Origin: Malacoraja senta
Taxonomy: Eukaryota
Assembly: GCA_038087875.1 (NCBI GenBank)
Contig: CM075988.1
Span: 23,934,001-23,998,000, forward strand
Length of the DNA stretch: 64,000 nt
Direction: 5' to 3'
The notes beneath the pieces are model-generated. The model was not told where the DNA came from. It did no database searches and saw nothing but the letters and a program-made list of their open reading frames with translations. Position 1 is the first letter of the stretch; each line of letters opens with the position of its first letter. This document shows positions 1 through 64,000 of the stretch, piece by piece. Position numbers and translations under genes: made by a program.

Positions 1-376
1 TTCGAAACCGAAACCTTTTTTCTCCAGAGATGCCGCCTTGACCCACTGAGTTACTGCGGTGCTTCGTGCCTATCTCCAGTTAGCTTTAATATGTATTTTA
101 GGAGGTGGTTGTAAAATATCGGTGCGTTTTCTTTCGGGGGGCCTTCAAGGATTTTATTCTCGATCTAGCGCTGAATCCAGAGCTGATGTTCTGGCTGCTG
201 GATGGGACATGGGAATAACGGGCTTTGAGATGCACGGCAAGCGGTTGTGAAGGGGCAAGTCTCGGAGCCCGAAGCCGATATTGCGCCTCGCAAATCATTG
301 ATGATCACATTGATCAGTGTTACTTGAGTTCCAAATCTTTTTGTCTTTCAAATTAACAACCTGGGTCTGGCAAAGG

Positions 377-750
377 AAGTCAAGTCAAGTCAAGTCACTT
401 TTATTTCTATAGCACAGTTAAAAAACAACTCTCGTTGACCAAAGTGCTTCACATTGGTGGAGATACTAATGTTATACAACAGTGGTTCATGGATTAAGTA
501 CATACATGAATACATACATATAGCCCTCCCTCAGAGGACGTCAAGAAAGGCTTGAGAGTAAAGATGAGTTTTTAGTCTCGACTTAGAGTCGATGGAGGGG
601 GAAGTTCTGATGGGAAGAGGGATGCTGTTCCACAGTCTAGGAGCTGCACCGGCAAAGGCGCAGTCGCCCCTGAGCTTATGCCTAGACCGCGGGATGTTCA
701 GTAACCCCAAGTCGGCCGATCTGAGGGACCTGGAGGTGGTGTGGTGGGTG
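377..750 (-). mobile_element. L2-clade LINE 3' fragment with (TTGAC)n tail
   Basis: ORF 531..806 encodes LRSADLGLLNIPRSRHKLRGDCAFAGAAPRLWNSIP...KSRLKTHL, the typical C-terminus of L2 ORF2. An (AAGTC)n repeat at 377-396 is the tail read on the + strand. Confidence 0.75.
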
Positions 751-1012
751 AGCAGGTTCAGGAACAGCTTCTTCCCTGCGGCTGTTAACACTACTGAACT
801 CTGCACCTCGGTGATAGCCAGTCACCCCCCTCCCGGACACTCCTTCCCCCTGAAAAATTGCACTACTGATACTGCTGTACATATATATATTTTACTGCTC
901 ATTATTCCTAAGTTCGCTCTTCTGGGTGAGATGCTAACTACATTTCGTTGTCTCTGTACTGTACACTGCACAATGACAATTCAAGATTGAATTGAATTGA
1001 ATTGAATTGAAT
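751..1012 (+). mobile_element. Rex1/Babar-type LINE 3' end with (ATTGA)n tail
   Basis: Encodes SRFRNSFFPAAV (Rex/Babar ORF end), then a 3' UTR ending tgacaat and gattgaattgaattga repeats. Confidence 0.6.
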
Positions 1013-1369
1013 TTTGACTTTTGAGGAAAATGGGTATACGTTGGTGTCAGGACGGTGAGATGTTGAGGCCACAGATGAATTGCTAACGCCAGGCAGCTAG
1101 CTGGCTCTCTTTAGCTTCACACTCACACACTGGAGTCTCTGGGAGCAGAGAATAGCACTCAAATCAGTCACATCAGGTAACGCAAAATTAATGAGCTGCT
1201 GTTTGCAAAACTCCGGGGCCTTGGTAATAGCTGTTTAGCACCTCCTGCCTGTTATGCCATCGATCGGAATGCCTCTGCTCTCCCTCCAAGCAGATCTTTA
1301 TCTAATTGGGCCCTGGTGTGATTCTGAAGGGGCACACACTCCTACGAAGAAAGGGAGGCTGAGAACAGA

Positions 1370-1849
1370 CCAGGTAGACATTGTTTCGCTGAACACCTTC
1401 ACTCGGTCCCCAGATCTCCCGGTTGCTGGACACTTTAATTCCCCCTGTTTAAGAAGGAACTGCAGATGCTGGAAAATCGAAGGTAGACAAAAGTGCTGGA
1501 GAAACTCAGCGGGTGCAGCAGCATCTATGGAGCGAAGGAAATAGGCAACGTTTCGGCCCGAAACCCTTCCGGGTTTCGTCCCGAAACGTTGCCTATTTCC
1601 TTCAGGGTTTCGTCCCGAAACGTTGCCTATTTCCTTCGCTCCATAGATGCTGCTGCACCCGCTGAGTTTTCTCCAGCATTTTTATCTCAGTTTAATTCCC
1701 CTTCCCATTCCCACACTGACCTATCTGTCCTGGGCCTCCTCCATTGTCAGAATGAGGCCACATGTAAACTGGAGGAACAGCACCTCATATTTCACTTGGG
1801 CAGCTTACAGCCCAGTGGTATGAATATTGATTTTTCCAACTTTAAGTAA
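1370..1849 (+). mobile_element. Penelope-like element GIY-YIG C-terminal fragment, interrupted by a hairpin PLE-derived insertion (1445-1690)
   Basis: PDLPVAGHFNSP...SHSHTDLSVLGLLHCQNEATCKLEEQHLIFHLGSLQPSGMNIDFSNF matches 53870-54115. TTTAATTCCCC is duplicated at 1434-1444 and 1691-1701. Confidence 0.75.
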
Positions 1850-2159
1850 CGCCTGCATTCCCTCCCTCTCCATCCCTCCCTACCCAAGTCGCACCAGCTT
1901 TCATTCCGACCTAGCTACGGCTAACAAACCCCTTTTCCTATATCACCGTTACCTTTTTGCATATCTTTCATTCATTTGTTCTATATCTCTCTCTCTACAT
2001 CACCGTCTATATCTCTCGTTTCACTTTCCCGTGAACTTCTGTGTGAAGAAGGGTCTCGACCCGAAATGTCACCCGTTCCTTCTCTTCAGAGATACGGGCC
2101 TGTCCCGCTGAGTTACTCCAGCATTTTGTGTCTACCTTCCTTCGGCTTAAGCCAGCAAA

Positions 2160-2458
2160 CCAGTTTAAGAATAAGGAGTAAGCCATTTAGAACGGAGACA
2201 AGGAAACACTTTTTCTCACAGAGAGTGGTGAGTCTGTGGAATTCTCTGCCTCAGAGGGCGGTGGAGGCAGGTTCTCTGGATAGGAGAGCTCAAGAGAGCT
2301 AGATAGGGCTCTTTAAAAATAGCGGAGTCAGGGGATATGGGAGAAGGCAGGAACGGGGTACTGATTGGGGATGATCAGCCATGATCACGTTGAATGGGGT
2401 TGCTGGCTCGAAGGGCCGAATGGCCTACTCCTGCACCTATTGTCTATTGTCTATTGTC
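2160..2458 (+). mobile_element. CR1 (HER1-like) LINE 3' fragment
   Basis: LRIRSKPFRTETRKHFFSQRVVSLWNSLP, GGCCGAATGGCC 3' stem-loop and (TATTGTC)n tail. Confidence 0.85.
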
Positions 2459-2534
2459 ATCTGTAGTTCCTTCCTAGACACCTCTGCCAACCTCACTTAT
2501 TCTGCCATGTCTATCGCGCTCAGGTGTAGTGAAG

Positions 2535-2790
2535 GGGGCAGGTTGCAGAGTTGCTGCTGCACAGTGCCAGAGACCAAAGGTTCGATCCTGACTACGGGTG
2601 CTGTCAGTACACAGTTTGCTCGTCCTCCCCATGACCACATGGGTGCTCCGGTTTCCTCCCACACTCCAAAGACGTTTTATTGGCTTCAGCAAAATTGAAA
2701 ATTGTCCCTAGTGTTTAGGATAGTGCTAGTGTACGGCATGGACTCGGTGGGCCGAAGGGCCTGTTTCCGTGCTGTATCTCTCAACCAAAA
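2535..2790 (+). mobile_element. HE1-like tRNA-derived SINE
   Basis: B-box ggttcgatcct, body 'gggtgctccggtttcctcccacactccaaagacg' and LINE-derived tail 'gggccgaagggcctgtttcc'. Confidence 0.8.
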
Positions 2791-2931
2791 GACATCACAG
2801 AGCTCCTTCAGCCAGCGGGGGATTGAGTTGGTGACTAATTACTTTTGGCTTTCCTAATGGAAAACACTGCATTCATTGTTGTTAACAATTCAAAGACGTA
2901 TTTGGAAAGCACTTCCTCAGCTGCAAGAATG

Positions 2932-3140
2932 ATAGACAATAGACAATAGGTGCAGGAGTAGGCCATTCGGCCCTTCGAGCCAGCACCGCCATTCAATGTG
3001 ATCATGGCTGATCATCCCCAATCAGTACCCCCCGTTCCTGCCTTCTCCCCATATCCCCTGACTCCGCTATCTTTAAGAGCCCTATCTAGCTCTCTCTTGA
3101 AAGCATCCAGAGAACCTGCCTCCACCGCCCTCTGAGGCAA
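2932..3140 (-). mobile_element. CR1 LINE 3' fragment
   Basis: (GACAATA)n followed by the reverse complement of the CR1 3' UTR. Confidence 0.85.
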
Positions 3141-3179
3141 TGATCTGAGATTGAAACGGTGCTATGCGAATGCAAAGTT

Positions 3180-3430
3180 TCGTTTAGTGTTTGAGACACA
3201 GCGCAGGAACAGGCCCTTCTTCGGCCCACCGAGTCCACACCGACCAGCGACCCCCCGCACATTAACACCACCCTGCACACACTAGGGACAATTTTACCCC
3301 GAGCCACCTAAACCTACACACCTGTAGATCTTTGGAGCGCGGGAGGAAACTGAAGATCTCGGAGGAAACCTATCGCGGATCACGGGGGAAGCACCGGTAG
3401 CCGGGATCGAACCGGGTCTGTACGGCCACG
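3180..3430 (-). mobile_element. HE1-like SINE
   Basis: Reverse complement of the SINE body and tail seen at 43441-43725. Confidence 0.7.
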
Positions 3431-3921
3431 TGTCTGGTTCTGAGCTGCAGAGTGTGTGTGTGTGTGTGTGTGGGGTAGCTGCAGATGTCCTTCTGCTGCT
3501 GAGTCAGGCGTGTGGGGTGCAGCTCTCCGGCGCGGAACAGTTGGACGGGCAGGAAGTCCAACTTTAGATATTCCTGGGTCGGTAGTGGGCTAATTTAGTC
3601 CATGCTACAGGAGATGATGCTGGCCTGACCGCTGTACCGTACATGTCTCCCAACGGCTTCCTGTGCAGTAAGATAATCTGAGCTTGGACGCGGGGTGGGG
3701 GGGGGGATGGGGGGATGGGGGGAGCAAGTTACAGCCAGCAGTAAACCTTCACTCTGCAGCTGGGCGACCCGGTTCGGTTCATCATTGAATTAGGGCTCGG
3801 ATTCAGTGTTTAAGAAGGAACTGCAGATGCTGGAAAATCGAAGGTAGACAAAAGTGCTGGAGAAACTCAGCGGGTGCAGCAGCATCTATGGAGCGAACGA
3901 AATAGGCAACGCTCATAGATG

Positions 3922-4121
3922 NNNNNNNNNNNNNNNNNNNNNNNNNNNNNNNNNNNNNNNNNNNNNNNNNNNNNNNNNNNNNNNNNNNNNNNNNNNNNNN
4001 NNNNNNNNNNNNNNNNNNNNNNNNNNNNNNNNNNNNNNNNNNNNNNNNNNNNNNNNNNNNNNNNNNNNNNNNNNNNNNNNNNNNNNNNNNNNNNNNNNNN
4101 NNNNNNNNNNNNNNNNNNNNN
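3922..4121. other. Assembly gap (200 N)
   Basis: Run of exactly 200 N. Confidence 1.
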
Positions 4122-4953
4122 CTGAACTAAAAATACTGAGTGTAGGAAGGAACTGCAGATGCTGGTTTAAACCGAGGATAGACACAAAAAGGCTGGAGTA
4201 ACTCAGCGGGTCAGACCGACAAATGTCCCTGGAGAGAAGGAATGGGTGACATTTCTGGAGAAAAGGAATGGGTGACATTTTGGGTCGAGACCCTTCTCCA
4301 GCTAGACCCCAGCTAACAATGGCCGGTTTCCTTTATCATCCTTACTTATTTTGCATATCTTTCATTCATTTGTTCCATATCTCTCTCCATCACCGTCTAT
4401 ATCTCTTGTTTCCCTTTCCCCTGACCCTCAGTCTGAAGAAGGGTCTCGACCTGAAACGCCACCTATTCCCTCCCTCCAGAGATGCTGCCTGACCCGCATT
4501 TTGTGTCTCTTGGAGGAAAGTGGTCAGGAGTCTTATGTGAACGGCTGTCTTTCTGATGTTTACACAAGATGACGTGACCGCAGTTGCCATGGGGAGCAGC
4601 CATGAGGCCGTGGGTGTAAGCTGTCACCACTCTGAGTCGGTGCCTTTGGCCATCACTCAGAGCTCTCGTAGCCTATGGTTGCTGCCGGGCGGCCATCAGT
4701 GAACGACACAGACCGTGGCAGTGTGATTACACACTGATCAAAGCTGACAGGAGACCTCCAAAGGTCTATCATCCAGCCAGCCACTGTACATTCATGTGGG
4801 CAAAGAGTGAGGTCATTCACTTTGCCGCACTCAACAGGAAAGCGGAATTTTTTTCAAATGGTGAAATATTGAGCTGAAGAGTTGCTGCTTCACAACACCA
4901 GAGGTGTGGGTTCAATCCTGACTACGGGGGCTGTCTGTGCGAAGTTTGTATGT

Positions 4954-5380
4954 ATAAGGATTTAGAAGGATGAGAGGGCATCTCATTGAAACGTATAAGA
5001 TTGTTAAGGGCTTGGACACGCTAGAGGCAGGAAACATGTTCCCGATGTTGGGGGGGGGGGGGGGGAGTCCAGAACCAGGGGCCACAGTTTAAGAATAAGG
5101 AGTAAGCCATTTAGAACGGAGACGAGGAAACACTTTTTCTCACAGAGAGTGGTGATTCTGTGGAATTCTCTGCCTCAGAGGGCGGTGGAGGCAGGTTCTC
5201 TGGATGCTTTCAAGAGAGAGCTGGATAGGGCTCTTAAAAATAGCGGAGTCAGGGGATATGGGGAGAAGGCAGGAACGGGGTACTGATTGGGGATGATCAG
5301 CCATGATCACATTGAATGGCGGTGCTGGCTCAAAGGGCCGAATGGCCTACTCCTGCACCTATTGTCTATTGTCTATTGTC
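4954..5380 (+). mobile_element. CR1 LINE 3' fragment
   Basis: ORF2 C-terminus, 3' UTR and (TATTGTC)n tail. Confidence 0.85.
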
Positions 5381-5574
5381 CATAAACCAACATCTGCAGT
5401 TCCTTTTTGTAGCTTTATTTCATTTTTGTTTCTTCCTTTCATGCCTCAGTTATTTTGCTTCCATCCTGTTTCCTCCGTCACTCTCCCAATCCCTAAATCT
5501 CTTTGACTCTGGCATTTGCCAAGGGCCCAGATGCCCCCTTGCATTAGCTCCGCCATTATCACCTCATCTTTAAG

Positions 5575-5840
5575 GTGCCAGAGACCTGGGCTTGACCCTG
5601 ACCTCGGGTGCTGTCTGTACGGAGTTTGCATGCTCTCCCCGTGACCGGGTGGGTTTTCTCCGGGTGCTCCGGTTTCCTCCCACATGACAAAGACGTGCAG
5701 CTTTGTAGGTTGATTGGCTTCTGTCCATTGTCCCCAGTGTGCAGAGTGCAAAGGTGGGATAACATTGAACTAGTATTTGGTGGTCGGCATGGACTAGGTG
5801 GGCTGAAGGGCCTGTTTCCACGCTGTATCTCTAAACATAA
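5575..5840 (+). mobile_element. HE1-like SINE
   Basis: SINE body and tail motifs. Confidence 0.75.
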
Positions 5841-6058
5841 ACAATGTGAGCGTGAGGAAGACTGACTAGAATTGTACAGGGTTCTGGTGAGATGGCACCT
5901 GGTCTATTGTGTACAGGTCTGGCCTCCAGCCCTAAGGCTTCCTAAGATAGACTGCAGCAGAGCCTCACCAGACTGATTCACTGGTGGGTGTGTTTGCCAT
6001 TTGAGGAGACATTCAACCGGGCTGGACTATTCTCCTGAACGTTTAGAAGAATGAGAGG

Positions 6059-6161
6059 GTAGACACAAAATGCTGGAGTAACTCAGCGGGTGAGGCAGCA
6101 TCTCTGGAGAGAAGGAATGGGTGACGTTTCGGGTCGAGACCCTTCTTCAGACTCTGCCATG
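6059..6161 (-). mobile_element. Short Penelope-derived element carrying a hammerhead motif, 14-bp TSD
   Basis: AGAAGAATGAGAGG at 6045-6058 and 6162-6175. Intact motif on the minus strand at 6121-6152. Confidence 0.75.
6121..6152 (-). ncRNA. Putative minimal type I hammerhead ribozyme
   Basis: Minus strand reads GU-CUGAAGA-A-GGGU(CUCG)ACCC-GAAA-CG-UC-AC: CUGANGA and GAAA core boxes, stem II and a palindromic ACGU stem III. Confidence 0.65.
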
Positions 6162-6224
6162 AGAAGAATGAGAGGTTGTTCAACAGGCTGGATATAGGCA
6201 GGATATTGCTCCTGGCCAAAGTGT

Positions 6225-6500
6225 CTGGAGTTGCTGCCATACAGTGCCAGAGAGCCGGGTTCAATCCTGACTACGGGTATTGTCTGTATGGAGTTTATAC
6301 GTTCTCCCTGTGACCACGTGAGTTTTCGGATTCCTCCCACACTCCAAAGACATCCAGGGCTTGCAGGTTAATTGGTTTCGGTAAAATTGTAAATCATCGC
6401 TGGTGTGTAGGATAGTGCTAGTGTGCTGGGTGATCATTGGTCAGTGCGGACTGGGAGGGCCGAAGGGCCCGTTTCCGTGCTGTATCTCTAAAGTCTAATT
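6225..6500 (+). mobile_element. HE1-like SINE
   Basis: B-box gggttcaatcct, SINE body and tail. Confidence 0.75.
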
Positions 6501-6587
6501 GATGAGACGCAACACTGAATGAGATCATGAGACCTTAACTAAAATCCCTGGTACTTTCTAACTCTCTTCCAAACAGCCCTTCCCCTT

Positions 6588-6881
6588 AGACATTAGACAA
6601 TAGACAATAGACAATAGGTGCAGGAGTAGGCCATTCGGCCCTTCGAGCCAGCACCGCCATTTAATGTGATCATGGCTGATCATCCCCAATCAGTACCCCG
6701 TTCCTGCCTTCTCCCCATATCCCCTGACTCCGCTATTTTTAAGAGCCCTATCTAGCTCTCTCTTGAAAGCATCCAGAGAACCTGCCTCCACCGCCCTCTG
6801 AGGCAGAGAATTCCACAGACTCACCACTCTCTGTGAGAAAAAGTGTTTCCTCATCTCCGTTCTAAATGGCTTACTCCTTAT
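6588..6881 (-). mobile_element. CR1 LINE 3' fragment
   Basis: (GACAATA)n tail and ORF 6690..6908 C-terminal CR1 peptide. Confidence 0.85.
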
Positions 6882-7466
6882 TAGAAAGGTCGGTCCTCTC
6901 GATCGCAAGAGGTGGCTCTGTCTCTGTCTCTCTCTCCCTGTTGTTTGTTCGGCAGGCTTCCTGCATGATTTTCCCTAACTTGTTTGTTTTTTCAGTGGAG
7001 CCTGATGCCCAGTTGGGAATTGTTGTTAAGAATTGCCTGGAGCATGACAAGTGTGGAAAGAAATGGAAGCAGTGATCTACCACAGAGTGAACCGATCTGA
7101 GGAATACTTAATGAAGATTAGAATTAGACTCCCACATTAGAATTTCTTAGAACTGCAGACGCACAGAAAGGGAATGCGGATATTCAGCCCGTTTTATCTG
7201 TCGGTTCTTTGAAAGCAGCTATCTTTTCTCTTTGTTCCGCACGACTTTGAGATCGTTATCAATTATTTATACCGTTCTTCTTTCCATATCACTAATTCTG
7301 CCTCCATTGGTCTGCCTGGCAATGTATATTGGATCAGATCAACTTGCTGTGTGATATTGTTCCTTCCACCCCACTATGTCCTTCATTTTCGTACCGTAAA
7401 TAGTTTCTCCGTACATCTTGAAAACCCACAGAATCTCACTTTAATCAATCTCGTCAAAAGAGTATT

Positions 7467-8515
7467 AGACATAGAAACATAGAAAATAGGTGCAGGAGTA
7501 GGTCATTCTGTTCTGCCCTTTGAGCCAGCACTGCCATTCAATGTGATCATGGCTGATCATCCAAAATCAGTACCCCGTTCCTGCTTTCTCCCCATATCCC
7601 TTGATTCCGTTAGCCCTAAGAGCTATATCTAGTTGGGGCAAAGGGGAAGTACAACGGGATCTGGGGGTCCTTGTACATCAGTCTATGAAAGTAAGCATGC
7701 AGGTACAGCAGGCAGTGAAGAAAGCGAATGGCATGTTGGCCTTTATAACAAGAGGAATCGAATATAGTAGCAAAGAGGTCCTTCTGCAGTTGTACAGAGC
7801 CCTAGTGAGACCACACCTGGAGTATTGTGTGCAGTTTTGGTCCCCTAATTTGAGGAAGGACATTCTTGCTATTGAGGAAGTGCAGCGTAGGTTTACAAGG
7901 TTAATTCCCAGGATGGCGGGACTGTCATATGCTGAGAGAATGGAGCAGCTGGGCTTGTACACTCTGGAGTTTAGAAGGATGAGAGGATATCTCATTGAAA
8001 CATATAAGATTGTTAAGGGCTTGGACACGCTAGAGGCAGGAAACATGTTCCCGATGTTGGGGGAGTCCAGAACCAGGGGCCATAGTTTAAGAATAAGGAG
8101 TAAGCCATTTAGAACGGAAACGAGGAAACACTTTTTCTCACAGAGGGTTGTGAGTCTGTGGAATTCTCTGCCTCAGAGGGCAGTGGAGGCAGGTTCTCTG
8201 GATGCTTTCAAGAGAGAGCTAGATGGGGCACTTAAAAATAGCGGAGTCAGGGGATATGGGGAGAAGGCAGGAACGGGGTACTGATTGGGGATGATCAGCC
8301 ATGATCACATTGAATGGAGGTGCTGGCTCGAAGGGCCGAATGGCCTACTCCTGCACCTATTGTCTATTGTCTATTGTCTATTGTCTAACTCTCTCTTGAA
8401 AACAACCAGTGAATTGGCCTCCACTGCCTTCTGTGGCTGCGAATCCCACAAATTCACAACTCTCTGGGTGAAAAAGTTTCTCCTCATCTCAGTCCTAAAT
8501 GGCCTACCCCTTATT
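7467..8515 (-). mobile_element. CR1 3' fragment interrupted by an oppositely oriented CR1 (7631-8385)
   Basis: ...agctatatct | insert | aactctctcttgaa... rejoins into the sequence seen at 48200-48550. Confidence 0.75.
7631..8385 (+). mobile_element. 5'-truncated CR1 LINE (ORF2 C-terminal ~215 aa)
   Basis: ORF 7601..8284 (RDLGVLV...LYRALVRPHLEYCVQFWSP...) and (TATTGTC)n tail. Confidence 0.9.
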
Positions 8516-9282
8516 ATTATTGATGCACAGAGGGATGGTAAGGTGTATGTCCATAGTTCCTTGGGAAGTGGCAACACCTGGATAGGATGGTAAAGAAGGC
8601 GAAAGGTGTAGAAAGGAACTGCAGATGCTGGTTTAAACCGAAGATAGACACAAAAAGCTGGAGTAACTCAGCGGGTCAGACTGCATCTCTGGAGATAAGC
8701 AATGGGTGAATTTTCGGGTCGATACCTGACCTGACCCGCTGAGATACTCCAGCTTTTTGCGTCTATGGTAATTAAAGGCATTTGGCACTTGCCTTCATTG
8801 GGCAGAACATTGAGTGTAATATTGGGAAGTCATGTTGCATCTATACAAAAGCTTGTGTAGACCACAGACAGACACAAAAAGCTGGAGTAACTCAGCGGGA
8901 CAGGCAGCATCTCTGGAGAGAAGGAATGGGTGACGTTTCAGGTGAAGAAAGGTCTCAACCCGTTCCTTCTTTCCAGAGATGCTGCCTGTCCCACTGAGTT
9001 ACCTTTTTGTGTCTGTCTTCGGTTGAAACCAGCATCTGTAGTTCCTTCTAACACACTTGTTCAGACCATGTTCGGATTATTGCGCAGAATTCTGATTGCC
9101 AGAAAATAGGATGGAGAAAGGGGCTCGGGAGAGGATGTGTAGTGACAGTTTTTTAGAACGTCTCAAGGATTTAGTCCCCGATGGTCACTTTAATTGATGA
9201 CCGTGGATCAGAAGGCTACTACAGAATGCATAATGAAGGAATTAATACATTATTGGCACATGTGGTGACACATACCCAAGGT

Positions 9283-10905
9283 ATGGATTAAAGGCCGATA
9301 AATTGAATGGATTAAAGGCCGATAAATCCCCAGGGACAGATAGGCTGCATCCCAGAGTACTTAAGGAAGTAGCCCCAGAAATAGTGGATGCATTAGTGAT
9401 AATTTTTCAAAACTCCTTAGATTCTGGAGTAGTTCCTGAGGATTGGAGGGTAGCTAACGTAACCCCACTTTTTAAAAAGGGAGGGAGAGAGAAAACGGGG
9501 AATTACAGACCAGTTAGTCTAACATCGGTAGTGGGGAAACTGCTAGAGTCAGCTATTAAAGATGGGATAGCAGCACATTTGGAAAGTGGTGAAATCATTG
9601 GACAAAGTCAGCATGGATTTACGAAAGGTAAATCATGTCTGACGAATCTTATAGAATTTTTCGAGGATGTAATTAGTAGAGTGGATAAGGGAGAACCAGT
9701 GGATGTGTTATATCTGGACTTTCAGAAGGCTTTCGACAAGGTCCCACATAAGAGATTAGTATACAAACTTAAAGCACACGGTATTGGGGGTTCAGTATTG
9801 ATGTGGATAGAGAACTGGCTGGCAAACAGGAAGCAAAGAGTAGGAGTAAACGGGTCCTTTTCAGAATGGCAGGCAATGACTAGTGGGGTACCGCAAGGCT
9901 CAGTGCTGGGACCCCAGCTATTTACAATATATATTAATGATTTGGACGAGGGAATTGAATGCAACATCTCCAAGTTTGCGGATGACACGAAGCTGGGGGG
10001 CAGTGTTAGCTGTGAGGAGGATGCTAGGAGGCTGCAAGGTGACTTGGATAGGCTGGGTGAGTGGGCAAATGCATGGCAGATGCAGTATAATGTGGATAAA
10101 TGTGAGGTTATCCACTTTGGTGGCAAAAACAGGAAAGTAGACTATTATCTAAATGGTGGCCGATTAGGAAAAGGGGAGATGCAACGAGACCTGGGTGTCA
10201 TGGTACACCAGTCATTGAAAGTAGGCATGCAGGTGCAGCAGGCAGTGAAGAAAGCGAATGGTATGTTAGCATTCATAGCAAAAGGATTTGAGTATAAGAG
10301 CAGGGAGGTTCTACTGCAGTTGTACAGGGTCTTGGTGAGACCACACCTGGAGTATTGCGTACAGTTTTGGTCTCCAAATCTGAGGAAAGACATTCTTGCC
10401 ATAGAGGGAGTACAGAGAAGGTTCACCAGATTGATTCCTGGGATGTCAGGACTTTCATATGAAGAAAGACTGGATAGACTCGGCTTGTACTCACTAGAAT
10501 TTAGAAGATTGAGGGGGGATCTTATAGAAACTTAAACATTCTTAAGGGGTTGGACAGGCTAGATGCAGGAAGATTGTTCCCAATGTTGGGGAAATCCAGG
10601 ACAAGGGGTCACAGTTTAAGGATTAAGGGGAAATCCTTTAGGACCGAGATGAGAATTTCTTTTTCACACAGAGAGTGGTGAATCTCTGGAACTCTCTGCC
10701 ACAGAAGGTAGTTGAGGCCAGTTCATTGGCTATATTTAAGAGGGAGTTAGATGTGGCCCTTGTGGCTAAAGGGATCAGGGGGTATGGAGAGAAGGCAGGT
10801 ACAGGATACTGAGTTGGATGATCAGCCATGATCATATTGAATGGCAGTGCAGGCTCGAAGGGCCTACTCCTGCACCTATTTTCTATGTTTCTATGTTTCT
10901 ATGTA
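9283..10905 (+). mobile_element. 5'-truncated CR1 LINE, complete RT domain
   Basis: ORF 9303..10535 has NYRPVSL, QHGF, YLDFQKAFDKV, GVPQGSVLGP and FADDTKL. Tail is (TATGTTTC)n. Confidence 0.95.
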
Positions 10906-10993
10906 TGCAAAGAGTGGCCACATAAAGGGCGCCGGCAAGGTTACAACGTATCCCTTACAGGTCCTCCTTTGTTCTTCCTCCCCCCACGGCAGT

Positions 10994-11172
10994 CAATAGA
11001 CAATAGGTGCAGGAGGAGGCCATTTGGCCCTTCGAGCCAGCACCGCCATTCAATGTGATCATGGCTGATCATCCCCAATCAGTACCCCGTTCCTGCCTTC
11101 TCCCCATATCCCCCGACTCCGCTATTTTTAAGAGCCCTATCTAGCTCTCTCTTGAAAGCATCCAGAGAACCG
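10994..11172 (-). mobile_element. CR1 LINE 3' fragment
   Basis: Reverse-complement CR1 3' UTR and tail. Confidence 0.8.
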
Positions 11173-11834
11173 GGCTCTTGAATTCCTCCCTGGAACAAGG
11201 TTGTGACTATCTACCACCTCTATGCCTCTCATCATTTAATATACTTCCATCAGCCTCCGATGCTCCAGGGATATTTGGCTATTAATGGACTTGAAGGATA
11301 TATGGAAATGGGGCTGGGATAGAAGATGGATCTGGTTGGATGGTGGGTTGCAGAGCTTCTTTCTGCTTCCCTATAATTGTGAGCATTATTTCTTGTTTCA
11401 GTAGTAGATTAATGAACTTCTGTGGGCAAACTCTGAGTCAGATATTACCACAACATTTCTTCTTTGCAAACATCGCAGCTCGTGAACGGTGGCTGGAGGA
11501 GTAGTTTGTTTGTTAACCAAATTACTGCCCACTCACTGTTCTTGCCGTGGGTGTTTGTAGGGGTGGTATGGTTACAAAATATTTTCCTGATCATTCAGGT
11601 TGCTGATAATGTCATATTTCTTCAATAAGCAATTAGCATTTACATTAAGGAGTTAGTGTTCAGTGTTTAACTTCTGCATGCAGAACTGAATATGATAATG
11701 TTACACTTGGTGGATCCATTAATTGGTTTAATTAAACAATTGTACGAGGCCAGGACATCAGTGCCCTCTCTGTTCATTGTTTATCCTTCTGCCTGTTGCT
11801 GGAAGATTTTACTTTCGACTCCAGCGATGCAATG

Positions 11835-12850
11835 TCACAGCTTGGTTTGGGGGACAGCTCCATCCAAGACCGCAAGAAATTGCAGCGAATTGTGGACGCA
11901 GCCCAGATCAACGCTCCATAGATGCTGCTGCACCCGCTGAGTTTCTCCAGCACTTTTGTCTACCTTTGATTTTCCAGCATCTGCAGTTCCTTCTTCAACA
12001 CTCAAACCAATCTCCCTTCTATTGACTCAATCTACACCTCACGCTGCCTCGGCAAGGCCAGCAGCATAATCAAGGACGAGTCGCACCCTGGCCACTCCCT
12101 CTTCTCCCCTCTCCCATCGGGCAAAAGGTACAGATGTGTGAAAACGCACACCTCCAGATTCAGGGACTTCCTTTCTAGCTGATATTAGGCAACTGAATCA
12201 TCCTACCACAACCAGAGAGCAGTGCTGAACTACTAGCTACCTCATTGGTGACCCTTGGACTATCCTTGATCGGACCTTGCTGGCTTTGCCTTGCACTAAA
12301 CATTATTCCCTTATCATGTATCTGTACACTGTAAAGGGCCTGTCCCACGGGCATGCGACTCCATGCGGCAAGCACGACCTAACCGCAAGCGGGGGCCGCG
12401 CGGAGGTCGAGTGATCCCCGTACAGGGCCGGTCCCACCAGCATGCGGCTGCATGCGGCAAGCGCTACCAAATTGGAAGCGGGGGCCGCGCGGAGGTCGAG
12501 TGACGTCGAGGCGGCGCGCACGGCCGCGATGCGGCTGCGGGGCAGCAGGCCGTGGCCGCACGGAATTTTTGAACAGTGTCAGTTTTTCGGAGCCCCGCGC
12601 GATGTCGGGACCAGCTCCGCCCAACTCCATACAGCTCCGGCAATCGAAGTGGGACCAGCCCCGCGACCTCCGCGCGGCCCCCGCTTGCGGTTAGGTCACG
12701 CTTGCCGCATGGAGTCGCATGCCCGTGGGACAGGCCCTTAAGTGGCTCGATTGTAATCATGTATTGTCTTTCCGCTGACTGGTTAGCAGGCAACAAAAGC
12801 TTTCCACTGTACCTCGGTACACAGGACCATAAAATAAACTTTAAGCTGTA
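11835..12850 (+). mobile_element. Rex/Babar-type LINE 3' fragment interrupted by a PLE-derived piece (11911-12000) and a MITE
   Basis: VTAWFG... and 'IIKDESHPGHSLFSPLPSGKRYR' coding remnants. The 3' UTR is shared with 44535-44815 and 47440-47690. Confidence 0.7.
12335..12738. mobile_element. PIF/Harbinger-type MITE, GC-rich, 75-bp TIRs, TAA TSD
   Basis: TIRs 12335-12409 and 12664-12738 (2 mismatches) begin AGGGCCTGTCCCAC. TAA at 12332-12334 and 12739-12741. Confidence 0.85.
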
Positions 12851-12879
12851 AACTATAAAACTATAAACTGCAAAACTAC

Positions 12880-13165
12880 AGCATGGAAACATACAGCAGG
12901 CCCTTTAGCCCACCGAGTCCGTGCCGACCAGCAATCGCCCCGTACACTAGCACGAGCCTACACACCAGAGACAATTTCCAGAAGCCAATTAACCTACAAA
13001 CCTGCATATATTTGGAATGTGGGAGGGAACCGGAGCACCAGGAGAAAATCCACGCAGGTCACAGGGAGAATGTACAAACTCCGTACAGACAGCACCCGAG
13101 GTCAGGATCGAACCCGTGTCTCTGGCGCTGTGAGGCAGCAACTCTACCGCTGTGCCACCGTGCCG
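12880..13165 (-). mobile_element. HE1-like SINE (near full length)
   Basis: Reverse complement of the tRNA-like head (ggcacggtggcacagcggtagagttgctgcc ... gggttcgatcc), body and tail. Confidence 0.85.
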
Positions 13166-13247
13166 CCTTAAAGATGAGGTGATAATGGCAGAGCTGATGC
13201 AAGGGACCATCTGGGCCTTTGGCAAATGCCAGAGTCAAAGACATTAA

Positions 13248-13556
13248 AGCCCCTGTCCCACTTTCCCGAGTTACTCACAAATTCTCCCGAGTTTTCCCCT
13301 TGATTCAAACTCGGAGGATGTCCGTAGGGAGTCCGTTGGAGTCCGTAGCGAGGCCGTAGATATTTAATAGCGGCTCGTAATGCCAGCCGTTGGTGCTCGG
13401 GGCATCAGGTAAGTCGGGACGTTTTTTCAGCATGTTGAAAAATGTCCACGAGTAAAAAAAATAGCCCCGGGTACTTACGGCTGGCATCTCCGAGTTTGAA
13501 TCAAGGGGAAAAGTCGGGAGAATTCGTGAGTAACTCGGGAAAGTGGGACAGGGGCT
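13248..13556. mobile_element. PIF/Harbinger-type MITE
   Basis: TIR AGCCCCTGTCCCACTTTCCCGAGTTACTCAC... at both ends. An empty-site paralogue lies at ~5490. Confidence 0.85.
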
Positions 13557-13904
13557 TTGGGGATTGGGGAAGGGACAGCGGAAACAGGATGAAAACAAAA
13601 TAACCGAGGCATGAAAGGAAAAAATAAAAATGAAATAACGCAACAAAAAGGAACTGCAGATGCTGGTTTATACCAAAGATAGATACAAAATGCTGGAGAA
13701 ACTCAAGAGATTCCGGCAGTATCTCTGGACAAAATATATAGGTGACGTTTCAGGTTAGGACCTTTCTACAGACAAACATGAAGATTAGAACTGGGGGAGA
13801 AGCAGACAGATAGATATGTCCCCCCATCTTCCCCCACTTGCACCGTTTACAGTGGATACATCAATTACAACTGTTCTGTCCCCGAGCTAAAGAGTTTAGT
13901 GGGT

Positions 13905-14195
13905 TTTTCTGTGTTACAGCGCGGAAACTGGCCCTTCGGCCCACCAAGTCTGCACCAACCAGCCATCCCCGCACATTAACACTATGTCACACGCACCAGG
14001 GCCAATTTACATTTACCAAGTCAATTAACCTACAAACCTGTACGTCTTTGGGGTGTGGGAGGAAACCAAAGATCTCAAAGAAAACCCACGTGGTCACGGG
14101 GAGAACGTGCAAACTCCTCACAGACAGCACCCGTAGTCGGGATCGAACCCGGGTCTCCGGCGCCGGAAGGCAGCAACTCTACCGCTGCGCCGCCA
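13905..14195 (-). mobile_element. HE1-like SINE
   Basis: Reverse-complement SINE head, body and tail. Confidence 0.8.
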
Positions 14196-14521
14196 TATTT
14201 GTACCTCTTCATCCTCACGGGCTCGCGCCTCTCTCTTCAACCCTGGCCTTTATCCAACAATCTGCCCATCTAATGACCCCCTCCCTCGCATGTGTTCAGC
14301 GATTACTGGCCACTCTCTGATCTGCCCCCTCCTCTCTCCCAGCTTTCTTTCCCACCCCCCCCCCCCCATAATCAGTCTGAAGAAGGGTCCCGACCCAAAA
14401 GGTCACCTATCCATATTCTCCACATATGCTGCCTGACCCGCTGAGTTTCTCCAGCACTCTGTGTCTATGTTTGGAATAGTTCCTTGTTATTAGATAAATA
14501 TGTTTGTAGCCACAATCTCAT

Positions 14522-15285
14522 TGACAATAGACAATAGGTGCAGGAGTAGGCCATTTGGCCTTTCGAGCCAGCACCGCCATTTAATGTGATCATGGCTGAT
14601 CATCCCCAATCAATACCCCGTTCCTGCCTTCTCCCCATATCCCCTGACTCCGCTATTTTTAAGAACCCTATCTAGCTCTCTTGAAAGCATCGCGAGAACC
14701 TGCCTCCACCGCCCTCGGAGGCAGAGAATTCCACAGACTCACCACTCTCTGTGAGAAAAAGTGTTTCCTCGTCTCCGTTCTAAATGGCTTACTCCTTATT
14801 CTTAAACTGTGGCCACTGGTTCTGGACTCCTCCAACATCGGGAACATGTTTCCTGCCTCTAGCGTGTCCAAGCCCTTAACAATCTTGTATGTTTCAATGA
14901 GATCGCCTCTCATCCTTCTAAACTCCAGAGTGTACAAGCCCAGCTGCTCCATTCTCTCAGCATATGACAGTCCCGTCATCCCGGGAATTAACCTTGTAAA
15001 CCTAAGCTGCACTCCCTCAATAGCAAGAATGTCCTTCCTCAAATTAGGGGACCAAAACTGCACACAATACTCCAGGTGTGGTCTCACTAGGGCTCTGTAC
15101 AACTGCAGAAGGATCTCTTTGCTCCTATATTCGATTCCTCTTGTTATAAAGGCCAACATGCCATTCGCTTTCTTCACTGCCTGCTGTACCTGCATGCTTA
15201 CTTTCATAGACTGATGTACAAGGACCCCCAGATCCCATTGTACTTCCCCTATTCCCAACTTGACGCCATTTAGATGGTAATCTGA
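14522..15285 (-). mobile_element. 5'-truncated CR1 LINE
   Basis: ORF 14668..15405 CR1 C-terminus and (GACAATA)n tail. Confidence 0.9.
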
Positions 15286-16180
15286 ATTGAAGGGGGAGTA
15301 GTGCATGGAGTCCTCCTGCCCCTGTGTTTGTGAAAAGAGTTCACCTCCGCTCTCAGCCGTCACGGCCGACTCTGCTGCGATTAGAAACATAAGTTCATAA
15401 GTCATTGGAGCAGAATTAGGCCATTCAGCCCATCAAGTCTACTCCACCATTCAATCATGGCCAATCATCTATCTCTCCCTCTCAACCCCCTTCGCCTGCC
15501 TTCCCCCCTTAACCCCCGACACCCATCCTAAACACAAATCTGACAATCTCCACTTTAAAAAAATCAGCTTTAAAAGGATAGAAACATAGAAACATAGAAA
15601 CTAGGTGCAGGAGTAGGCCATTCGGCCCTTCGATCCTGCACCGCCATTCGATATGATCATGGCTGATCATCCAACTCAGTATCCTGTACCTGCTTTCTCT
15701 CCATACCCCCTGATCCCTTTAGCCACAAGGGCCACATCTAACTCCCTCTTAAATATAGCCAATGAACTGGCCTCAACTACCTTCTGTGGCAGAGAATTCC
15801 AGAGATTCACCACTCTCTGTGTGAAAAATGTTTTCCTCATCTCGGTCCTAAAAGATTTCCCCCTTATCCTTAAACTGTGACCCCTTGTTCTGGACTTCCC
15901 CAACATCGGGAACAATCTTCCTGCATCTAGCCTGTCCAACCCCTTAAGAATAGTAAGATTAAACGAGAACTTACCTAAGTTTGAAGTTTGATCTTTATTT
16001 TATGAGGAGTTACGTAGGTGATTACGTGAAGAACCCCACCAGTGCGCCTGCGCGTCAATCTTCAAAGCAGCGGTGTGAAATCACAAAAAACAACAACCGA
16101 AGTAATATAGTCTCATAATAAAATGAGTAATACAAGAACTTCCATCTGACCTTTATGATAGAGGGTAGGGTCGTGGCGGG

Positions 16181-16294
16181 CACGTAATCACCTGCGTAAC
16201 TCCTCATAAAATAAAGATCAAACTTCAAACTTAGGTAAGTTCTCGTTTAATCTTACTATTTTACTTCGGAGTCACGTGAGTGACTACGTGAAGA
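16181..16294. repeat. DIRS internal complementary region (ICR)
   Basis: 16181-16258 is the reverse complement of 15951-16028 (77/78). 16258-16294 is the exact reverse complement of 25573-25609 (37/37). Confidence 0.93.
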
Positions 16295-16463
16295 TTTTAA
16301 AGCTTTGTGATTTCATGCCATGGATCAATCCCGGTTTCTCACTGCATTGATTGACTCGGAACGAGAAATAATCAATCATGCATTCATAATAACATTTGTA
16401 CCACAAATGCAGTAATTCATTTCAATAATGAAATTAATCAGATCCCCTTTAAACCAGAGGAAT

Positions 16464-17420
16464 TTACACAGAACTTAAAATAGTTTCTGCAAACAACCCC
16501 GCATTAACAATAGGCCGATGGTAAAAATGTTGAAACATCAACTCATTGGACCACCTGGCGGCTGCGAGGATATGGTCGACGGGGCCGTCTTTTGCCCTGT
16601 CCGCTGACGTTTCTGCTGCCCTAGTCGAGTGAGACGTAAAAACATAAGTGTTAATACCAGCAGCTGTTAAGACTTCTTTTATCCATCTGGAAATAGTCTG
16701 TATTGAAACTCTCTTGTGTGGTTTCTTGTGTGTGATCAACAACCCAGTTTCCGTATTTCTCAAATTCTTTGTAACCTCAATGTATTGTAACAAATATGTC
16801 TTAATACAGAGACATGGATCATTTGGATATACTGCTAGTATAATTTTAAATCCTGTCACACCTGGCCTAATTTGCTTTAGTAGGTCATAGATATAGAATG
16901 TAACCTTGTCTTCAGTTACTTCCATACTGTCTATTTGTAATTTTCCAAGTGTTTGCACTCGTTGTGCTGTCACTCATGCCATAAGCATTAATACTTTCAT
17001 TCTGAGCTTAGCCAAAGGTAAAGACACACTTGATGACCATTCACGAAGTAGTTTCAGTACCACACTTACATCCCAGATTGTCACGTACCTAGGTTTCGGT
17101 GGTTTGGAATTAAAGATTCCTTTCATTAGTCTGGAAACAATTGGGTGTGACCCAATTGGGTTTCTTTCTGACTCCAGAACCAAATATGAGGACAATGCAC
17201 TTCTGGCTGAATTAATTGCACTACAACTCAGACCTTCATCATAATAAAGTTTTGACAGAAATTCTAAACATTTGAAATATCTGCAGTACTTTATTGCACA
17301 TTCTTTTGTACACAGAACTCTTCCCATTTCTTAATATAAGACAGGTACTGTTTTTGAGTGCTCTTCCTCCAGGCTGCCGTAAGCATGTCCACAGTACGCT
17401 CAGACAGTCCTCGTCCCAGA
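16464..17420 (-). pseudogene. DIRS tyrosine recombinase (disrupted)
   Basis: N-terminal SAINSARSALS...IGSHPIVSRLMKG...PPKPRY domain (16974..17327), premature stop at 16974, then catalytic AQRVQTL, HSTRAA (HxxR) and ARWSNELMFQHFY. Confidence 0.9.
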
Positions 17421-17478
17421 AAAGGCATTCTTAAAACCTGCAAATCAACAAATCCAAACGATCATATAATGGATGTTG

Positions 17479-17826
17479 TTACCCTGTTACAGGGTGCAGC
17501 AATAAATTACTCCTTTTTGGGACTTTCATCAACATTTGTGTTGTTAATTCTAATATCAACGGATACCATGGCTGTGTAGGCCAATCTGGTACTACCAATA
17601 CCCTTGAAGCAGCATCTTGCCTGATTTTAAGCAAACATTGGCTTATGAGGAAGAAAGGTGGAAATATATATGAAAACATACCACCCCAATGTAGCGAGAA
17701 AGCATCAATCGCCACTGCTCCTGGATCTGGTTTCCATGAGACATATCTCGATAGCTGATGATTCAAGTCGATGTCGGGCATTCCAAATCTGATTACTATA
17801 TCATTGAATACCTCTTGATTCAACAT
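17479..17826 (-). pseudogene. DIRS Dam-like DNA methyltransferase domain
   Basis: FGMPDIDL...YVSWKPDPGAVAIDAFSLHW...YIFPPF...VVPDWPTQPWYP, the characteristic DIRS1 MT block following RNase H. Confidence 0.85.
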
Positions 17827-17829
17827 CCA

Positions 17830-18311
17830 TTCTTTATTATCATGGAACTTTCATGACCTGGTGTCTGCTATCGTGTTCATTCTACCTGGTAGATAGATAG
17901 CTGAAATCCAAATGTTCTTTTCAATACACCAAGACCAAAGTTGATTTAACTATTTTCTCACATGACACCGACTTAATTCCACCCATATCATTAATATAGG
18001 CAACTGCTGTTGTGTTTATTAATTTGAACTTGAACCTTCCTTTTAGTTGTGTTAGAACCACAAGCTTGGAGTCCATAGAAACCTCCTAAAAGCTCCAAAT
18101 AGGTAATTCCCCATGTCTGCAGTAACAATAACTCTTCCTGATTCCATCTGCCTCCGCAGCTAGATGTTAAGTCAGTTGCACCCCATCCTAATGCACTGGC
18201 ATCAGTTTGTAATATCATGGAAGGTTGTTCAATCAGCACTTTGCCTAAACTGCTTGAGACATGTAGAATCCACCACTGCAGATTAGAAACAGCATTTGTT
18301 GTTACTTGCAT
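17830..18311 (-). pseudogene. DIRS RNase H domain (frameshifted)
   Basis: LQWW...ILQTDASALGWGA...ITYLELLG, and ISAIYLPGRMNTIAD in another frame near 17870-17915. Confidence 0.85.
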
Positions 18312-18394
18312 GGTTCTTCTTCTTCTTCTTGTAGGATTCCGGCAGTGTAGACGCTGCTAAGCGTATTACTGCCCTCCACAGGTCAAAGTTTGAA

Positions 18395-21300
18395 CTAAAT
18401 TCTTACATACAGTCCTGTAACTTGCAGGAATTGAAGAACAGCCCTGGATATCAGTTGATGTTTCTCATTGTGTCCAAACAAAGATAAAACAGAAAAAGCC
18501 TCAACTCCAAGTCCTGTCAGTCTAACAAACAATACTTTTCTTTCTACCCTATACTTTTTACATTCTAGGAAAACATGCTTAACTGTCTCATTACTCCCAC
18601 ATTCACACAAGCCAGAAACATGTTTCCCTACAATGCACAAATAGTAATTTAACCCACAGTGTCCCAACCTCAATCTACACAGTTTAACTGAGTCCCTACG
18701 GGACAGAGATGTACAGAAACATATTTTCCTAACTTCAGATTGTATAGAAAAGTAGTGTCTACCCCTGACTTCCATTTCCCATCCTCTCTGCCATTCTTTT
18801 GTTAAGCCCTCTTTAATTATTTCTCTCAGTTCCACTCTCCCCAATGATACATGGATATCTATTTCTCTTCTTAAACTCTCCTTTGCTATGAGGTCCACCT
18901 GCTCATTCCCCCTCACCCCAGCATGCCCGGGAACCCAGCAAAAAGTGATGTTACACGCAAACCCAATTCTAGAAAACACACTCAAGATTTCATTTAGAAT
19001 ATGAGGACGAGCTTTAGATTTCCCTACTCTTAAAGTTTCAAGAGCAGCTGCAGAATCAGAACAGATAATGACTTCTCTAAAACTGGCTTCCTCAATCCAC
19101 CATAGAGCCCATTGAATTGCCATTAATTCAGTCGTGAGAACAGAACTTCCATCAGAAATGCGCCGGCCAATCTTCAACCCAAGCTGCTCCACATACACTC
19201 CAAACCCAGCTCTCCCACTAACTGGATCTTTAGATCCATCTGTAAAAACAATCAAAGTGCTCTCACTGATTGAATTAAGATATTCCACTATTCTTGGAGT
19301 CACCTCGCGCTTATCTTTTTCCTGAAGAAAAGCAAGCTCAATAAACAGTTCAGGAAGAACCCAATAGGGCACAGGTAGCCTTATTGTATGCTCTATAATA
19401 CCCCCTTGTTCCAAACCCAGCTTCCTAGCCCACTGATTTATAATGACAAAAAATGTGTTATATTTGTTACCATCATCAACCTCTTGCAACAAACACCTTG
19501 CTGGGAAGGTATCATTACACCCACAAAGTTTAGCCCAGTAATGTAACCCTAGCTTAATGCGCCTTAACCATAAGGGCATTTCTCCCATTTCAACAATCAG
19601 GGCAGGGACTGGGGAAGTCCTGAAGGCTCCACAGCAAAGCCTCAAAGCCTTTGCCTGCAACACATCTAGCCTAGCCAGAACAGTTTTAGACGCAGACCCA
19701 TACACAAAACACCCATAGTCAAGAGAAGATCTGATCATGGCCTGATAAATTAGCAGCATTGTCTTCCTGTTGGCCCCCCACTCACACCCAACCAGACTTC
19801 TCATAACATTCAGAACTTTTTCACACTTCAACACAATTTTACCTACATGCACAGCCCAAGTCATACGCTCTTCAAACCAAACACCCAAAAACTTAAAAAC
19901 CTTTACCTTCTCCAATAGAGACCCATACATATACAGCCCTAACTTAGGTAACTTTCTTTTAAAACCAAATACCATATATTTAGTCTTAGAGGCAGAGATT
20001 TTAAAGCCCCATGTGTTCCCCCATTCCTCTACAGACACTAACACTCTTTGAATCTGTTTTAAAACAAACTCTACATTACAACCTCTTTTCCAGATGGCCC
20101 CGTCATCTGCAAACAAAGACAGACCAAATCCTCTCTCTAATCTACAAAATATGTCATTTATCATGATATTAAATAAAACTGGACTGATAACACTTCCCTG
20201 CGGGGTTCCATTCTCTATTTCTACAGTCTCTGATCTGACACTACCAACCATTACTTGTATTGTTCTATTCAATAAAAAATCCTTAATCCAGTTGAACATT
20301 CGTCCCCTGATTCCCGTCAAAAATTTTAATCATTAATCCCTCCTTCCACAAAGAATCATATGCCTTCTCAATATCAAGGAATACACTCACTACTGTTTCC
20401 TTGCTTCTAAATGCCCTTTTAATATCCTGATCCAAAACTGATACAGACTCCATTGTAGACCTTCCATTCCTAAAGCCATTCTGTACATCAACAAATAGTC
20501 CTCTGGTTTCTAAAAAATAAACTAGTCTGTTGGTTACCATCCTCTCCATAATTTTACAGAGCACTGCTTTGAGCGCTATAGGGCGATATGAACTAGGGTC
20601 AGATGCCTCTTTGCCCGGTTTTAAAATAGGGACCACGACTGCATGTTTCCATTCCTTTGGTAAATAACCCTCTGCCCACACAGTATTAAACAAAGCTAAG
20701 ATTTCATCAAGTACAATATCATCCAGATGTTTAAATAACTCATACGACAACCTATCTCTCCCCGGGGTGGTATTTGCCCCAGACATAATTGCATCCTTCA
20801 ACTCTTTTATGGTAAAAAACAGATTAAAGGTATTATCATTTACTAAACTCCTCTCCAGCTTCCACTGATTAACTGCCATCATCTCGGTTCTCTTTCTACA
20901 CCTCTCCACTCCCATGCTCTCTGATCTATGCACTGCTTGAAAACTGTCAACACACATGTCTGCTTTTTCCTTATTGGTGACTGCTACCACCTCACCCTTC
21001 TGCAACACTGGTAACAAACTTCTTTTATATACTCCTGACATTCTACGCACAGCTGACCACAAATGCCTTACTGGAGTTTCCGGGCCTAGCGTACCACAAA
21101 ACTTCCTCCAACTATTCCTCTTTGCATCCTTTACAACTCGTCTTGCTACTGCCCTTAGCCGCTTGTACTCCATTGCATTGACCAAAATTGGATACTTTCT
21201 TAATTTTCGATAGGCTATATTCCTATTCCTTACAGCTTCATCACATTCTTTATTCCACCAAGGAACAGACATACGGGACCTAAGTTCCTGCTTCACAGGA

Positions 21301-22130
21301 ATAGTACAACAAGCTGCCTCATGAATCATGAGACTAATGGAAGTATTCCAACTATCTACAGAACCCTCACTATTAACCTCTCCAACTAAACTTTGAGCCT
21401 TCTCTTGGAATTTATCCCATTTGGCCTGATAAAGGTTATATCTAGGGACTTTCTTTTCCACTTCTCTCCTCAAATCCCTACCAAACCTACATACAATTGG
21501 ATAATGATCACTACCCAGTGTATATCTATCAATTACATCCCATTCACCAATTCTTGCTAAATTTGATGAAGCAATTGATAAATCTATGTGGCTGCAGGTG
21601 TTCCTCACAATATTATACCTAGACGGCCTTCCATCATTTAACAATACCAACTCATACTTGTCTAGAAATTCTTCAACAATAACACCATTTTTATCCCTGT
21701 GATCACTACCCCATAAAGGATTATGCACATTCAAATCTCCAATCCATATAACAGGACACCTTACCTTCTCCATTATCTCATCAAAACCTGACAATATCAA
21801 GGGTTGACAGGGGTTATAATAATTTATCACAATGATAGAATTCTGGCTGCTCCAAACTTCCACAGCCAAAACCTCAAGATTAGAATTAATATCAACTTTC
21901 CTATACTGCAACCCAGTCTTAACAAAAGTTGCACACCCCCCACCTGATCTATCAGACCTATCTAATTGCATACATTCATAACCTGGGATTACAAAATCTA
22001 GACAGGGCTTTAACCATGTCTCTTGGATACATATTAATTCTGGTGCTTCTTTAAATTCATCAACAAATCTCTTTAACTCTTGACCATTTCCAATCAGACT
22101 CCGGGCGTTCCATTGAAGTATATAAAACAT
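18395..22130 (-). CDS. LINE ORF2: AP endonuclease, RT, RNase H and CCHC finger, with one frameshift near 20320
   Basis: ILQWNARSL, ICIQETWL, GDLNVH, SDHYPI; SYRPIAL, FLDIEKAYD, GTPQGSVISP, FADDG; VFTDGSK, CSDS, WVPGHAGVRGNEQVD; CECGSNETVKHVFLEC. Confidence 0.9.
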
Positions 22131-22137
22131 GATGGTG

Positions 22138-23338
22138 TTAATGAGGATCACCATCATCCACCTCACTGACATACTCCATACTGCTAGCTCTCGACAACTG
22201 TGACCTCTCCATACACTGACTCTCTGTCATGTATTGATGCAACTTTTCTGGCAACTGCTTTACACTGAGGAACCTTTCAGCTGCCCCCACCACTAACCTG
22301 ATGATATCTGACCGGTTAGCTGCTTTCTTAGCTCCTACCAGCACATCAGAAACAAAAGACAGAAATGACTCCTTATTTAAAAATCAACATGTCAGATGGA
22401 AAAGCCGACGGCAAGTTTGGCACAGTGATCTGGCTTCCTAGCACCACTCTAGTCCCAGCGCTCACATCTCCGCGTTCTCTAGCCACCCTTTGAGCTGCCT
22501 CTGCATATGACACGTTGTTCTGATCCTTCACTTCCTGTACTCGCTTCGCCTGAACAAAGCGCTCACAACCATGAAACCCTGCTACATGGTCCCCATCACA
22601 GTTAGGGCACTTGGGAGCCTCTGCCTTGCAATTTTGTATTGCATGATCTCCACCGCACTTTGCGCACTTTCTTTTACCCCGACAAGACCCAGCAACATGT
22701 CCAAACCTCTGGCAGTTATAGCAGCGCAACGGTGGTTTAATGTACTCCCTCACTTGATACGCCATACTCCCAAGAAACACTCTCTGTGGCAGTACTCCAT
22801 CTTTGAACGTAAGCAGGACCGGCGGGTCCCTGACTCCATTCCTACTCTTAAATCTCACAACATCAATTACCTGGGCCCCCTTAACGTTTTCTAAGATCTC
22901 CTTCTCAGACAAGCCATCATACATCCCATACACCACTCCCTTTATTCCCTGCTCTCTTCCTCTAGGGACCAAACTCTCCACCTTGACCACCAACTTCCCC
23001 ACACCCCTAGCATCATTAAACTGTTTTCTGTCTTTGCAACAAACTCTTAACATCCCATTATACAGAATCTTGGCCTCAAAATCCCTACCTATCTGGCTCT
23101 CCAAAGCGGTGGTAATTTTTAATGGATTCACTGCTCTAAATCCTGCATCTCCTTGATTTGTTCCTTTAACTTTAAACAGCACAACGAATTCTTCAATAAT
23201 TCTAGTTCTCCTAACTTTACTTACTTCGTCTCCTGACACTTCGGGTCTTTCGCTCGATGCCTCTCTCTTAGAGCCCCCCTTTTCCTTACCTACAGTCTGC
23301 CACCCACCACCCTCAGAACCACCACTCCCTGAAGCCAT
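22138..23338 (-). CDS. LINE ORF1 gag-like zinc-knuckle protein, with one frameshift in a T-run near 22380
   Basis: PLRCYNCQRFGHVAGSC, CAKCGGDHAIQNC, CPNCDGDHVAGFHGC and SYAEA. Continues into ORF 22138..22344. Confidence 0.88.
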
Positions 23339-23470
23339 GGGCCTCTAGAATCTTTCTCCGTACGGTCGGTCATTAATTTCTACTCTTTTCTAATCTGCAA
23401 ATACGGTTCTCGTGGGAATATCACTTCAAAGAGAGCAGGTTTTCTTTGGCTGACCGCCCCGCCCATTTTC

Positions 23471-24330
23471 CTTGCTTGGTTCTATCAAAATGAGCAGCAT
23501 TTACTCTCAGTGCCTGTTCTTCTCTGCAGCTGTTGATAATGTAATGGTCCATACTGGACTGCTGGGAATCTACTAATTTTCCCAGTACTCGAGCCACCTG
23601 TCTGATTAGAGGTTTTTGCTCGTTTAACAGATTACTGCAATCTTTAATCAACTCCACCCTTTTTTCACTGGGCAAAGTAATTTGCATTTGGGCTGAATCA
23701 ATTGTGAACCCCAAATAATCAATCGAGGTACATGTTTTTAACCTTGATTTCTTTGGATGAATTTAGAAACCCCCAAACTTTCAAAAGTTTGATTTCATAA
23801 CTGCAACTGATGCTTCTGTTGACTGTTTTGTCCTTCCTATAATCAGGACATCATCCAGGTATGCCATTAGTACATGCCCCTGGCTCTCAGCAACCCCAGA
23901 ATTGATTTAAACAATTTTGTGAATATTCTGGGAGCGAACGTTAACCCATTAGGCAGAGCTTTGAACTGCCCTAATTGGTTCACCCATTTAAATTTTAAGA
24001 TACTTCATATCTTGCAAGTGAACAGACACTGAACAAAAGGATTCAGACTTGTCAAGTCTATAATCATCCTACATCCTTTTTTGATCGAGGGAATATATTT
24101 GACCCAAATTGGTGAATTTGGTAGACTGATTCTTCAATAACACCTTTTATATATAGGGTTTTGAAGCGCAGCTTGAACCTCCATTACTTCGCAAAGTGGA
24201 GAGTTCTGCTAGGAACATGCTGGACAGGCAAATCATAATTTGGATTGAATTCAATTCGAAATCCTTGTATATTATTCAGAATTACCACATCTGAAGTAAT
24301 CTTCTTCCAATGTTTATAGAAGAGACGTAA
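23471..24330 (-). pseudogene. DIRS reverse transcriptase (multiple frameshifts and deletions)
   Basis: VGGRLRLFYKHWKKIT...IQGFRIEF; QFKALPNGLTFAPRIFTK (~23910-23970); MAYLDDVLI (23841-23867); LGFTIDSAQMQITLP. Confidence 0.85.
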
Positions 24331-24399
24331 TCTGCCTCCAACTTTTGGACTTAATCCAGTTAGTATGTTCCCATGAGAACCAGGTCCACCTACCTCTTG

Positions 24400-25550
24400 A
24401 GTCATTTGAGTATTCTGAGATCCCTGGATTCTCCCGGAAGCACCACCACTGGTTCTTACTCCCGCTGCAGGCCGCCAGCTACGTCCCTGCGTTGATGAGC
24501 GACTTGGTCCTGGTCTAAGATCCGTATGACGTCTGAAAGGATACTTCCTCTTTACAGACTTTGTAACCATTGATGTTTTTATCAATCTTGTTTTCGCTTC
24601 ATCTTCCAACTCTTTAATACGTCTCCCGAGATCCTCTCCAAAGATTAAGTTGGGTAATTGTATATTACTTGGTTTGCAGAGTGCTGCGAATTTCGGATTC
24701 ATAGTAGGCCGTATAGCACTTTCCTCAGATAATTGATCTCGAAGTGGGTGCTGCATAGCAACCCCAGTGCTTCCTGATGCAACTTCGTCATCTCTTGGCT
24801 GTTATCTGCTATTCTGGTAAAAGCAGTTATTCCAGAACCCAGCAGCTTTAATATTCTCTGCAACTGATTCCAGATAATTTGGTTCACTGCTTCTGCTTTC
24901 AGCAACCCACAGTTACTTGGGGTCTCCTGCTTTCTTGCAGTCTCATCCATCTCTTGCTGTTCCAGCTGATGGTAAACCAAGTAATTTATTAAGGAGGCCA
25001 GTTCTTCTCCTAATGGCTCTCCTGACCCTGACGGGGCAGCGAATCCTACTGCCAGGGGTGGAACATCTGGCAGCTGCCATTCATCGCCTTGTACAGCCTC
25101 ACCGTCAGAGTCGGGGTCTGAAATCTCATGACCCGTAGCACGCTCCTCATCCCTGAGGGTGCATTCCATCAGCCCTGAGCTAGGTGCTATTAAGCTGCTT
25201 CCAGCAGCTTGGATTTCAGTACACTCCTTCCTGAGTGAACTTTGCTCCAACAGCCTATGTAAAAGGCTTTCTATTTGGGCAATACGCTCGAAAGCAGTAT
25301 CTAGCCCTGGAGCTACTTCCATTGCCTGGGACTCCCTCCGTGGGCCGTTGGGATTTAAACTTTGTCTTTTGCCCGACAGGCACTGACTGTGTTTTCACCA
25401 GCCCCAGGTCCACAGTCGCTATGCTCACCGCTGGCGACTGTACCGGGGTTTAGAGGCGGTTGGTCTCTAACCGCGGACTCCCGACTTTCCCGACTTTCTG
25501 TCGGCTGTGTCGCTCGCCTCTTCCCCCTGTCCGGTTTTTTTCCCCATGGC
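24400..25550 (-). pseudogene. DIRS gag-like ORF1 (fragmented)
   Basis: ORFs 24699..25322 and 24184..24756 (PSNCGLL...VNQIIW; LIFGEDLGRRIKEL) lie upstream of RT within the DIRS termini. Confidence 0.65.
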
Positions 25551-25609
25551 GTCTGTGGATAACTGGCGGGGTTCTTCACGTAGTCACTCACGTGACTCCG
25601 AAGTAAAAT

Positions 25610-27346
25610 GTTGTAAATTTCTATATGATCCCGCCACAATCTTCTAAATTCTAGCGAGTACAAACCGAGTCTATCCAGTCTTTCTTCATATGAAAGTCCT
25701 GACATCCCAGGAATCAGTCTGGTGAACCTTCTCTGTACTCCCTCTATGGCAAGAATGTCTTTCCTCAGATTAGGAGACCAAAACTGTACGCAATACTCCA
25801 GGTGTGGTCTCACCAAGACCCTGTACAACTGCAGTAGAACCTCCCTGCTCCTATACTCAAATCCTTTTGCTATGAATGCTAACATACCATTCGCCTTCTT
25901 CACTGCCTGCTGCACCTGCATGCCTACTTTTAATGACTGGTGTACCACGACACCCAGGTCTCGTTGCATCTCCCCTTTTCCTAATCGGCCACCATTCAGA
26001 TAATAGTCTACTTTCCTGTTTTTGCCACCAAAGTGGATAACCTCACATTTATCCACATTATACTGCATCTGCCATGCATTTGCCCACTCACCCAGCCTAT
26101 CCAAGTCACCTTGCAGCCTCTGAGCATCCTCCTCACAGCTAACACTGCCCCCCAGCTTTGTGTCATCCGCAAACTTGGATATGTTGCATTCAATTCCCTC
26201 GTCCAAATCATTAATAAATATCGTAAATAGCTGGGGTCCCAGCACTGAGCCTTGCGGTACCCCACGAGTCACTGCCTGCCATTGTGAAAAGGACCCGTTT
26301 ACTCCTACTCTTTGCTTCCTGTCTGCCAGCCTGTTCTCTATCCACATCAATACTGAACCCCCAATACCGTGTGCTTTAAGTTTGTATACTAATCTCTTAT
26401 GTGGGACCTTGTCGAAAGCCTTCTGAAAGTCCAGATATAACACATCCACTGGTTCTCCCTTATCCACTCTACTAGTTACATCCTCGAAAAATTCTATAAG
26501 AATCATCAGACATGATTTACCTTTCATAAATCCATGCTGACTTTGTCCAATGATTTCACCACTTTCCAAATGTGCTGCTATCCCATCTTTAATAACTGAT
26601 TCTAGCAGTTTCCCCACTACCGACGTTAGACTAACTGGTCTGTAATTCCCCGTTTTCTCTCTCCCTCCCTTTTTAAAAAGTGGGGTTACAGTAGCTACTC
26701 TCCAATCCTCAGGAACTACTCCAGAATCTAAAGAGTTTTGAAAAATTATCACTAATGGATCCACTATTTCTGGGGCTACTTCCTTAAGTACTCTGGGATG
26801 CAGCCTATCTGGCCCTGGGGATTTATCGGCCTTTAATCCATTCAATTTACCTAACACCACTTCCTGGCTAACCTGGATTTCACTCAGTTCCTCCATCTCA
26901 TTTGACCCCCGGTCCCCTGCTATTTCCGGCAGATTATTTATGTCTTCCTTAGTGAAGACAGAACCAAAGTAGTTATTCAATTGGTCTGCCATGTCCTTGT
27001 TCCCCATGATCAATTCACCTGTTTCTGACTGCAAGGGACCTACATTTGTTTTAACTAATCTTTTTCTCTTCACATATCTATAAAAGTTTTTGCAGTCAGT
27101 TTTTATGTTCCCTGCCAGTTTTCTTTCATAATCTATTTTCCCTTTCCTAATTAAGCCCTTTGTCCTCCTCTGCTGGACTCTGAATTTCTCCCAGTCCTCT
27201 GGTAGGCTGCTTTTTCTGGCTAATTTGTACGCTTCATCTTTTGTTTTGATTCTATCCCTGATTTCCCTTGTTATCCATGGATGCACTACCTTCCCTGATT
27301 TATTTTTTTGCCAAACTGGGATGAACAATTGTTGTAGTTCATCCAT
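25610..27346 (-). CDS. CR1 ORF2 (RT region, endonuclease missing), uninterrupted ~580 codons
   Basis: PWIT, FYRYVK, KSPGPDRLHPRVLKE, YLDFQKAFD, GVPQGSVLGP and FADDTKL; near-identical to ORF 9303..10535. Confidence 0.92.
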
Positions 27347-27369
27347 GCAGTCTTTAAATGCCTTCCATT

Positions 27370-28116
27370 GCGTATCTCCCTGTTCCTGCTCTCGCCAACA
27401 CGAGGAACTGGAAGCAAACCGGAGATAAACACCCTGGAGGTCCTGCTTTTCAGCATTTTTCCGAGCTCTCTAAAGTCACGCTGCAGAATATTCATCCCCT
27501 TCTTTCCGACATCGTTTGTGCCGACATGCACTACCACTTCCGGCTGTTCATCTTCGCCCTTGAGGATTTTCTGCACTCTGTCCATGACATCCTGGATCCT
27601 GGCACCAGGAAGGCAGCACACCATCCTCGAATCCCGTCTGTTGCCGCAAAAAAACCCTGTCCGTACCTCTCACAATGGAGTCTCCCACTACAATGGCGTT
27701 GGCTGACTTTGGCGTTTTTGGTTTTGGCTCAACAGCCCTATTCACATCGCAAGCCAGTCTGCCGCTCAGTGTTAAAACGTCTTCTGTCCCGACATCTTCT
27801 AAGTGGGTGAACCTGTTCACAAGAGGTACAACACCCGGGGACGTTTGCATTCCATGCTTCCCTCTCTTTCTCACTGTCTCCCACCTTCTCTCTTCCAGTA
27901 CCTTAGGGGTAACAATCTTACTGTAGGACTTGTCGAGGAACTACTCCGTTTCTCGGACAAACCCGAGGTCATCCACTTGCTTCTCCAGTTCCCCAACACG
28001 GTCCTTCAGGAGCTGTACCTGGATGCACTTGTCACATTTGTAGCAGCCAGAGGCACCAGCAGTGTCCTTGACCTCCCACATACTGCAAGCATCACACTGA
28101 ATCAGCTTGCCTGACA
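27370..28116 (-). pseudogene. CR1 ORF1 with an N-terminal Cys motif/coiled coil and SGNH esterase domain (frameshifted, 3'-deleted)
   Basis: IVVGDSIVRGTDR, VCCLPGARIQDV, VVVHVGTNDVG and FISGLLPVPR. An upstream CDACSMWE...CDKC motif on the minus strand near 28030-28100. Confidence 0.85.
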
Positions 28117-29149
28117 TCTCCTTCTTTCGTCTCTCCCTCTGCAGTGTTTTGCGTAGCCTCCTCTCCTCAGCCTCCTCGCTGAAGACTCCTCTCCTCAGCC
28201 TCCTCGCTGAAGACTCCTCTCCTCAGCCTCCTCGCCGAAGACTCTCGAGCCAAAGACTCACACTTTTGAATGGCGGAGTAGATTTAATGGGCAGAATGGC
28301 CTAATTCTGCTCTTATGAATGTGAAAAATACCTGGATCCAGCTTAAGAATCCTTTGAAGGCCCTGGGTGTAATTATATAAAAGATGGTTAGAGCAGTGTT
28401 AATGTTCCTGTGACCAATGAGGATAGATTGTCTGCCGTGTACACGTTGTTAGCAACAGATGTGATGTCAAGGAGTGGCCTGTGGGAGTTGGCCCAGCCTA
28501 GTGGCATATAACCGGGAGCACACAGGTACTGGCTGCTCTCTCCACTCCCTGTTAATTACAGTGCGAGGGATGTCAAGGCTTGGTAGTAACTGCAATGTGA
28601 TAACCTCGTCACTCGGTGTAAAGGTTTAATTGGTATTCCCACCTTGACCCCGCTAATGTTCTCGACACACCTGTCTGAAACTGCACTTGTGATATCCTGT
28701 CATTGACTTCTCAGATATTGAGTGCCTTTCACCTTAGACCCTGAGATCTACACTGTGCCAGGTAGTTGATAAGTGATAGGAGCAGAATTAGGCCGTTTGC
28801 TCCTATCAAACTCCGCCATTTAATCATGGCTGATCTATCTCTCCCTCTCAACCCCATTCTCCTGCCTTCTCCCCACAACCCCTAGGGTCACGGTCAAAGG
28901 GTGAGCTTCAGTACCCTTCATTGTCTCAGAAAAGACAGGCACGAAAATTCATCGTCAGTGGATCTTAATGCACTCGAGAAATCCTCGGGTTCCTGAATCG
29001 GACTTTACCGGACTTTAACTAAACATGAGTCAGGATTTCAGGAAACATGTGAAAGTGAACCTGTGAATGACAGTGTCGCTGTGAGCTGTCGCACAAATTG
29101 CAACAACTTGCATTGAGCGGAGATGAGCATCAGAAACTATGCTGAGTTT

Positions 29150-29665
29150 TTAGTTTTAGAGATACAGCGCCCTTCGGCCCACCGGGTCCGCACTGAGCAG
29201 CAATCACGCACATTAACACTATCCTACACGCACTAGGGACGTTTTACACTTGTGCCAAGCCAATTAACCTGCAAACCTGTACGTCTTTGGAGTGTGGGAG
29301 GAAACCGGAGGTTTCGGAGAAAACCCACGCAGGTCACGGGCAGAACGTGCAAACTCCGTACAGACAGCACCCGTAGTCGGGATCAAACCCGACACCTGGT
29401 TCGTTGGCGCTGTAAAGGGCCTGTCCCACTTTCACGACCTAATTCACGATCTCTGCCGAGTTTGCCCTTGACTCATACTCGCAACGAGGTCGTAGGTAGG
29501 TCGTAGCGGGCCGTGATGCCAGTCGTAGGTACTCGTGGCATCAAGTAGGTCGGGGCGTTTTTCTAGCTTGATGAAAAATGACCACGAGTAAAAAAGGTCG
29601 TGAATTAGGTGGTGAAAGTGGGACAGAGCCCTTAAGGCAGCAACACGACCGCTGCTCCACTGTGT
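29150..29665 (-). mobile_element. HE1-like SINE interrupted by a MITE
   Basis: ggcgctg-TAA-[MITE]-TAA-ggcagcaac rejoins into the SINE head. Confidence 0.8.
29416..29632. mobile_element. PIF/Harbinger-type MITE, TAA TSD
   Basis: TIR AGGGCCTGTCCCACTTTCACGACCTAATTCACGA. TAA at 29413-29415 and 29633-29635. Confidence 0.85.
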
Positions 29666-30169
29666 TCACTGCTGCACTGTGGAAATGCACAAACTGTGAG
29701 CTGCAGAAAGAAATAACACTCTGAATAATGACGTGCTAGTAAGTGAGATTTATTAGAGCGAGGTTAATGCTTAATATACCCGAGAATGATGCAGCGAGAA
29801 AAGCAGGAGAGGCAGAGGATTGCTGTTATAAGGAACATATTAAAATGATAAAAGGAATTATGTCCTTAAGGAGCTAGACACACAGAATCAGAGAATTGTT
29901 GAGGAGCAGAAGGCCAATTGGCCCAGTGAGTCTCCGCCAGGTCCCAATAGAGCAGTTGTCACTTCCATCCCCTGCTCATTTCTCACAGCGTTTCAAATTA
30001 TTCTCTGTTAAATGCCAGGCCAGTCACCTTCAGGAAGAATTGATTGATTGTGTTTCCCCCGCCCCTACAGGCAGCTTATACCGTGCAAAAGGTTTGCCAC
30101 AACCCCCCCCCCACCCCCCCACAACCCCCACCTTTGTCCCTTTCACCCTGAATTTCAGTCTGCCTTGGC

Positions 30170-30365
30170 CTACGCGATCTCCCAGTTGCCAAACACTTTA
30201 ACTCCCCCTCCCATTCCCACACTGACCTTTCTGTCCTGGGCCTCCTCCACTGTCAGAGTGCGGTCAAACACAAAGTGGAGGAACAGCACCTTATATTTCG
30301 CTTGGGCAGCGTACAACCCAGCGATAATATTATTGATTTCTCTAATTTCAAATATCTCTTGCATT

Positions 30366-30421
<56 letters not shown>

Positions 30422-30945
30422 TCTTCCCCCACGCTAGTCATCGTACTAGTTTCACTGTCGTCCTGCTTAGTTTCACTGTTTGTATCCACTCGTCATCACC
30501 TTTCCCACAGCCAACAATGGACCATTGTGGGCTCCACTTTTCCTCGATTATCGTTGCTGGCTTTGATTTGTTCCTTTCGTACCTTTCATTCATTTGTGTT
30601 TTGTACCTTTTTGTACCTCTCGTTTCCCTCTCCCCTGTACACAGATGTGTACAGCAATTCATTCTCCCCCCGCACAATTAAAGCATGGAATAACCTCCAC
30701 CCCACCATAGTTACCCAACCAGATGCAACTAAATTTAAGGGAGCTCTTTCTTCCCAAAAACCCTTTCTGGCTTAAGTCCTCCCTCCACCACCTCCAGTTT
30801 AAATTCCAATTTGGAATATTTTGGAGGACCAAGAAACCAAGAACCAAGACTCTCAGTCTGGATCTGAAACGTCACCCATCCCTTCTCTCCAGCGATGCTG
30901 CCTGACCTGCTGGGTTACTCCAGCATTTTTTGTCTACCTACTTTT
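30170..30945 (+). mobile_element. Penelope-like 3' fragment (GIY-YIG end and 3' UTR) with a (CT)n microsatellite and an inserted LINE tail
   Basis: EEQHLIFRLGSVQPSDNIIDFSNF; 3' UTR shared with other copies. Confidence 0.7.
30638..30849 (+). mobile_element. CR1/L2-group LINE 3' end with (ACCAAGA)n tail
   Basis: YSNSFSPRTIKAWNNL...KFKGAL. Inserted between cccctg and actctcagtctg of the PLE-derived repeat. Confidence 0.6.
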
Positions 30946-31269
30946 AATAGGACTTGCCTTGCCCATGAAACAGTGACTGATGGGAGCGGTTTCTCTGTGT
31001 TTCTCCTGTTCATATACAGTCACGATCCAGACTCTATCAAGTCTCTGCTCAACCTCCTTGGCTTCACGGAGAACCCTTGCACCTTCTCCACTTTAACCTT
31101 GCAGTTGAACTTGTTCACCCTGCATCCTTACTGCTACCTTGAACGGGTGTTACGAACCAATAAAGGTGTTATTAAACTGACTGATTTATTTCGATAGCCA
31201 CCAATTAGCGGGAAGGTTAGAGAAGCAGGGCTGCGAAGGAAATATCTAGAGACCAATCTGAATCTGAGA

Positions 31270-32490
31270 AGATTCACGAGGATGTTGCTGGGACTAGAGG
31301 GTGTGAGCAATAGGGAGAGGTTGAGCAGGCTGGGACTCCTTTCCTTGGAGCGCAGTAGGATGCGGGGGTGATCCTACAGAGGTGTACAAAATCATGAGAA
31401 CAATAGATCAGGTAGATGTACAGTCTCTCTTGCCCAGTGAAGGTGAATCGAGGACCAGAGGACATAGGTTTAAGGTGAAGGGGAAACAATTTAATAGAAG
31501 TCTGAGGGGTAACTTTTTCATACAAAGGGTGTATGGAACAAGCTGCCAGAGGAGGTAGTTGAGGCTGGGACTATCCCAACGTTTAAAAAAATGGATAGGA
31601 CAGGTTTGGAGGGATATGGACCAAATGCGGGCAGGTGGGTCTAGTGTAGACAATAGACAATAGATGCAGGAGTAGGCCATTCGGCCCTTCGAGCCAGCAC
31701 CGCCATTCAATGTGATCATGGCTGATCATCCACAATCACTACCCCGTTCCTGCTGTCTCCCCATATCCCCTGATTCCGCTATCTTTAAGAGCCCTATCTA
31801 GCTCTCTCTTGAAAGTATCCAGAGAACCGGCCTCCACCGCCCTCTGAGGCAGAGAATTCCACAGACTCACAACTCTCTGTGTGAAAAAGTGTTTCCTCGT
31901 CTCCGTTCTAAATGGCTTACTCCTTATTCTTAAACTGTGGCCCCTGGTTCTGGACTCCCCCAACATTGGGAACATGTTTCCTGCCTCTGGCGTGTCTAAA
32001 TTCTTAATAATCTTATATGTTTCAATAAGATATCCTCTCATCCTTCTAAACTCCAGACTATACAAGCCCAGCTGCTCCATTCTCTCAGCATATGACAGTC
32101 CTGCCATCCCGGGAATTAACCTTGTGAACCTACGCTGCACTCCCTCAGTAGCAAGAATGTCCTTCCTGAAATTAGGGGACCAAAACTGCACACAATACTC
32201 CAGGTATGGTCTCACTAGGGCTCTGTACAACTGCAGAAGGACCTCTTTGCTCCTATACTCAACTCCTCTTGTTATGAAGGCCAACATGCCATTCGCTTTC
32301 TTCACTGCCTGCTGTACCTGCATGCTTACTTTCATTGACTGATGAACAAGGACCCCCAGATCCCGTTGTACTTCCCTGACCCGAAACGTCACCCTGCCTG
32401 GAATTAACCTTGTGAACCTAGCTGGGACGGTGTGGGTAAGTTGGGTCGAAGGGTCTGTTTCCACGCTGTGTCGCTCTGTGATTCCATGAC
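31270..32490. mobile_element. CR1 (+) 3' fragment interrupted by a 5'-truncated CR1 (-) at 31648-32420
   Basis: ORF 31739..32464 CR1 C-terminus. The + copy resumes at ~32421 (gctgggac...gggtcgaagggtctgtttcc). Confidence 0.8.
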
Positions 32491-32969
32491 CAGTACGGAC
32501 AATAGCTTCATTAAGGGCAAGAAAATCACCTATTATTGACCTGGGCAGTGTTTACAATGAGGGCAACAAAGGGCAGTAATTTATCATGTGTTGATGAGGA
32601 ATTCCTTGAACAGGATTCTCGCTGTCTAGTGAGGAAAGATTTACTAATAGATCAGGTGTAGAATATTAGTGGTGGGTTATCCTGGGAATAGTTGTCATAA
32701 TATCATTAATTTTAGATGAATTTTGCAAAAGAGGAATTATCAATAAAAATGTTTAACAGGAGGAGGGCTAATTTCAGAAAATTGGATCTAGCGCAGTCCT
32801 CTACTCACACAGCAGGTGAATACCACAAAGATTGCTAGTTATTGGATGGCATTTTGGTGCGGTATGTTGCAGATGAGATGTTGTGCATTTGGTTTTCGCC
32901 ACCAGGCTGTTTAATGCATGAGTGAATGGAAAGATGTTCTCAAATTAAGCGCGCACCTTGGTTCGTTCA

Positions 32970-33320
32970 TGAGTTCTAGGAGCAGAATTAGGACATTCAG
33001 CCCATCGAGTTCACTCCACCATTCAATCTAGGCTGATCTATCTTTCCCTCTCAACCCCATTCTCCTGCCTTCTCCCCATAAACCCCCGACATCCGTACTA
33101 TTCAAGAATCTGTCAATCTCCGCCTTAAAAATATCCATTGACTTGGCCTCCACAGCCATTTGTGGCAGTGAATTCCACAGATTCCACCACCCTCTGACTA
33201 AAGAAATTCCTTCTCATCTCCTTTCTCAAGGTGCTTCCTTTTATTCTGAGGCTATGGCCTCTGGTCCTGGACTCTCCCACCAGTAGAAACATCCTCTCCA
33301 CGTTCCCCCCCCATCCAGGC
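32970..33320 (-). mobile_element. CR1 3' fragment (second subfamily)
   Basis: ERMFLLVGESRTRGHSLRIKG...FFSQRVV. Confidence 0.8.
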
Positions 33321-34357
33321 CAGTTGGTGGGCGATTTCTTCATACACTGTGCGATTTGTTCACCTGTAGAAGTATGATCCGACCCCTTGTCGTCATGCAG
33401 GGAGCGACACTCTGTTAGACTGGCAGCCAGGGAGGTGGGATGTATTTCGGAGCATCGCTTTGGGGCGGCACAGTGGCGCAGCGGTCGAGCGGGTCACAGG
33501 GAGAACGCACAAACTCCGTACAGGCAGCACCCGCAGTCAGGATTGGACCCGGGGCTCTGGCGCTGTGAGGCAGCAACTCTACCACTGCGCCACCGTGCCA
33601 CCCAGAATGCAGTTTTAGAAATTTGTGTATGATTATAAGCAATAGGGGTGAGGAAGGTGGTAAGGTGCTTCAAGGGACCGTGGGCAGCTTGGTAGATCGG
33701 GGAAAACACATTTTCAGTATTCAAAACTGAACTGAATCAGTATTTCCAGCCTTCTGTCAGAGAATCTCAGAGAGGTGTTGATGGTTTAAGAGTTTTGTAG
33801 AATCCCTGTACCTGCGGTGTGGGGTTGATAGTCCATTTCTCCAGCAACTTGGGAGACAGAGAGAGATAAGGATTCAGGTAGTTAGATTTAGTGGCCTTGT
33901 CAACGGGTGCCTGAGTTATTGGAGTTGGAGGCCTTGTACATTAAGTGAACTGACTGTGGCTCAGGCAGTCTGACAATGGTGCCTGCAATTGACCTCATTC
34001 TACATAAAAACTCCTTTGAATGTGACTTCAAGCTGCATTGATTTGGAGAATGAGCATTTGATTCCTGTCACTGGCTGGGGCTGTTTGTCCAAGGTTAGCG
34101 TTGGCGAGATTTCATGGTGAGATGTGAATGTCAAGTGAATGCGCTACATATCAGCTTAGCTCTGCCTGCACGTAAGGATAAGACTTAATATTAACATCAG
34201 GAAACAAAAGCCAGGAAGCCATTCCGAACCTGTTTAAAACACTTGTTCAGCTCCAACTGGGATTCCAAGTTCACTTCAAGGCACCACCCGCACTCCAGGG
34301 AGGGAGTGGATGGAGGCTTTGGAGAGGTTGCGTAGAAGCATAATTGGGGAAAGTTAT

Positions 34358-34687
34358 AGCCCCTGTCCCACGGTACGAGTTCATTCCAAGAGCTCTCCCG
34401 AGTTAAAAAAAAATCAAACTCATGGTAAGCACGGAGAATGAACGTAGCGGGTACGTCGGAGCTCGGGGACGTCTCCTAGCGGCTCGTAACGCTAACGGCA
34501 GGTACTCGGGAAGACTCGCTAACGGCAGGTAAGCACGGGAGGACTCGTGAAGATTTTTCAACATGATGAAAAATGTCCACGAGAGCCCCGAGTACCGACG
34601 AGCGGCCATTACCGTGAATCTCCGAGTTCGAATCAGGGCAAACTCGGGAGAGCTCTTGGAATGAACTCGTACCGTGGGACAGGGGTT
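34358..34687. mobile_element. PIF/Harbinger-type MITE
   Basis: TIR AGCCCCTGTCCCACGGTACGAGTTCATTCCAAGAGCTCTCCCGAGTT. Same family as 39257, 48213, 55114 and 62459. Confidence 0.85.
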
Positions 34688-35040
34688 TTACAGGGATAAC
34701 GGGGTGGGTGTGGATGGACACTCGCCCACCAGAGACGCTGAACTCAGCCCCGAGCCAATGGCGTCCGTGGAAGCTGTGAGCAACTGCTGAGAGCGCAGGA
34801 GGACCAGTGAGAGTGTAGGGGGGCTGTCGAGGGGGGACCTGTGCCACCGAGTGCTACTTGGTGGGGGGTTGGGGGGGCCATCGAGAACAAAGGGGGGGGG
34901 CCCCGGGGGGGGGGGGGGGGGGGGCTGCCTGCTGCCACGTGCGGACTGTTGGGTGAACTTTTGTGACGTTGTCGGTGCCGAAACGTAGCAACCCTTGTGC
35001 ACTGCCTGGGTTAAGTCTGGTGTCTGAATTTACCAGGTTG

Positions 35041-35380
35041 ATTCAACAACATAATGGTTGAACACAAACTCAAAACAGATGCTAGGGTCGGGCGAGCGGG
35101 CGTATGGAAGGGGAGTGCGATATATCTCAGCTTCTTTTACACCTTCCTTAGTTCTGGGGGTTTTCTTTTTTCTTGAATTTTTTTCTTTCTTTCTCTTTTC
35201 TTCTTTCTTTCCCTTTTTTCATTTTTTCTTTTTATCCAATCTAGTTATTAGTTCGTAAAATGTTAAAAACTGAAGCATTACGAAAAAATTGTGTAACCTG
35301 TTATGTCGATCATTGTCTTTTTGTACAATTGCTTCTAACAAAAATAAAATAAAAAATAAAATAAAATAAAAAAAAAAAAA
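35041..35380 (+). mobile_element. Poly(A)-tailed retroposed fragment (L1/Tx1-like 3' end) with 15-bp TSD
   Basis: GAATTTACCAGGTTG at 35026-35040 and 35381-35395. T-rich UTR, AATAAA and A-rich tail. Confidence 0.75.
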
Positions 35381-35496
35381 GAATTTACCAGGTTGCTCAC
35401 AAAACTAAACATTCCCCTCGACCTAGGTACACCTGACCATAAAGTATCATTGAGTTTTTCTTTGAGCAGAGATGGCCACCAGAGACGAGAGAGAGA

Positions 35497-35527
<31 letters not shown>

Positions 35528-35924
35528 CTGTTTAAAACCGTGAAGTGTTTAATAAATCGAATCTGTTTTGAGTGGCCGAGGATCAATAACTTGTATTGGG
35601 AATGACAATAGGGAGAGTTTTTCTGCAATGAGTGGCTGGATCAGGGAAAGAACTATGTGACCAGGTGCAGTTGGAACTTCAAATAGAACTGGACAAATAC
35701 TTGGCCAAAAAATAGGCAGCAAATAGGTAGCTGGATTCAGTAAATCTGACACCCGGCGTTTTGGTGGCGCTGGGAAGGCAGGTTTTCTAGATTATTGTAT
35801 ATTCCACCTTTTAATACCACAGTACATGTAATTTATTTTAGATGCTGCATCAGGGCTGTATAAAGCTTTTCAATGAACCAGGTGAGTATAAAGAGCGCAC
35901 AAGAGTGGGTACCGCTGAGTTTAT

Positions 35925-36290
35925 AGACAATAGACAATAGGTGCAGGAGTAGGCCATTCGGCCCTTCGATCCAGCACCGCCATTCAATGTGATCATGGCT
36001 GATCATCCCCAATCAGTACCCCGTTCCTGCCTTCTCCCCACATCCCCGGACTCCGCTATCTTTAAGAGCCCTATCTAGCTCTCTCTTGAAAGCATCCAGA
36101 GAACCCGCCTCCACCGCCCTCTGAGGCAGAGAATTCCACAGACTCACCACTCTCTGTGAGAAAAAGTGTTTCCTCGTCTCCGTTCTAAATGGCTTACTCC
36201 TTATTCTTAAACTGTGGCCCCTGGTTCTGGACTCCCCCAACATGGGGAACATGTTTCCTGCCTCTAGCGTGTCCAAGCCCTTAACAATCT
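35925..36290 (-). mobile_element. CR1 3' fragment
   Basis: ORF 36013..36276 and (GACAATA)n tail. Confidence 0.85.
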
Positions 36291-36309
36291 AATTTAAAAG
36301 GAACACAAA

Positions 36310-36860
36310 AGGTGGCGGGTATATGCAACGAGCTGCCGGAGGAGGTAGTTGAGGCAGGGACTATCGCAACGTATAGAGTGATATAGTGTGGAAACAGGCC
36401 CTTCAGCCCAAGTTGCCCGCACCGGCCAACATGTCCCAGCTACACTAGTCCCACCTGCCAGCATTTGGTCCATATCCCTCCAAACCTGTCCTATCCATTT
36501 ACCTGTCTAACTGTTTCTTAAATGTTGCGACAAGCTGCCTCAACTATCTCCTCTGGCAGCTTGTTCCATACATTCTCCACCCTTTGTGTGAAAAACACAT
36601 GTGTATGAAATATTTAGACAGGTACATGGATAGGACAGGTTTAAGGTCATATAATTGATAGGAGTAGAATTAGGCCAATCGGCCCATCAAGTGCATTCCG
36701 CCATTCAATCATGGCTGATCTATCTCTCCCTCCCAACTCCATTCTCCTGCCTTCTCCCCATAACCCCTGGCACCTTTTTTAGAGGGATATGGGGCAAACG
36801 CAGGCAGGCGGGACTAGTGTAGATGGGACATGTTGGCCAGTGTGGGCAAGCTGGGCGCAA
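36310..36860. mobile_element. Cluster of nested CR1/HER1 3' fragments in both orientations
   Basis: Pieces match 51550-51870 (in both orientations) and 32970-33320. Confidence 0.7.
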
Positions 36861-38399
36861 GTTAGCAGTTTATCTTATTTCTTCAATATCCTTTGGAATA
36901 GAGTGTGAACAATTGTCAGGTGTGTGTGTTACTGTATGGATATTGCAGGCACGGGGCTTCTGATTATAATCAACTGCGTGTTTGATTGCAACTTCGCAGT
37001 TGAAGGCTTATTTCAGACATGTGACCCTGGAGGTGTGACAAATTCAGATGGATGCATTCGTAAGATGTGGCGTAAGAGACCCAGGCTCAGAACGAAACTC
37101 TTAATTATGGAGCCTGATAACTGACTGATACAGAGTGGAAGTGTACAGGACACATCTGGTAAAGTGCTAGATGCATATTAAACCCAACTCTGAATATAAT
37201 TTACAGCGCGTACAAATGGCTAATGTTACAAAAAGAGAGAAAATGCCATTCGGGCTGAATTAAGTCCTGACTGCACGCTAATAATTGGATTAATTTGGGC
37301 TTGCTTACTCTGTGTGTGGGTCATGACAGCTGAGTTTAATTGGATATTGGAGTGTGCATATTTGATAAGGATCCTAAGCATTTCCACTTGTGGAGAAGGA
37401 GGAGGGTTGTTTTTATTCATTCAAGGGACGTGGGGCTCACAGGAATCTCTGCCCCGCGTTCATAGGGGCAGAATTTGTTCACTCGACCCATCAAGTCGAC
37501 TCCGCCATTCAATCACGGCTCCAGCGTTTAACACCCATCCCTAATTGCCTCTGAGAAGGTGTTGGTGAGTGGCCTCTTGAATCGCTGCGGTCCTTGACGA
37601 GTGGGTATACCCACAGGGCTGCTAGTGACCTGGGCACCCAACCGCTAAGGCCCCCAGCCTGGGGCTGACGTAGATCGGTGAGCCGCTCCAGTAGAACGAA
37701 CGAACGATCGATCGATCCACCGACCGACCGAGCGCGCGTGGAACGGACTTTGGAAATGGCGCCCAATATGGCGACGACTGCAGGTGTAATGGCAATTTCA
37801 AACTTTCCAACTTTCTGTTGCCATTACTACACGGGCAGGTAGGAGTGAACTTCCGCAGACGATAAAAAACACATCCTCCAGTCATTATTTCCTGTTTAAT
37901 TGATTCTTCATTGAAGTAGTTGTACAAACAAAGGGATGATTCATGCCAAGTATTCCTTATTCTCATGCAAGCTGTAACTTTCTGTTCTCTCTCATCTGGT
38001 AAGAACTGTGTCCTCTCTCTCCTGTGCCTGGTCTGATCTGGTCACTCCCCATGACTACGCTATATCTAACGTCCTACAAAGCATCAAGAGCCCGCCCCCA
38101 AGTGTTCAAAATAATACTGCTGGAAATATCTAGACAAAATAATAATATATGCCAAGAGTAGCTAGCCTAAACCTAAATGGCTCCTACAGCAGATGCACAT
38201 CTGCAAAAACAATTCCACTCTGCAGTTACACATGAGGCAAATGAAGCCCTGTTAAATCAACAAGGCATCGTTGGGTGGGAGGTCAGGACTCAGCGATGGT
38301 GAAGGAATACGGATATATTTCATGTTCAGGATGGTGTGTGGCTTTGAGGTCTCTGTGGTGGTGTTGCCATGGTTCTGGCTGTCCTTCTCCGAACTGGTA

Positions 38400-38790
38400 G
38401 TTTAAAAGAATGAGGGGGGACCTCATTGAAACCTACAGAATAGTGAAAGGCTTGGATAGAGTGGATGTGGAGAGGATGTTTCCACTAGTGGGAGAGTCTA
38501 GGACTAGAGCTCACAGCTTCAGAATTGAAGGACCTTCTTTTAGGAAGGAGATGAGGAGAAATCTATTTAGTCAGAGGGTGGTGAATCTGTAGAATTCTTT
38601 GGCACAGAAGGCTGTGGAGGCCAAGATAGTGGATATTTTTAAGGCAGAGATAGATAGATAGATTCTTGATTAGAGTGGGTGTCAGGGGTTATGGGGAGAA
38701 GGCAGGGGAATGGGTTTTGGAGAGATAGATCATCCATGATTGGATGGCGGCGTGGACTTGATGGGCCGAATGGCCTAATCCTGCTCCTAT
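38400..38790 (+). mobile_element. CR1 3' fragment
   Basis: MRGDLIETYRIVKGLDRVDVERMFPLVGESRTR. Confidence 0.85.
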
Positions 38791-38924
38791 TGGTGAGTTG
38801 CTGTAGAAGGTGCAAGCTGTGGCTATTGGTTACAGCATGCAGTGTAGATGATACCAGCAGTTTGTACATCTGGAGTGGGTGGTTGTGAGCCCGGTGCCTA
38901 TCAAGTGGAATGCCCCGTGTTCAT

Positions 38925-39630
38925 AAGGGCAGAATTAGTTTACTCGACCTAATCATGGCTGAACTATCTCTCCCTCTCAACCCCATTCTCCTGCCTTCTC
39001 CCCATAACCCCTGACACCTGTACTAATCAAGAATCTATCTATCTCTGCCTTTAAAATATCCATTGACTTGGCTTCCACCGCCTTCTGTGGCAATGAATCC
39101 CACAGATTCACCACCCTCTGACTAAAATTCCTCCTCATCTCCTTTCAAATAGTACACAATTTTATTCTGTGGCACCGACCTCTGGTCCTAGACTCTCTCA
39201 CTAGTGGAAACATCATCTCCACATCCACTCTATCCAGGCCTTTCACTATTTGGTAAAGCCCCTGTCCCACGATGCGAGTTTACCCAAGAGCTCTCCCGAG
39301 TTAAAAAAGAAAAAAAATCAAACTCGTGGTACTTCATCACGAGTATTTTTTAACTCTTGGACAGTTTTCACAGTTGAAAAAACTTCACGAGTTACCGCGT
39401 TTCCCGAGTACCTGCCGTTAGCATTACGAGCCACTACGAGACATCCACGAGCTCCGACGTACCTGCTACGTACATTCTACGTACTTACCACGAGTTTGAT
39501 TTTTTTTAAAACTCGGGAGAGCTCTTGCGTAAACTCGTATAGTGGGACAGGGGCTTAAGTTTCAATGAGGTCCCCCCTCATCCTAAACTCCAGCGAGTAC
39601 AGGCCCAGTGCCGTCAAACGCTCATCATAT
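38925..39630 (-). mobile_element. CR1 3' fragment interrupted by a MITE
   Basis: actatttgg-TAA-[MITE]-TAA-gtttcaatgagg rejoins into CR1. Confidence 0.8.
39257..39555. mobile_element. PIF/Harbinger-type MITE, TAA TSD
   Basis: AGCCCCTGTCCCAC...GTGGGACAGGGGCT, with TAA at 39254-39256 and 39556-39558. Confidence 0.85.
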
Positions 39631-39789
39631 GTAAACCCTGTCACCCAGACAAGCAGAGAGTTCTTTATATGGAAGGAAATGTCAAGCCTCAAATACTATA
39701 CATACCAAATGTCTTTAAAAATCCCTGATATTCTGCATCGGCACGTTCCCACATTCACCCTACTGATTAAATCCTTAACAAAGTGTTAG

Positions 39790-41000
39790 ATTTGTGAAAC
39801 ATGATAGCATTATACAGCTGTGCTTTCTCCGCCTAATCATATATTTTAAATAACCTGTTATCACACCTCAATGATGGATTCTAATATTTTATCAACCTTA
39901 ATTGTCAATTTTCTTTCTCTTCCTTCCCTCCCCCCCTCTCCCCACACTCCCCATCCCATCCACGTTTATGAGCTGCAATATTTAATTTGCTAACTTTACA
40001 CTCTACCGGGGCAGTTCCAGAAGCTCTGGGACTTTACAAGATCATCAGATGTATCTGCCGTCTCTGTAGTCGCCTCCGGGGATGTCGACGATGGGGCTCG
40101 AGGGGTTTATCTTGTTCCAGTCCCGTCCATTCCTCCTTTACTCTTTAGCGACATTAATTACTTTGAGTTTCTCAATGGCGTCAGAGGCTTGCTTCCCTCC
40201 CATTTCAACAGCATTTAATAGCCTGCAGTGAAGACGCATACAACTTATTTGTTAACGCATCAGCTATTTTTTTAAATTCTTCATTATTTCTCAACTTTGA
40301 ATGGGATCAATATTTATTTTTGCTTCTCCCTTATTGGCCGCAGAAGGTCTTAGAGTTTACATTTGAATCTTTTCGGCCGATTTACTCAATCTTTCTTCTC
40401 ACCATTGATTTTTATTTAGTCCTCTGGTTATTTTTGTTTTTGCTTTCTCAAGCGTTCATTTCCCTCAGTCTCACTGCTCATCTCGGCTATGTTATAAACC
40501 CTTTCTTTTCATTTAATTATTTCCTCAGCCTCCTTGGTTAGCCAGGGAGCAATTATTTTTCACATGGAGTTTTTTTATTTTTGTGCCATACCTTTGTGGA
40601 GGATTTTTGAAATATTAAAAAAAAAAAAATTCATTGTTTATGTACTGGCAAGCAATTGTTAATCTTATTTTCCAATCTACCTTTGCTAATGTGTCCTTAG
40701 TAATTGGCTTTAACTAAATTCAAAGCGTTAGTATTTGATGGATCTTGGTGTCTTTCAAACAGCCTACACATTTTGACACTATTGTGATCACTTCTCCCTT
40801 GAGAATGGCTTATAATGAGATTACTAATTAACCCTGTCTCATTAAGCAAGATAAGGTCTAAGATAGCCTGTTCCCTGGTTACTTCTGTGATGTACTGTTC
40901 CAGAAATATTGTCCCAAGTATATTCTATGAACTCAACCTCCAAACTAATTTTGCCAATTTGATTTGTTTTGGCTGCACAAAGAGTACAATCCCCCCTGGA
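39790..41000 (-). mobile_element. Old, highly decayed CR1 ORF2 remnant
   Basis: Faint reverse-strand CR1 signatures (ttgtgatcact, ataaggtctaagatagcc, cttggttagcca). Confidence 0.4.
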
Positions 41001-41149
41001 TCGTTGAATTACTTTTTCAAGAGCTTTCTTATTTCTTGATTAACTCTTTCTTTATTTACGTTATTGCTGTTTGGGATACCATAAACCACTCCAGCCAACC
41101 TTGTTATTGTCCCTGGCTATCAAACTGTACGAGTGTACAACTGTTTCAA

Positions 41150-41797
41150 ATCGGACATGTCGCGGGGTGACGCCTGTTTGGTCGTGAGTAGTCGCCCAAA
41201 GAGTCGTACCTTTTTGATTCCTGGGATGTCAGGACTTTCATATGAAGAAAGACTGGATAGACTCGGCTTGTACTCGCTAGAATTTAGAAGATTGAGGGGG
41301 GATCTTATAGAAACGTACAAAATTCTTAAGGGGTTGGACAGGCTAGATGCAGGAAGATTGTTCCCGATGTTGGGGAAATCCAGAACAAGGGGTCACAGTT
41401 TAAGGATAAGGGGGGAAATCTTTTAGGACCGAGATGAGGAAAACATTTTTCACACAGAGAGTGGTGAATCTGTGGAATTCTCTGCCACAGAAGGTAGTTG
41501 AGGCCAGTTCATTGGCTATATTTAAGAGGGAGTTAGATGTGGCCCTTGTGGTTAAAGGGATCAGGGGGTATGGAGAGAAGGCAGGTACGGGATACTGAGT
41601 TGGATGATCAGCCATGATCATATTGAATGGCGGTGCAGGCTCGAAGGGCCGAATGGCCTACTCCTGCACCTATTGTCTATGTTTCTATCTATCTATGTTC
41701 CTGGTCGCCACTGGATTTTCAACATGTTGAACATTTTCAGCAACTATGACGGGTGCTGGCAGTCGCCGAAAAAAATCACGTAAGTGGAACAGGCCCA
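41150..41797. mobile_element. Partial Harbinger-type MITE (family of 52764-53097) interrupted by a CR1 3' fragment (+, 41214-41697)
   Basis: gagtcgtacct | CR1 | gttcctggtcgcc rejoins as the reverse complement of 52870-52910. TIR gtggaacaggccca at the right end. Confidence 0.75.
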
Positions 41798-42239
41798 TTT
41801 AAATCGATAACCTTTCCCATACCTAAGCCTTGCACAGCAATGAACCCAAGACTAAGTCCATTTGTTTCAGAACTACATGCCCAGAAGCTCATTTGTCAAG
41901 CTCACAAGGGCACTGCTCAAGCCTGCTTTAGCTTTTACCATTTGACAGAGAGCTCTTCAAGTTTTAGTTTTGAGATACAGCATGGAAACAAGCACCTTCG
42001 GACCACAGAGTCCACACCGACCATCCATCACCCGTTCACACTAGTTGTAAGTTCTCCCACTTTCACCTCTACCCTCTACGGGCTAACCTCTAAGTTGGAT
42101 TAACCATCGGTATTTTTTGTTTGCACCATATTAAATCAATATAAAGAAGAAATATATTGGAGTGTATAATATAGTTAGAGAAAAATGCTGATAAAAAAAA
42201 AATTGCTGGGCCTCAATGAGGTGGGTTGGAGGAATCGGA

Positions 42240-42452
42240 GGAATTCTGTGGAATTCTCCGCCTCAGAGGGCAGTGGAGGCGGGTTCTCTGGATGCTTTCA
42301 AGAGAGAGCTAGATAGGGCTCTTAAAAATAGCAGAGTCAGAGGATATGGGGAGAAGGCAGGAACGGGGTACTGATTTGGGATGATCAGCCATGATCACAT
42401 TGAATGGCGGTGCTGGCTCGAAGGGCCGAATGGCCTACTCCTGCGTCTATTG
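42240..42452 (+). mobile_element. CR1 3' fragment
   Basis: CR1 3' UTR. Confidence 0.8.
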
Positions 42453-43440
42453 AATCTCGACCCGAAACGTCACCTATTCCTTCGCTCCACCCGCTGAGTT
42501 TCTCCAGCATTTCTGTCCACCTTCGATTTTTCCAGCATCTGCAGTTGTTTCTTAAACATATCGTTGAAGCGAATCATTGAGTTTGTGCGTTGCTGCAAGC
42601 TGCTGCAAAGGTTGACCTTGACTTGTTGATTCTTTGCAGTGTATCGCAATGTGCATCACAGCTCAGCGCAGTGGTAATGTACATCAACAAAGGATGAAAT
42701 CTAATTGCCAGGCTGGTGTTTCCAACGTTGTCGTGTTTCCTCATCACCCCACTGAGGAAGGAGCCAAATTGTGTGAATCAACCAGAAAGCTGGGATTGTT
42801 CTTGAAAAAAGGGAGAACGGTTCATGGGAAGTTTAATGTGGGCGTACAAAACTATAAAGGGTTTCGATAGCTTCTTTTTCATTTACTCTTATGAGCCTTG
42901 CCAAGAAGACGAGAAAAGGAAAGACGCATCTACGATAATTGGCAGCAGAAGCAATGGGGTGATGAAGAGCTACTGTTTATGCGTTAACTTGTTGTGAAGC
43001 AAAAAATGATTCCTGAGGGGTTAGTGGAGACAGATTCACCAGTGGCTCTCAAAAGAAAATTAGTTCAAAGGTTCAAAGGTTCTTTATTAGTCACAAACAC
43101 CAATTGGTGTAGTGAAATGTGTATTGGCATTGCAGCATATTAAAAAAGAATACAACATAACAATAATAAAGAAATTCAAACATAAAAACATCTCCCCACA
43201 ATGGTTCCGCATTATGAGGGAAGGCACAAAGTCCAGTCCCCATCCCCATGTCCACCCATAGTCGGGCATATTGATGCCTCCACAGTCGCCTTTACGGAGG
43301 CCCGATCTTTTCGGCCCTTCTCGCCGGATGATGGTGCTACGGCGTCGGGAGAATCCTCTCAGCGACTTGGGATACCTGGAACGGCCGCTTCCTTACCGGA
43401 GACCGCGGCTTCCGATTAGACCTGGGAACGGTGTAAGACA

Positions 43441-43725
43441 GGGCACAGCGGTAGAGTTGCTGCCTCACAGCGCCAGAGATTTGGGTTCGATCCCGACTAC
43501 GGGTGCTGAATGTACGGAGTTTGTACCAACTGGGGTTTTCTCCGAGATCTTCAGTTTCCTCCCACAATCCAAAGACGTACAGGTTTGTAGTCTAATTGGC
43601 TTGGTGTAAATGTAAAATTGTCCCTAGTGTGTGTAGGGTAGATTTAGTGTGCGGGGATCGCTGGTCGGTGCGGACTCGGTGGGCCGAAGGGCCTATTTCC
43701 ACGCTGTATCTCTAAACTAAGCTAA
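43441..43725 (+). mobile_element. HE1-like tRNA-derived SINE
   Basis: A-box-like ggcacagcggtag, B-box gggttcgatccc, and tail gggccgaagggcctatttccacgctgtatctctaaactaa. Confidence 0.85.
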
Positions 43726-44849
43726 AGAAGCTGCCTGACCGCTGAGTTACTCCATCTTTTTGTGTCTAATTATCTGCAGTAACATCCTACACATTTTTGT
43801 CTCGTCAATGTTTTCTGCTCTTTTGCTTTCTCATTCTACTTCTTGATCTTCTGAGCTGGGATCTTTTCTCCTGACTGAAACTCTGTTCTTTATTATCAAG
43901 TCTGTAGATTGGTTATTGCATGTGAATTAATCATAGTGGAAATAGCATCATTAACCCCACCTTACTGTATGCTTCATACTAACACCCACTTCCTACACTG
44001 GTCAGTCTTGGAAGCGGTAACGATGAACTAACAACTAACAACCTACTATGTGTACAGATTAAAGATGACTTTGAACTCCAGATTGTGCAGCTCGCTTATT
44101 TACAAAGTCTGTTCCCCCCTCTTTGTCTCACTCTTCTAACAGTTAAGTGCGTTGTAAATGTAATATCTAGTCTTGGTCATTTTGCAACCATATCTATTAC
44201 ATTGTGCCAGTTCATTTCTGTTTGTGCTGTGACTTCAACTATCTTGTTATGAAGGCTGTGTGCATTGAGATAAAGAGCTTCAGTTTTGTCTTCTTACAAT
44301 TTTACTCTGCTCCGACTTTAATTGGAGTATTGCGGTTACGTTTCAGTGCTCTATCTCTACCTGACACGCCACGCTTGTCATTCCCATTTTGTCACCCTGC
44401 ATTATCTCCTTGTCCTTTCTTTTTAATTTTCTAAATTCCCTTCACCAAAACGCACACCCACCTCCATCCACCCCCCGCCCCCCCCCCCCCACCACCAATC
44501 CTCCCCAGCGCTATAACTACCGAACTTAAACTGTGTGAAAACGCACACCACCAGATCTCATGGACAGCTTCTTCCCAGCTGTTATCAGGCGACTGAATAA
44601 TCCTATCACAACCCGAGCTACTATCTACATCTTTGATGACTATCCTTGATCAGACTTTGCTGGCTTTAAACCTTGCACTAAACGATATTCCCTTATCATG
44701 TATCTATACACTGTAAATGGCTCGATTCTAATCATGTATTGTCTTTCTGCCGACTGGATAGCACGCAACAAAAAGCTTTTCACCGTACCTCGGTACATGT
44801 GACAATGAACTAAACCGAGACAGAAACTTAACTGTAGCTCTGATCATCA

Positions 44850-45300
44850 AAGCAGCTATTTTTATTTATATACCTGCCATGAAATCAAAATGTCTCAATA
44901 AGCTGCACAGATAGTAAAGTATTTTTGTTTTATAATCACTTTTGTAACGGTAGAGCAAGCCATTTTCAAAGCCAACTCCCACACCAACTCCAACACCGTG
45001 GTATTGGTTCAGAGATGAAATATTGGCCCGGAAAACCGATAAAACTCTGCTTTTGTTTTTAAAATGATACGACAGTGATTTTTTTTAAATTCCTTTGGCA
45101 ATAACCTCAGCTTGTGTCTCTTTGGAAGAAGTAGATGTAGCCCAGCGCTGGTCTTGCATCTCGCACAAAAAGCTCGCAGGCTCGGAGAGCGCTGCCCTGC
45201 TTCATCTGCCTTGGTTACCTGCTCAAAGCTCAAGTGGGACTTTAACCCAAACCCTGCAGACGTGAAATCTGCCCCCCCAATGTGATGCAGCTGACCTGCA
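44850..45300 (-). mobile_element. Decayed Deu-domain SINE (SacSINE1/AmnSINE-like), tentative
   Basis: Collinear motifs resembling the reverse Deu-SINE as recalled (ttggttcagagatgaaatattggcccggaaaaccg ... gctcaagtgggactttaaccca). Not aligned computationally. Confidence 0.45.
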
Positions 45301-45322
45301 CAGGGACATATGTTCAGATGAG

Positions 45323-45532
45323 GTAGACACAAAAAGCTGGAGTAACTCAGCGGGACAGGCAGCATTTCTGGAGAGAAGGATTGGGTGACGTTTCGGGTTC
45401 GAGACCCTTCTTCAGACCCGTCCCCAAACGTCACCCATTCCTTCTCTCCAGAGATGCTGCCTGTTCCGCCGAGTTACTCCAGCTTTTTGTGTCTATCTTC
45501 GGTTTAAACCAACATCTGCAGTTCCTTCCTGC
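45323..45532. mobile_element. Fold-back Penelope-derived element with hammerhead motif and 17-bp TSD
   Basis: ACATATGTTCAGATGAG at 45306-45322 and 45533-45549. Inverted arms at ~45324-45394 and ~45426-45497. Confidence 0.8.
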
Positions 45533-46839
45533 ACATATGTTCAGATGAGAATTGCCTTTGTGCCAAAAGACAGATAAGGGGTAAAAAAAAAAAAGCCTCT
45601 GATATCAAATCAAAAGAACAATATTACGTTACATGGGATGAGCAGCCATGATCACATTGAATGGCGGTGCAGGCTCGAAGGGCCGAATGGCCTACTCCTG
45701 CACCTATTGTCTATTGTCTATTGTCTATTACCATGGCAGTGGGTGAGAGGGAGTGACATTTCAACCATCTGCCCATGTGGAGTACCTGACGGAGTTATTT
45801 GTTGACACTGTTGATAATTGTTTCTTTATTCACCTTGTTGGGGAGAGGACTTGAGAATAAAACCTTTCAGATTCAGGTTACACAATCTTTATACAACGTC
45901 CCTTTAAAGTATGCCACAGCTGCACATGTTCTCCAGAGAAGAACATGAAAGACAGTTATGCAACCAGGTGTCAAACCCGTACGCACACTGGAATATTTCA
46001 ATGATTGCATAAAAGAGCTAAAGGTTAAAGCAATTGGATCGGTGTAGAAAGCGATGTGGATGGAATAACCTGAAGGGTAGGTCTGACATCCTCCACAGAC
46101 TGGTTACAGTTTCAGTTTCGTTCAGTTTAGAGATACAGCACAGAAACAGGCCCTTCGGCCCACCGGGCCCACGCCAATGGGCCAATGACCTCTGGAGAAA
46201 AGGAATTGGTGATGTTTCGGGATAAGACCCATCTTCAGACTTTATTACCAAGTCTGAAGAAAGGTCTCGACCCGAAACGTCACCTATTCCTTTCTCTCCC
46301 GTGATGCTGCCTGACCCGGTGAGATCCTCCTGCTGTTTGTGTCGAACATTGAAGAGTGTGGTCTCTGGCCCTCCAAACTGGGGTGGTGGTGAGGAACTTC
46401 ATGTAAACCAGGGAACTGGTACCTGGGTGATGTTTCGGGACGTGCGTGGCCTTTCCTCAGTCTGAAGCAGGGTGTCGACCCGAAACGTCACCCATTCCTT
46501 CTCTCCCGAGATGCTGCCTGTCCCACTGAGTTACTCCAGCATTTTGTGTCTACCTTCGATTTAGACCAGCATCTGCAGTTCTTCCTACACAAACTGAAGG
46601 CACATTTCACATGGGCAATAGTGTGGGGAAATTTTATTCTGTACAGCATATTGAAAGAAAGGGGTTAGGAGGGAGCGATGGATCAGCCATGATTGAATGG
46701 CGGAGTAGACTTGATGGGCCGAAAGGCCTAATAATTACATCTCATAGTAAGTGGTGGGCTAGTCAAGGTTGCAATGTGAATATATTGCTTCACTGTAAAA
46801 GGCAGCATGGTTTGGAATTTGCTAGATCTGGGCACGGAG

Positions 46840-47700
46840 ATGGAATCAGGGCAAAGGCACTTCAACACTTCTACTTAGAAGCTTGAACAGATTTGGCACG
46901 TCGCTGAATACCTCGACAGGTGTTCTGTAGAACGCACCTCCACAGGTGCACTGTAGAATGAACGTGTACAGGTGCTGTGTAGAATGAACCTGTACAGGTG
47001 CTGTGTAGAATGAACCTGTACAGGTGCTGTGTACAATGAACCTGTACAGGTGCTGTGTAGAATGAACCTGTACAGGTGGTCTGTAGAATGAACCTGTACA
47101 GGTGCTCTGTAGAATGAACCTGTACAGGTGCTGTGTAGAATGAACCTGTACAGGTGGTCTGTAGAATGAACCTGTACAGGTGCACTGTAGAACAAACCTG
47201 TACAGGTGTTCTGTAGAACGCACCTCTACAGGTGCACTGTAGAAAGTATCCTGACGGGTTGCTTCACGACCTGTTGCAGCAATTCCAATCCTCAGGAATG
47301 CAAGAGGCTGCAGAGAGTGGTGGACTCAGCCCGGTCCATCACATCACAGTCCGGCCCCACCATTGAAGCATCTACGTGAGGCTTTGCCTCAGGAAGGCAG
47401 CATTTGAAATGAAGGGTCCCCACACCCCTCCGCTCTGCAACCATCGGGCAGGAGGTACAACTGGAGAGCAGTCCTGAACTACTATCTACCTCATTGGTCT
47501 CCCTCGGACTGTCTTTGAGTGCATTTTTACGGGCTTTATCCTGCGCCGAACGTTATTCCCTTTATCGTGTATCCGTGCACTGTGAATGGCCCGATTGTAA
47601 TCATGTATTGTCTTTCCGCTGGCTGGTTAGCGCGCAACAAAAGCTTTTCACTGTATCTCGGCAGAAGTGACAATAAACTAAACTGAAACTGAAACAGAAA
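46840..47700 (+). mobile_element. Rex/Babar-type LINE 3' fragment containing a minisatellite
   Basis: YRCTVESILTGCFT...CKRLQRVVDSA. The 3' UTR ends tgacaataaactaaactg. Confidence 0.7.
46913..47243 (+). repeat. 26-bp minisatellite, about 12-13 units (TGTAGAATGAACCTGTACAGGTGCTG)
   Basis: Directly visible tandem units, each containing the palindrome ACCTGTACAGGT. Confidence 0.95.
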
Positions 47701-48049
47701 GCTGAATTTCCACATGGCCACGTTTCGGAACTGCTACTTCCTTGAAAAGACAACCCTAATGTTCCCTCGACGATGAAACACAATGGACCACCTCTTCCAA
47801 AACAATAAACTTGTCTTCTAAGTGTGTTTGGCACTAATGTCTTGTTTCTGCACAGGCCTTTTTTCTTTTCAATGCGTGGTGTGATTTATATATTATTTAT
47901 GTTTTGTATGTCGCCTGAGTCTGTGGCTCTGCAAGAATGTTTTCACTGTACCTGCACCTTATGGAACGTGCATATGACACTAAATGGGACTTGTCCATCA
48001 CCACTTCATCAAGTCATTTTTATAATATCATCTTCTCCTTCATGGATAA

Positions 48050-48745
48050 AAGAAACATAGAAACATAGAAAATAGGTGCAGGAGTAGGCCATTCGGCCCT
48101 TCGAGCCAGCACCGCCATTCAATATGATCATGGCTGATCACCCCCAATCAGTACCCCGTTCCTGCTTTCTCCCATATCCCTTGATTCCGTTAGCCCTCAG
48201 AGCTATATCTAATAGCCCTGTCCACTGTACGAGTTAATTCAAGAGCTCTCCCGAGCTTAAAAAAAAAATCAAACTCGTAGTAAGCACGTAGAATGTACGT
48301 AGCGGGTACGTCGGAGCTCGGGGACGTCTCTTAGCGGCTCGTAACGCTAACGGCAGGTACTCGGGAAACGCAGTCAGCTCGGGAAGACTCGTGAAGATTT
48401 TTCAACATGATAAAAAATGTCCACGAGAGCCCCGCCGAGTACCGACGAGCGGCCATTACCGTAAATCTCCGAGTTTGAATCAGGGGAAACTCGGGAGAAC
48501 TCTTTGAATGAACTCGTACAGTGGGACAGGGCTTTAACTCTCTCTTGAAAACATCCAGTGAATTGGCCTCCACTGCCTTCTGTGGCAGAAAATTCCACAG
48601 ATTCACAACTCTCCCGGGTGAAAAAGATTTTCCTCATCTCAGTCCTAAATGGCCTGCCCCTTGTTCTTAAACAGTGACCCCTGGTTCTGGATTCTTAAAC
48701 TGTGACCTCCTGGTTCTGGATTCTTAAACTGTGATCCCTGGTCTC
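48050..48745 (-). mobile_element. CR1 3' fragment interrupted by a MITE, with a ~28-bp triplication at its truncation point
   Basis: (GAAACATA)n tail; ttcttaaactgtgacc..tggttctgga repeated at 48664-48742. Confidence 0.8.
48213..48534. mobile_element. PIF/Harbinger-type MITE, TAA TSD
   Basis: TAA at 48210-48212 and 48535-48537. Same family as 34358. Confidence 0.85.
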
Positions 48746-49689
48746 CAGCCTTTCTCCCCGACATGCTTCATCTCCCCGATTCATCTGTGTAATTATTTCC
48801 CCGTCTCCTTCCGTGCGTCGATATCCTCTCTGATTTGGAGACCAACAATTTGTCTAGCTACGTGCGTGCAGCCATTCACCGTGTGGAGAGTCCAGGCTTG
48901 TCCCCTGAGATTTGACGATGTTTTGGCGTCGACAGAGCCATAAAACTAAAACTACTGTAATGTCTTTGACACTGAATCACCGGTCGGCCGTTAAACGAGT
49001 TCTAAAGCCTTCTTTTATATTTTGTCTATAACATCCCTAGCTGTGCACTGCATGGGTGACTTGTTCTCAGCTGAGAGCTGCCTCTGTCGAGTGTAGCAAG
49101 GGATGATTAATCACGGCACAATAAAGGCCAAAGACATTTCTAGTCAAAGATCTCATGCTGTGTGGCGGAGTCTGGAATAATATTGGTTATCCTGGTAAGC
49201 TACATCCAGTCATCATGAAGCTACTCACAATATTCAGATTCACTTGGTCTTCATCCCCACTGTGTGCAGTCCAGTTGAAGTGTTTCCGCGCTGTGAAGGC
49301 AACTGTTTGGTCAAATTAATAACTCCATTAATTGAATGTAAAATGAAGAATTTTGCTTTAATGTCTTTTAATCATCACTTCATCACTCAAAGTCACACTG
49401 CTGAAATACATGCCTCAAATTATCAACGCTTATGACGGTCCTTCAACACGGTATGAACCGGAGGTTCGTTAGCCAAGGTTAATTAGACCAGTTACTGCAA
49501 ACAAATGAGAGTGTGCAGATATGGTGGGACTCAGATTAGACTTTATTTGACTTAGTCATAAAAATACATCAAACATGAGATCAGAGAATAGAAGCAACAG
49601 GAGCTCTTTATAAATAGAGCATCGCTTCAGTGTAGATCTACAGACCAATCTGTATAGTATTCTCAGGAAATAACAGTGATGATAAACTT

Positions 49690-49760
49690 ACACACTCACT
49701 CTCACTCTCACACTCACTCTCACACACTCACTCTCACACACTCACTCTCACTCTCACACA

Positions 49761-49792
<32 letters not shown>

Positions 49793-50312
49793 CTCTCACA
49801 CTCTCACTCTCACACACTCACTCTCACACACTCACTCTCACACTCACTCTCACACACTCACTCGCACACTCTCACTCTCACACACCCACTCTCACACACT
49901 CACTCTCACTCTCACACTCACTCTCACTCTCACACATTCACTCTCACACTCTCACACTCACTCTCACACACTCACTCTCACACATTCACTCTCACACTCT
50001 CACTCTCACACACTCACTCTCACTCACGCTCACTCTCACTCTCACTCTCACTCTCACACACTCACTCTCACTCTCACTGTCACACTCTCACTCTCACTCT
50101 CACACACTCACTCTCACACACTCACTCTTACACACTCACTCTCACACACTCACTCTCACACACTCACTCTTACACACTCACTCACACACTCACTCTCACT
50201 CTCACACTCTCACTCTCACTCACACTCACACTCTCACTCACACACTCACTCTCACGCTCACACACTCAATCTCACTCTCACACTCACACTCACACTCACA
50301 CTCACTCTCACT
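49690..50312. repeat. Complex (CA/CT) microsatellite (CACTCT/CACA units)
   Basis: Low-complexity tandem sequence. Confidence 0.97.
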
Positions 50313-51549
50313 CCAGAGATGTTGCCTGACTCGCTGAGTTCCTGCAGCTTTTTATGTCCATCTTCGTAAACCAACGTGCAGTTATTTCCTACATCATTTG
50401 TCGAGAGCTCAGTAACTGTCGGCAGGCTGTTCCACGAACGCGTCGTGGTGGCACAACCCTGTCCTTCATTCCCAGAGGTGGGGGAAGTCAAGTCTTAGAT
50501 AATCTTCAGGTGACACCAGGAGTTTCAGACTAAATGATACACATACACCATCTTGCATTCCCACTTTGATAGAGGGATTCACACACCATTTTAGAATTGT
50601 GTTTGGATCCTTGACATTATAGCTCTTTGTTGATTTTTAGTATATGTGACATTAGGAATTGCTAGGTGTGGGACATCCTTCAGGAGTTTAGTTTAGACCG
50701 AAGATAGACACAAAAAAGCTGGAGTAACTCAGTGGGACAGGCAGCGTCTCTGGAGAAAAAGGAATAGGTGACGTTTCAGGTCGAAACCCTTCTTCAGACT
50801 GGGAGTCAGGGGAAAGGGAAACAAGAGATATAGACGATGATGTAGAGAGATATAGAACAAATGAATGAAGGAAATGCAAAAAAGTGACGATGATAAAGGA
50901 AACGGGCCACTGTTAGTTGTTTAGTTTTGTTTATTGTTGACTTGTGGTGATAATAGGCAATACATACCCACTGAGTTACTTCAGCTTTTTGTGTCTATCA
51001 GTCTAAACCAAACTCCTGAAAGATGTCCCTGACTAGTCTGAAGAAGGGTCTCGACCCGAAACATCACCCATTCCTTCTCTTCAGAGATGTCTGTCCCATT
51101 GAGTTATTCCAGCATTTTGTGTCTATTCTCACACAAACAAGAACCAGTCTTCAATTCAGGACAGAGGATGAATGCACACCATTAACTGCAGAAAGAGGCA
51201 TCTCAGTTCAAGGCTAAATGAAGATAGTTGTGGGTGACTGGACTCCCAACAGAGGTGGCTTGAATATTCAGCAGCGTCTTGCCTGCCTGAGATGTGCTCT
51301 CATTGCAAATATGTAATTCCACTTGTCTACACTCAAAATGTTGAAGTAAAATATGCGTGGAACTACAGAACATGCATTAATCACCTACTGTTAACACTCA
51401 CAGTGTTGGAAGTAAATTATGTAATTGGAACTATTGAAACTGCATTTAATCACCTACTGTTATTTTGTGTTCAGAGTACTAAACTTCAACATAGCCTGAG
51501 TTTGGACAGATGCTTCATAGATTCCACCATGAATGCTTTTGCTAAATAA

Positions 51550-51870
51550 AGTCTTTTACCCAGAGTAGGGGAATCGAGGACCAGAGGACATAGGTTCAAG
51601 GTGAAGGGGAAAAGATTTAACAGGAATCCGTGGGGTAACTTTTTCACACAGAGGGTGGTGGGTGTATGGAACAAGTGGCCAGAGGAGGTGGTTGAGGCTG
51701 GGATTATCCCATTTTTTTAGAAACAGTTGGACAGGTACCTGGATAGGACAGGTTTGGAGGGTTATGGACCAAGCGCAGGCAAGTGGGACTAGTGTAGCTG
51801 GGACATTGTTGGCCGGTGTGGGCGAGTTGGGCCGAAGGGCCTGTTTCCACACTGTATGACTCTATGATAT
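51550..51870 (+). mobile_element. HER1-like LINE 3' end sharing its tail with the HE1-like SINEs
   Basis: Ends gggccgaagggcctgtttccacactgtatgactctatga, the same 3' sequence as the SINEs. Confidence 0.75.
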
Positions 51871-52099
51871 CTGCAGCTCCGGTCTCCATTTGGATCATGC
51901 ATATAACACTGTGACTGGACTTACCCTGACTTCTGCCTCCGCTTCAATGACCAGTCCTATCATTCACTTCTGCAATAAGTTGGCACAGTGGCGCAATGGG
52001 CAGCATGGTGGCGCAGCGGTGGAGTTGCTGCCTTACAGCGCCAGAGACCCGGGTTCTGTCAGGCCAATCTAACCCTGTACTGTCAGCAGGGAAGCTCAC

Positions 52100-52590
52100 G
52101 TTCACAAGTTATAGCAGTAGAATTAGGCCATTCGGCCCATCGAGTCTACTCCGCCATTCAATCATGGCTGATCTCTGCCTCCCGATCCCATTTTCCTGCC
52201 TTCTCCCCATAACCCTTGACACCCGTTCTAATCAAGAATTTGTCTATCTCTGCCTTAAAAATATCCACTGACCTGGTTCCATAGCCCCCTGTGGCAATGA
52301 GTTCCACAGATTAACCACCCTCTGACTAAAGAAGTTCTTCCGAACCTCCTTTCCAAAAGAGCGCCCTTTAATTCTGAGGCTGTGACCTCTGGTCCTAGAC
52401 TCCCCCACCAGTGGAAACATCCTTTCCACATCCACTCTATCTATGCCTCTCATTATTCTGTAAGTTTCAATGAGGTCCCCCCTCAACCTTCTAAACTCCT
52501 GTGAGTACAGGCCCAGTGAGTACAGGCTCATATGCTAACCTGCTAATTCCTGGATTCATTCTTGTAAACCTCCTCTGGACCCTCTCCAGA
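52100..52590 (-). mobile_element. CR1 3' fragment
   Basis: ORF 52244..52531 CR1 C-terminus. Confidence 0.85.
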
Positions 52591-52763
52591 AACAGCCAAG
52601 CTGTTGGGGGCATGGGCTTAGTTTAAGGGTGAGTGCAGGAAAGTGGGTAGAAGTTCCACCATGATCTTGTTTGAGGAACTGAACAGTCTACTTCTGTGTC
52701 AAATGACATTTTGTTTGCAGCCAGGAGAGAAAGTGGAAAGAGAGAATAACTCAGGCTGTTGTA

Positions 52764-53097
52764 TGGGTCTCTAATGTCCCACTTACGCGATTTTTTTCGG
52801 CGACTTGCCGGCACCCGTCATAATCGCAGCAGGTCGCCGATAAATGTTCAACATGTTGAAAATCCATCGGCGACCAGAACAAGGTACGACTCTTTGGGCG
52901 ACTACTCACGACCATACAGGCTTCAGCCGGGGTGTCACCTGTATGGTCGTGAGTCGTCTCCTAGACGCCTAAAGAGTCGTAGCGTCTTTCTGGTCACCGC
53001 TGAAAATGTCAACATGTTGAAAAATTTCGGCGACCTGCAATGACCTATGACGGGTGGCGGCAGTCGCCGAGGAAGTCGCGTAAGTGGGACAGGCCCA
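52764..53097. mobile_element. PIF/Harbinger-type MITE (CACTTACGCGA family)
   Basis: tgtcccacttacgcga ... tcgcgtaagtgggacaggccca followed by TAA. Confidence 0.8.
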
Positions 53098-53642
53098 TAA
53101 CTCTCCCACCAAAAACCCTGGGTCTCTAACTCTCCTCCCTCCCAACCCTCCTCTCACCCACGCAGTGGTCGACCATGGGTTAAACTTGGGATCTTCTGCC
53201 ACTCCATTCAGTGTCTGTCTGGATACATCTATCGAGCTTGTGTACTTGTAAAAAGATATATTATAATATAGTTGCCACTGACTCGAATTCAATCTTTAAA
53301 TCTCCTTTTGATTCACTCGCAGAAAATAGCTGTTGAAGAAAAACCACTTTCAATGAAAAGGGGAGCTGCCACAGTTATTTGAAAGCTGATACAAGCGCTC
53401 TTTGATCCCAGAGGTGAAACAACATTGTAGACTGAGCCGCCCCCACACTCACGCAGCTTGGTTGGCGGCTCATGGGAACAGGAAGCTTAGCATAACAATG
53501 AGGCTCTAATTTAGCTGGTGATAAATGTAGCGTTGCCCAATAATTGACTCCAGTGCCTTGTCTTTTCCCCTTGTTAAACACCTCATGTTGGGAAGATGGA
53601 CAAAAAAAGCTGGAGTAACTCATCGGGTCAGACAGCATGTTC

Positions 53643-54115
53643 TTTAAGAAGGAACTGCAGATGCTGGAAAATTGAAGGTAGACAAAAGTGCTGTAGAAAC
53701 TCAGCGGGTGCAGCAGCATCTATGGAGCGAAGGAAATAGGCAACGTTTCGGGTCGAAACCCTTCTTCAGACTGATGTAGGATGGAGGGGGGGGGGGAGAC
53801 GAAAGGAAAAAGGAAGAGGAGGAGCCCGAGGGCTGAGGGAGAGCTGAGAAGGGGAGGAGACAGCAAGGGCTACCGGAAATTGGAGAATTCAATGTTTATG
53901 CTGCTAGGGTGCAGACTGCCCAAGCGGAATATGAGGTGCTGCTCCTCCAATTTCCGGTGGTGCTCACTCTGGCAATGGAGGAGGCCCAGGACAGAAAGGT
54001 CTGATTCAGAATGGGAGGGGGAGTTGAAGTGCTGAGCCACTGGGAGATCAGGTTGGTTAATGCGGACCGAGCGGAGGTGTTCGGCGAAACGATCGCCAAG
54101 CCTATGCTTGGTCAT
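53643..54115 (-). mobile_element. Penelope-like element 3' end: GIY-YIG C-terminus, 3' UTR, hammerhead motif and tail
   Basis: ORF 53870..54115 TKHRLGDRFAEHLRSVR...PVAQHFNSPSHS...KLEEQHLIFRLGSLHPSSINIEF. Hammerhead core at 53741-53771 on the same strand. Confidence 0.85.
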
Positions 54116-54325
54116 CTCTGGGGAAAAGGAATAGGTGACGTTTCAGACTGAAGAAGGGCCTCGACCCGCATCTCTCCAGAGATGCTGCCTGACCCGCTGA
54201 GTTACCCCAGCTTTTTGTATCTAACTTTGGTTTAAACCAGCATCTGCAGTTCCTTCCTACACACCTCGTGTTGGGAACTGGAGCGAAAGGAGAGAACAAG
54301 AATCGCTCGAAGGTTTGCTGAAACA

Positions 54326-54465
54326 ATCACCTTCTATATCTCTCTTTTCCCTCTCCCCTGACTCTCAGTCTGAAGAAGGGTCTCGACCCGAAACGTCACC
54401 CATTCCTTCTCTCCAGAGATGCTGCCTGTCCCGCTGAGTTACTCCAGAATTTTGTGTCTATCTTC
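54326..54465 (+). mobile_element. Short PLE-derived element with intact hammerhead motif, 12-bp TSD
   Basis: TTTGCTGAAACA at 54314-54325 and 54466-54477. Confidence 0.75.
54368..54399 (+). ncRNA. Putative minimal type I hammerhead ribozyme
   Basis: GT CTGAAGA A GGGT CTCG ACCC GAAA CG TC AC. Confidence 0.65.
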
Positions 54466-54654
54466 TTTGCTGAAACATGAATATGGCTAACTAATAATAC
54501 ATGACATTTTTTAATAAATGTTACATGGAAACGTGTCATTAATTTTAATAAATTTTATTTCACAAGAGCCACTCTCAATAAATAAATAAATACAGATTCT
54601 ACAACAGTCCCTTCTCTATCTTGCTTCAATTTGGGTGAAGTGGAACCAACCTTG

Positions 54655-54950
54655 GCTGCAGCGGTAGAGTTGCTGCCTCACAGCATCAGAGACCCGGGTT
54701 CGATCCTGACTACGGGTGCTGTCTGTACGGAGTTTGTACGTTCTCCCCTTGACCTGCGTGGGCTTTCTCCGAGATCTTCTGTTTTATCCCACACTCCAAA
54801 GACGTGCAGGTTTGTAGGTTAATTTGCTTGGTGTAAATGCAAATTGTCCCATGTGTGTGTAGGATAGTGTTAATGTGCGGGGATCGCTGGTCGGGGCAGC
54901 CTCGGTGGGCCGAAGGGCCTGTTTCCACGCTGTATCTCTAAACTAAACTA
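54655..54950 (+). mobile_element. HE1-like SINE
   Basis: Head with B-box gggttcgatcct, body and (TAAAC)n tail. Confidence 0.85.
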
Positions 54951-55113
54951 ACAAATCAACCAAGCCAGTGATTTTCTAAATATTCCGATCAATGCAACCC
55001 GGTACCCATTGGATCCAACTTCCTGCTATATTTTAGTTGGGCCGAATGGCCGTTTGTACTTTATAAATAAATAACTTGCGTACCATTGAACCTGTGGGCC
55101 CTTTTCCACCTAA

Positions 55114-55423
55114 AACCCCTGTTCCACGGTACGAGTTCATTCCAAGAGCTCTCCCGAGTTTGCCCTGATTCGAACTCGGTGATTTACGGTAATGGCCGCT
55201 CGTCGGTACTCGGGACTCTCGTGGACATTTTTCAACATGTTGAAAGATCTTCACGAGTCTTCCCGTGCTTACCTGCCGTTAGCGAGTCTTCCCGAGTACC
55301 TGCCGTTAGCGTTACGAGCCGCTAAGAGACGTCGCCGAGCTCCGACATACATTCTCTGTGCTTACCACAAGTTTGATTTTTTTTTAAACTCGGGGGAGCT
55401 CTTGGAATGAACTCGTACCGTGG
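55114..55423. mobile_element. PIF/Harbinger-type MITE (right TIR clipped)
   Basis: Reverse orientation of the 34358 family. Confidence 0.8.
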
Positions 55424-56262
55424 AGGCATCTAAAATCATTGGGTTTTATAGGTTGAATCATGTGAATACATGGTACTTCTTAATACTTGAATACAATACT
55501 TATTAGTCTTTTACCTAGGGTAGGGTTCTCAAGAACCAGAGGACATAGGTTTAAGGTGAGAGGGGAAAGATTGAATAGGAGTCTAGGAAGTAACTTTTTA
55601 CTCAGAGGCTGATGGAGGAGGTAGTTGAGGCAGGTGCTATAACATTATGTAAAATACATTTGGTGAAGTGCATGGATCGGAAATGTTCAACGGGATATGG
55701 GTCAAATGTGGGTAAATGGACTAAGTTGGTAAGCATGGATGAGCCGGGCCGAATGGCCTGTTTCTGTGTTATCTGACTCTATAACAGTTAGACCCCAATG
55801 GGTTTTGTACCTGAGCACCACAATGGGCAGGATGATGCTTTGTCTTGCCCGTTACCTGGACTCAATAACCATGCGCCCACAACGCTGCTGTTGGCTTTAC
55901 TCAGAGGTGGAGGAGCAACTAAACCAACCCTATACCTGGGAACCTGGTAGATGTAAGGTGGTGTCGTGCTGAGGCTTTCCCTCTGGATCGTGCTGATGGC
56001 CTTTGTCGGATCACAACTGAGGTGGAACCTCAGGTTTATGATCAGTACGGGTGTCAGGGGTTATGGTGAGAAGGCAGGAGAATGGGGAGAGATAGATCAG
56101 CCATGATTGAATGGCGTAATAGGTTTGATGGGCCGAAGGAGTCTGTGGAATTCTCTGCCTCAGAGGGCGGTGGAGGCAGGTTCTCTGGATGCTTTCAAGA
56201 GAGAGCTAGATAGGGCTCTTACAAAAAAGTGGAGTCAGGGGATATGGGGAGAAGGCAGGAAC

Positions 56263-56462
56263 NNNNNNNNNNNNNNNNNNNNNNNNNNNNNNNNNNNNNN
56301 NNNNNNNNNNNNNNNNNNNNNNNNNNNNNNNNNNNNNNNNNNNNNNNNNNNNNNNNNNNNNNNNNNNNNNNNNNNNNNNNNNNNNNNNNNNNNNNNNNNN
56401 NNNNNNNNNNNNNNNNNNNNNNNNNNNNNNNNNNNNNNNNNNNNNNNNNNNNNNNNNNNNNN
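56263..56462. other. Assembly gap (200 N)
   Basis: Run of exactly 200 N. Confidence 1.
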
Positions 56463-56751
56463 AGCCAGGGCTTTGTCTAAGGCTCCCAGTGAAACTCAGA
56501 GACAGCCCCATGGCAAGTTGGGCTAGGAGACATGAACTCTAGTGACCCACTTGGGGACATCAGAGTGTGGTGCTGTGAGCCTGAGGTTTCAATCCCGTGC
56601 ACAGTAGTTACGTTATTGCTGGGTGTCGTGGTGCTGGGTGTAGATGCACAGTGTGTTCCTCAGTGCTAGTCCAACCGGCCAGTGGCTTAGTCACCTGGGC
56701 CGGTTGTGGCAAGGTTCTCCCTTTGTGAGGACTCGAGGAGATGGGGTGTAG

Positions 56752-56835
56752 ACACACACGCTCACACACACACACACACACACGCTCACACACACACTCA
56801 TACACACACGCTCACACACACACACGCACACACAC

Positions 56836-56872
<37 letters not shown>

Positions 56873-57120
56873 CACACACACACACTCATACACACACACA
56901 CGCACACACACACGCTCACACACACTCATACACACACACACACGCACACACACGCGCTCACACACACACTCATACACACACACGCACGCACACACACACT
57001 CATACACACACACACACACACACACACTCATACACACACACGCACACACACACACGCACACACACACACGCACGCACACGCACACACACGCACTCATACA
57101 CACACGCTCACACACACACT

Positions 57121-57174
<54 letters not shown>

Positions 57175-57185
57175 CACACACACAC
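56752..57185. repeat. Imperfect (CA)n microsatellite
   Basis: Low-complexity tandem sequence. Confidence 0.97.
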
Positions 57186-59304
57186 CATGTCCCCTTCCTC
57201 TGTGTGTTCCCTCACCTCCACCCCACCCGTTTATGCTGCTTTCACATAGTGTCCCATAACTGTCAGTAACAAGGCTGCAGTTATACTGTGCTATGTATGA
57301 ATGTGAGTGCACCTTTAAGATCGGTAGACACCATGTGGCATTTCAGGACATTTTATTGAACCAGCCACTGCTGTTAATTGAGCCTTGATTGTCTTCATTA
57401 AGGGATGTATAGTTGGCAGATCAATCGGTAATACCAATCGCAATGATCGCCAATACTAAAGAGCCAGTGCACCCTATACAAGCAAAACATGTGGGATCTT
57501 GCTTCTTGAGGGATTTCCAGAGCAGCAATGAAGTGTGGGATAATGGAGAATCAAAAACTGTCGGAGTTCAAAATCTGTAATAAAAACCGGGAAGGGTGGA
57601 AGTATTGAACAAGTCAGGCAGCATCTGCGGTAAGGGAAACGGGTAACGTTTCAGTTCAAAGTTCACAAGTTATAGGAGCAGAATTAGGCCATTCGGCCCA
57701 TCAAGACTACTCCACCATTCTATCATGGCTGATCTATCTCTCCCTCTCAACCCCGTTCTCCTGCCTTCTCCCCATAACGCCTGACACCACGAAGGGACTT
57801 TGACTGAAAGACGTCAACTCTGTTCCTCTGTCCACAGATGCCGCATGGCTTGCTGAGTAGTCCCAGACCTTTTTTGATGAGAGGTGCTAGATAATGGGGT
57901 TCACCGGGAAGTGGAGTGATGCTGGTAAGAATTGGACACGGTGACTATCTCGGCACATTTGAGAAAGTTGAGGTCTGGGTGTGGACCAGGTGGCAAATAA
58001 CATTCTCAAGGCTTTAGGGGGGGGGGGGACACAGACAGATCGGGGAAGCCATACACTTAAATAGAAGGGGACCTTCTTACTGCCAGTAGAACCCAAGGCA
58101 GATGAGATGTTGGTGAGTTTGGAATCACACAGCAAGTTATGAATGAGATATTTGCAACAAGGAAAAGCAAGCACTATAGGGTGGAGAGTCGGATTCTTTT
58201 TCCTATTTCAGTGGTATCAAAAACAAGGCATAGTTTTAAGCTGAGAGGAAGGAGTATTAAAGGAAAGTCTTTTACACAGAGCATGTGGGACTCACTGCCA
58301 GAGGAGGTGGCAGAGTCAGATACCATCACTACATTTAAGAGACATTTAGACAGGCACTTAAACAGGCAAGGCATAGAAGGATACGGACCAGACAGGGGTG
58401 AATGGGGTTGGTGCTGATGGGCAAACATGGATGTGGTGGGCCAGCTTAGTGCTGTCCAACTTTTACGGCTCCATGGCACAGAGGGAGACATTTGCAAGAT
58501 GCAGGTTTGGCGTGTGAAGCTGGTGACAAGAGGAAATGGTTGGTGAAGACCATCAGATTAAAGACCAGGGCTAAACTGTGAGGTTTACTTCTCATTTTAG
58601 AACGGGTGCAGTGGGACTGTGTTGTGAGCGGGCTGGCACGTAAAAGACAGGTTGGCCATGCTCGATCGATGTTCAAATGACCATGCAGGATACTGGCACG
58701 AAGGAAGTGTCATTGAAATGGAAACTGAACTGATGCCCAGAGAAATAGGCATGGTGGCATGGAGTTCTTCTCAGCACCACTGGCCCACTCAGTATGGACG
58801 CCACAAAATGCAGCTAGGTCGCGGGTCACAAAGAACTGCAGATACTGGAATCTTGAGCAAAGCACAAAGTGCTGGAGTAACTCAGCGGGTCAGGCAGCAC
58901 CTGTGGAGGGAAAGGGCAGACAACGTTTCGGATCGAGACCCTTCTACAGACTGATAGCCGAAAGATCATATGGGTTGCCAAGAGTGGAAGCCCTATAATA
59001 AATATTACAAGACGATTGGAATGTCCATTCAAGATAGTCTGGTGCTAGAAATGCATCAGGTCTGGGTGCAGAGTATGGGGGCACAATACCCTGGTGAAAG
59101 GAACAGGAACAGGCAGATAGGATGGTAGGCCTTGCTTGTCTTAGACTCAAGAGGCAAAAATGGGAGCGCCATTTACTTTGGAAATGGACAATGGAAATGG
59201 GTTGAAAACGTTGAACAGAACGTATTGCACATCTGAAGATGAAAATAATAGAAATAAACTCAAAATAATCTTATTCATTGAGAAGTCCATTATAAGCATT
59301 GGAT

Positions 59305-59590
59305 GGCACAGTGTCACAGCGGTAGAGTTGCTGCCTCACAGCGCCAGAGACCCGAGTTTGATCCCGACTACGGGTGCTGTCTGTACGAGGTTTGTACGTT
59401 CTCCCCGTGACCTGCGTGGGTTTTCTCCGGGTGCTCCGGTTTCCCCCACACTCCAAAGAAGTAATGGTTTGTGGGTTAATTGGCTTCGGTAAACTGGAAA
59501 TTGTCCCCAGTGTGTGTAGGATAGTACTAGTGTACGGGGTGGCCGCTGGGCCGAAGGGCCTGTTTCTAGACTATATCCCTAAAGTTAAAA
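59305..59590 (+). mobile_element. HE1-like SINE
   Basis: Head, body and tail motifs. Confidence 0.8.
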
Positions 59591-60775
59591 GTGGGTTGAT
59601 AATCTCAACAAAGAATACACCACTGCGGACTGGAAGAGCGTTTTCAAGTCCCAGTGTTAAGTGATTGGGAGTCCACCAGCAAATAGCTGCATACACATGT
59701 ATTTCAACGAGAAGCAAATATTATATTACAGTGGCAATGAGATACTTGGACTGAAGGTGTCTGGTATTTTAAGTCTCTGGAGAAACCATCACAAGATGGA
59801 AAAATGGTCTTGCAGAGCTAAGCACTGAGTGATCCCAAAACAAGGACCCTGGTGAGCTATCCCAGAGTGACAGCTGACAGGACGACAATCGGATAGTGTG
59901 GTATTGGTAAGAGGTGTGGGAGTCGTACGGTCTCACTATCAAGGGGAGTGGAGGAACATTTTAAAATCTGTTCACACAACCAGTTCATTGGCGTGTTGGC
60001 ACGGTGGCTGTGCCATTGTGTGGGTCCATGGAAAAGGTGTGGTGTGTGGTGGGAACTCTGTATGGGAACCTGTAGCAACCTCACACACACATATATTTCA
60101 AGACTGGTCCGAAGGAGGCTTCTCGCCTATTCCTTCGCTCCATAGATGCTGCCTCACCCGCTGAGTTTCTCCAGCTTTTTGTCTACCTTCAATTTTTCCA
60201 GCATCTGCAGTTCTTCCTTAAACATATATATATATATATATTTATGTGTGAGTATGTTCAAGTTCAAGTGAGTTTATTGTCATGTGTCCCTGATAGGACA
60301 ATGAAATTCTTGCTTTGCTTCAGCACAACAGAATATAGTAGGCATTGACTACAAAACAGATCAGTGTGTCCATATACCATTATATAAATATATACACACA
60401 TGAATAAATAAACTGATAAAGTGCAAATAACAGATAATGGGCTATTAATGTTCATAGTTCATAATGTACATATGTGTACATATCCCCACACGGAACTTTT
60501 TTCTCGTTGATAATGTTGTTTCCGGTGTACTATGTTTACATATTCTGTGGTGCTGCTGCAAGGATGTCATTGTTCTATCTGGGACATATTCGGTTTGTGG
60601 GAATTTACAGGACCTGGGATGCTACTATTGGGATGTTCAGTTTAACATGGTGTTTGTAGTGGAGAGAATGAGGAATATGAACAGATTTATGTGCAGGAAG
60701 GAACGGCAGATGCTGGTTTAAACCGAAGATAGACACAAAATGCTGGAGTAACTCAGCGGGACAGGGGGCATCTAA

Positions 60776-61295
60776 AGGGCCTGTCCCACTTTCACGAGGT
60801 AATTCACGAATTCTCCCGAGTTTTTCCCCTGATTCAAACTCGCAGAATGTTCGTAACGAGTCTGTAGGAGTTGGTAGATATATCGTAGCGGCTCGTTATG
60901 CCAGCCGTAGGTACTCGTGACATCAGGTAAGTCGGGATGGGTTTTTTCCAGCCCGATAAAAAATGTCCACGAGTAAAAAAAGTCGGGATGAAAAAAATGG
61001 CAACTTTTTACTCGTAGTTAGTTCGTGGGCAGACGGTAGTTGGCCGTGAGGGTGGTCGTAGATATTCGTGGGTACTCGTAGATATTCGTGGGTACTCGTA
61101 GCTCGGCAACTGGACAGAGGAAAAAATGGTGAGTGGAAAAAAAAGCTTAAGTCAACATCAGCACGTGACCTCTGTCACTCCAGTTCGTGGAAGGCCGTAG
61201 GATCCGTAGATTACCAAAATCTTGATTATTTTTTTTTAGGTCCTTTAAACTCGGCAGAGGTTTTTGGATTAAGTCGTGAAAGTGGGACAGGCCCT
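60776..61295. mobile_element. PIF/Harbinger-type MITE (520 bp), TAA TSD, inserted in a PLE-derived repeat
   Basis: AGGGCCTGTCCCACTTTCACGA ... TCGTGAAAGTGGGACAGGCCCT, with TAA at 60773-60775 and 61296-61298. Confidence 0.88.
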
Positions 61296-61760
61296 TAAGG
61301 AGAGAAGGAATGGGTGACGTTTTGGGTCGAGACCCTTCTTGAGACGGATGTCGAGGGAGATACAAGGAATGCATTGCACTGTGGAGGCAATTTCAAGTGC
61401 TCCAAAGATATCTTGAAGTATGCGGTATGAACGTTGATTTCTCTCATTTCAAATAACTCCTGCATTCCCTCCCTCCCCTCCTCTCTCCCAACCCTCCTCC
61501 CCCCCCCATCCTGCTCGTCCTACCAGTTCCATTGTTTGTATCCCTGTGAGGTGTTGAAAGAGGACAAAGGGCATGTACATCAAGGGAAATGTAGAATAGA
61601 TCATTGTTGGCAGGGAGATAGCAGCCACAACAAAGCAAGCAATACATTCATGTTTGTCACATGTGTGAACGTGTGGATGTCCCTGGGGAATTCAATAATA
61701 TATTGTATCATTTCACAAATGGAAAGTCTTGCATGCTGGCATAACACAGGGAGACAGTCC

Positions 61761-62201
61761 GGGACTGACAGGATGGGTCGACTGGGCTTGTATTCACTGG
61801 AGTTTAGAAGGATGAGAGGGTATCTTTTAGAAACATATACATTTCTTAAGGGATTGGACAGGCTAGATGCAGGAAAAATGTTCCCTGGTGTTGGGGGAAG
61901 TCCAGAACCAGGGGTCACACAGTTTAAGAATAAGGGGTAGGCCATTTAGGACTGAGATGAGGAAAAACTTTTTCACCCAGAGAGTTGTGAATCTGTGGAA
62001 TTCTCTGCCACAGAAAGCAGTGGAAGCTAATTCATTGGATGTTTTCAAGAGAGAGTTAGATTTAGCTCTTGGGGCTGACGGAATCAAGGGATATGGAGAG
62101 AAAGCTGGAACGGGGTACTAATTTGGATGATCAGCCATGATCATATTGAATGGCGGTGCTGGCTCGAAGGGCCTACTCCTGCACCTGTTTTCTATGTTTC
62201 T
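61761..62201 (+). mobile_element. CR1 3' fragment
   Basis: RLGLYSLEFRRMRGYLLETY... and (TATGTTTC) tail. Confidence 0.85.
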
Positions 62202-62458
62202 AGTCAATGGTTTGCCTGGGTTTGTTCCCCTTTACGACAGTGTGTCATGGCTTTGGGTAGTTTGTTGCAACAGGCACCACAGTGAGTTACGTGCTCATTG
62301 TCTTCAATAAAGAATGATTAGATGGTAGCTCTGGCCTTGAGACATATTTAGTGAACAGCCAACACCAGTGTCTGCTGACTGGGTAACAGCAATCTCCACA
62401 GCAAGATGCTCTTGGTCACGTTCTTAGAAACATTGTGATAATGAACCTTTAAGAGTTA

Positions 62459-62742
62459 AGGGCCTGCCCCACTATACGAGTTTACCCAAGATCTCTCCTG
62501 AGTTGAAAAAAAATCAAACTCGTGGTAAGCACGTAGAATGTACGTCGGAGCTTGGGGACGTCTCTTAGCTAACGGCAGGTACTCGGGAAACGCGGTAAGC
62601 TCGTGAAGTTTTTTCAACATGTTGAAAAATGTCCACGAGAGCCCCGAGTACCTACGAGTGGCCATTACCGTAAATCTCCGAGTTCGAATCAGGGGAAACT
62701 TGGGAGAACTCTTGAATTACCTCGTACAGTGGGACAGGCCCA
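62459..62742. mobile_element. PIF/Harbinger-type MITE
   Basis: agggcctgccccact ... agtgggacaggccca, same family as 34358. Confidence 0.8.
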
Positions 62743-63279
62743 GTTTTGTAAATGTTGGAGAGTACCTGATTACCTTTTGGCGCTAAAACTCTGCGCTGAT
62801 AAAAGTAAAGAGATAACGGCAAAATCCAATTTTTAGGAAACAGTTATGTTTGGTGGATGTAACTGCAAAAGAGACTTGTGCACCCTATGTGTTTGACTCA
62901 CTGATTGTGGGCGAGACAGAGTCCCAAGCATAACGGTGATAACGGTGTTTAAGAAAGAACTGCAGATGCTGGGAAAATCGAAGGTAGATAAAAACGCTGG
63001 AGAAACTCAGCGGGTGAGGCAGCATCTATGGAGCGAAGGAAATAGGTGACGTTTCGGGTCGAGACCCTTCTTGGTAACGGTGAGCTCGTTCAATGTGTAA
63101 CATGCTTCTTCTCTAAGAGCATCCTCGACTCAAATACCACACGAGCAAAGTCCATAGGAGATGTGCGGGATGGTGAGTGCCTGAACGATGGCTGGCGGTG
63201 GTATCTGAAGCAGATAAAATACTTTTGTATAGATATATTACTGTGCTGGGAATGGAAGGATGTGGGCTATGTGCAGATC

Positions 63280-63710
63280 CAGTTCAGTCCAGTTCAGTTT
63301 GAGTTTAGTTTATGGTCACGTGTACCGAGGTACAGTGAAAAGCTTTTTGTTGAGTGCTATCCAGTCAGCAGAAAGACAATACATGATTACAATCGAACCA
63401 TTTAGATAAGGGAATAACGTTTAGTGCAAAGTAAAGCCAGCAAAATCTGACCAGGATAGACCGAGGGTCTCCAAAGAGGGAGATAGTAGTTCAGCACTGC
63501 TCTCTGACTGTGGTAGGATGATTCAGTTGCCTGATAACAGCTGGGAAGAAACTGTCCCTGAATCTGAAGGTGTGCGTTTTCACACTCTGTACCTTTTGAA
63601 TGTGAATGGCTCAATTGTAAATCATGTATTTGTCTCTCCACTGACTGGTTAGCACGCAGCAAAAGCTTTTCACTGTACCACGGTACACGTGACAATACAC
63701 TAAACCGAAC
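63280..63710. mobile_element. Two Rex/Babar-type 3' ends in inverted orientation
   Basis: 63305-63400 is the reverse complement of 63605-63705; both match the 3' UTR at 12745-12835. Confidence 0.65.
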
Positions 63711-63929
63711 TGCACCAGCAGCAGAGGATTGCTGCGTTAACATTGCTCTCTGGATTGTTGCGTTAACATTGAGTTGTCCAGCAGGGCCATTTCACAGTTG
63801 TTCATGCAACCAGGGAATAGGTTTCTAACATGGGTATGAAATTGCGCAGATACAGGGCCAGAGGAGGGTTCATGTTTGGGGACAGATTTTCCAACAATTT
63901 GTTTCTCATTTGAACAATGATCACTCTAA

Positions 63930-64000
63930 AGGGCCTGTCCCACTTACGCAATTTTTTCTGCCACTTGCCGGCACCCGTCATAGGTGGCCGAAAATGTTCA
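63930..64000. mobile_element. Start of a Harbinger-type MITE running off the window
   Basis: TAA followed by AGGGCCTGTCCCACTTACGCA, matching the 52764 family. Confidence 0.8.

What the first reader, a model, noticed from the sequence alone, without database searches (positions are those of the whole stretch)
53643..54477. Abundant short mobile elements carry a hammerhead-ribozyme core and derive from a Penelope 3' end
Seen: the motif GT-CTGAAGA-A-GGGT-CTCG-ACCC-GAAA-CG-TC-AC recurs at 54368-54399 (+) and 6121-6152 (-). Variants lie near 2043, 4431, 14375, 45385, 46252, 46460, 50768, 51037, 53741 and 54147. At 53643-54115 a variant lies directly downstream of a GIY-YIG C-terminal ORF on the same strand, tying it to a Penelope-like element. 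Copies of only 100-250 bp have their own TSDs (6045/6162, 14 bp; 54314/54466, 12 bp; 45306/45533, 17 bp). Established: CUGANGA...GAAA...UH is the hammerhead core, and Penelope-like elements carry minimal type I hammerheads whose palindromic stem III can fold as dimers. Inference: this is a very high-copy, non-autonomous, ribozyme-bearing (retrozyme-like) family mobilised by Penelope RT/GIY-YIG. A repeat library could easily file it as an anonymous SINE.
Basis: partly seen in the sequence, partly recalled or inferred. Interest (0 to 1): 0.72.

Follow-up and report, generated by a model that had tools for sequence, protein, structure and literature searches.

The report
Short Penelope leftovers with hammerhead motif
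These very abundant 100-250 bp insertions in a skate-like genome are the end pieces of a known jumping gene (a Penelope-like element) that carry its usual small hammerhead-ribozyme motif; the one unusual feature is that many begin at the same base just before the motif, which may mark where the element's RNA starts.

Summary
Observation confirmed: 14 near-exact motif copies (0 in 100 shuffles), three TSDs exact, GIY-YIG C-terminus upstream. The motif fits the published minimal Penelope (PLE) hammerhead consensus, but helix I is 2 bp, helix II is not the predicted fold, covariation is not above shuffles, and cleavage is untested. The copies are not retrozymes as defined (no tandem units) and show no separate lineage: each subfamily has ORF-bearing partners. 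They show the known PLE anatomy: two 3' ends about 35 nt apart (tail), head-to-head pairs with one tailed arm (6 of 6), TSDs, variable 5' truncation. The less ordinary feature is a fixed 5' boundary at A/G of TCAGTC just before the core (5 of 33 arms; also top loose ends among 582,908 public contigs), none at the cut site. TCAGTC is an initiator match with downstream promoter-like motifs in register. Best reading: dead-on-arrival by-products of an autonomous Neptune-type PLE, many being run-off copies from internal priming to the RNA start, made from uncleaved RNA. The scan noted similar 5' clustering on another genome. New member of a known kind.

The parts
53593..54262 (.). Subfamily-A head-to-head PLE unit: tail-less left arm on minus (53593-53640 plus 54114-54144), tailed right arm on plus (54145-54262) with a broken hammerhead; split by the nested B fragment
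   Evidence: flanking duplication 53578-53594 / 54261-54277 with one mismatch read, 9-bp exact core
53641..54113 (-). Subfamily-B 5'-truncated PLE copy nested in the A unit: GIY-YIG C-terminus, 3' UTR, hammerhead motif, tail
53870..54112 (-). GIY-YIG endonuclease C-terminal 80 codons plus stop, Neptune-type by relatives
53740..53771 (-). Minimal hammerhead motif, subfamily B (GU CUGAAGA A GGGU UUCG ACCC GAAA CG UU GC); predicted cut between 53742 and 53741; A+1 at 53772
   Evidence: consensus
53643..53675 (-). PLE 'tail' (long 3' end) of the B copy
   Evidence: definition
54326..54465 (+). Subfamily-A single-arm copy, 5' boundary 41 nt upstream of +1 in the 3' UTR, short (tail-less) 3' end
54314..54325 (+). 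Left TSD (12 bp), repeated at 54466-54477
54365..54370 (+). TCAGTC: initiator consensus match (A+1 = 54367); also reads as a CAG|T splice acceptor; site of the fixed 5' boundary
54368..54399 (+). Minimal hammerhead motif, subfamily A (GU CUGAAGA A GGGU CUCG ACCC GAAA CG UC AC); predicted cut between 54397 and 54398; CGACC at +18..+22 and GTCA at +29..+32 overlap it
6058..6153 (-). Subfamily-A short copy starting at +1, tail-less, 14-bp TSD (6045/6162), 8 extra bases at the 5' junction
45323..45532 (.). Subfamily-A head-to-head unit: tail-less minus arm from +2, tailed plus arm from about +18; 17-bp TSD (45306/45533)
46190..46343 (.). Head-to-head unit with both arms starting at +1, 9-nt spacer; left arm cut short by another insertion
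1360..2140 (+). ORF-bearing subfamily-A copy (GIY-YIG end at 1846, UTR, hammerhead variant at 2041), with a subfamily-B head-to-head unit nested at 1446-1690 (11-bp TSD 1434/1691)
30155..30944 (+). Older ORF-bearing subfamily-A copy, interrupted at about 30640-30850, hammerhead partly deleted

Best explanation
The short elements are insertion by-products of an autonomous Neptune-type Penelope-like element (PLE), not a separate retrozyme. Shown: each copy is the element's terminal module (pLTR) ending at one of two fixed 3' points, about +98 and +132 from the A of TCAGTC, with TSDs; head-to-head units pair one tailed with one tail-less arm; 5' ends are variable but pile up at +1/+2, just before the hammerhead, and not at its cut site. 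Inferred: the two 3' points are the two internal reverse-transcription start sites shown for the anole PLE; +1 is the start of the element's transcript (initiator TCA+1GTC with downstream promoter-like motifs in register); priming in the module at the 5' end of that RNA runs off the RNA end after about 100 or 135 nt and gives the fixed short copy, while priming in the downstream module gives ordinary 5'-truncated copies reaching into the UTR and ORF. Nicks on both strands, each extended, give the head-to-head units, possibly joined through the near-palindrome TCAG-T-CTGA. The template is uncleaved, so the hammerhead is slow, protein-dependent or vestigial here. The short copies probably lack the downstream RNA that the protein binds and are dead on arrival.
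For: Two 3' ends and tail; loose ends behind 54263 (1997 contigs) and 54464/5 (1150, 1836) in run X3. One tailed arm in 6 of 6 scorable head-to-head units, as described for PLEs. 5' boundary: 5 of 33 arms at +1/+2 against 0.25 per nt downstream (Poisson P 1.9e-4, about 6e-3 after allowing for 32 windows), 0 of 33 at +31..+33; in X3 the loose ends before 54367 (1279) and 54368 (1188) are among the six best-supported and have unalignable A+T-rich flanks (agreement 0.31), and summed depth falls from 39.9M to 2.9M upstream of the site. ORF-bearing copies lie among short copies of both subfamilies (A 91%, B 95-98% to short arms). Initiator, CGANC(+18..22) and 4 of 5 DPE positions(+28..32) in register in 5 copies from three subfamilies. 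Anole PLE: internal priming at two sites matching the tail, both strands nicked and extended, 172 nt of ORF needed, hammerhead inactive without protein and dispensable for insertion (PMC11167929). Penelope and Chlamys have their TSS in the pLTR.
Against: No RNA test: the raw-read runs did not hold the organism (4 and 0 reads) and X15 is contigs, probably DNA. No full-length element was found, so the sequence beyond the tail and an upstream pLTR are unseen. Loose-end table shows only 12 of 2028 rows; positions +3/+4 also appear in joints (38 and 28 contigs), and part of the depth drop is due to subfamily-specific UTRs. The DPE match misses +28, CGG(+27..29) is absent, a common B variant (A+20>G, 13.6M of 19.0M depth) breaks CGANC, DPE is rare in humans, and GUC at +29..31 is also the hammerhead triplet. 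In D. virilis the TSS lies well upstream of the hammerhead with an intron between. In Adineta, pLTRs alone sufficed for mobilisation in trans.
Confidence: 0.55

Rival explanations
1. A true non-autonomous (SINE-like) family: short +1..+98/+132 copies keep an internal promoter, are transcribed, and are re-mobilised in trans by the PLE protein.
For: Fixed 5' and 3' ends as in a SINE; short copies outnumber ORF-bearing ones (3 ORF fragments in 27 loci); pLTRs sufficed in trans in Adineta; non-autonomous Chlamys elements exist.
Against: No short-only clade: ORF-bearing copies fall among short arms in both subfamilies (22 arms, weak supports); copies starting at +1 lose the TC of the initiator; the anole protein needs RNA downstream of the priming sites, which short copies lack.
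Confidence: 0.18
2. Ordinary 5' truncation with a hot spot: reverse transcriptase pauses or switches template at the near-palindrome TCAG-T-CTGA or at the base of the hammerhead; +1 is not an RNA end.
For: -2..+7 is self-complementary except the centre; the 54144/54145 junction uses it; Adineta pLTRs have palindromes at inverted junctions; many other 5' ends lie at +7..+65 (16 of 33).
Against: Single-arm copies also start at +1/+2 (6153, 13773); the predicted folds put no strong helix at +1; the coverage step persists upstream.
Confidence: 0.13
3. CAG|T at -1..+3 is a 3' splice site; copies come from RNAs spliced onto it, and shared exon-end letters (AG or G) make them seem to start at +1/+2.
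For: Long pyrimidine tracts precede TCAG in all three subfamilies; the D. virilis PLE intron ends at helix I; by eye about 26 of 56 published PLE hammerheads have YAG in the printed upstream context, against 5 of 56 with strict TCAGTY; all 5 +1/+2 arms have G at +2.
Against: No shared upstream exon: loose-end consensus agreement 0.31; at 45417 and 46241/46251 at most 1 and 9 bases lie upstream; donors would have to be heterogeneous.
Confidence: 0.1
4. One reading: a retrozyme that self-cleaves as a dimer, circularises and is copied by PLE proteins.
For: Motif fits the minimal consensus with palindromic ACGU; retrozymes are proposed to derive from PLE pLTRs (preprint 10.64898/2026.07.22.740005); 215 X3 contigs join a tail end to a copy starting at -2..+4, spacer unknown.
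Against: No tandem whole units; no copy begins or ends at the cut site; helix II pair probability at most 0.01 in 6 of 6 intact constructs, active-like dimer -12.7 against -23.3/-21.0 kcal/mol for the free cofold.
Confidence: 0.04

Closest known systems
Insertion units of EN+ Penelope-like elements, Neptune clade (Craig et al. 2021 PMC8557442; Arkhipova et al. 2013 PMC3846280)
   Same: C-terminal GIY-YIG, hammerhead in the pLTR, heavy 5' truncation, inverted 5'-truncated arm, 30-40 bp tail on one end only, TSDs.
   Different: A fixed 5' boundary just before the hammerhead and a large excess of pLTR-only copies were not in the passages I read; density (8% of this window) is high.
Minimal type I hammerheads of metazoan PLEs (Cervera and de la Pena 2014, PMC4209133)
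   Same: U-rich upstream, CUGANGA, one extra base before G10.1, G10.1-C11.1, GAAA, palindromic CG at 15.2/16.2, NUH; 4-bp helix II as in the Acropora Neptune motif.
   Different: Helix I is 2 bp (the low end: 2 bp also in D. virilis, Culex, Oikopleura rows); no cartilaginous fish among the 56 rows of Fig. S3.
Anole Poseidon PAc in vitro (Frangieh et al. 2024, PMC11167929)
   Same: Two 3' end points matching the tail; copies span an uncleaved hammerhead.
   Different: Different clade; in PAc the ORF begins at stem II, whereas no shared reading frame was evident across A and B here.
Non-LTR retrozymes (Cervera and de la Pena 2020 PMC7229834; preprint 10.64898/2026.07.22.740005)
   Same: Short, non-coding, type I hammerhead, related to PLE pLTRs, TSDs longer than 4 bp.
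   Different: Defined by tandem units and, in the 2020 paper, canonical hammerheads and circular RNAs; here dispersed monomers and head-to-head pairs with a minimal motif.

Membership tests
Minimal PLE hammerhead | CUGANGA + extra base + G10.1-C11.1 + GAAA + palindromic 15.2/16.2 + NUH | tested here: met
   against the consensus; triplet GUC in A, GUU in B
Minimal PLE hammerhead | Helix I closing the core | tested here: inconclusive
   2 bp only (U-A/G-C, or U-G/G-C), 96.9% of cells paired; pair probability about 0; 2-bp helix I occurs in published rows
Minimal PLE hammerhead | Helix II supported by covariation | tested here: inconclusive
   90.5% paired, 1 two-sided change, no measure above shuffles (173-248 of 500 as high); one common one-sided U-A to U-G change in X3; not the predicted fold
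Minimal PLE hammerhead | Self-cleavage as dimer or with protein | not testable with these tools
   needs in vitro assay; no RNA reads
Rfam hammerhead families | Score above gathering threshold | tested here: not met
   0 hits in the window, none among E<=10 hits at 53600-54500; the clearer minimal motif in L005 is also missed, so this says little
EN+ PLE, Neptune clade | C-terminal GIY-YIG domain on the same strand upstream of the pLTR | tested here: met
   3 copies; fragments give no Pfam hit themselves (0 of 3) but full relatives do (5 of 5 GIY-YIG, E 9e-5 to 2e-3)
EN+ PLE, Neptune clade | RT domain and CX2-5CxxC linker motif | tested here: inconclusive
   absent from the window fragments; present in the closest relatives; motif defines Neptune/Nematis
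EN+ PLE, Neptune clade | Tail, inverted 5'-truncated arm, TSD, 5' truncation | tested here: met
EN+ PLE, Neptune clade | Full-length pLTR-ORF-pLTR partial tandem | not testable with these tools
   no genome held; none in the window
Non-LTR retrozyme | Head-to-tail tandem units each with a hammerhead | tested here: not met
   none among 33 TRF rows; 215 of 582,908 X3 contigs have tail-to-start joints of unknown spacer
Non-LTR retrozyme | Circular RNA or ends at the cut site | not testable with these tools
   no usable RNA run; 0 of 33 DNA arms begin at the cut site
Non-autonomous PLE derivative | Lineage separate from ORF-bearing copies | tested here: inconclusive
   no separate clade among 22 arms, supports weak
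SINE | Pol III head and A-rich or repeat 3' tail | not tested
   no poly(A) or repeat tail seen; no Pol III box search was run

The most novel reading that the evidence does not exclude
The hammerhead region of this PLE doubles as an internal initiator/MTE/DPE-type Pol II promoter, transcription starts one base before helix I, and hundreds of thousands of short genomic copies are run-off ('strong-stop'-like) cDNAs from internal priming near the RNA 5' end, inserted singly or in head-to-head pairs primed at the two sites on opposite strands. The genome would then record the first step of PLE transposition, and a jump of this cDNA to the RNA 3' end would explain pLTRs and partial tandems without ribozyme cleavage.
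Probability: 0.3. Interest if true: 0.7.

Novelty: new member of a known kind. Interest (0 to 1): 0.4.

Why it matters
The element class, its hammerhead and its insertion anatomy are published, so the finding as worded is a new host for a known system plus an annotation point: the 100-250 bp pieces should be filed as PLE pLTR fragments. The value is mechanistic. How PLEs make pLTRs, tails and inverted arms, and what the hammerhead does, is still open (PMC11167929, PMC8557442). A family this abundant, with fixed ends at both sides, makes those questions testable with one assembly and one CAGE library.

Tried and rejected
Whole-genome analysis: no genome is held. Rfam: no hammerhead hit. Pfam on the three window fragments: 0 of 3. 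Related loci: viral contigs 0 of 38 candidates; metagenomes 5 of 99, all distant, only L005 with a clear downstream minimal hammerhead; exact motif absent from viral and prokaryote collections. Raw-read runs X22 and X23: 4 and 0 reads, no test. A conserved 'off-state' hairpin (core pairing with the pyrimidines after the cut site) is the lowest-energy fold in A, but z is -0.44 to +0.20 in 7 window constructs: rejected as evidence. Lower divergence of core and helices (3-6%) than loop II and downstream (13-15%) in 15 rows: rows were picked for having a core, subfamily differences and CpG inflate the rest, dead copies decay neutrally; not used. Cap-derived extra G at the 5' end: 2 of 5 arms, not distinguishable from chance. 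The first promoter-register search had a spacing error and returned nothing; corrected. Copies at 51035 and 61345 looked like +1/+2 starts by eye but align further upstream and were counted as -11 and -15. Lunse et al. 2017 could not be read; it and the closed preprint supplements, and supplement file 1 of PMC4209133, may list elasmobranch motifs.

Full report
OBSERVATION. The 32-nt motif is identical at 54368-54399(+) and 6121-6152(-), and the listed variants are all present. A 28-nt pattern with up to 3 mismatches gives 14 matches in the window and none in 100 shuffles. The three TSDs are exact at 14, 12 and 17 bp. 54112-53873(-) translates to a PLE GIY-YIG C-terminus. Its 25 longer relatives at E<=0.001 (of 70 candidates) are led by skate, ray and shark proteins at 64-84% identity; the five scanned hit GIY-YIG and three also RVT_1, mostly below the curated cut-offs, and they carry a CxxxxCxxC linker, which marks Neptune/Nematis (PMC8557442, passages). 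The host is skate-like by these hits; no genome is held.

ANATOMY. With hand-set intervals the family occupies 27 loci and 5,241 bp, 8.2% of the window. If the window were typical, a 2.2-Gb skate genome (size from preprint 10.1101/2025.06.08.657570, passages) would hold of the order of a million loci; this is an extrapolation from one window. One public run (X3, contigs, probably DNA, a related organism) laid 582,908 contigs on 53450-54560; the tool warns that its depths are no copy number. Twenty runs from 12 studies hold the stretch or part of it. Three subfamilies are seen (A, B, older C). Three copies reach the ORF: 1360-2140 (A), 30155-30944 (A) and 53641-54113 (B). In a tree of 22 arms the ORF-bearing copies fall among short arms, with weak supports.

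3' ENDS. Copies end at about +98 or about +132 (numbered from the A of TCAGTC). X3 shows the same two points (loose ends behind 54464/54465 and 54263). This is the 30-40 bp PLE tail (PMC8557442, passages; PMC3846280, passages), which in the anole element lies between two internal reverse-transcription start sites (PMC11167929, parts 1-2 of 4 read). Of 7 head-to-head units, 6 have exactly one tailed arm; the seventh has one arm cut by another insertion and cannot be scored (the 3-mismatch score of the 45323 left arm comes from its TSD).

5' ENDS. Boundaries were taken from local alignments to window copies and curated conservatively; the arm at the window edge, the arm at the N gap and a 15-bp fragment at 46430 were left out, and two copies split by later insertions were counted once. 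Of 33 arms, 5 start at +1/+2, 16 at +3..+65, 7 at -62..-1, 5 further up, and 0 at +31..+33, the predicted cut site. Against the downstream rate, P is 1.9e-4, about 6e-3 after allowing for 32 windows. In X3, among the six best-supported loose ends are 54367 (+1; 1279 contigs) and 54368 (+2; 1188), with unalignable A+T-rich flanks (agreement 0.31); 54365 (1476) has the pyrimidine-rich UTR of sister subfamilies. Summed depth is 39.9M at 54362-54399 and 2.9M at 54324-54361. Only 12 of 2,028 loose-end rows are shown, and some were not counted. X15 shows a similar picture but is probably DNA; X22 and X23 gave 4 and 0 reads.

THE HAMMERHEAD. The motif matches the published consensus for minimal PLE hammerheads at every position (PMC4209133, parts 1-2 of 4 and supplement file 2 parts 1-2 of 3 read). 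No cartilaginous fish is among its 56 rows; a search of its readable supplements for shark, Leucoraja and Callorhinchus found none, one file not searched. Helix I is 2 bp, the low end of the published range. Against activity: helix II has pair probability at most 0.01 in 6 of 6 intact constructs, and the active-like dimer (-12.7 kcal/mol; about -6 with helix I) is far above the free cofold (-23.3 and -21.0). Pair counts on 25 arms are not above shuffles. A distant PLE from a metagenome (L005) has the same core with a 5-bp helix I and a different helix II, both in its lowest-energy fold, which supports hammerhead ancestry of the core. Published minimal motifs cleave weakly and only as multimers (review PMC6765202, passages), and the anole one only with protein and is dispensable for insertion. 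Activity here is untested.

WHAT +1 IS. TCAGTC matches the initiator consensus TCA+1GTY; CGACC at +18..+22 matches the revised MTE half CGANC; CGTCA at +28..+32 matches 4 of 5 DPE positions; CGG at +27..+29 is absent (consensus from PMC5580651, passages). The three-part match occurs 5 times in the window, all in this family and across A, B and C. Penelope and Chlamys have their start site in the pLTR (PMC2377424, passages). Against: the match was noticed after the fact, a common B variant breaks CGANC, and the same letters read as a splice acceptor after a pyrimidine tract, as in D. virilis where the intron ends at helix I. By eye, 5 of 56 published rows have TCAGTY and about 26 have YAG in the printed upstream context. 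-2..+7 is also a near-palindrome.

MECHANISM. Shown: terminal-module copies with two 3' ends, TSDs, asymmetric head-to-head pairs, a 5' pile-up before the core, none at the cut site, ORF-bearing partners. Inferred: internal priming at two sites; run-off to an RNA end at +1 gives the fixed short copies; priming in the downstream module gives longer truncated copies; both-strand priming gives head-to-head units; the template is uncleaved; short copies are dead on arrival. Confidence: PLE-derived insertion units about 0.95; not a tandem retrozyme about 0.85; the whole model 0.55. Rivals: non-autonomous short masters 0.18, pause or template-switch hot spot 0.13, splice acceptor 0.10, retrozyme cycle 0.04.

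COMPARISON. It works like a canonical EN+ PLE insertion unit and meets the tested features of that kind (guide PMC8969392, passages). It fails the tandem criterion of non-LTR retrozymes (PMC7229834, passages; preprint 10.64898/2026.07.22.740005, parts 1-3 of 5 read, supplements closed): none of 33 tandem rows is an array of whole units, and only 215 X3 contigs show tail-to-start joints, spacer unknown. That preprint already links retrozymes to pLTRs and reports them in its one chondrichthyan genome. Eight full-text searches gave no paper describing this skate family or a fixed 5' boundary at the hammerhead; Repbase, Dfam, subscription journals and Lunse et al. 2017 were not available, so absence from print is not established. 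PMC12602865 (passages) had nothing relevant. Two unchecked notes of this scan on other genomes reach similar readings; my reading was written down before I saw them, and they are not independent evidence.

VERDICT. Real, very abundant, PLE-derived, with a credible but untested and structurally weak hammerhead motif. New member of a known kind; interest 0.40, carried by the fixed 5' boundary and the tests it opens.

Noticed in passing
window 60775-61298: An inverted-repeat element with ends GGGCCTGTCCCACTT splits one PLE unit (60690-60773 plus 61299-61360); looks like a Harbinger-type MITE (label recalled). Similar elements near 52780-53097 and 55120-55410.
   Followed up: no
window 1446-1690 and 53641-54113: Subfamily-B units are nested inside subfamily-A copies in two places, suggesting B is younger or that PLEs insert into PLEs.
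   Followed up: partly
window 50670-50700(-) and 50997-51030(+): Two arms share a non-standard 3' extension instead of the usual tail, forming an inverted pair; the plus arm is followed about 40 nt later by another copy, the closest thing to a head-to-tail pair in the window.
   Followed up: no
window 18395-23344(-): Long ORFs (644, 647 and 323 aa) that look like an APE-RT-RNase H non-LTR element with an upstream CCHC protein, I/Nimb-like (label recalled).
   Followed up: no
window 16464-18356(-) and 23421-25394(-): Fragments that look like a tyrosine-recombinase retroelement (DIRS-like), interrupted by the element above (label recalled).
   Followed up: no
window 7547-8284, 9246-10535, 14668-15432, 25355-27469, 31739-32551: Several CR1/L2-type reverse transcriptase ORF fragments (label recalled).
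   Followed up: no
L005:620-690: Distant metagenomic PLE with a minimal hammerhead that has the same core, a 5-bp helix I, and TCAGTC 12 nt further upstream; no DPE match in register by eye.
   Followed up: partly
proteins P0003, P0004, P0016, P0024, P0025: Annotated skate and shark gene models (receptor-transporting protein 3-like, myocardin isoform, DCC isoform) include pieces of this PLE endonuclease; probably annotation read-ins, possibly exonisation.
   Followed up: no
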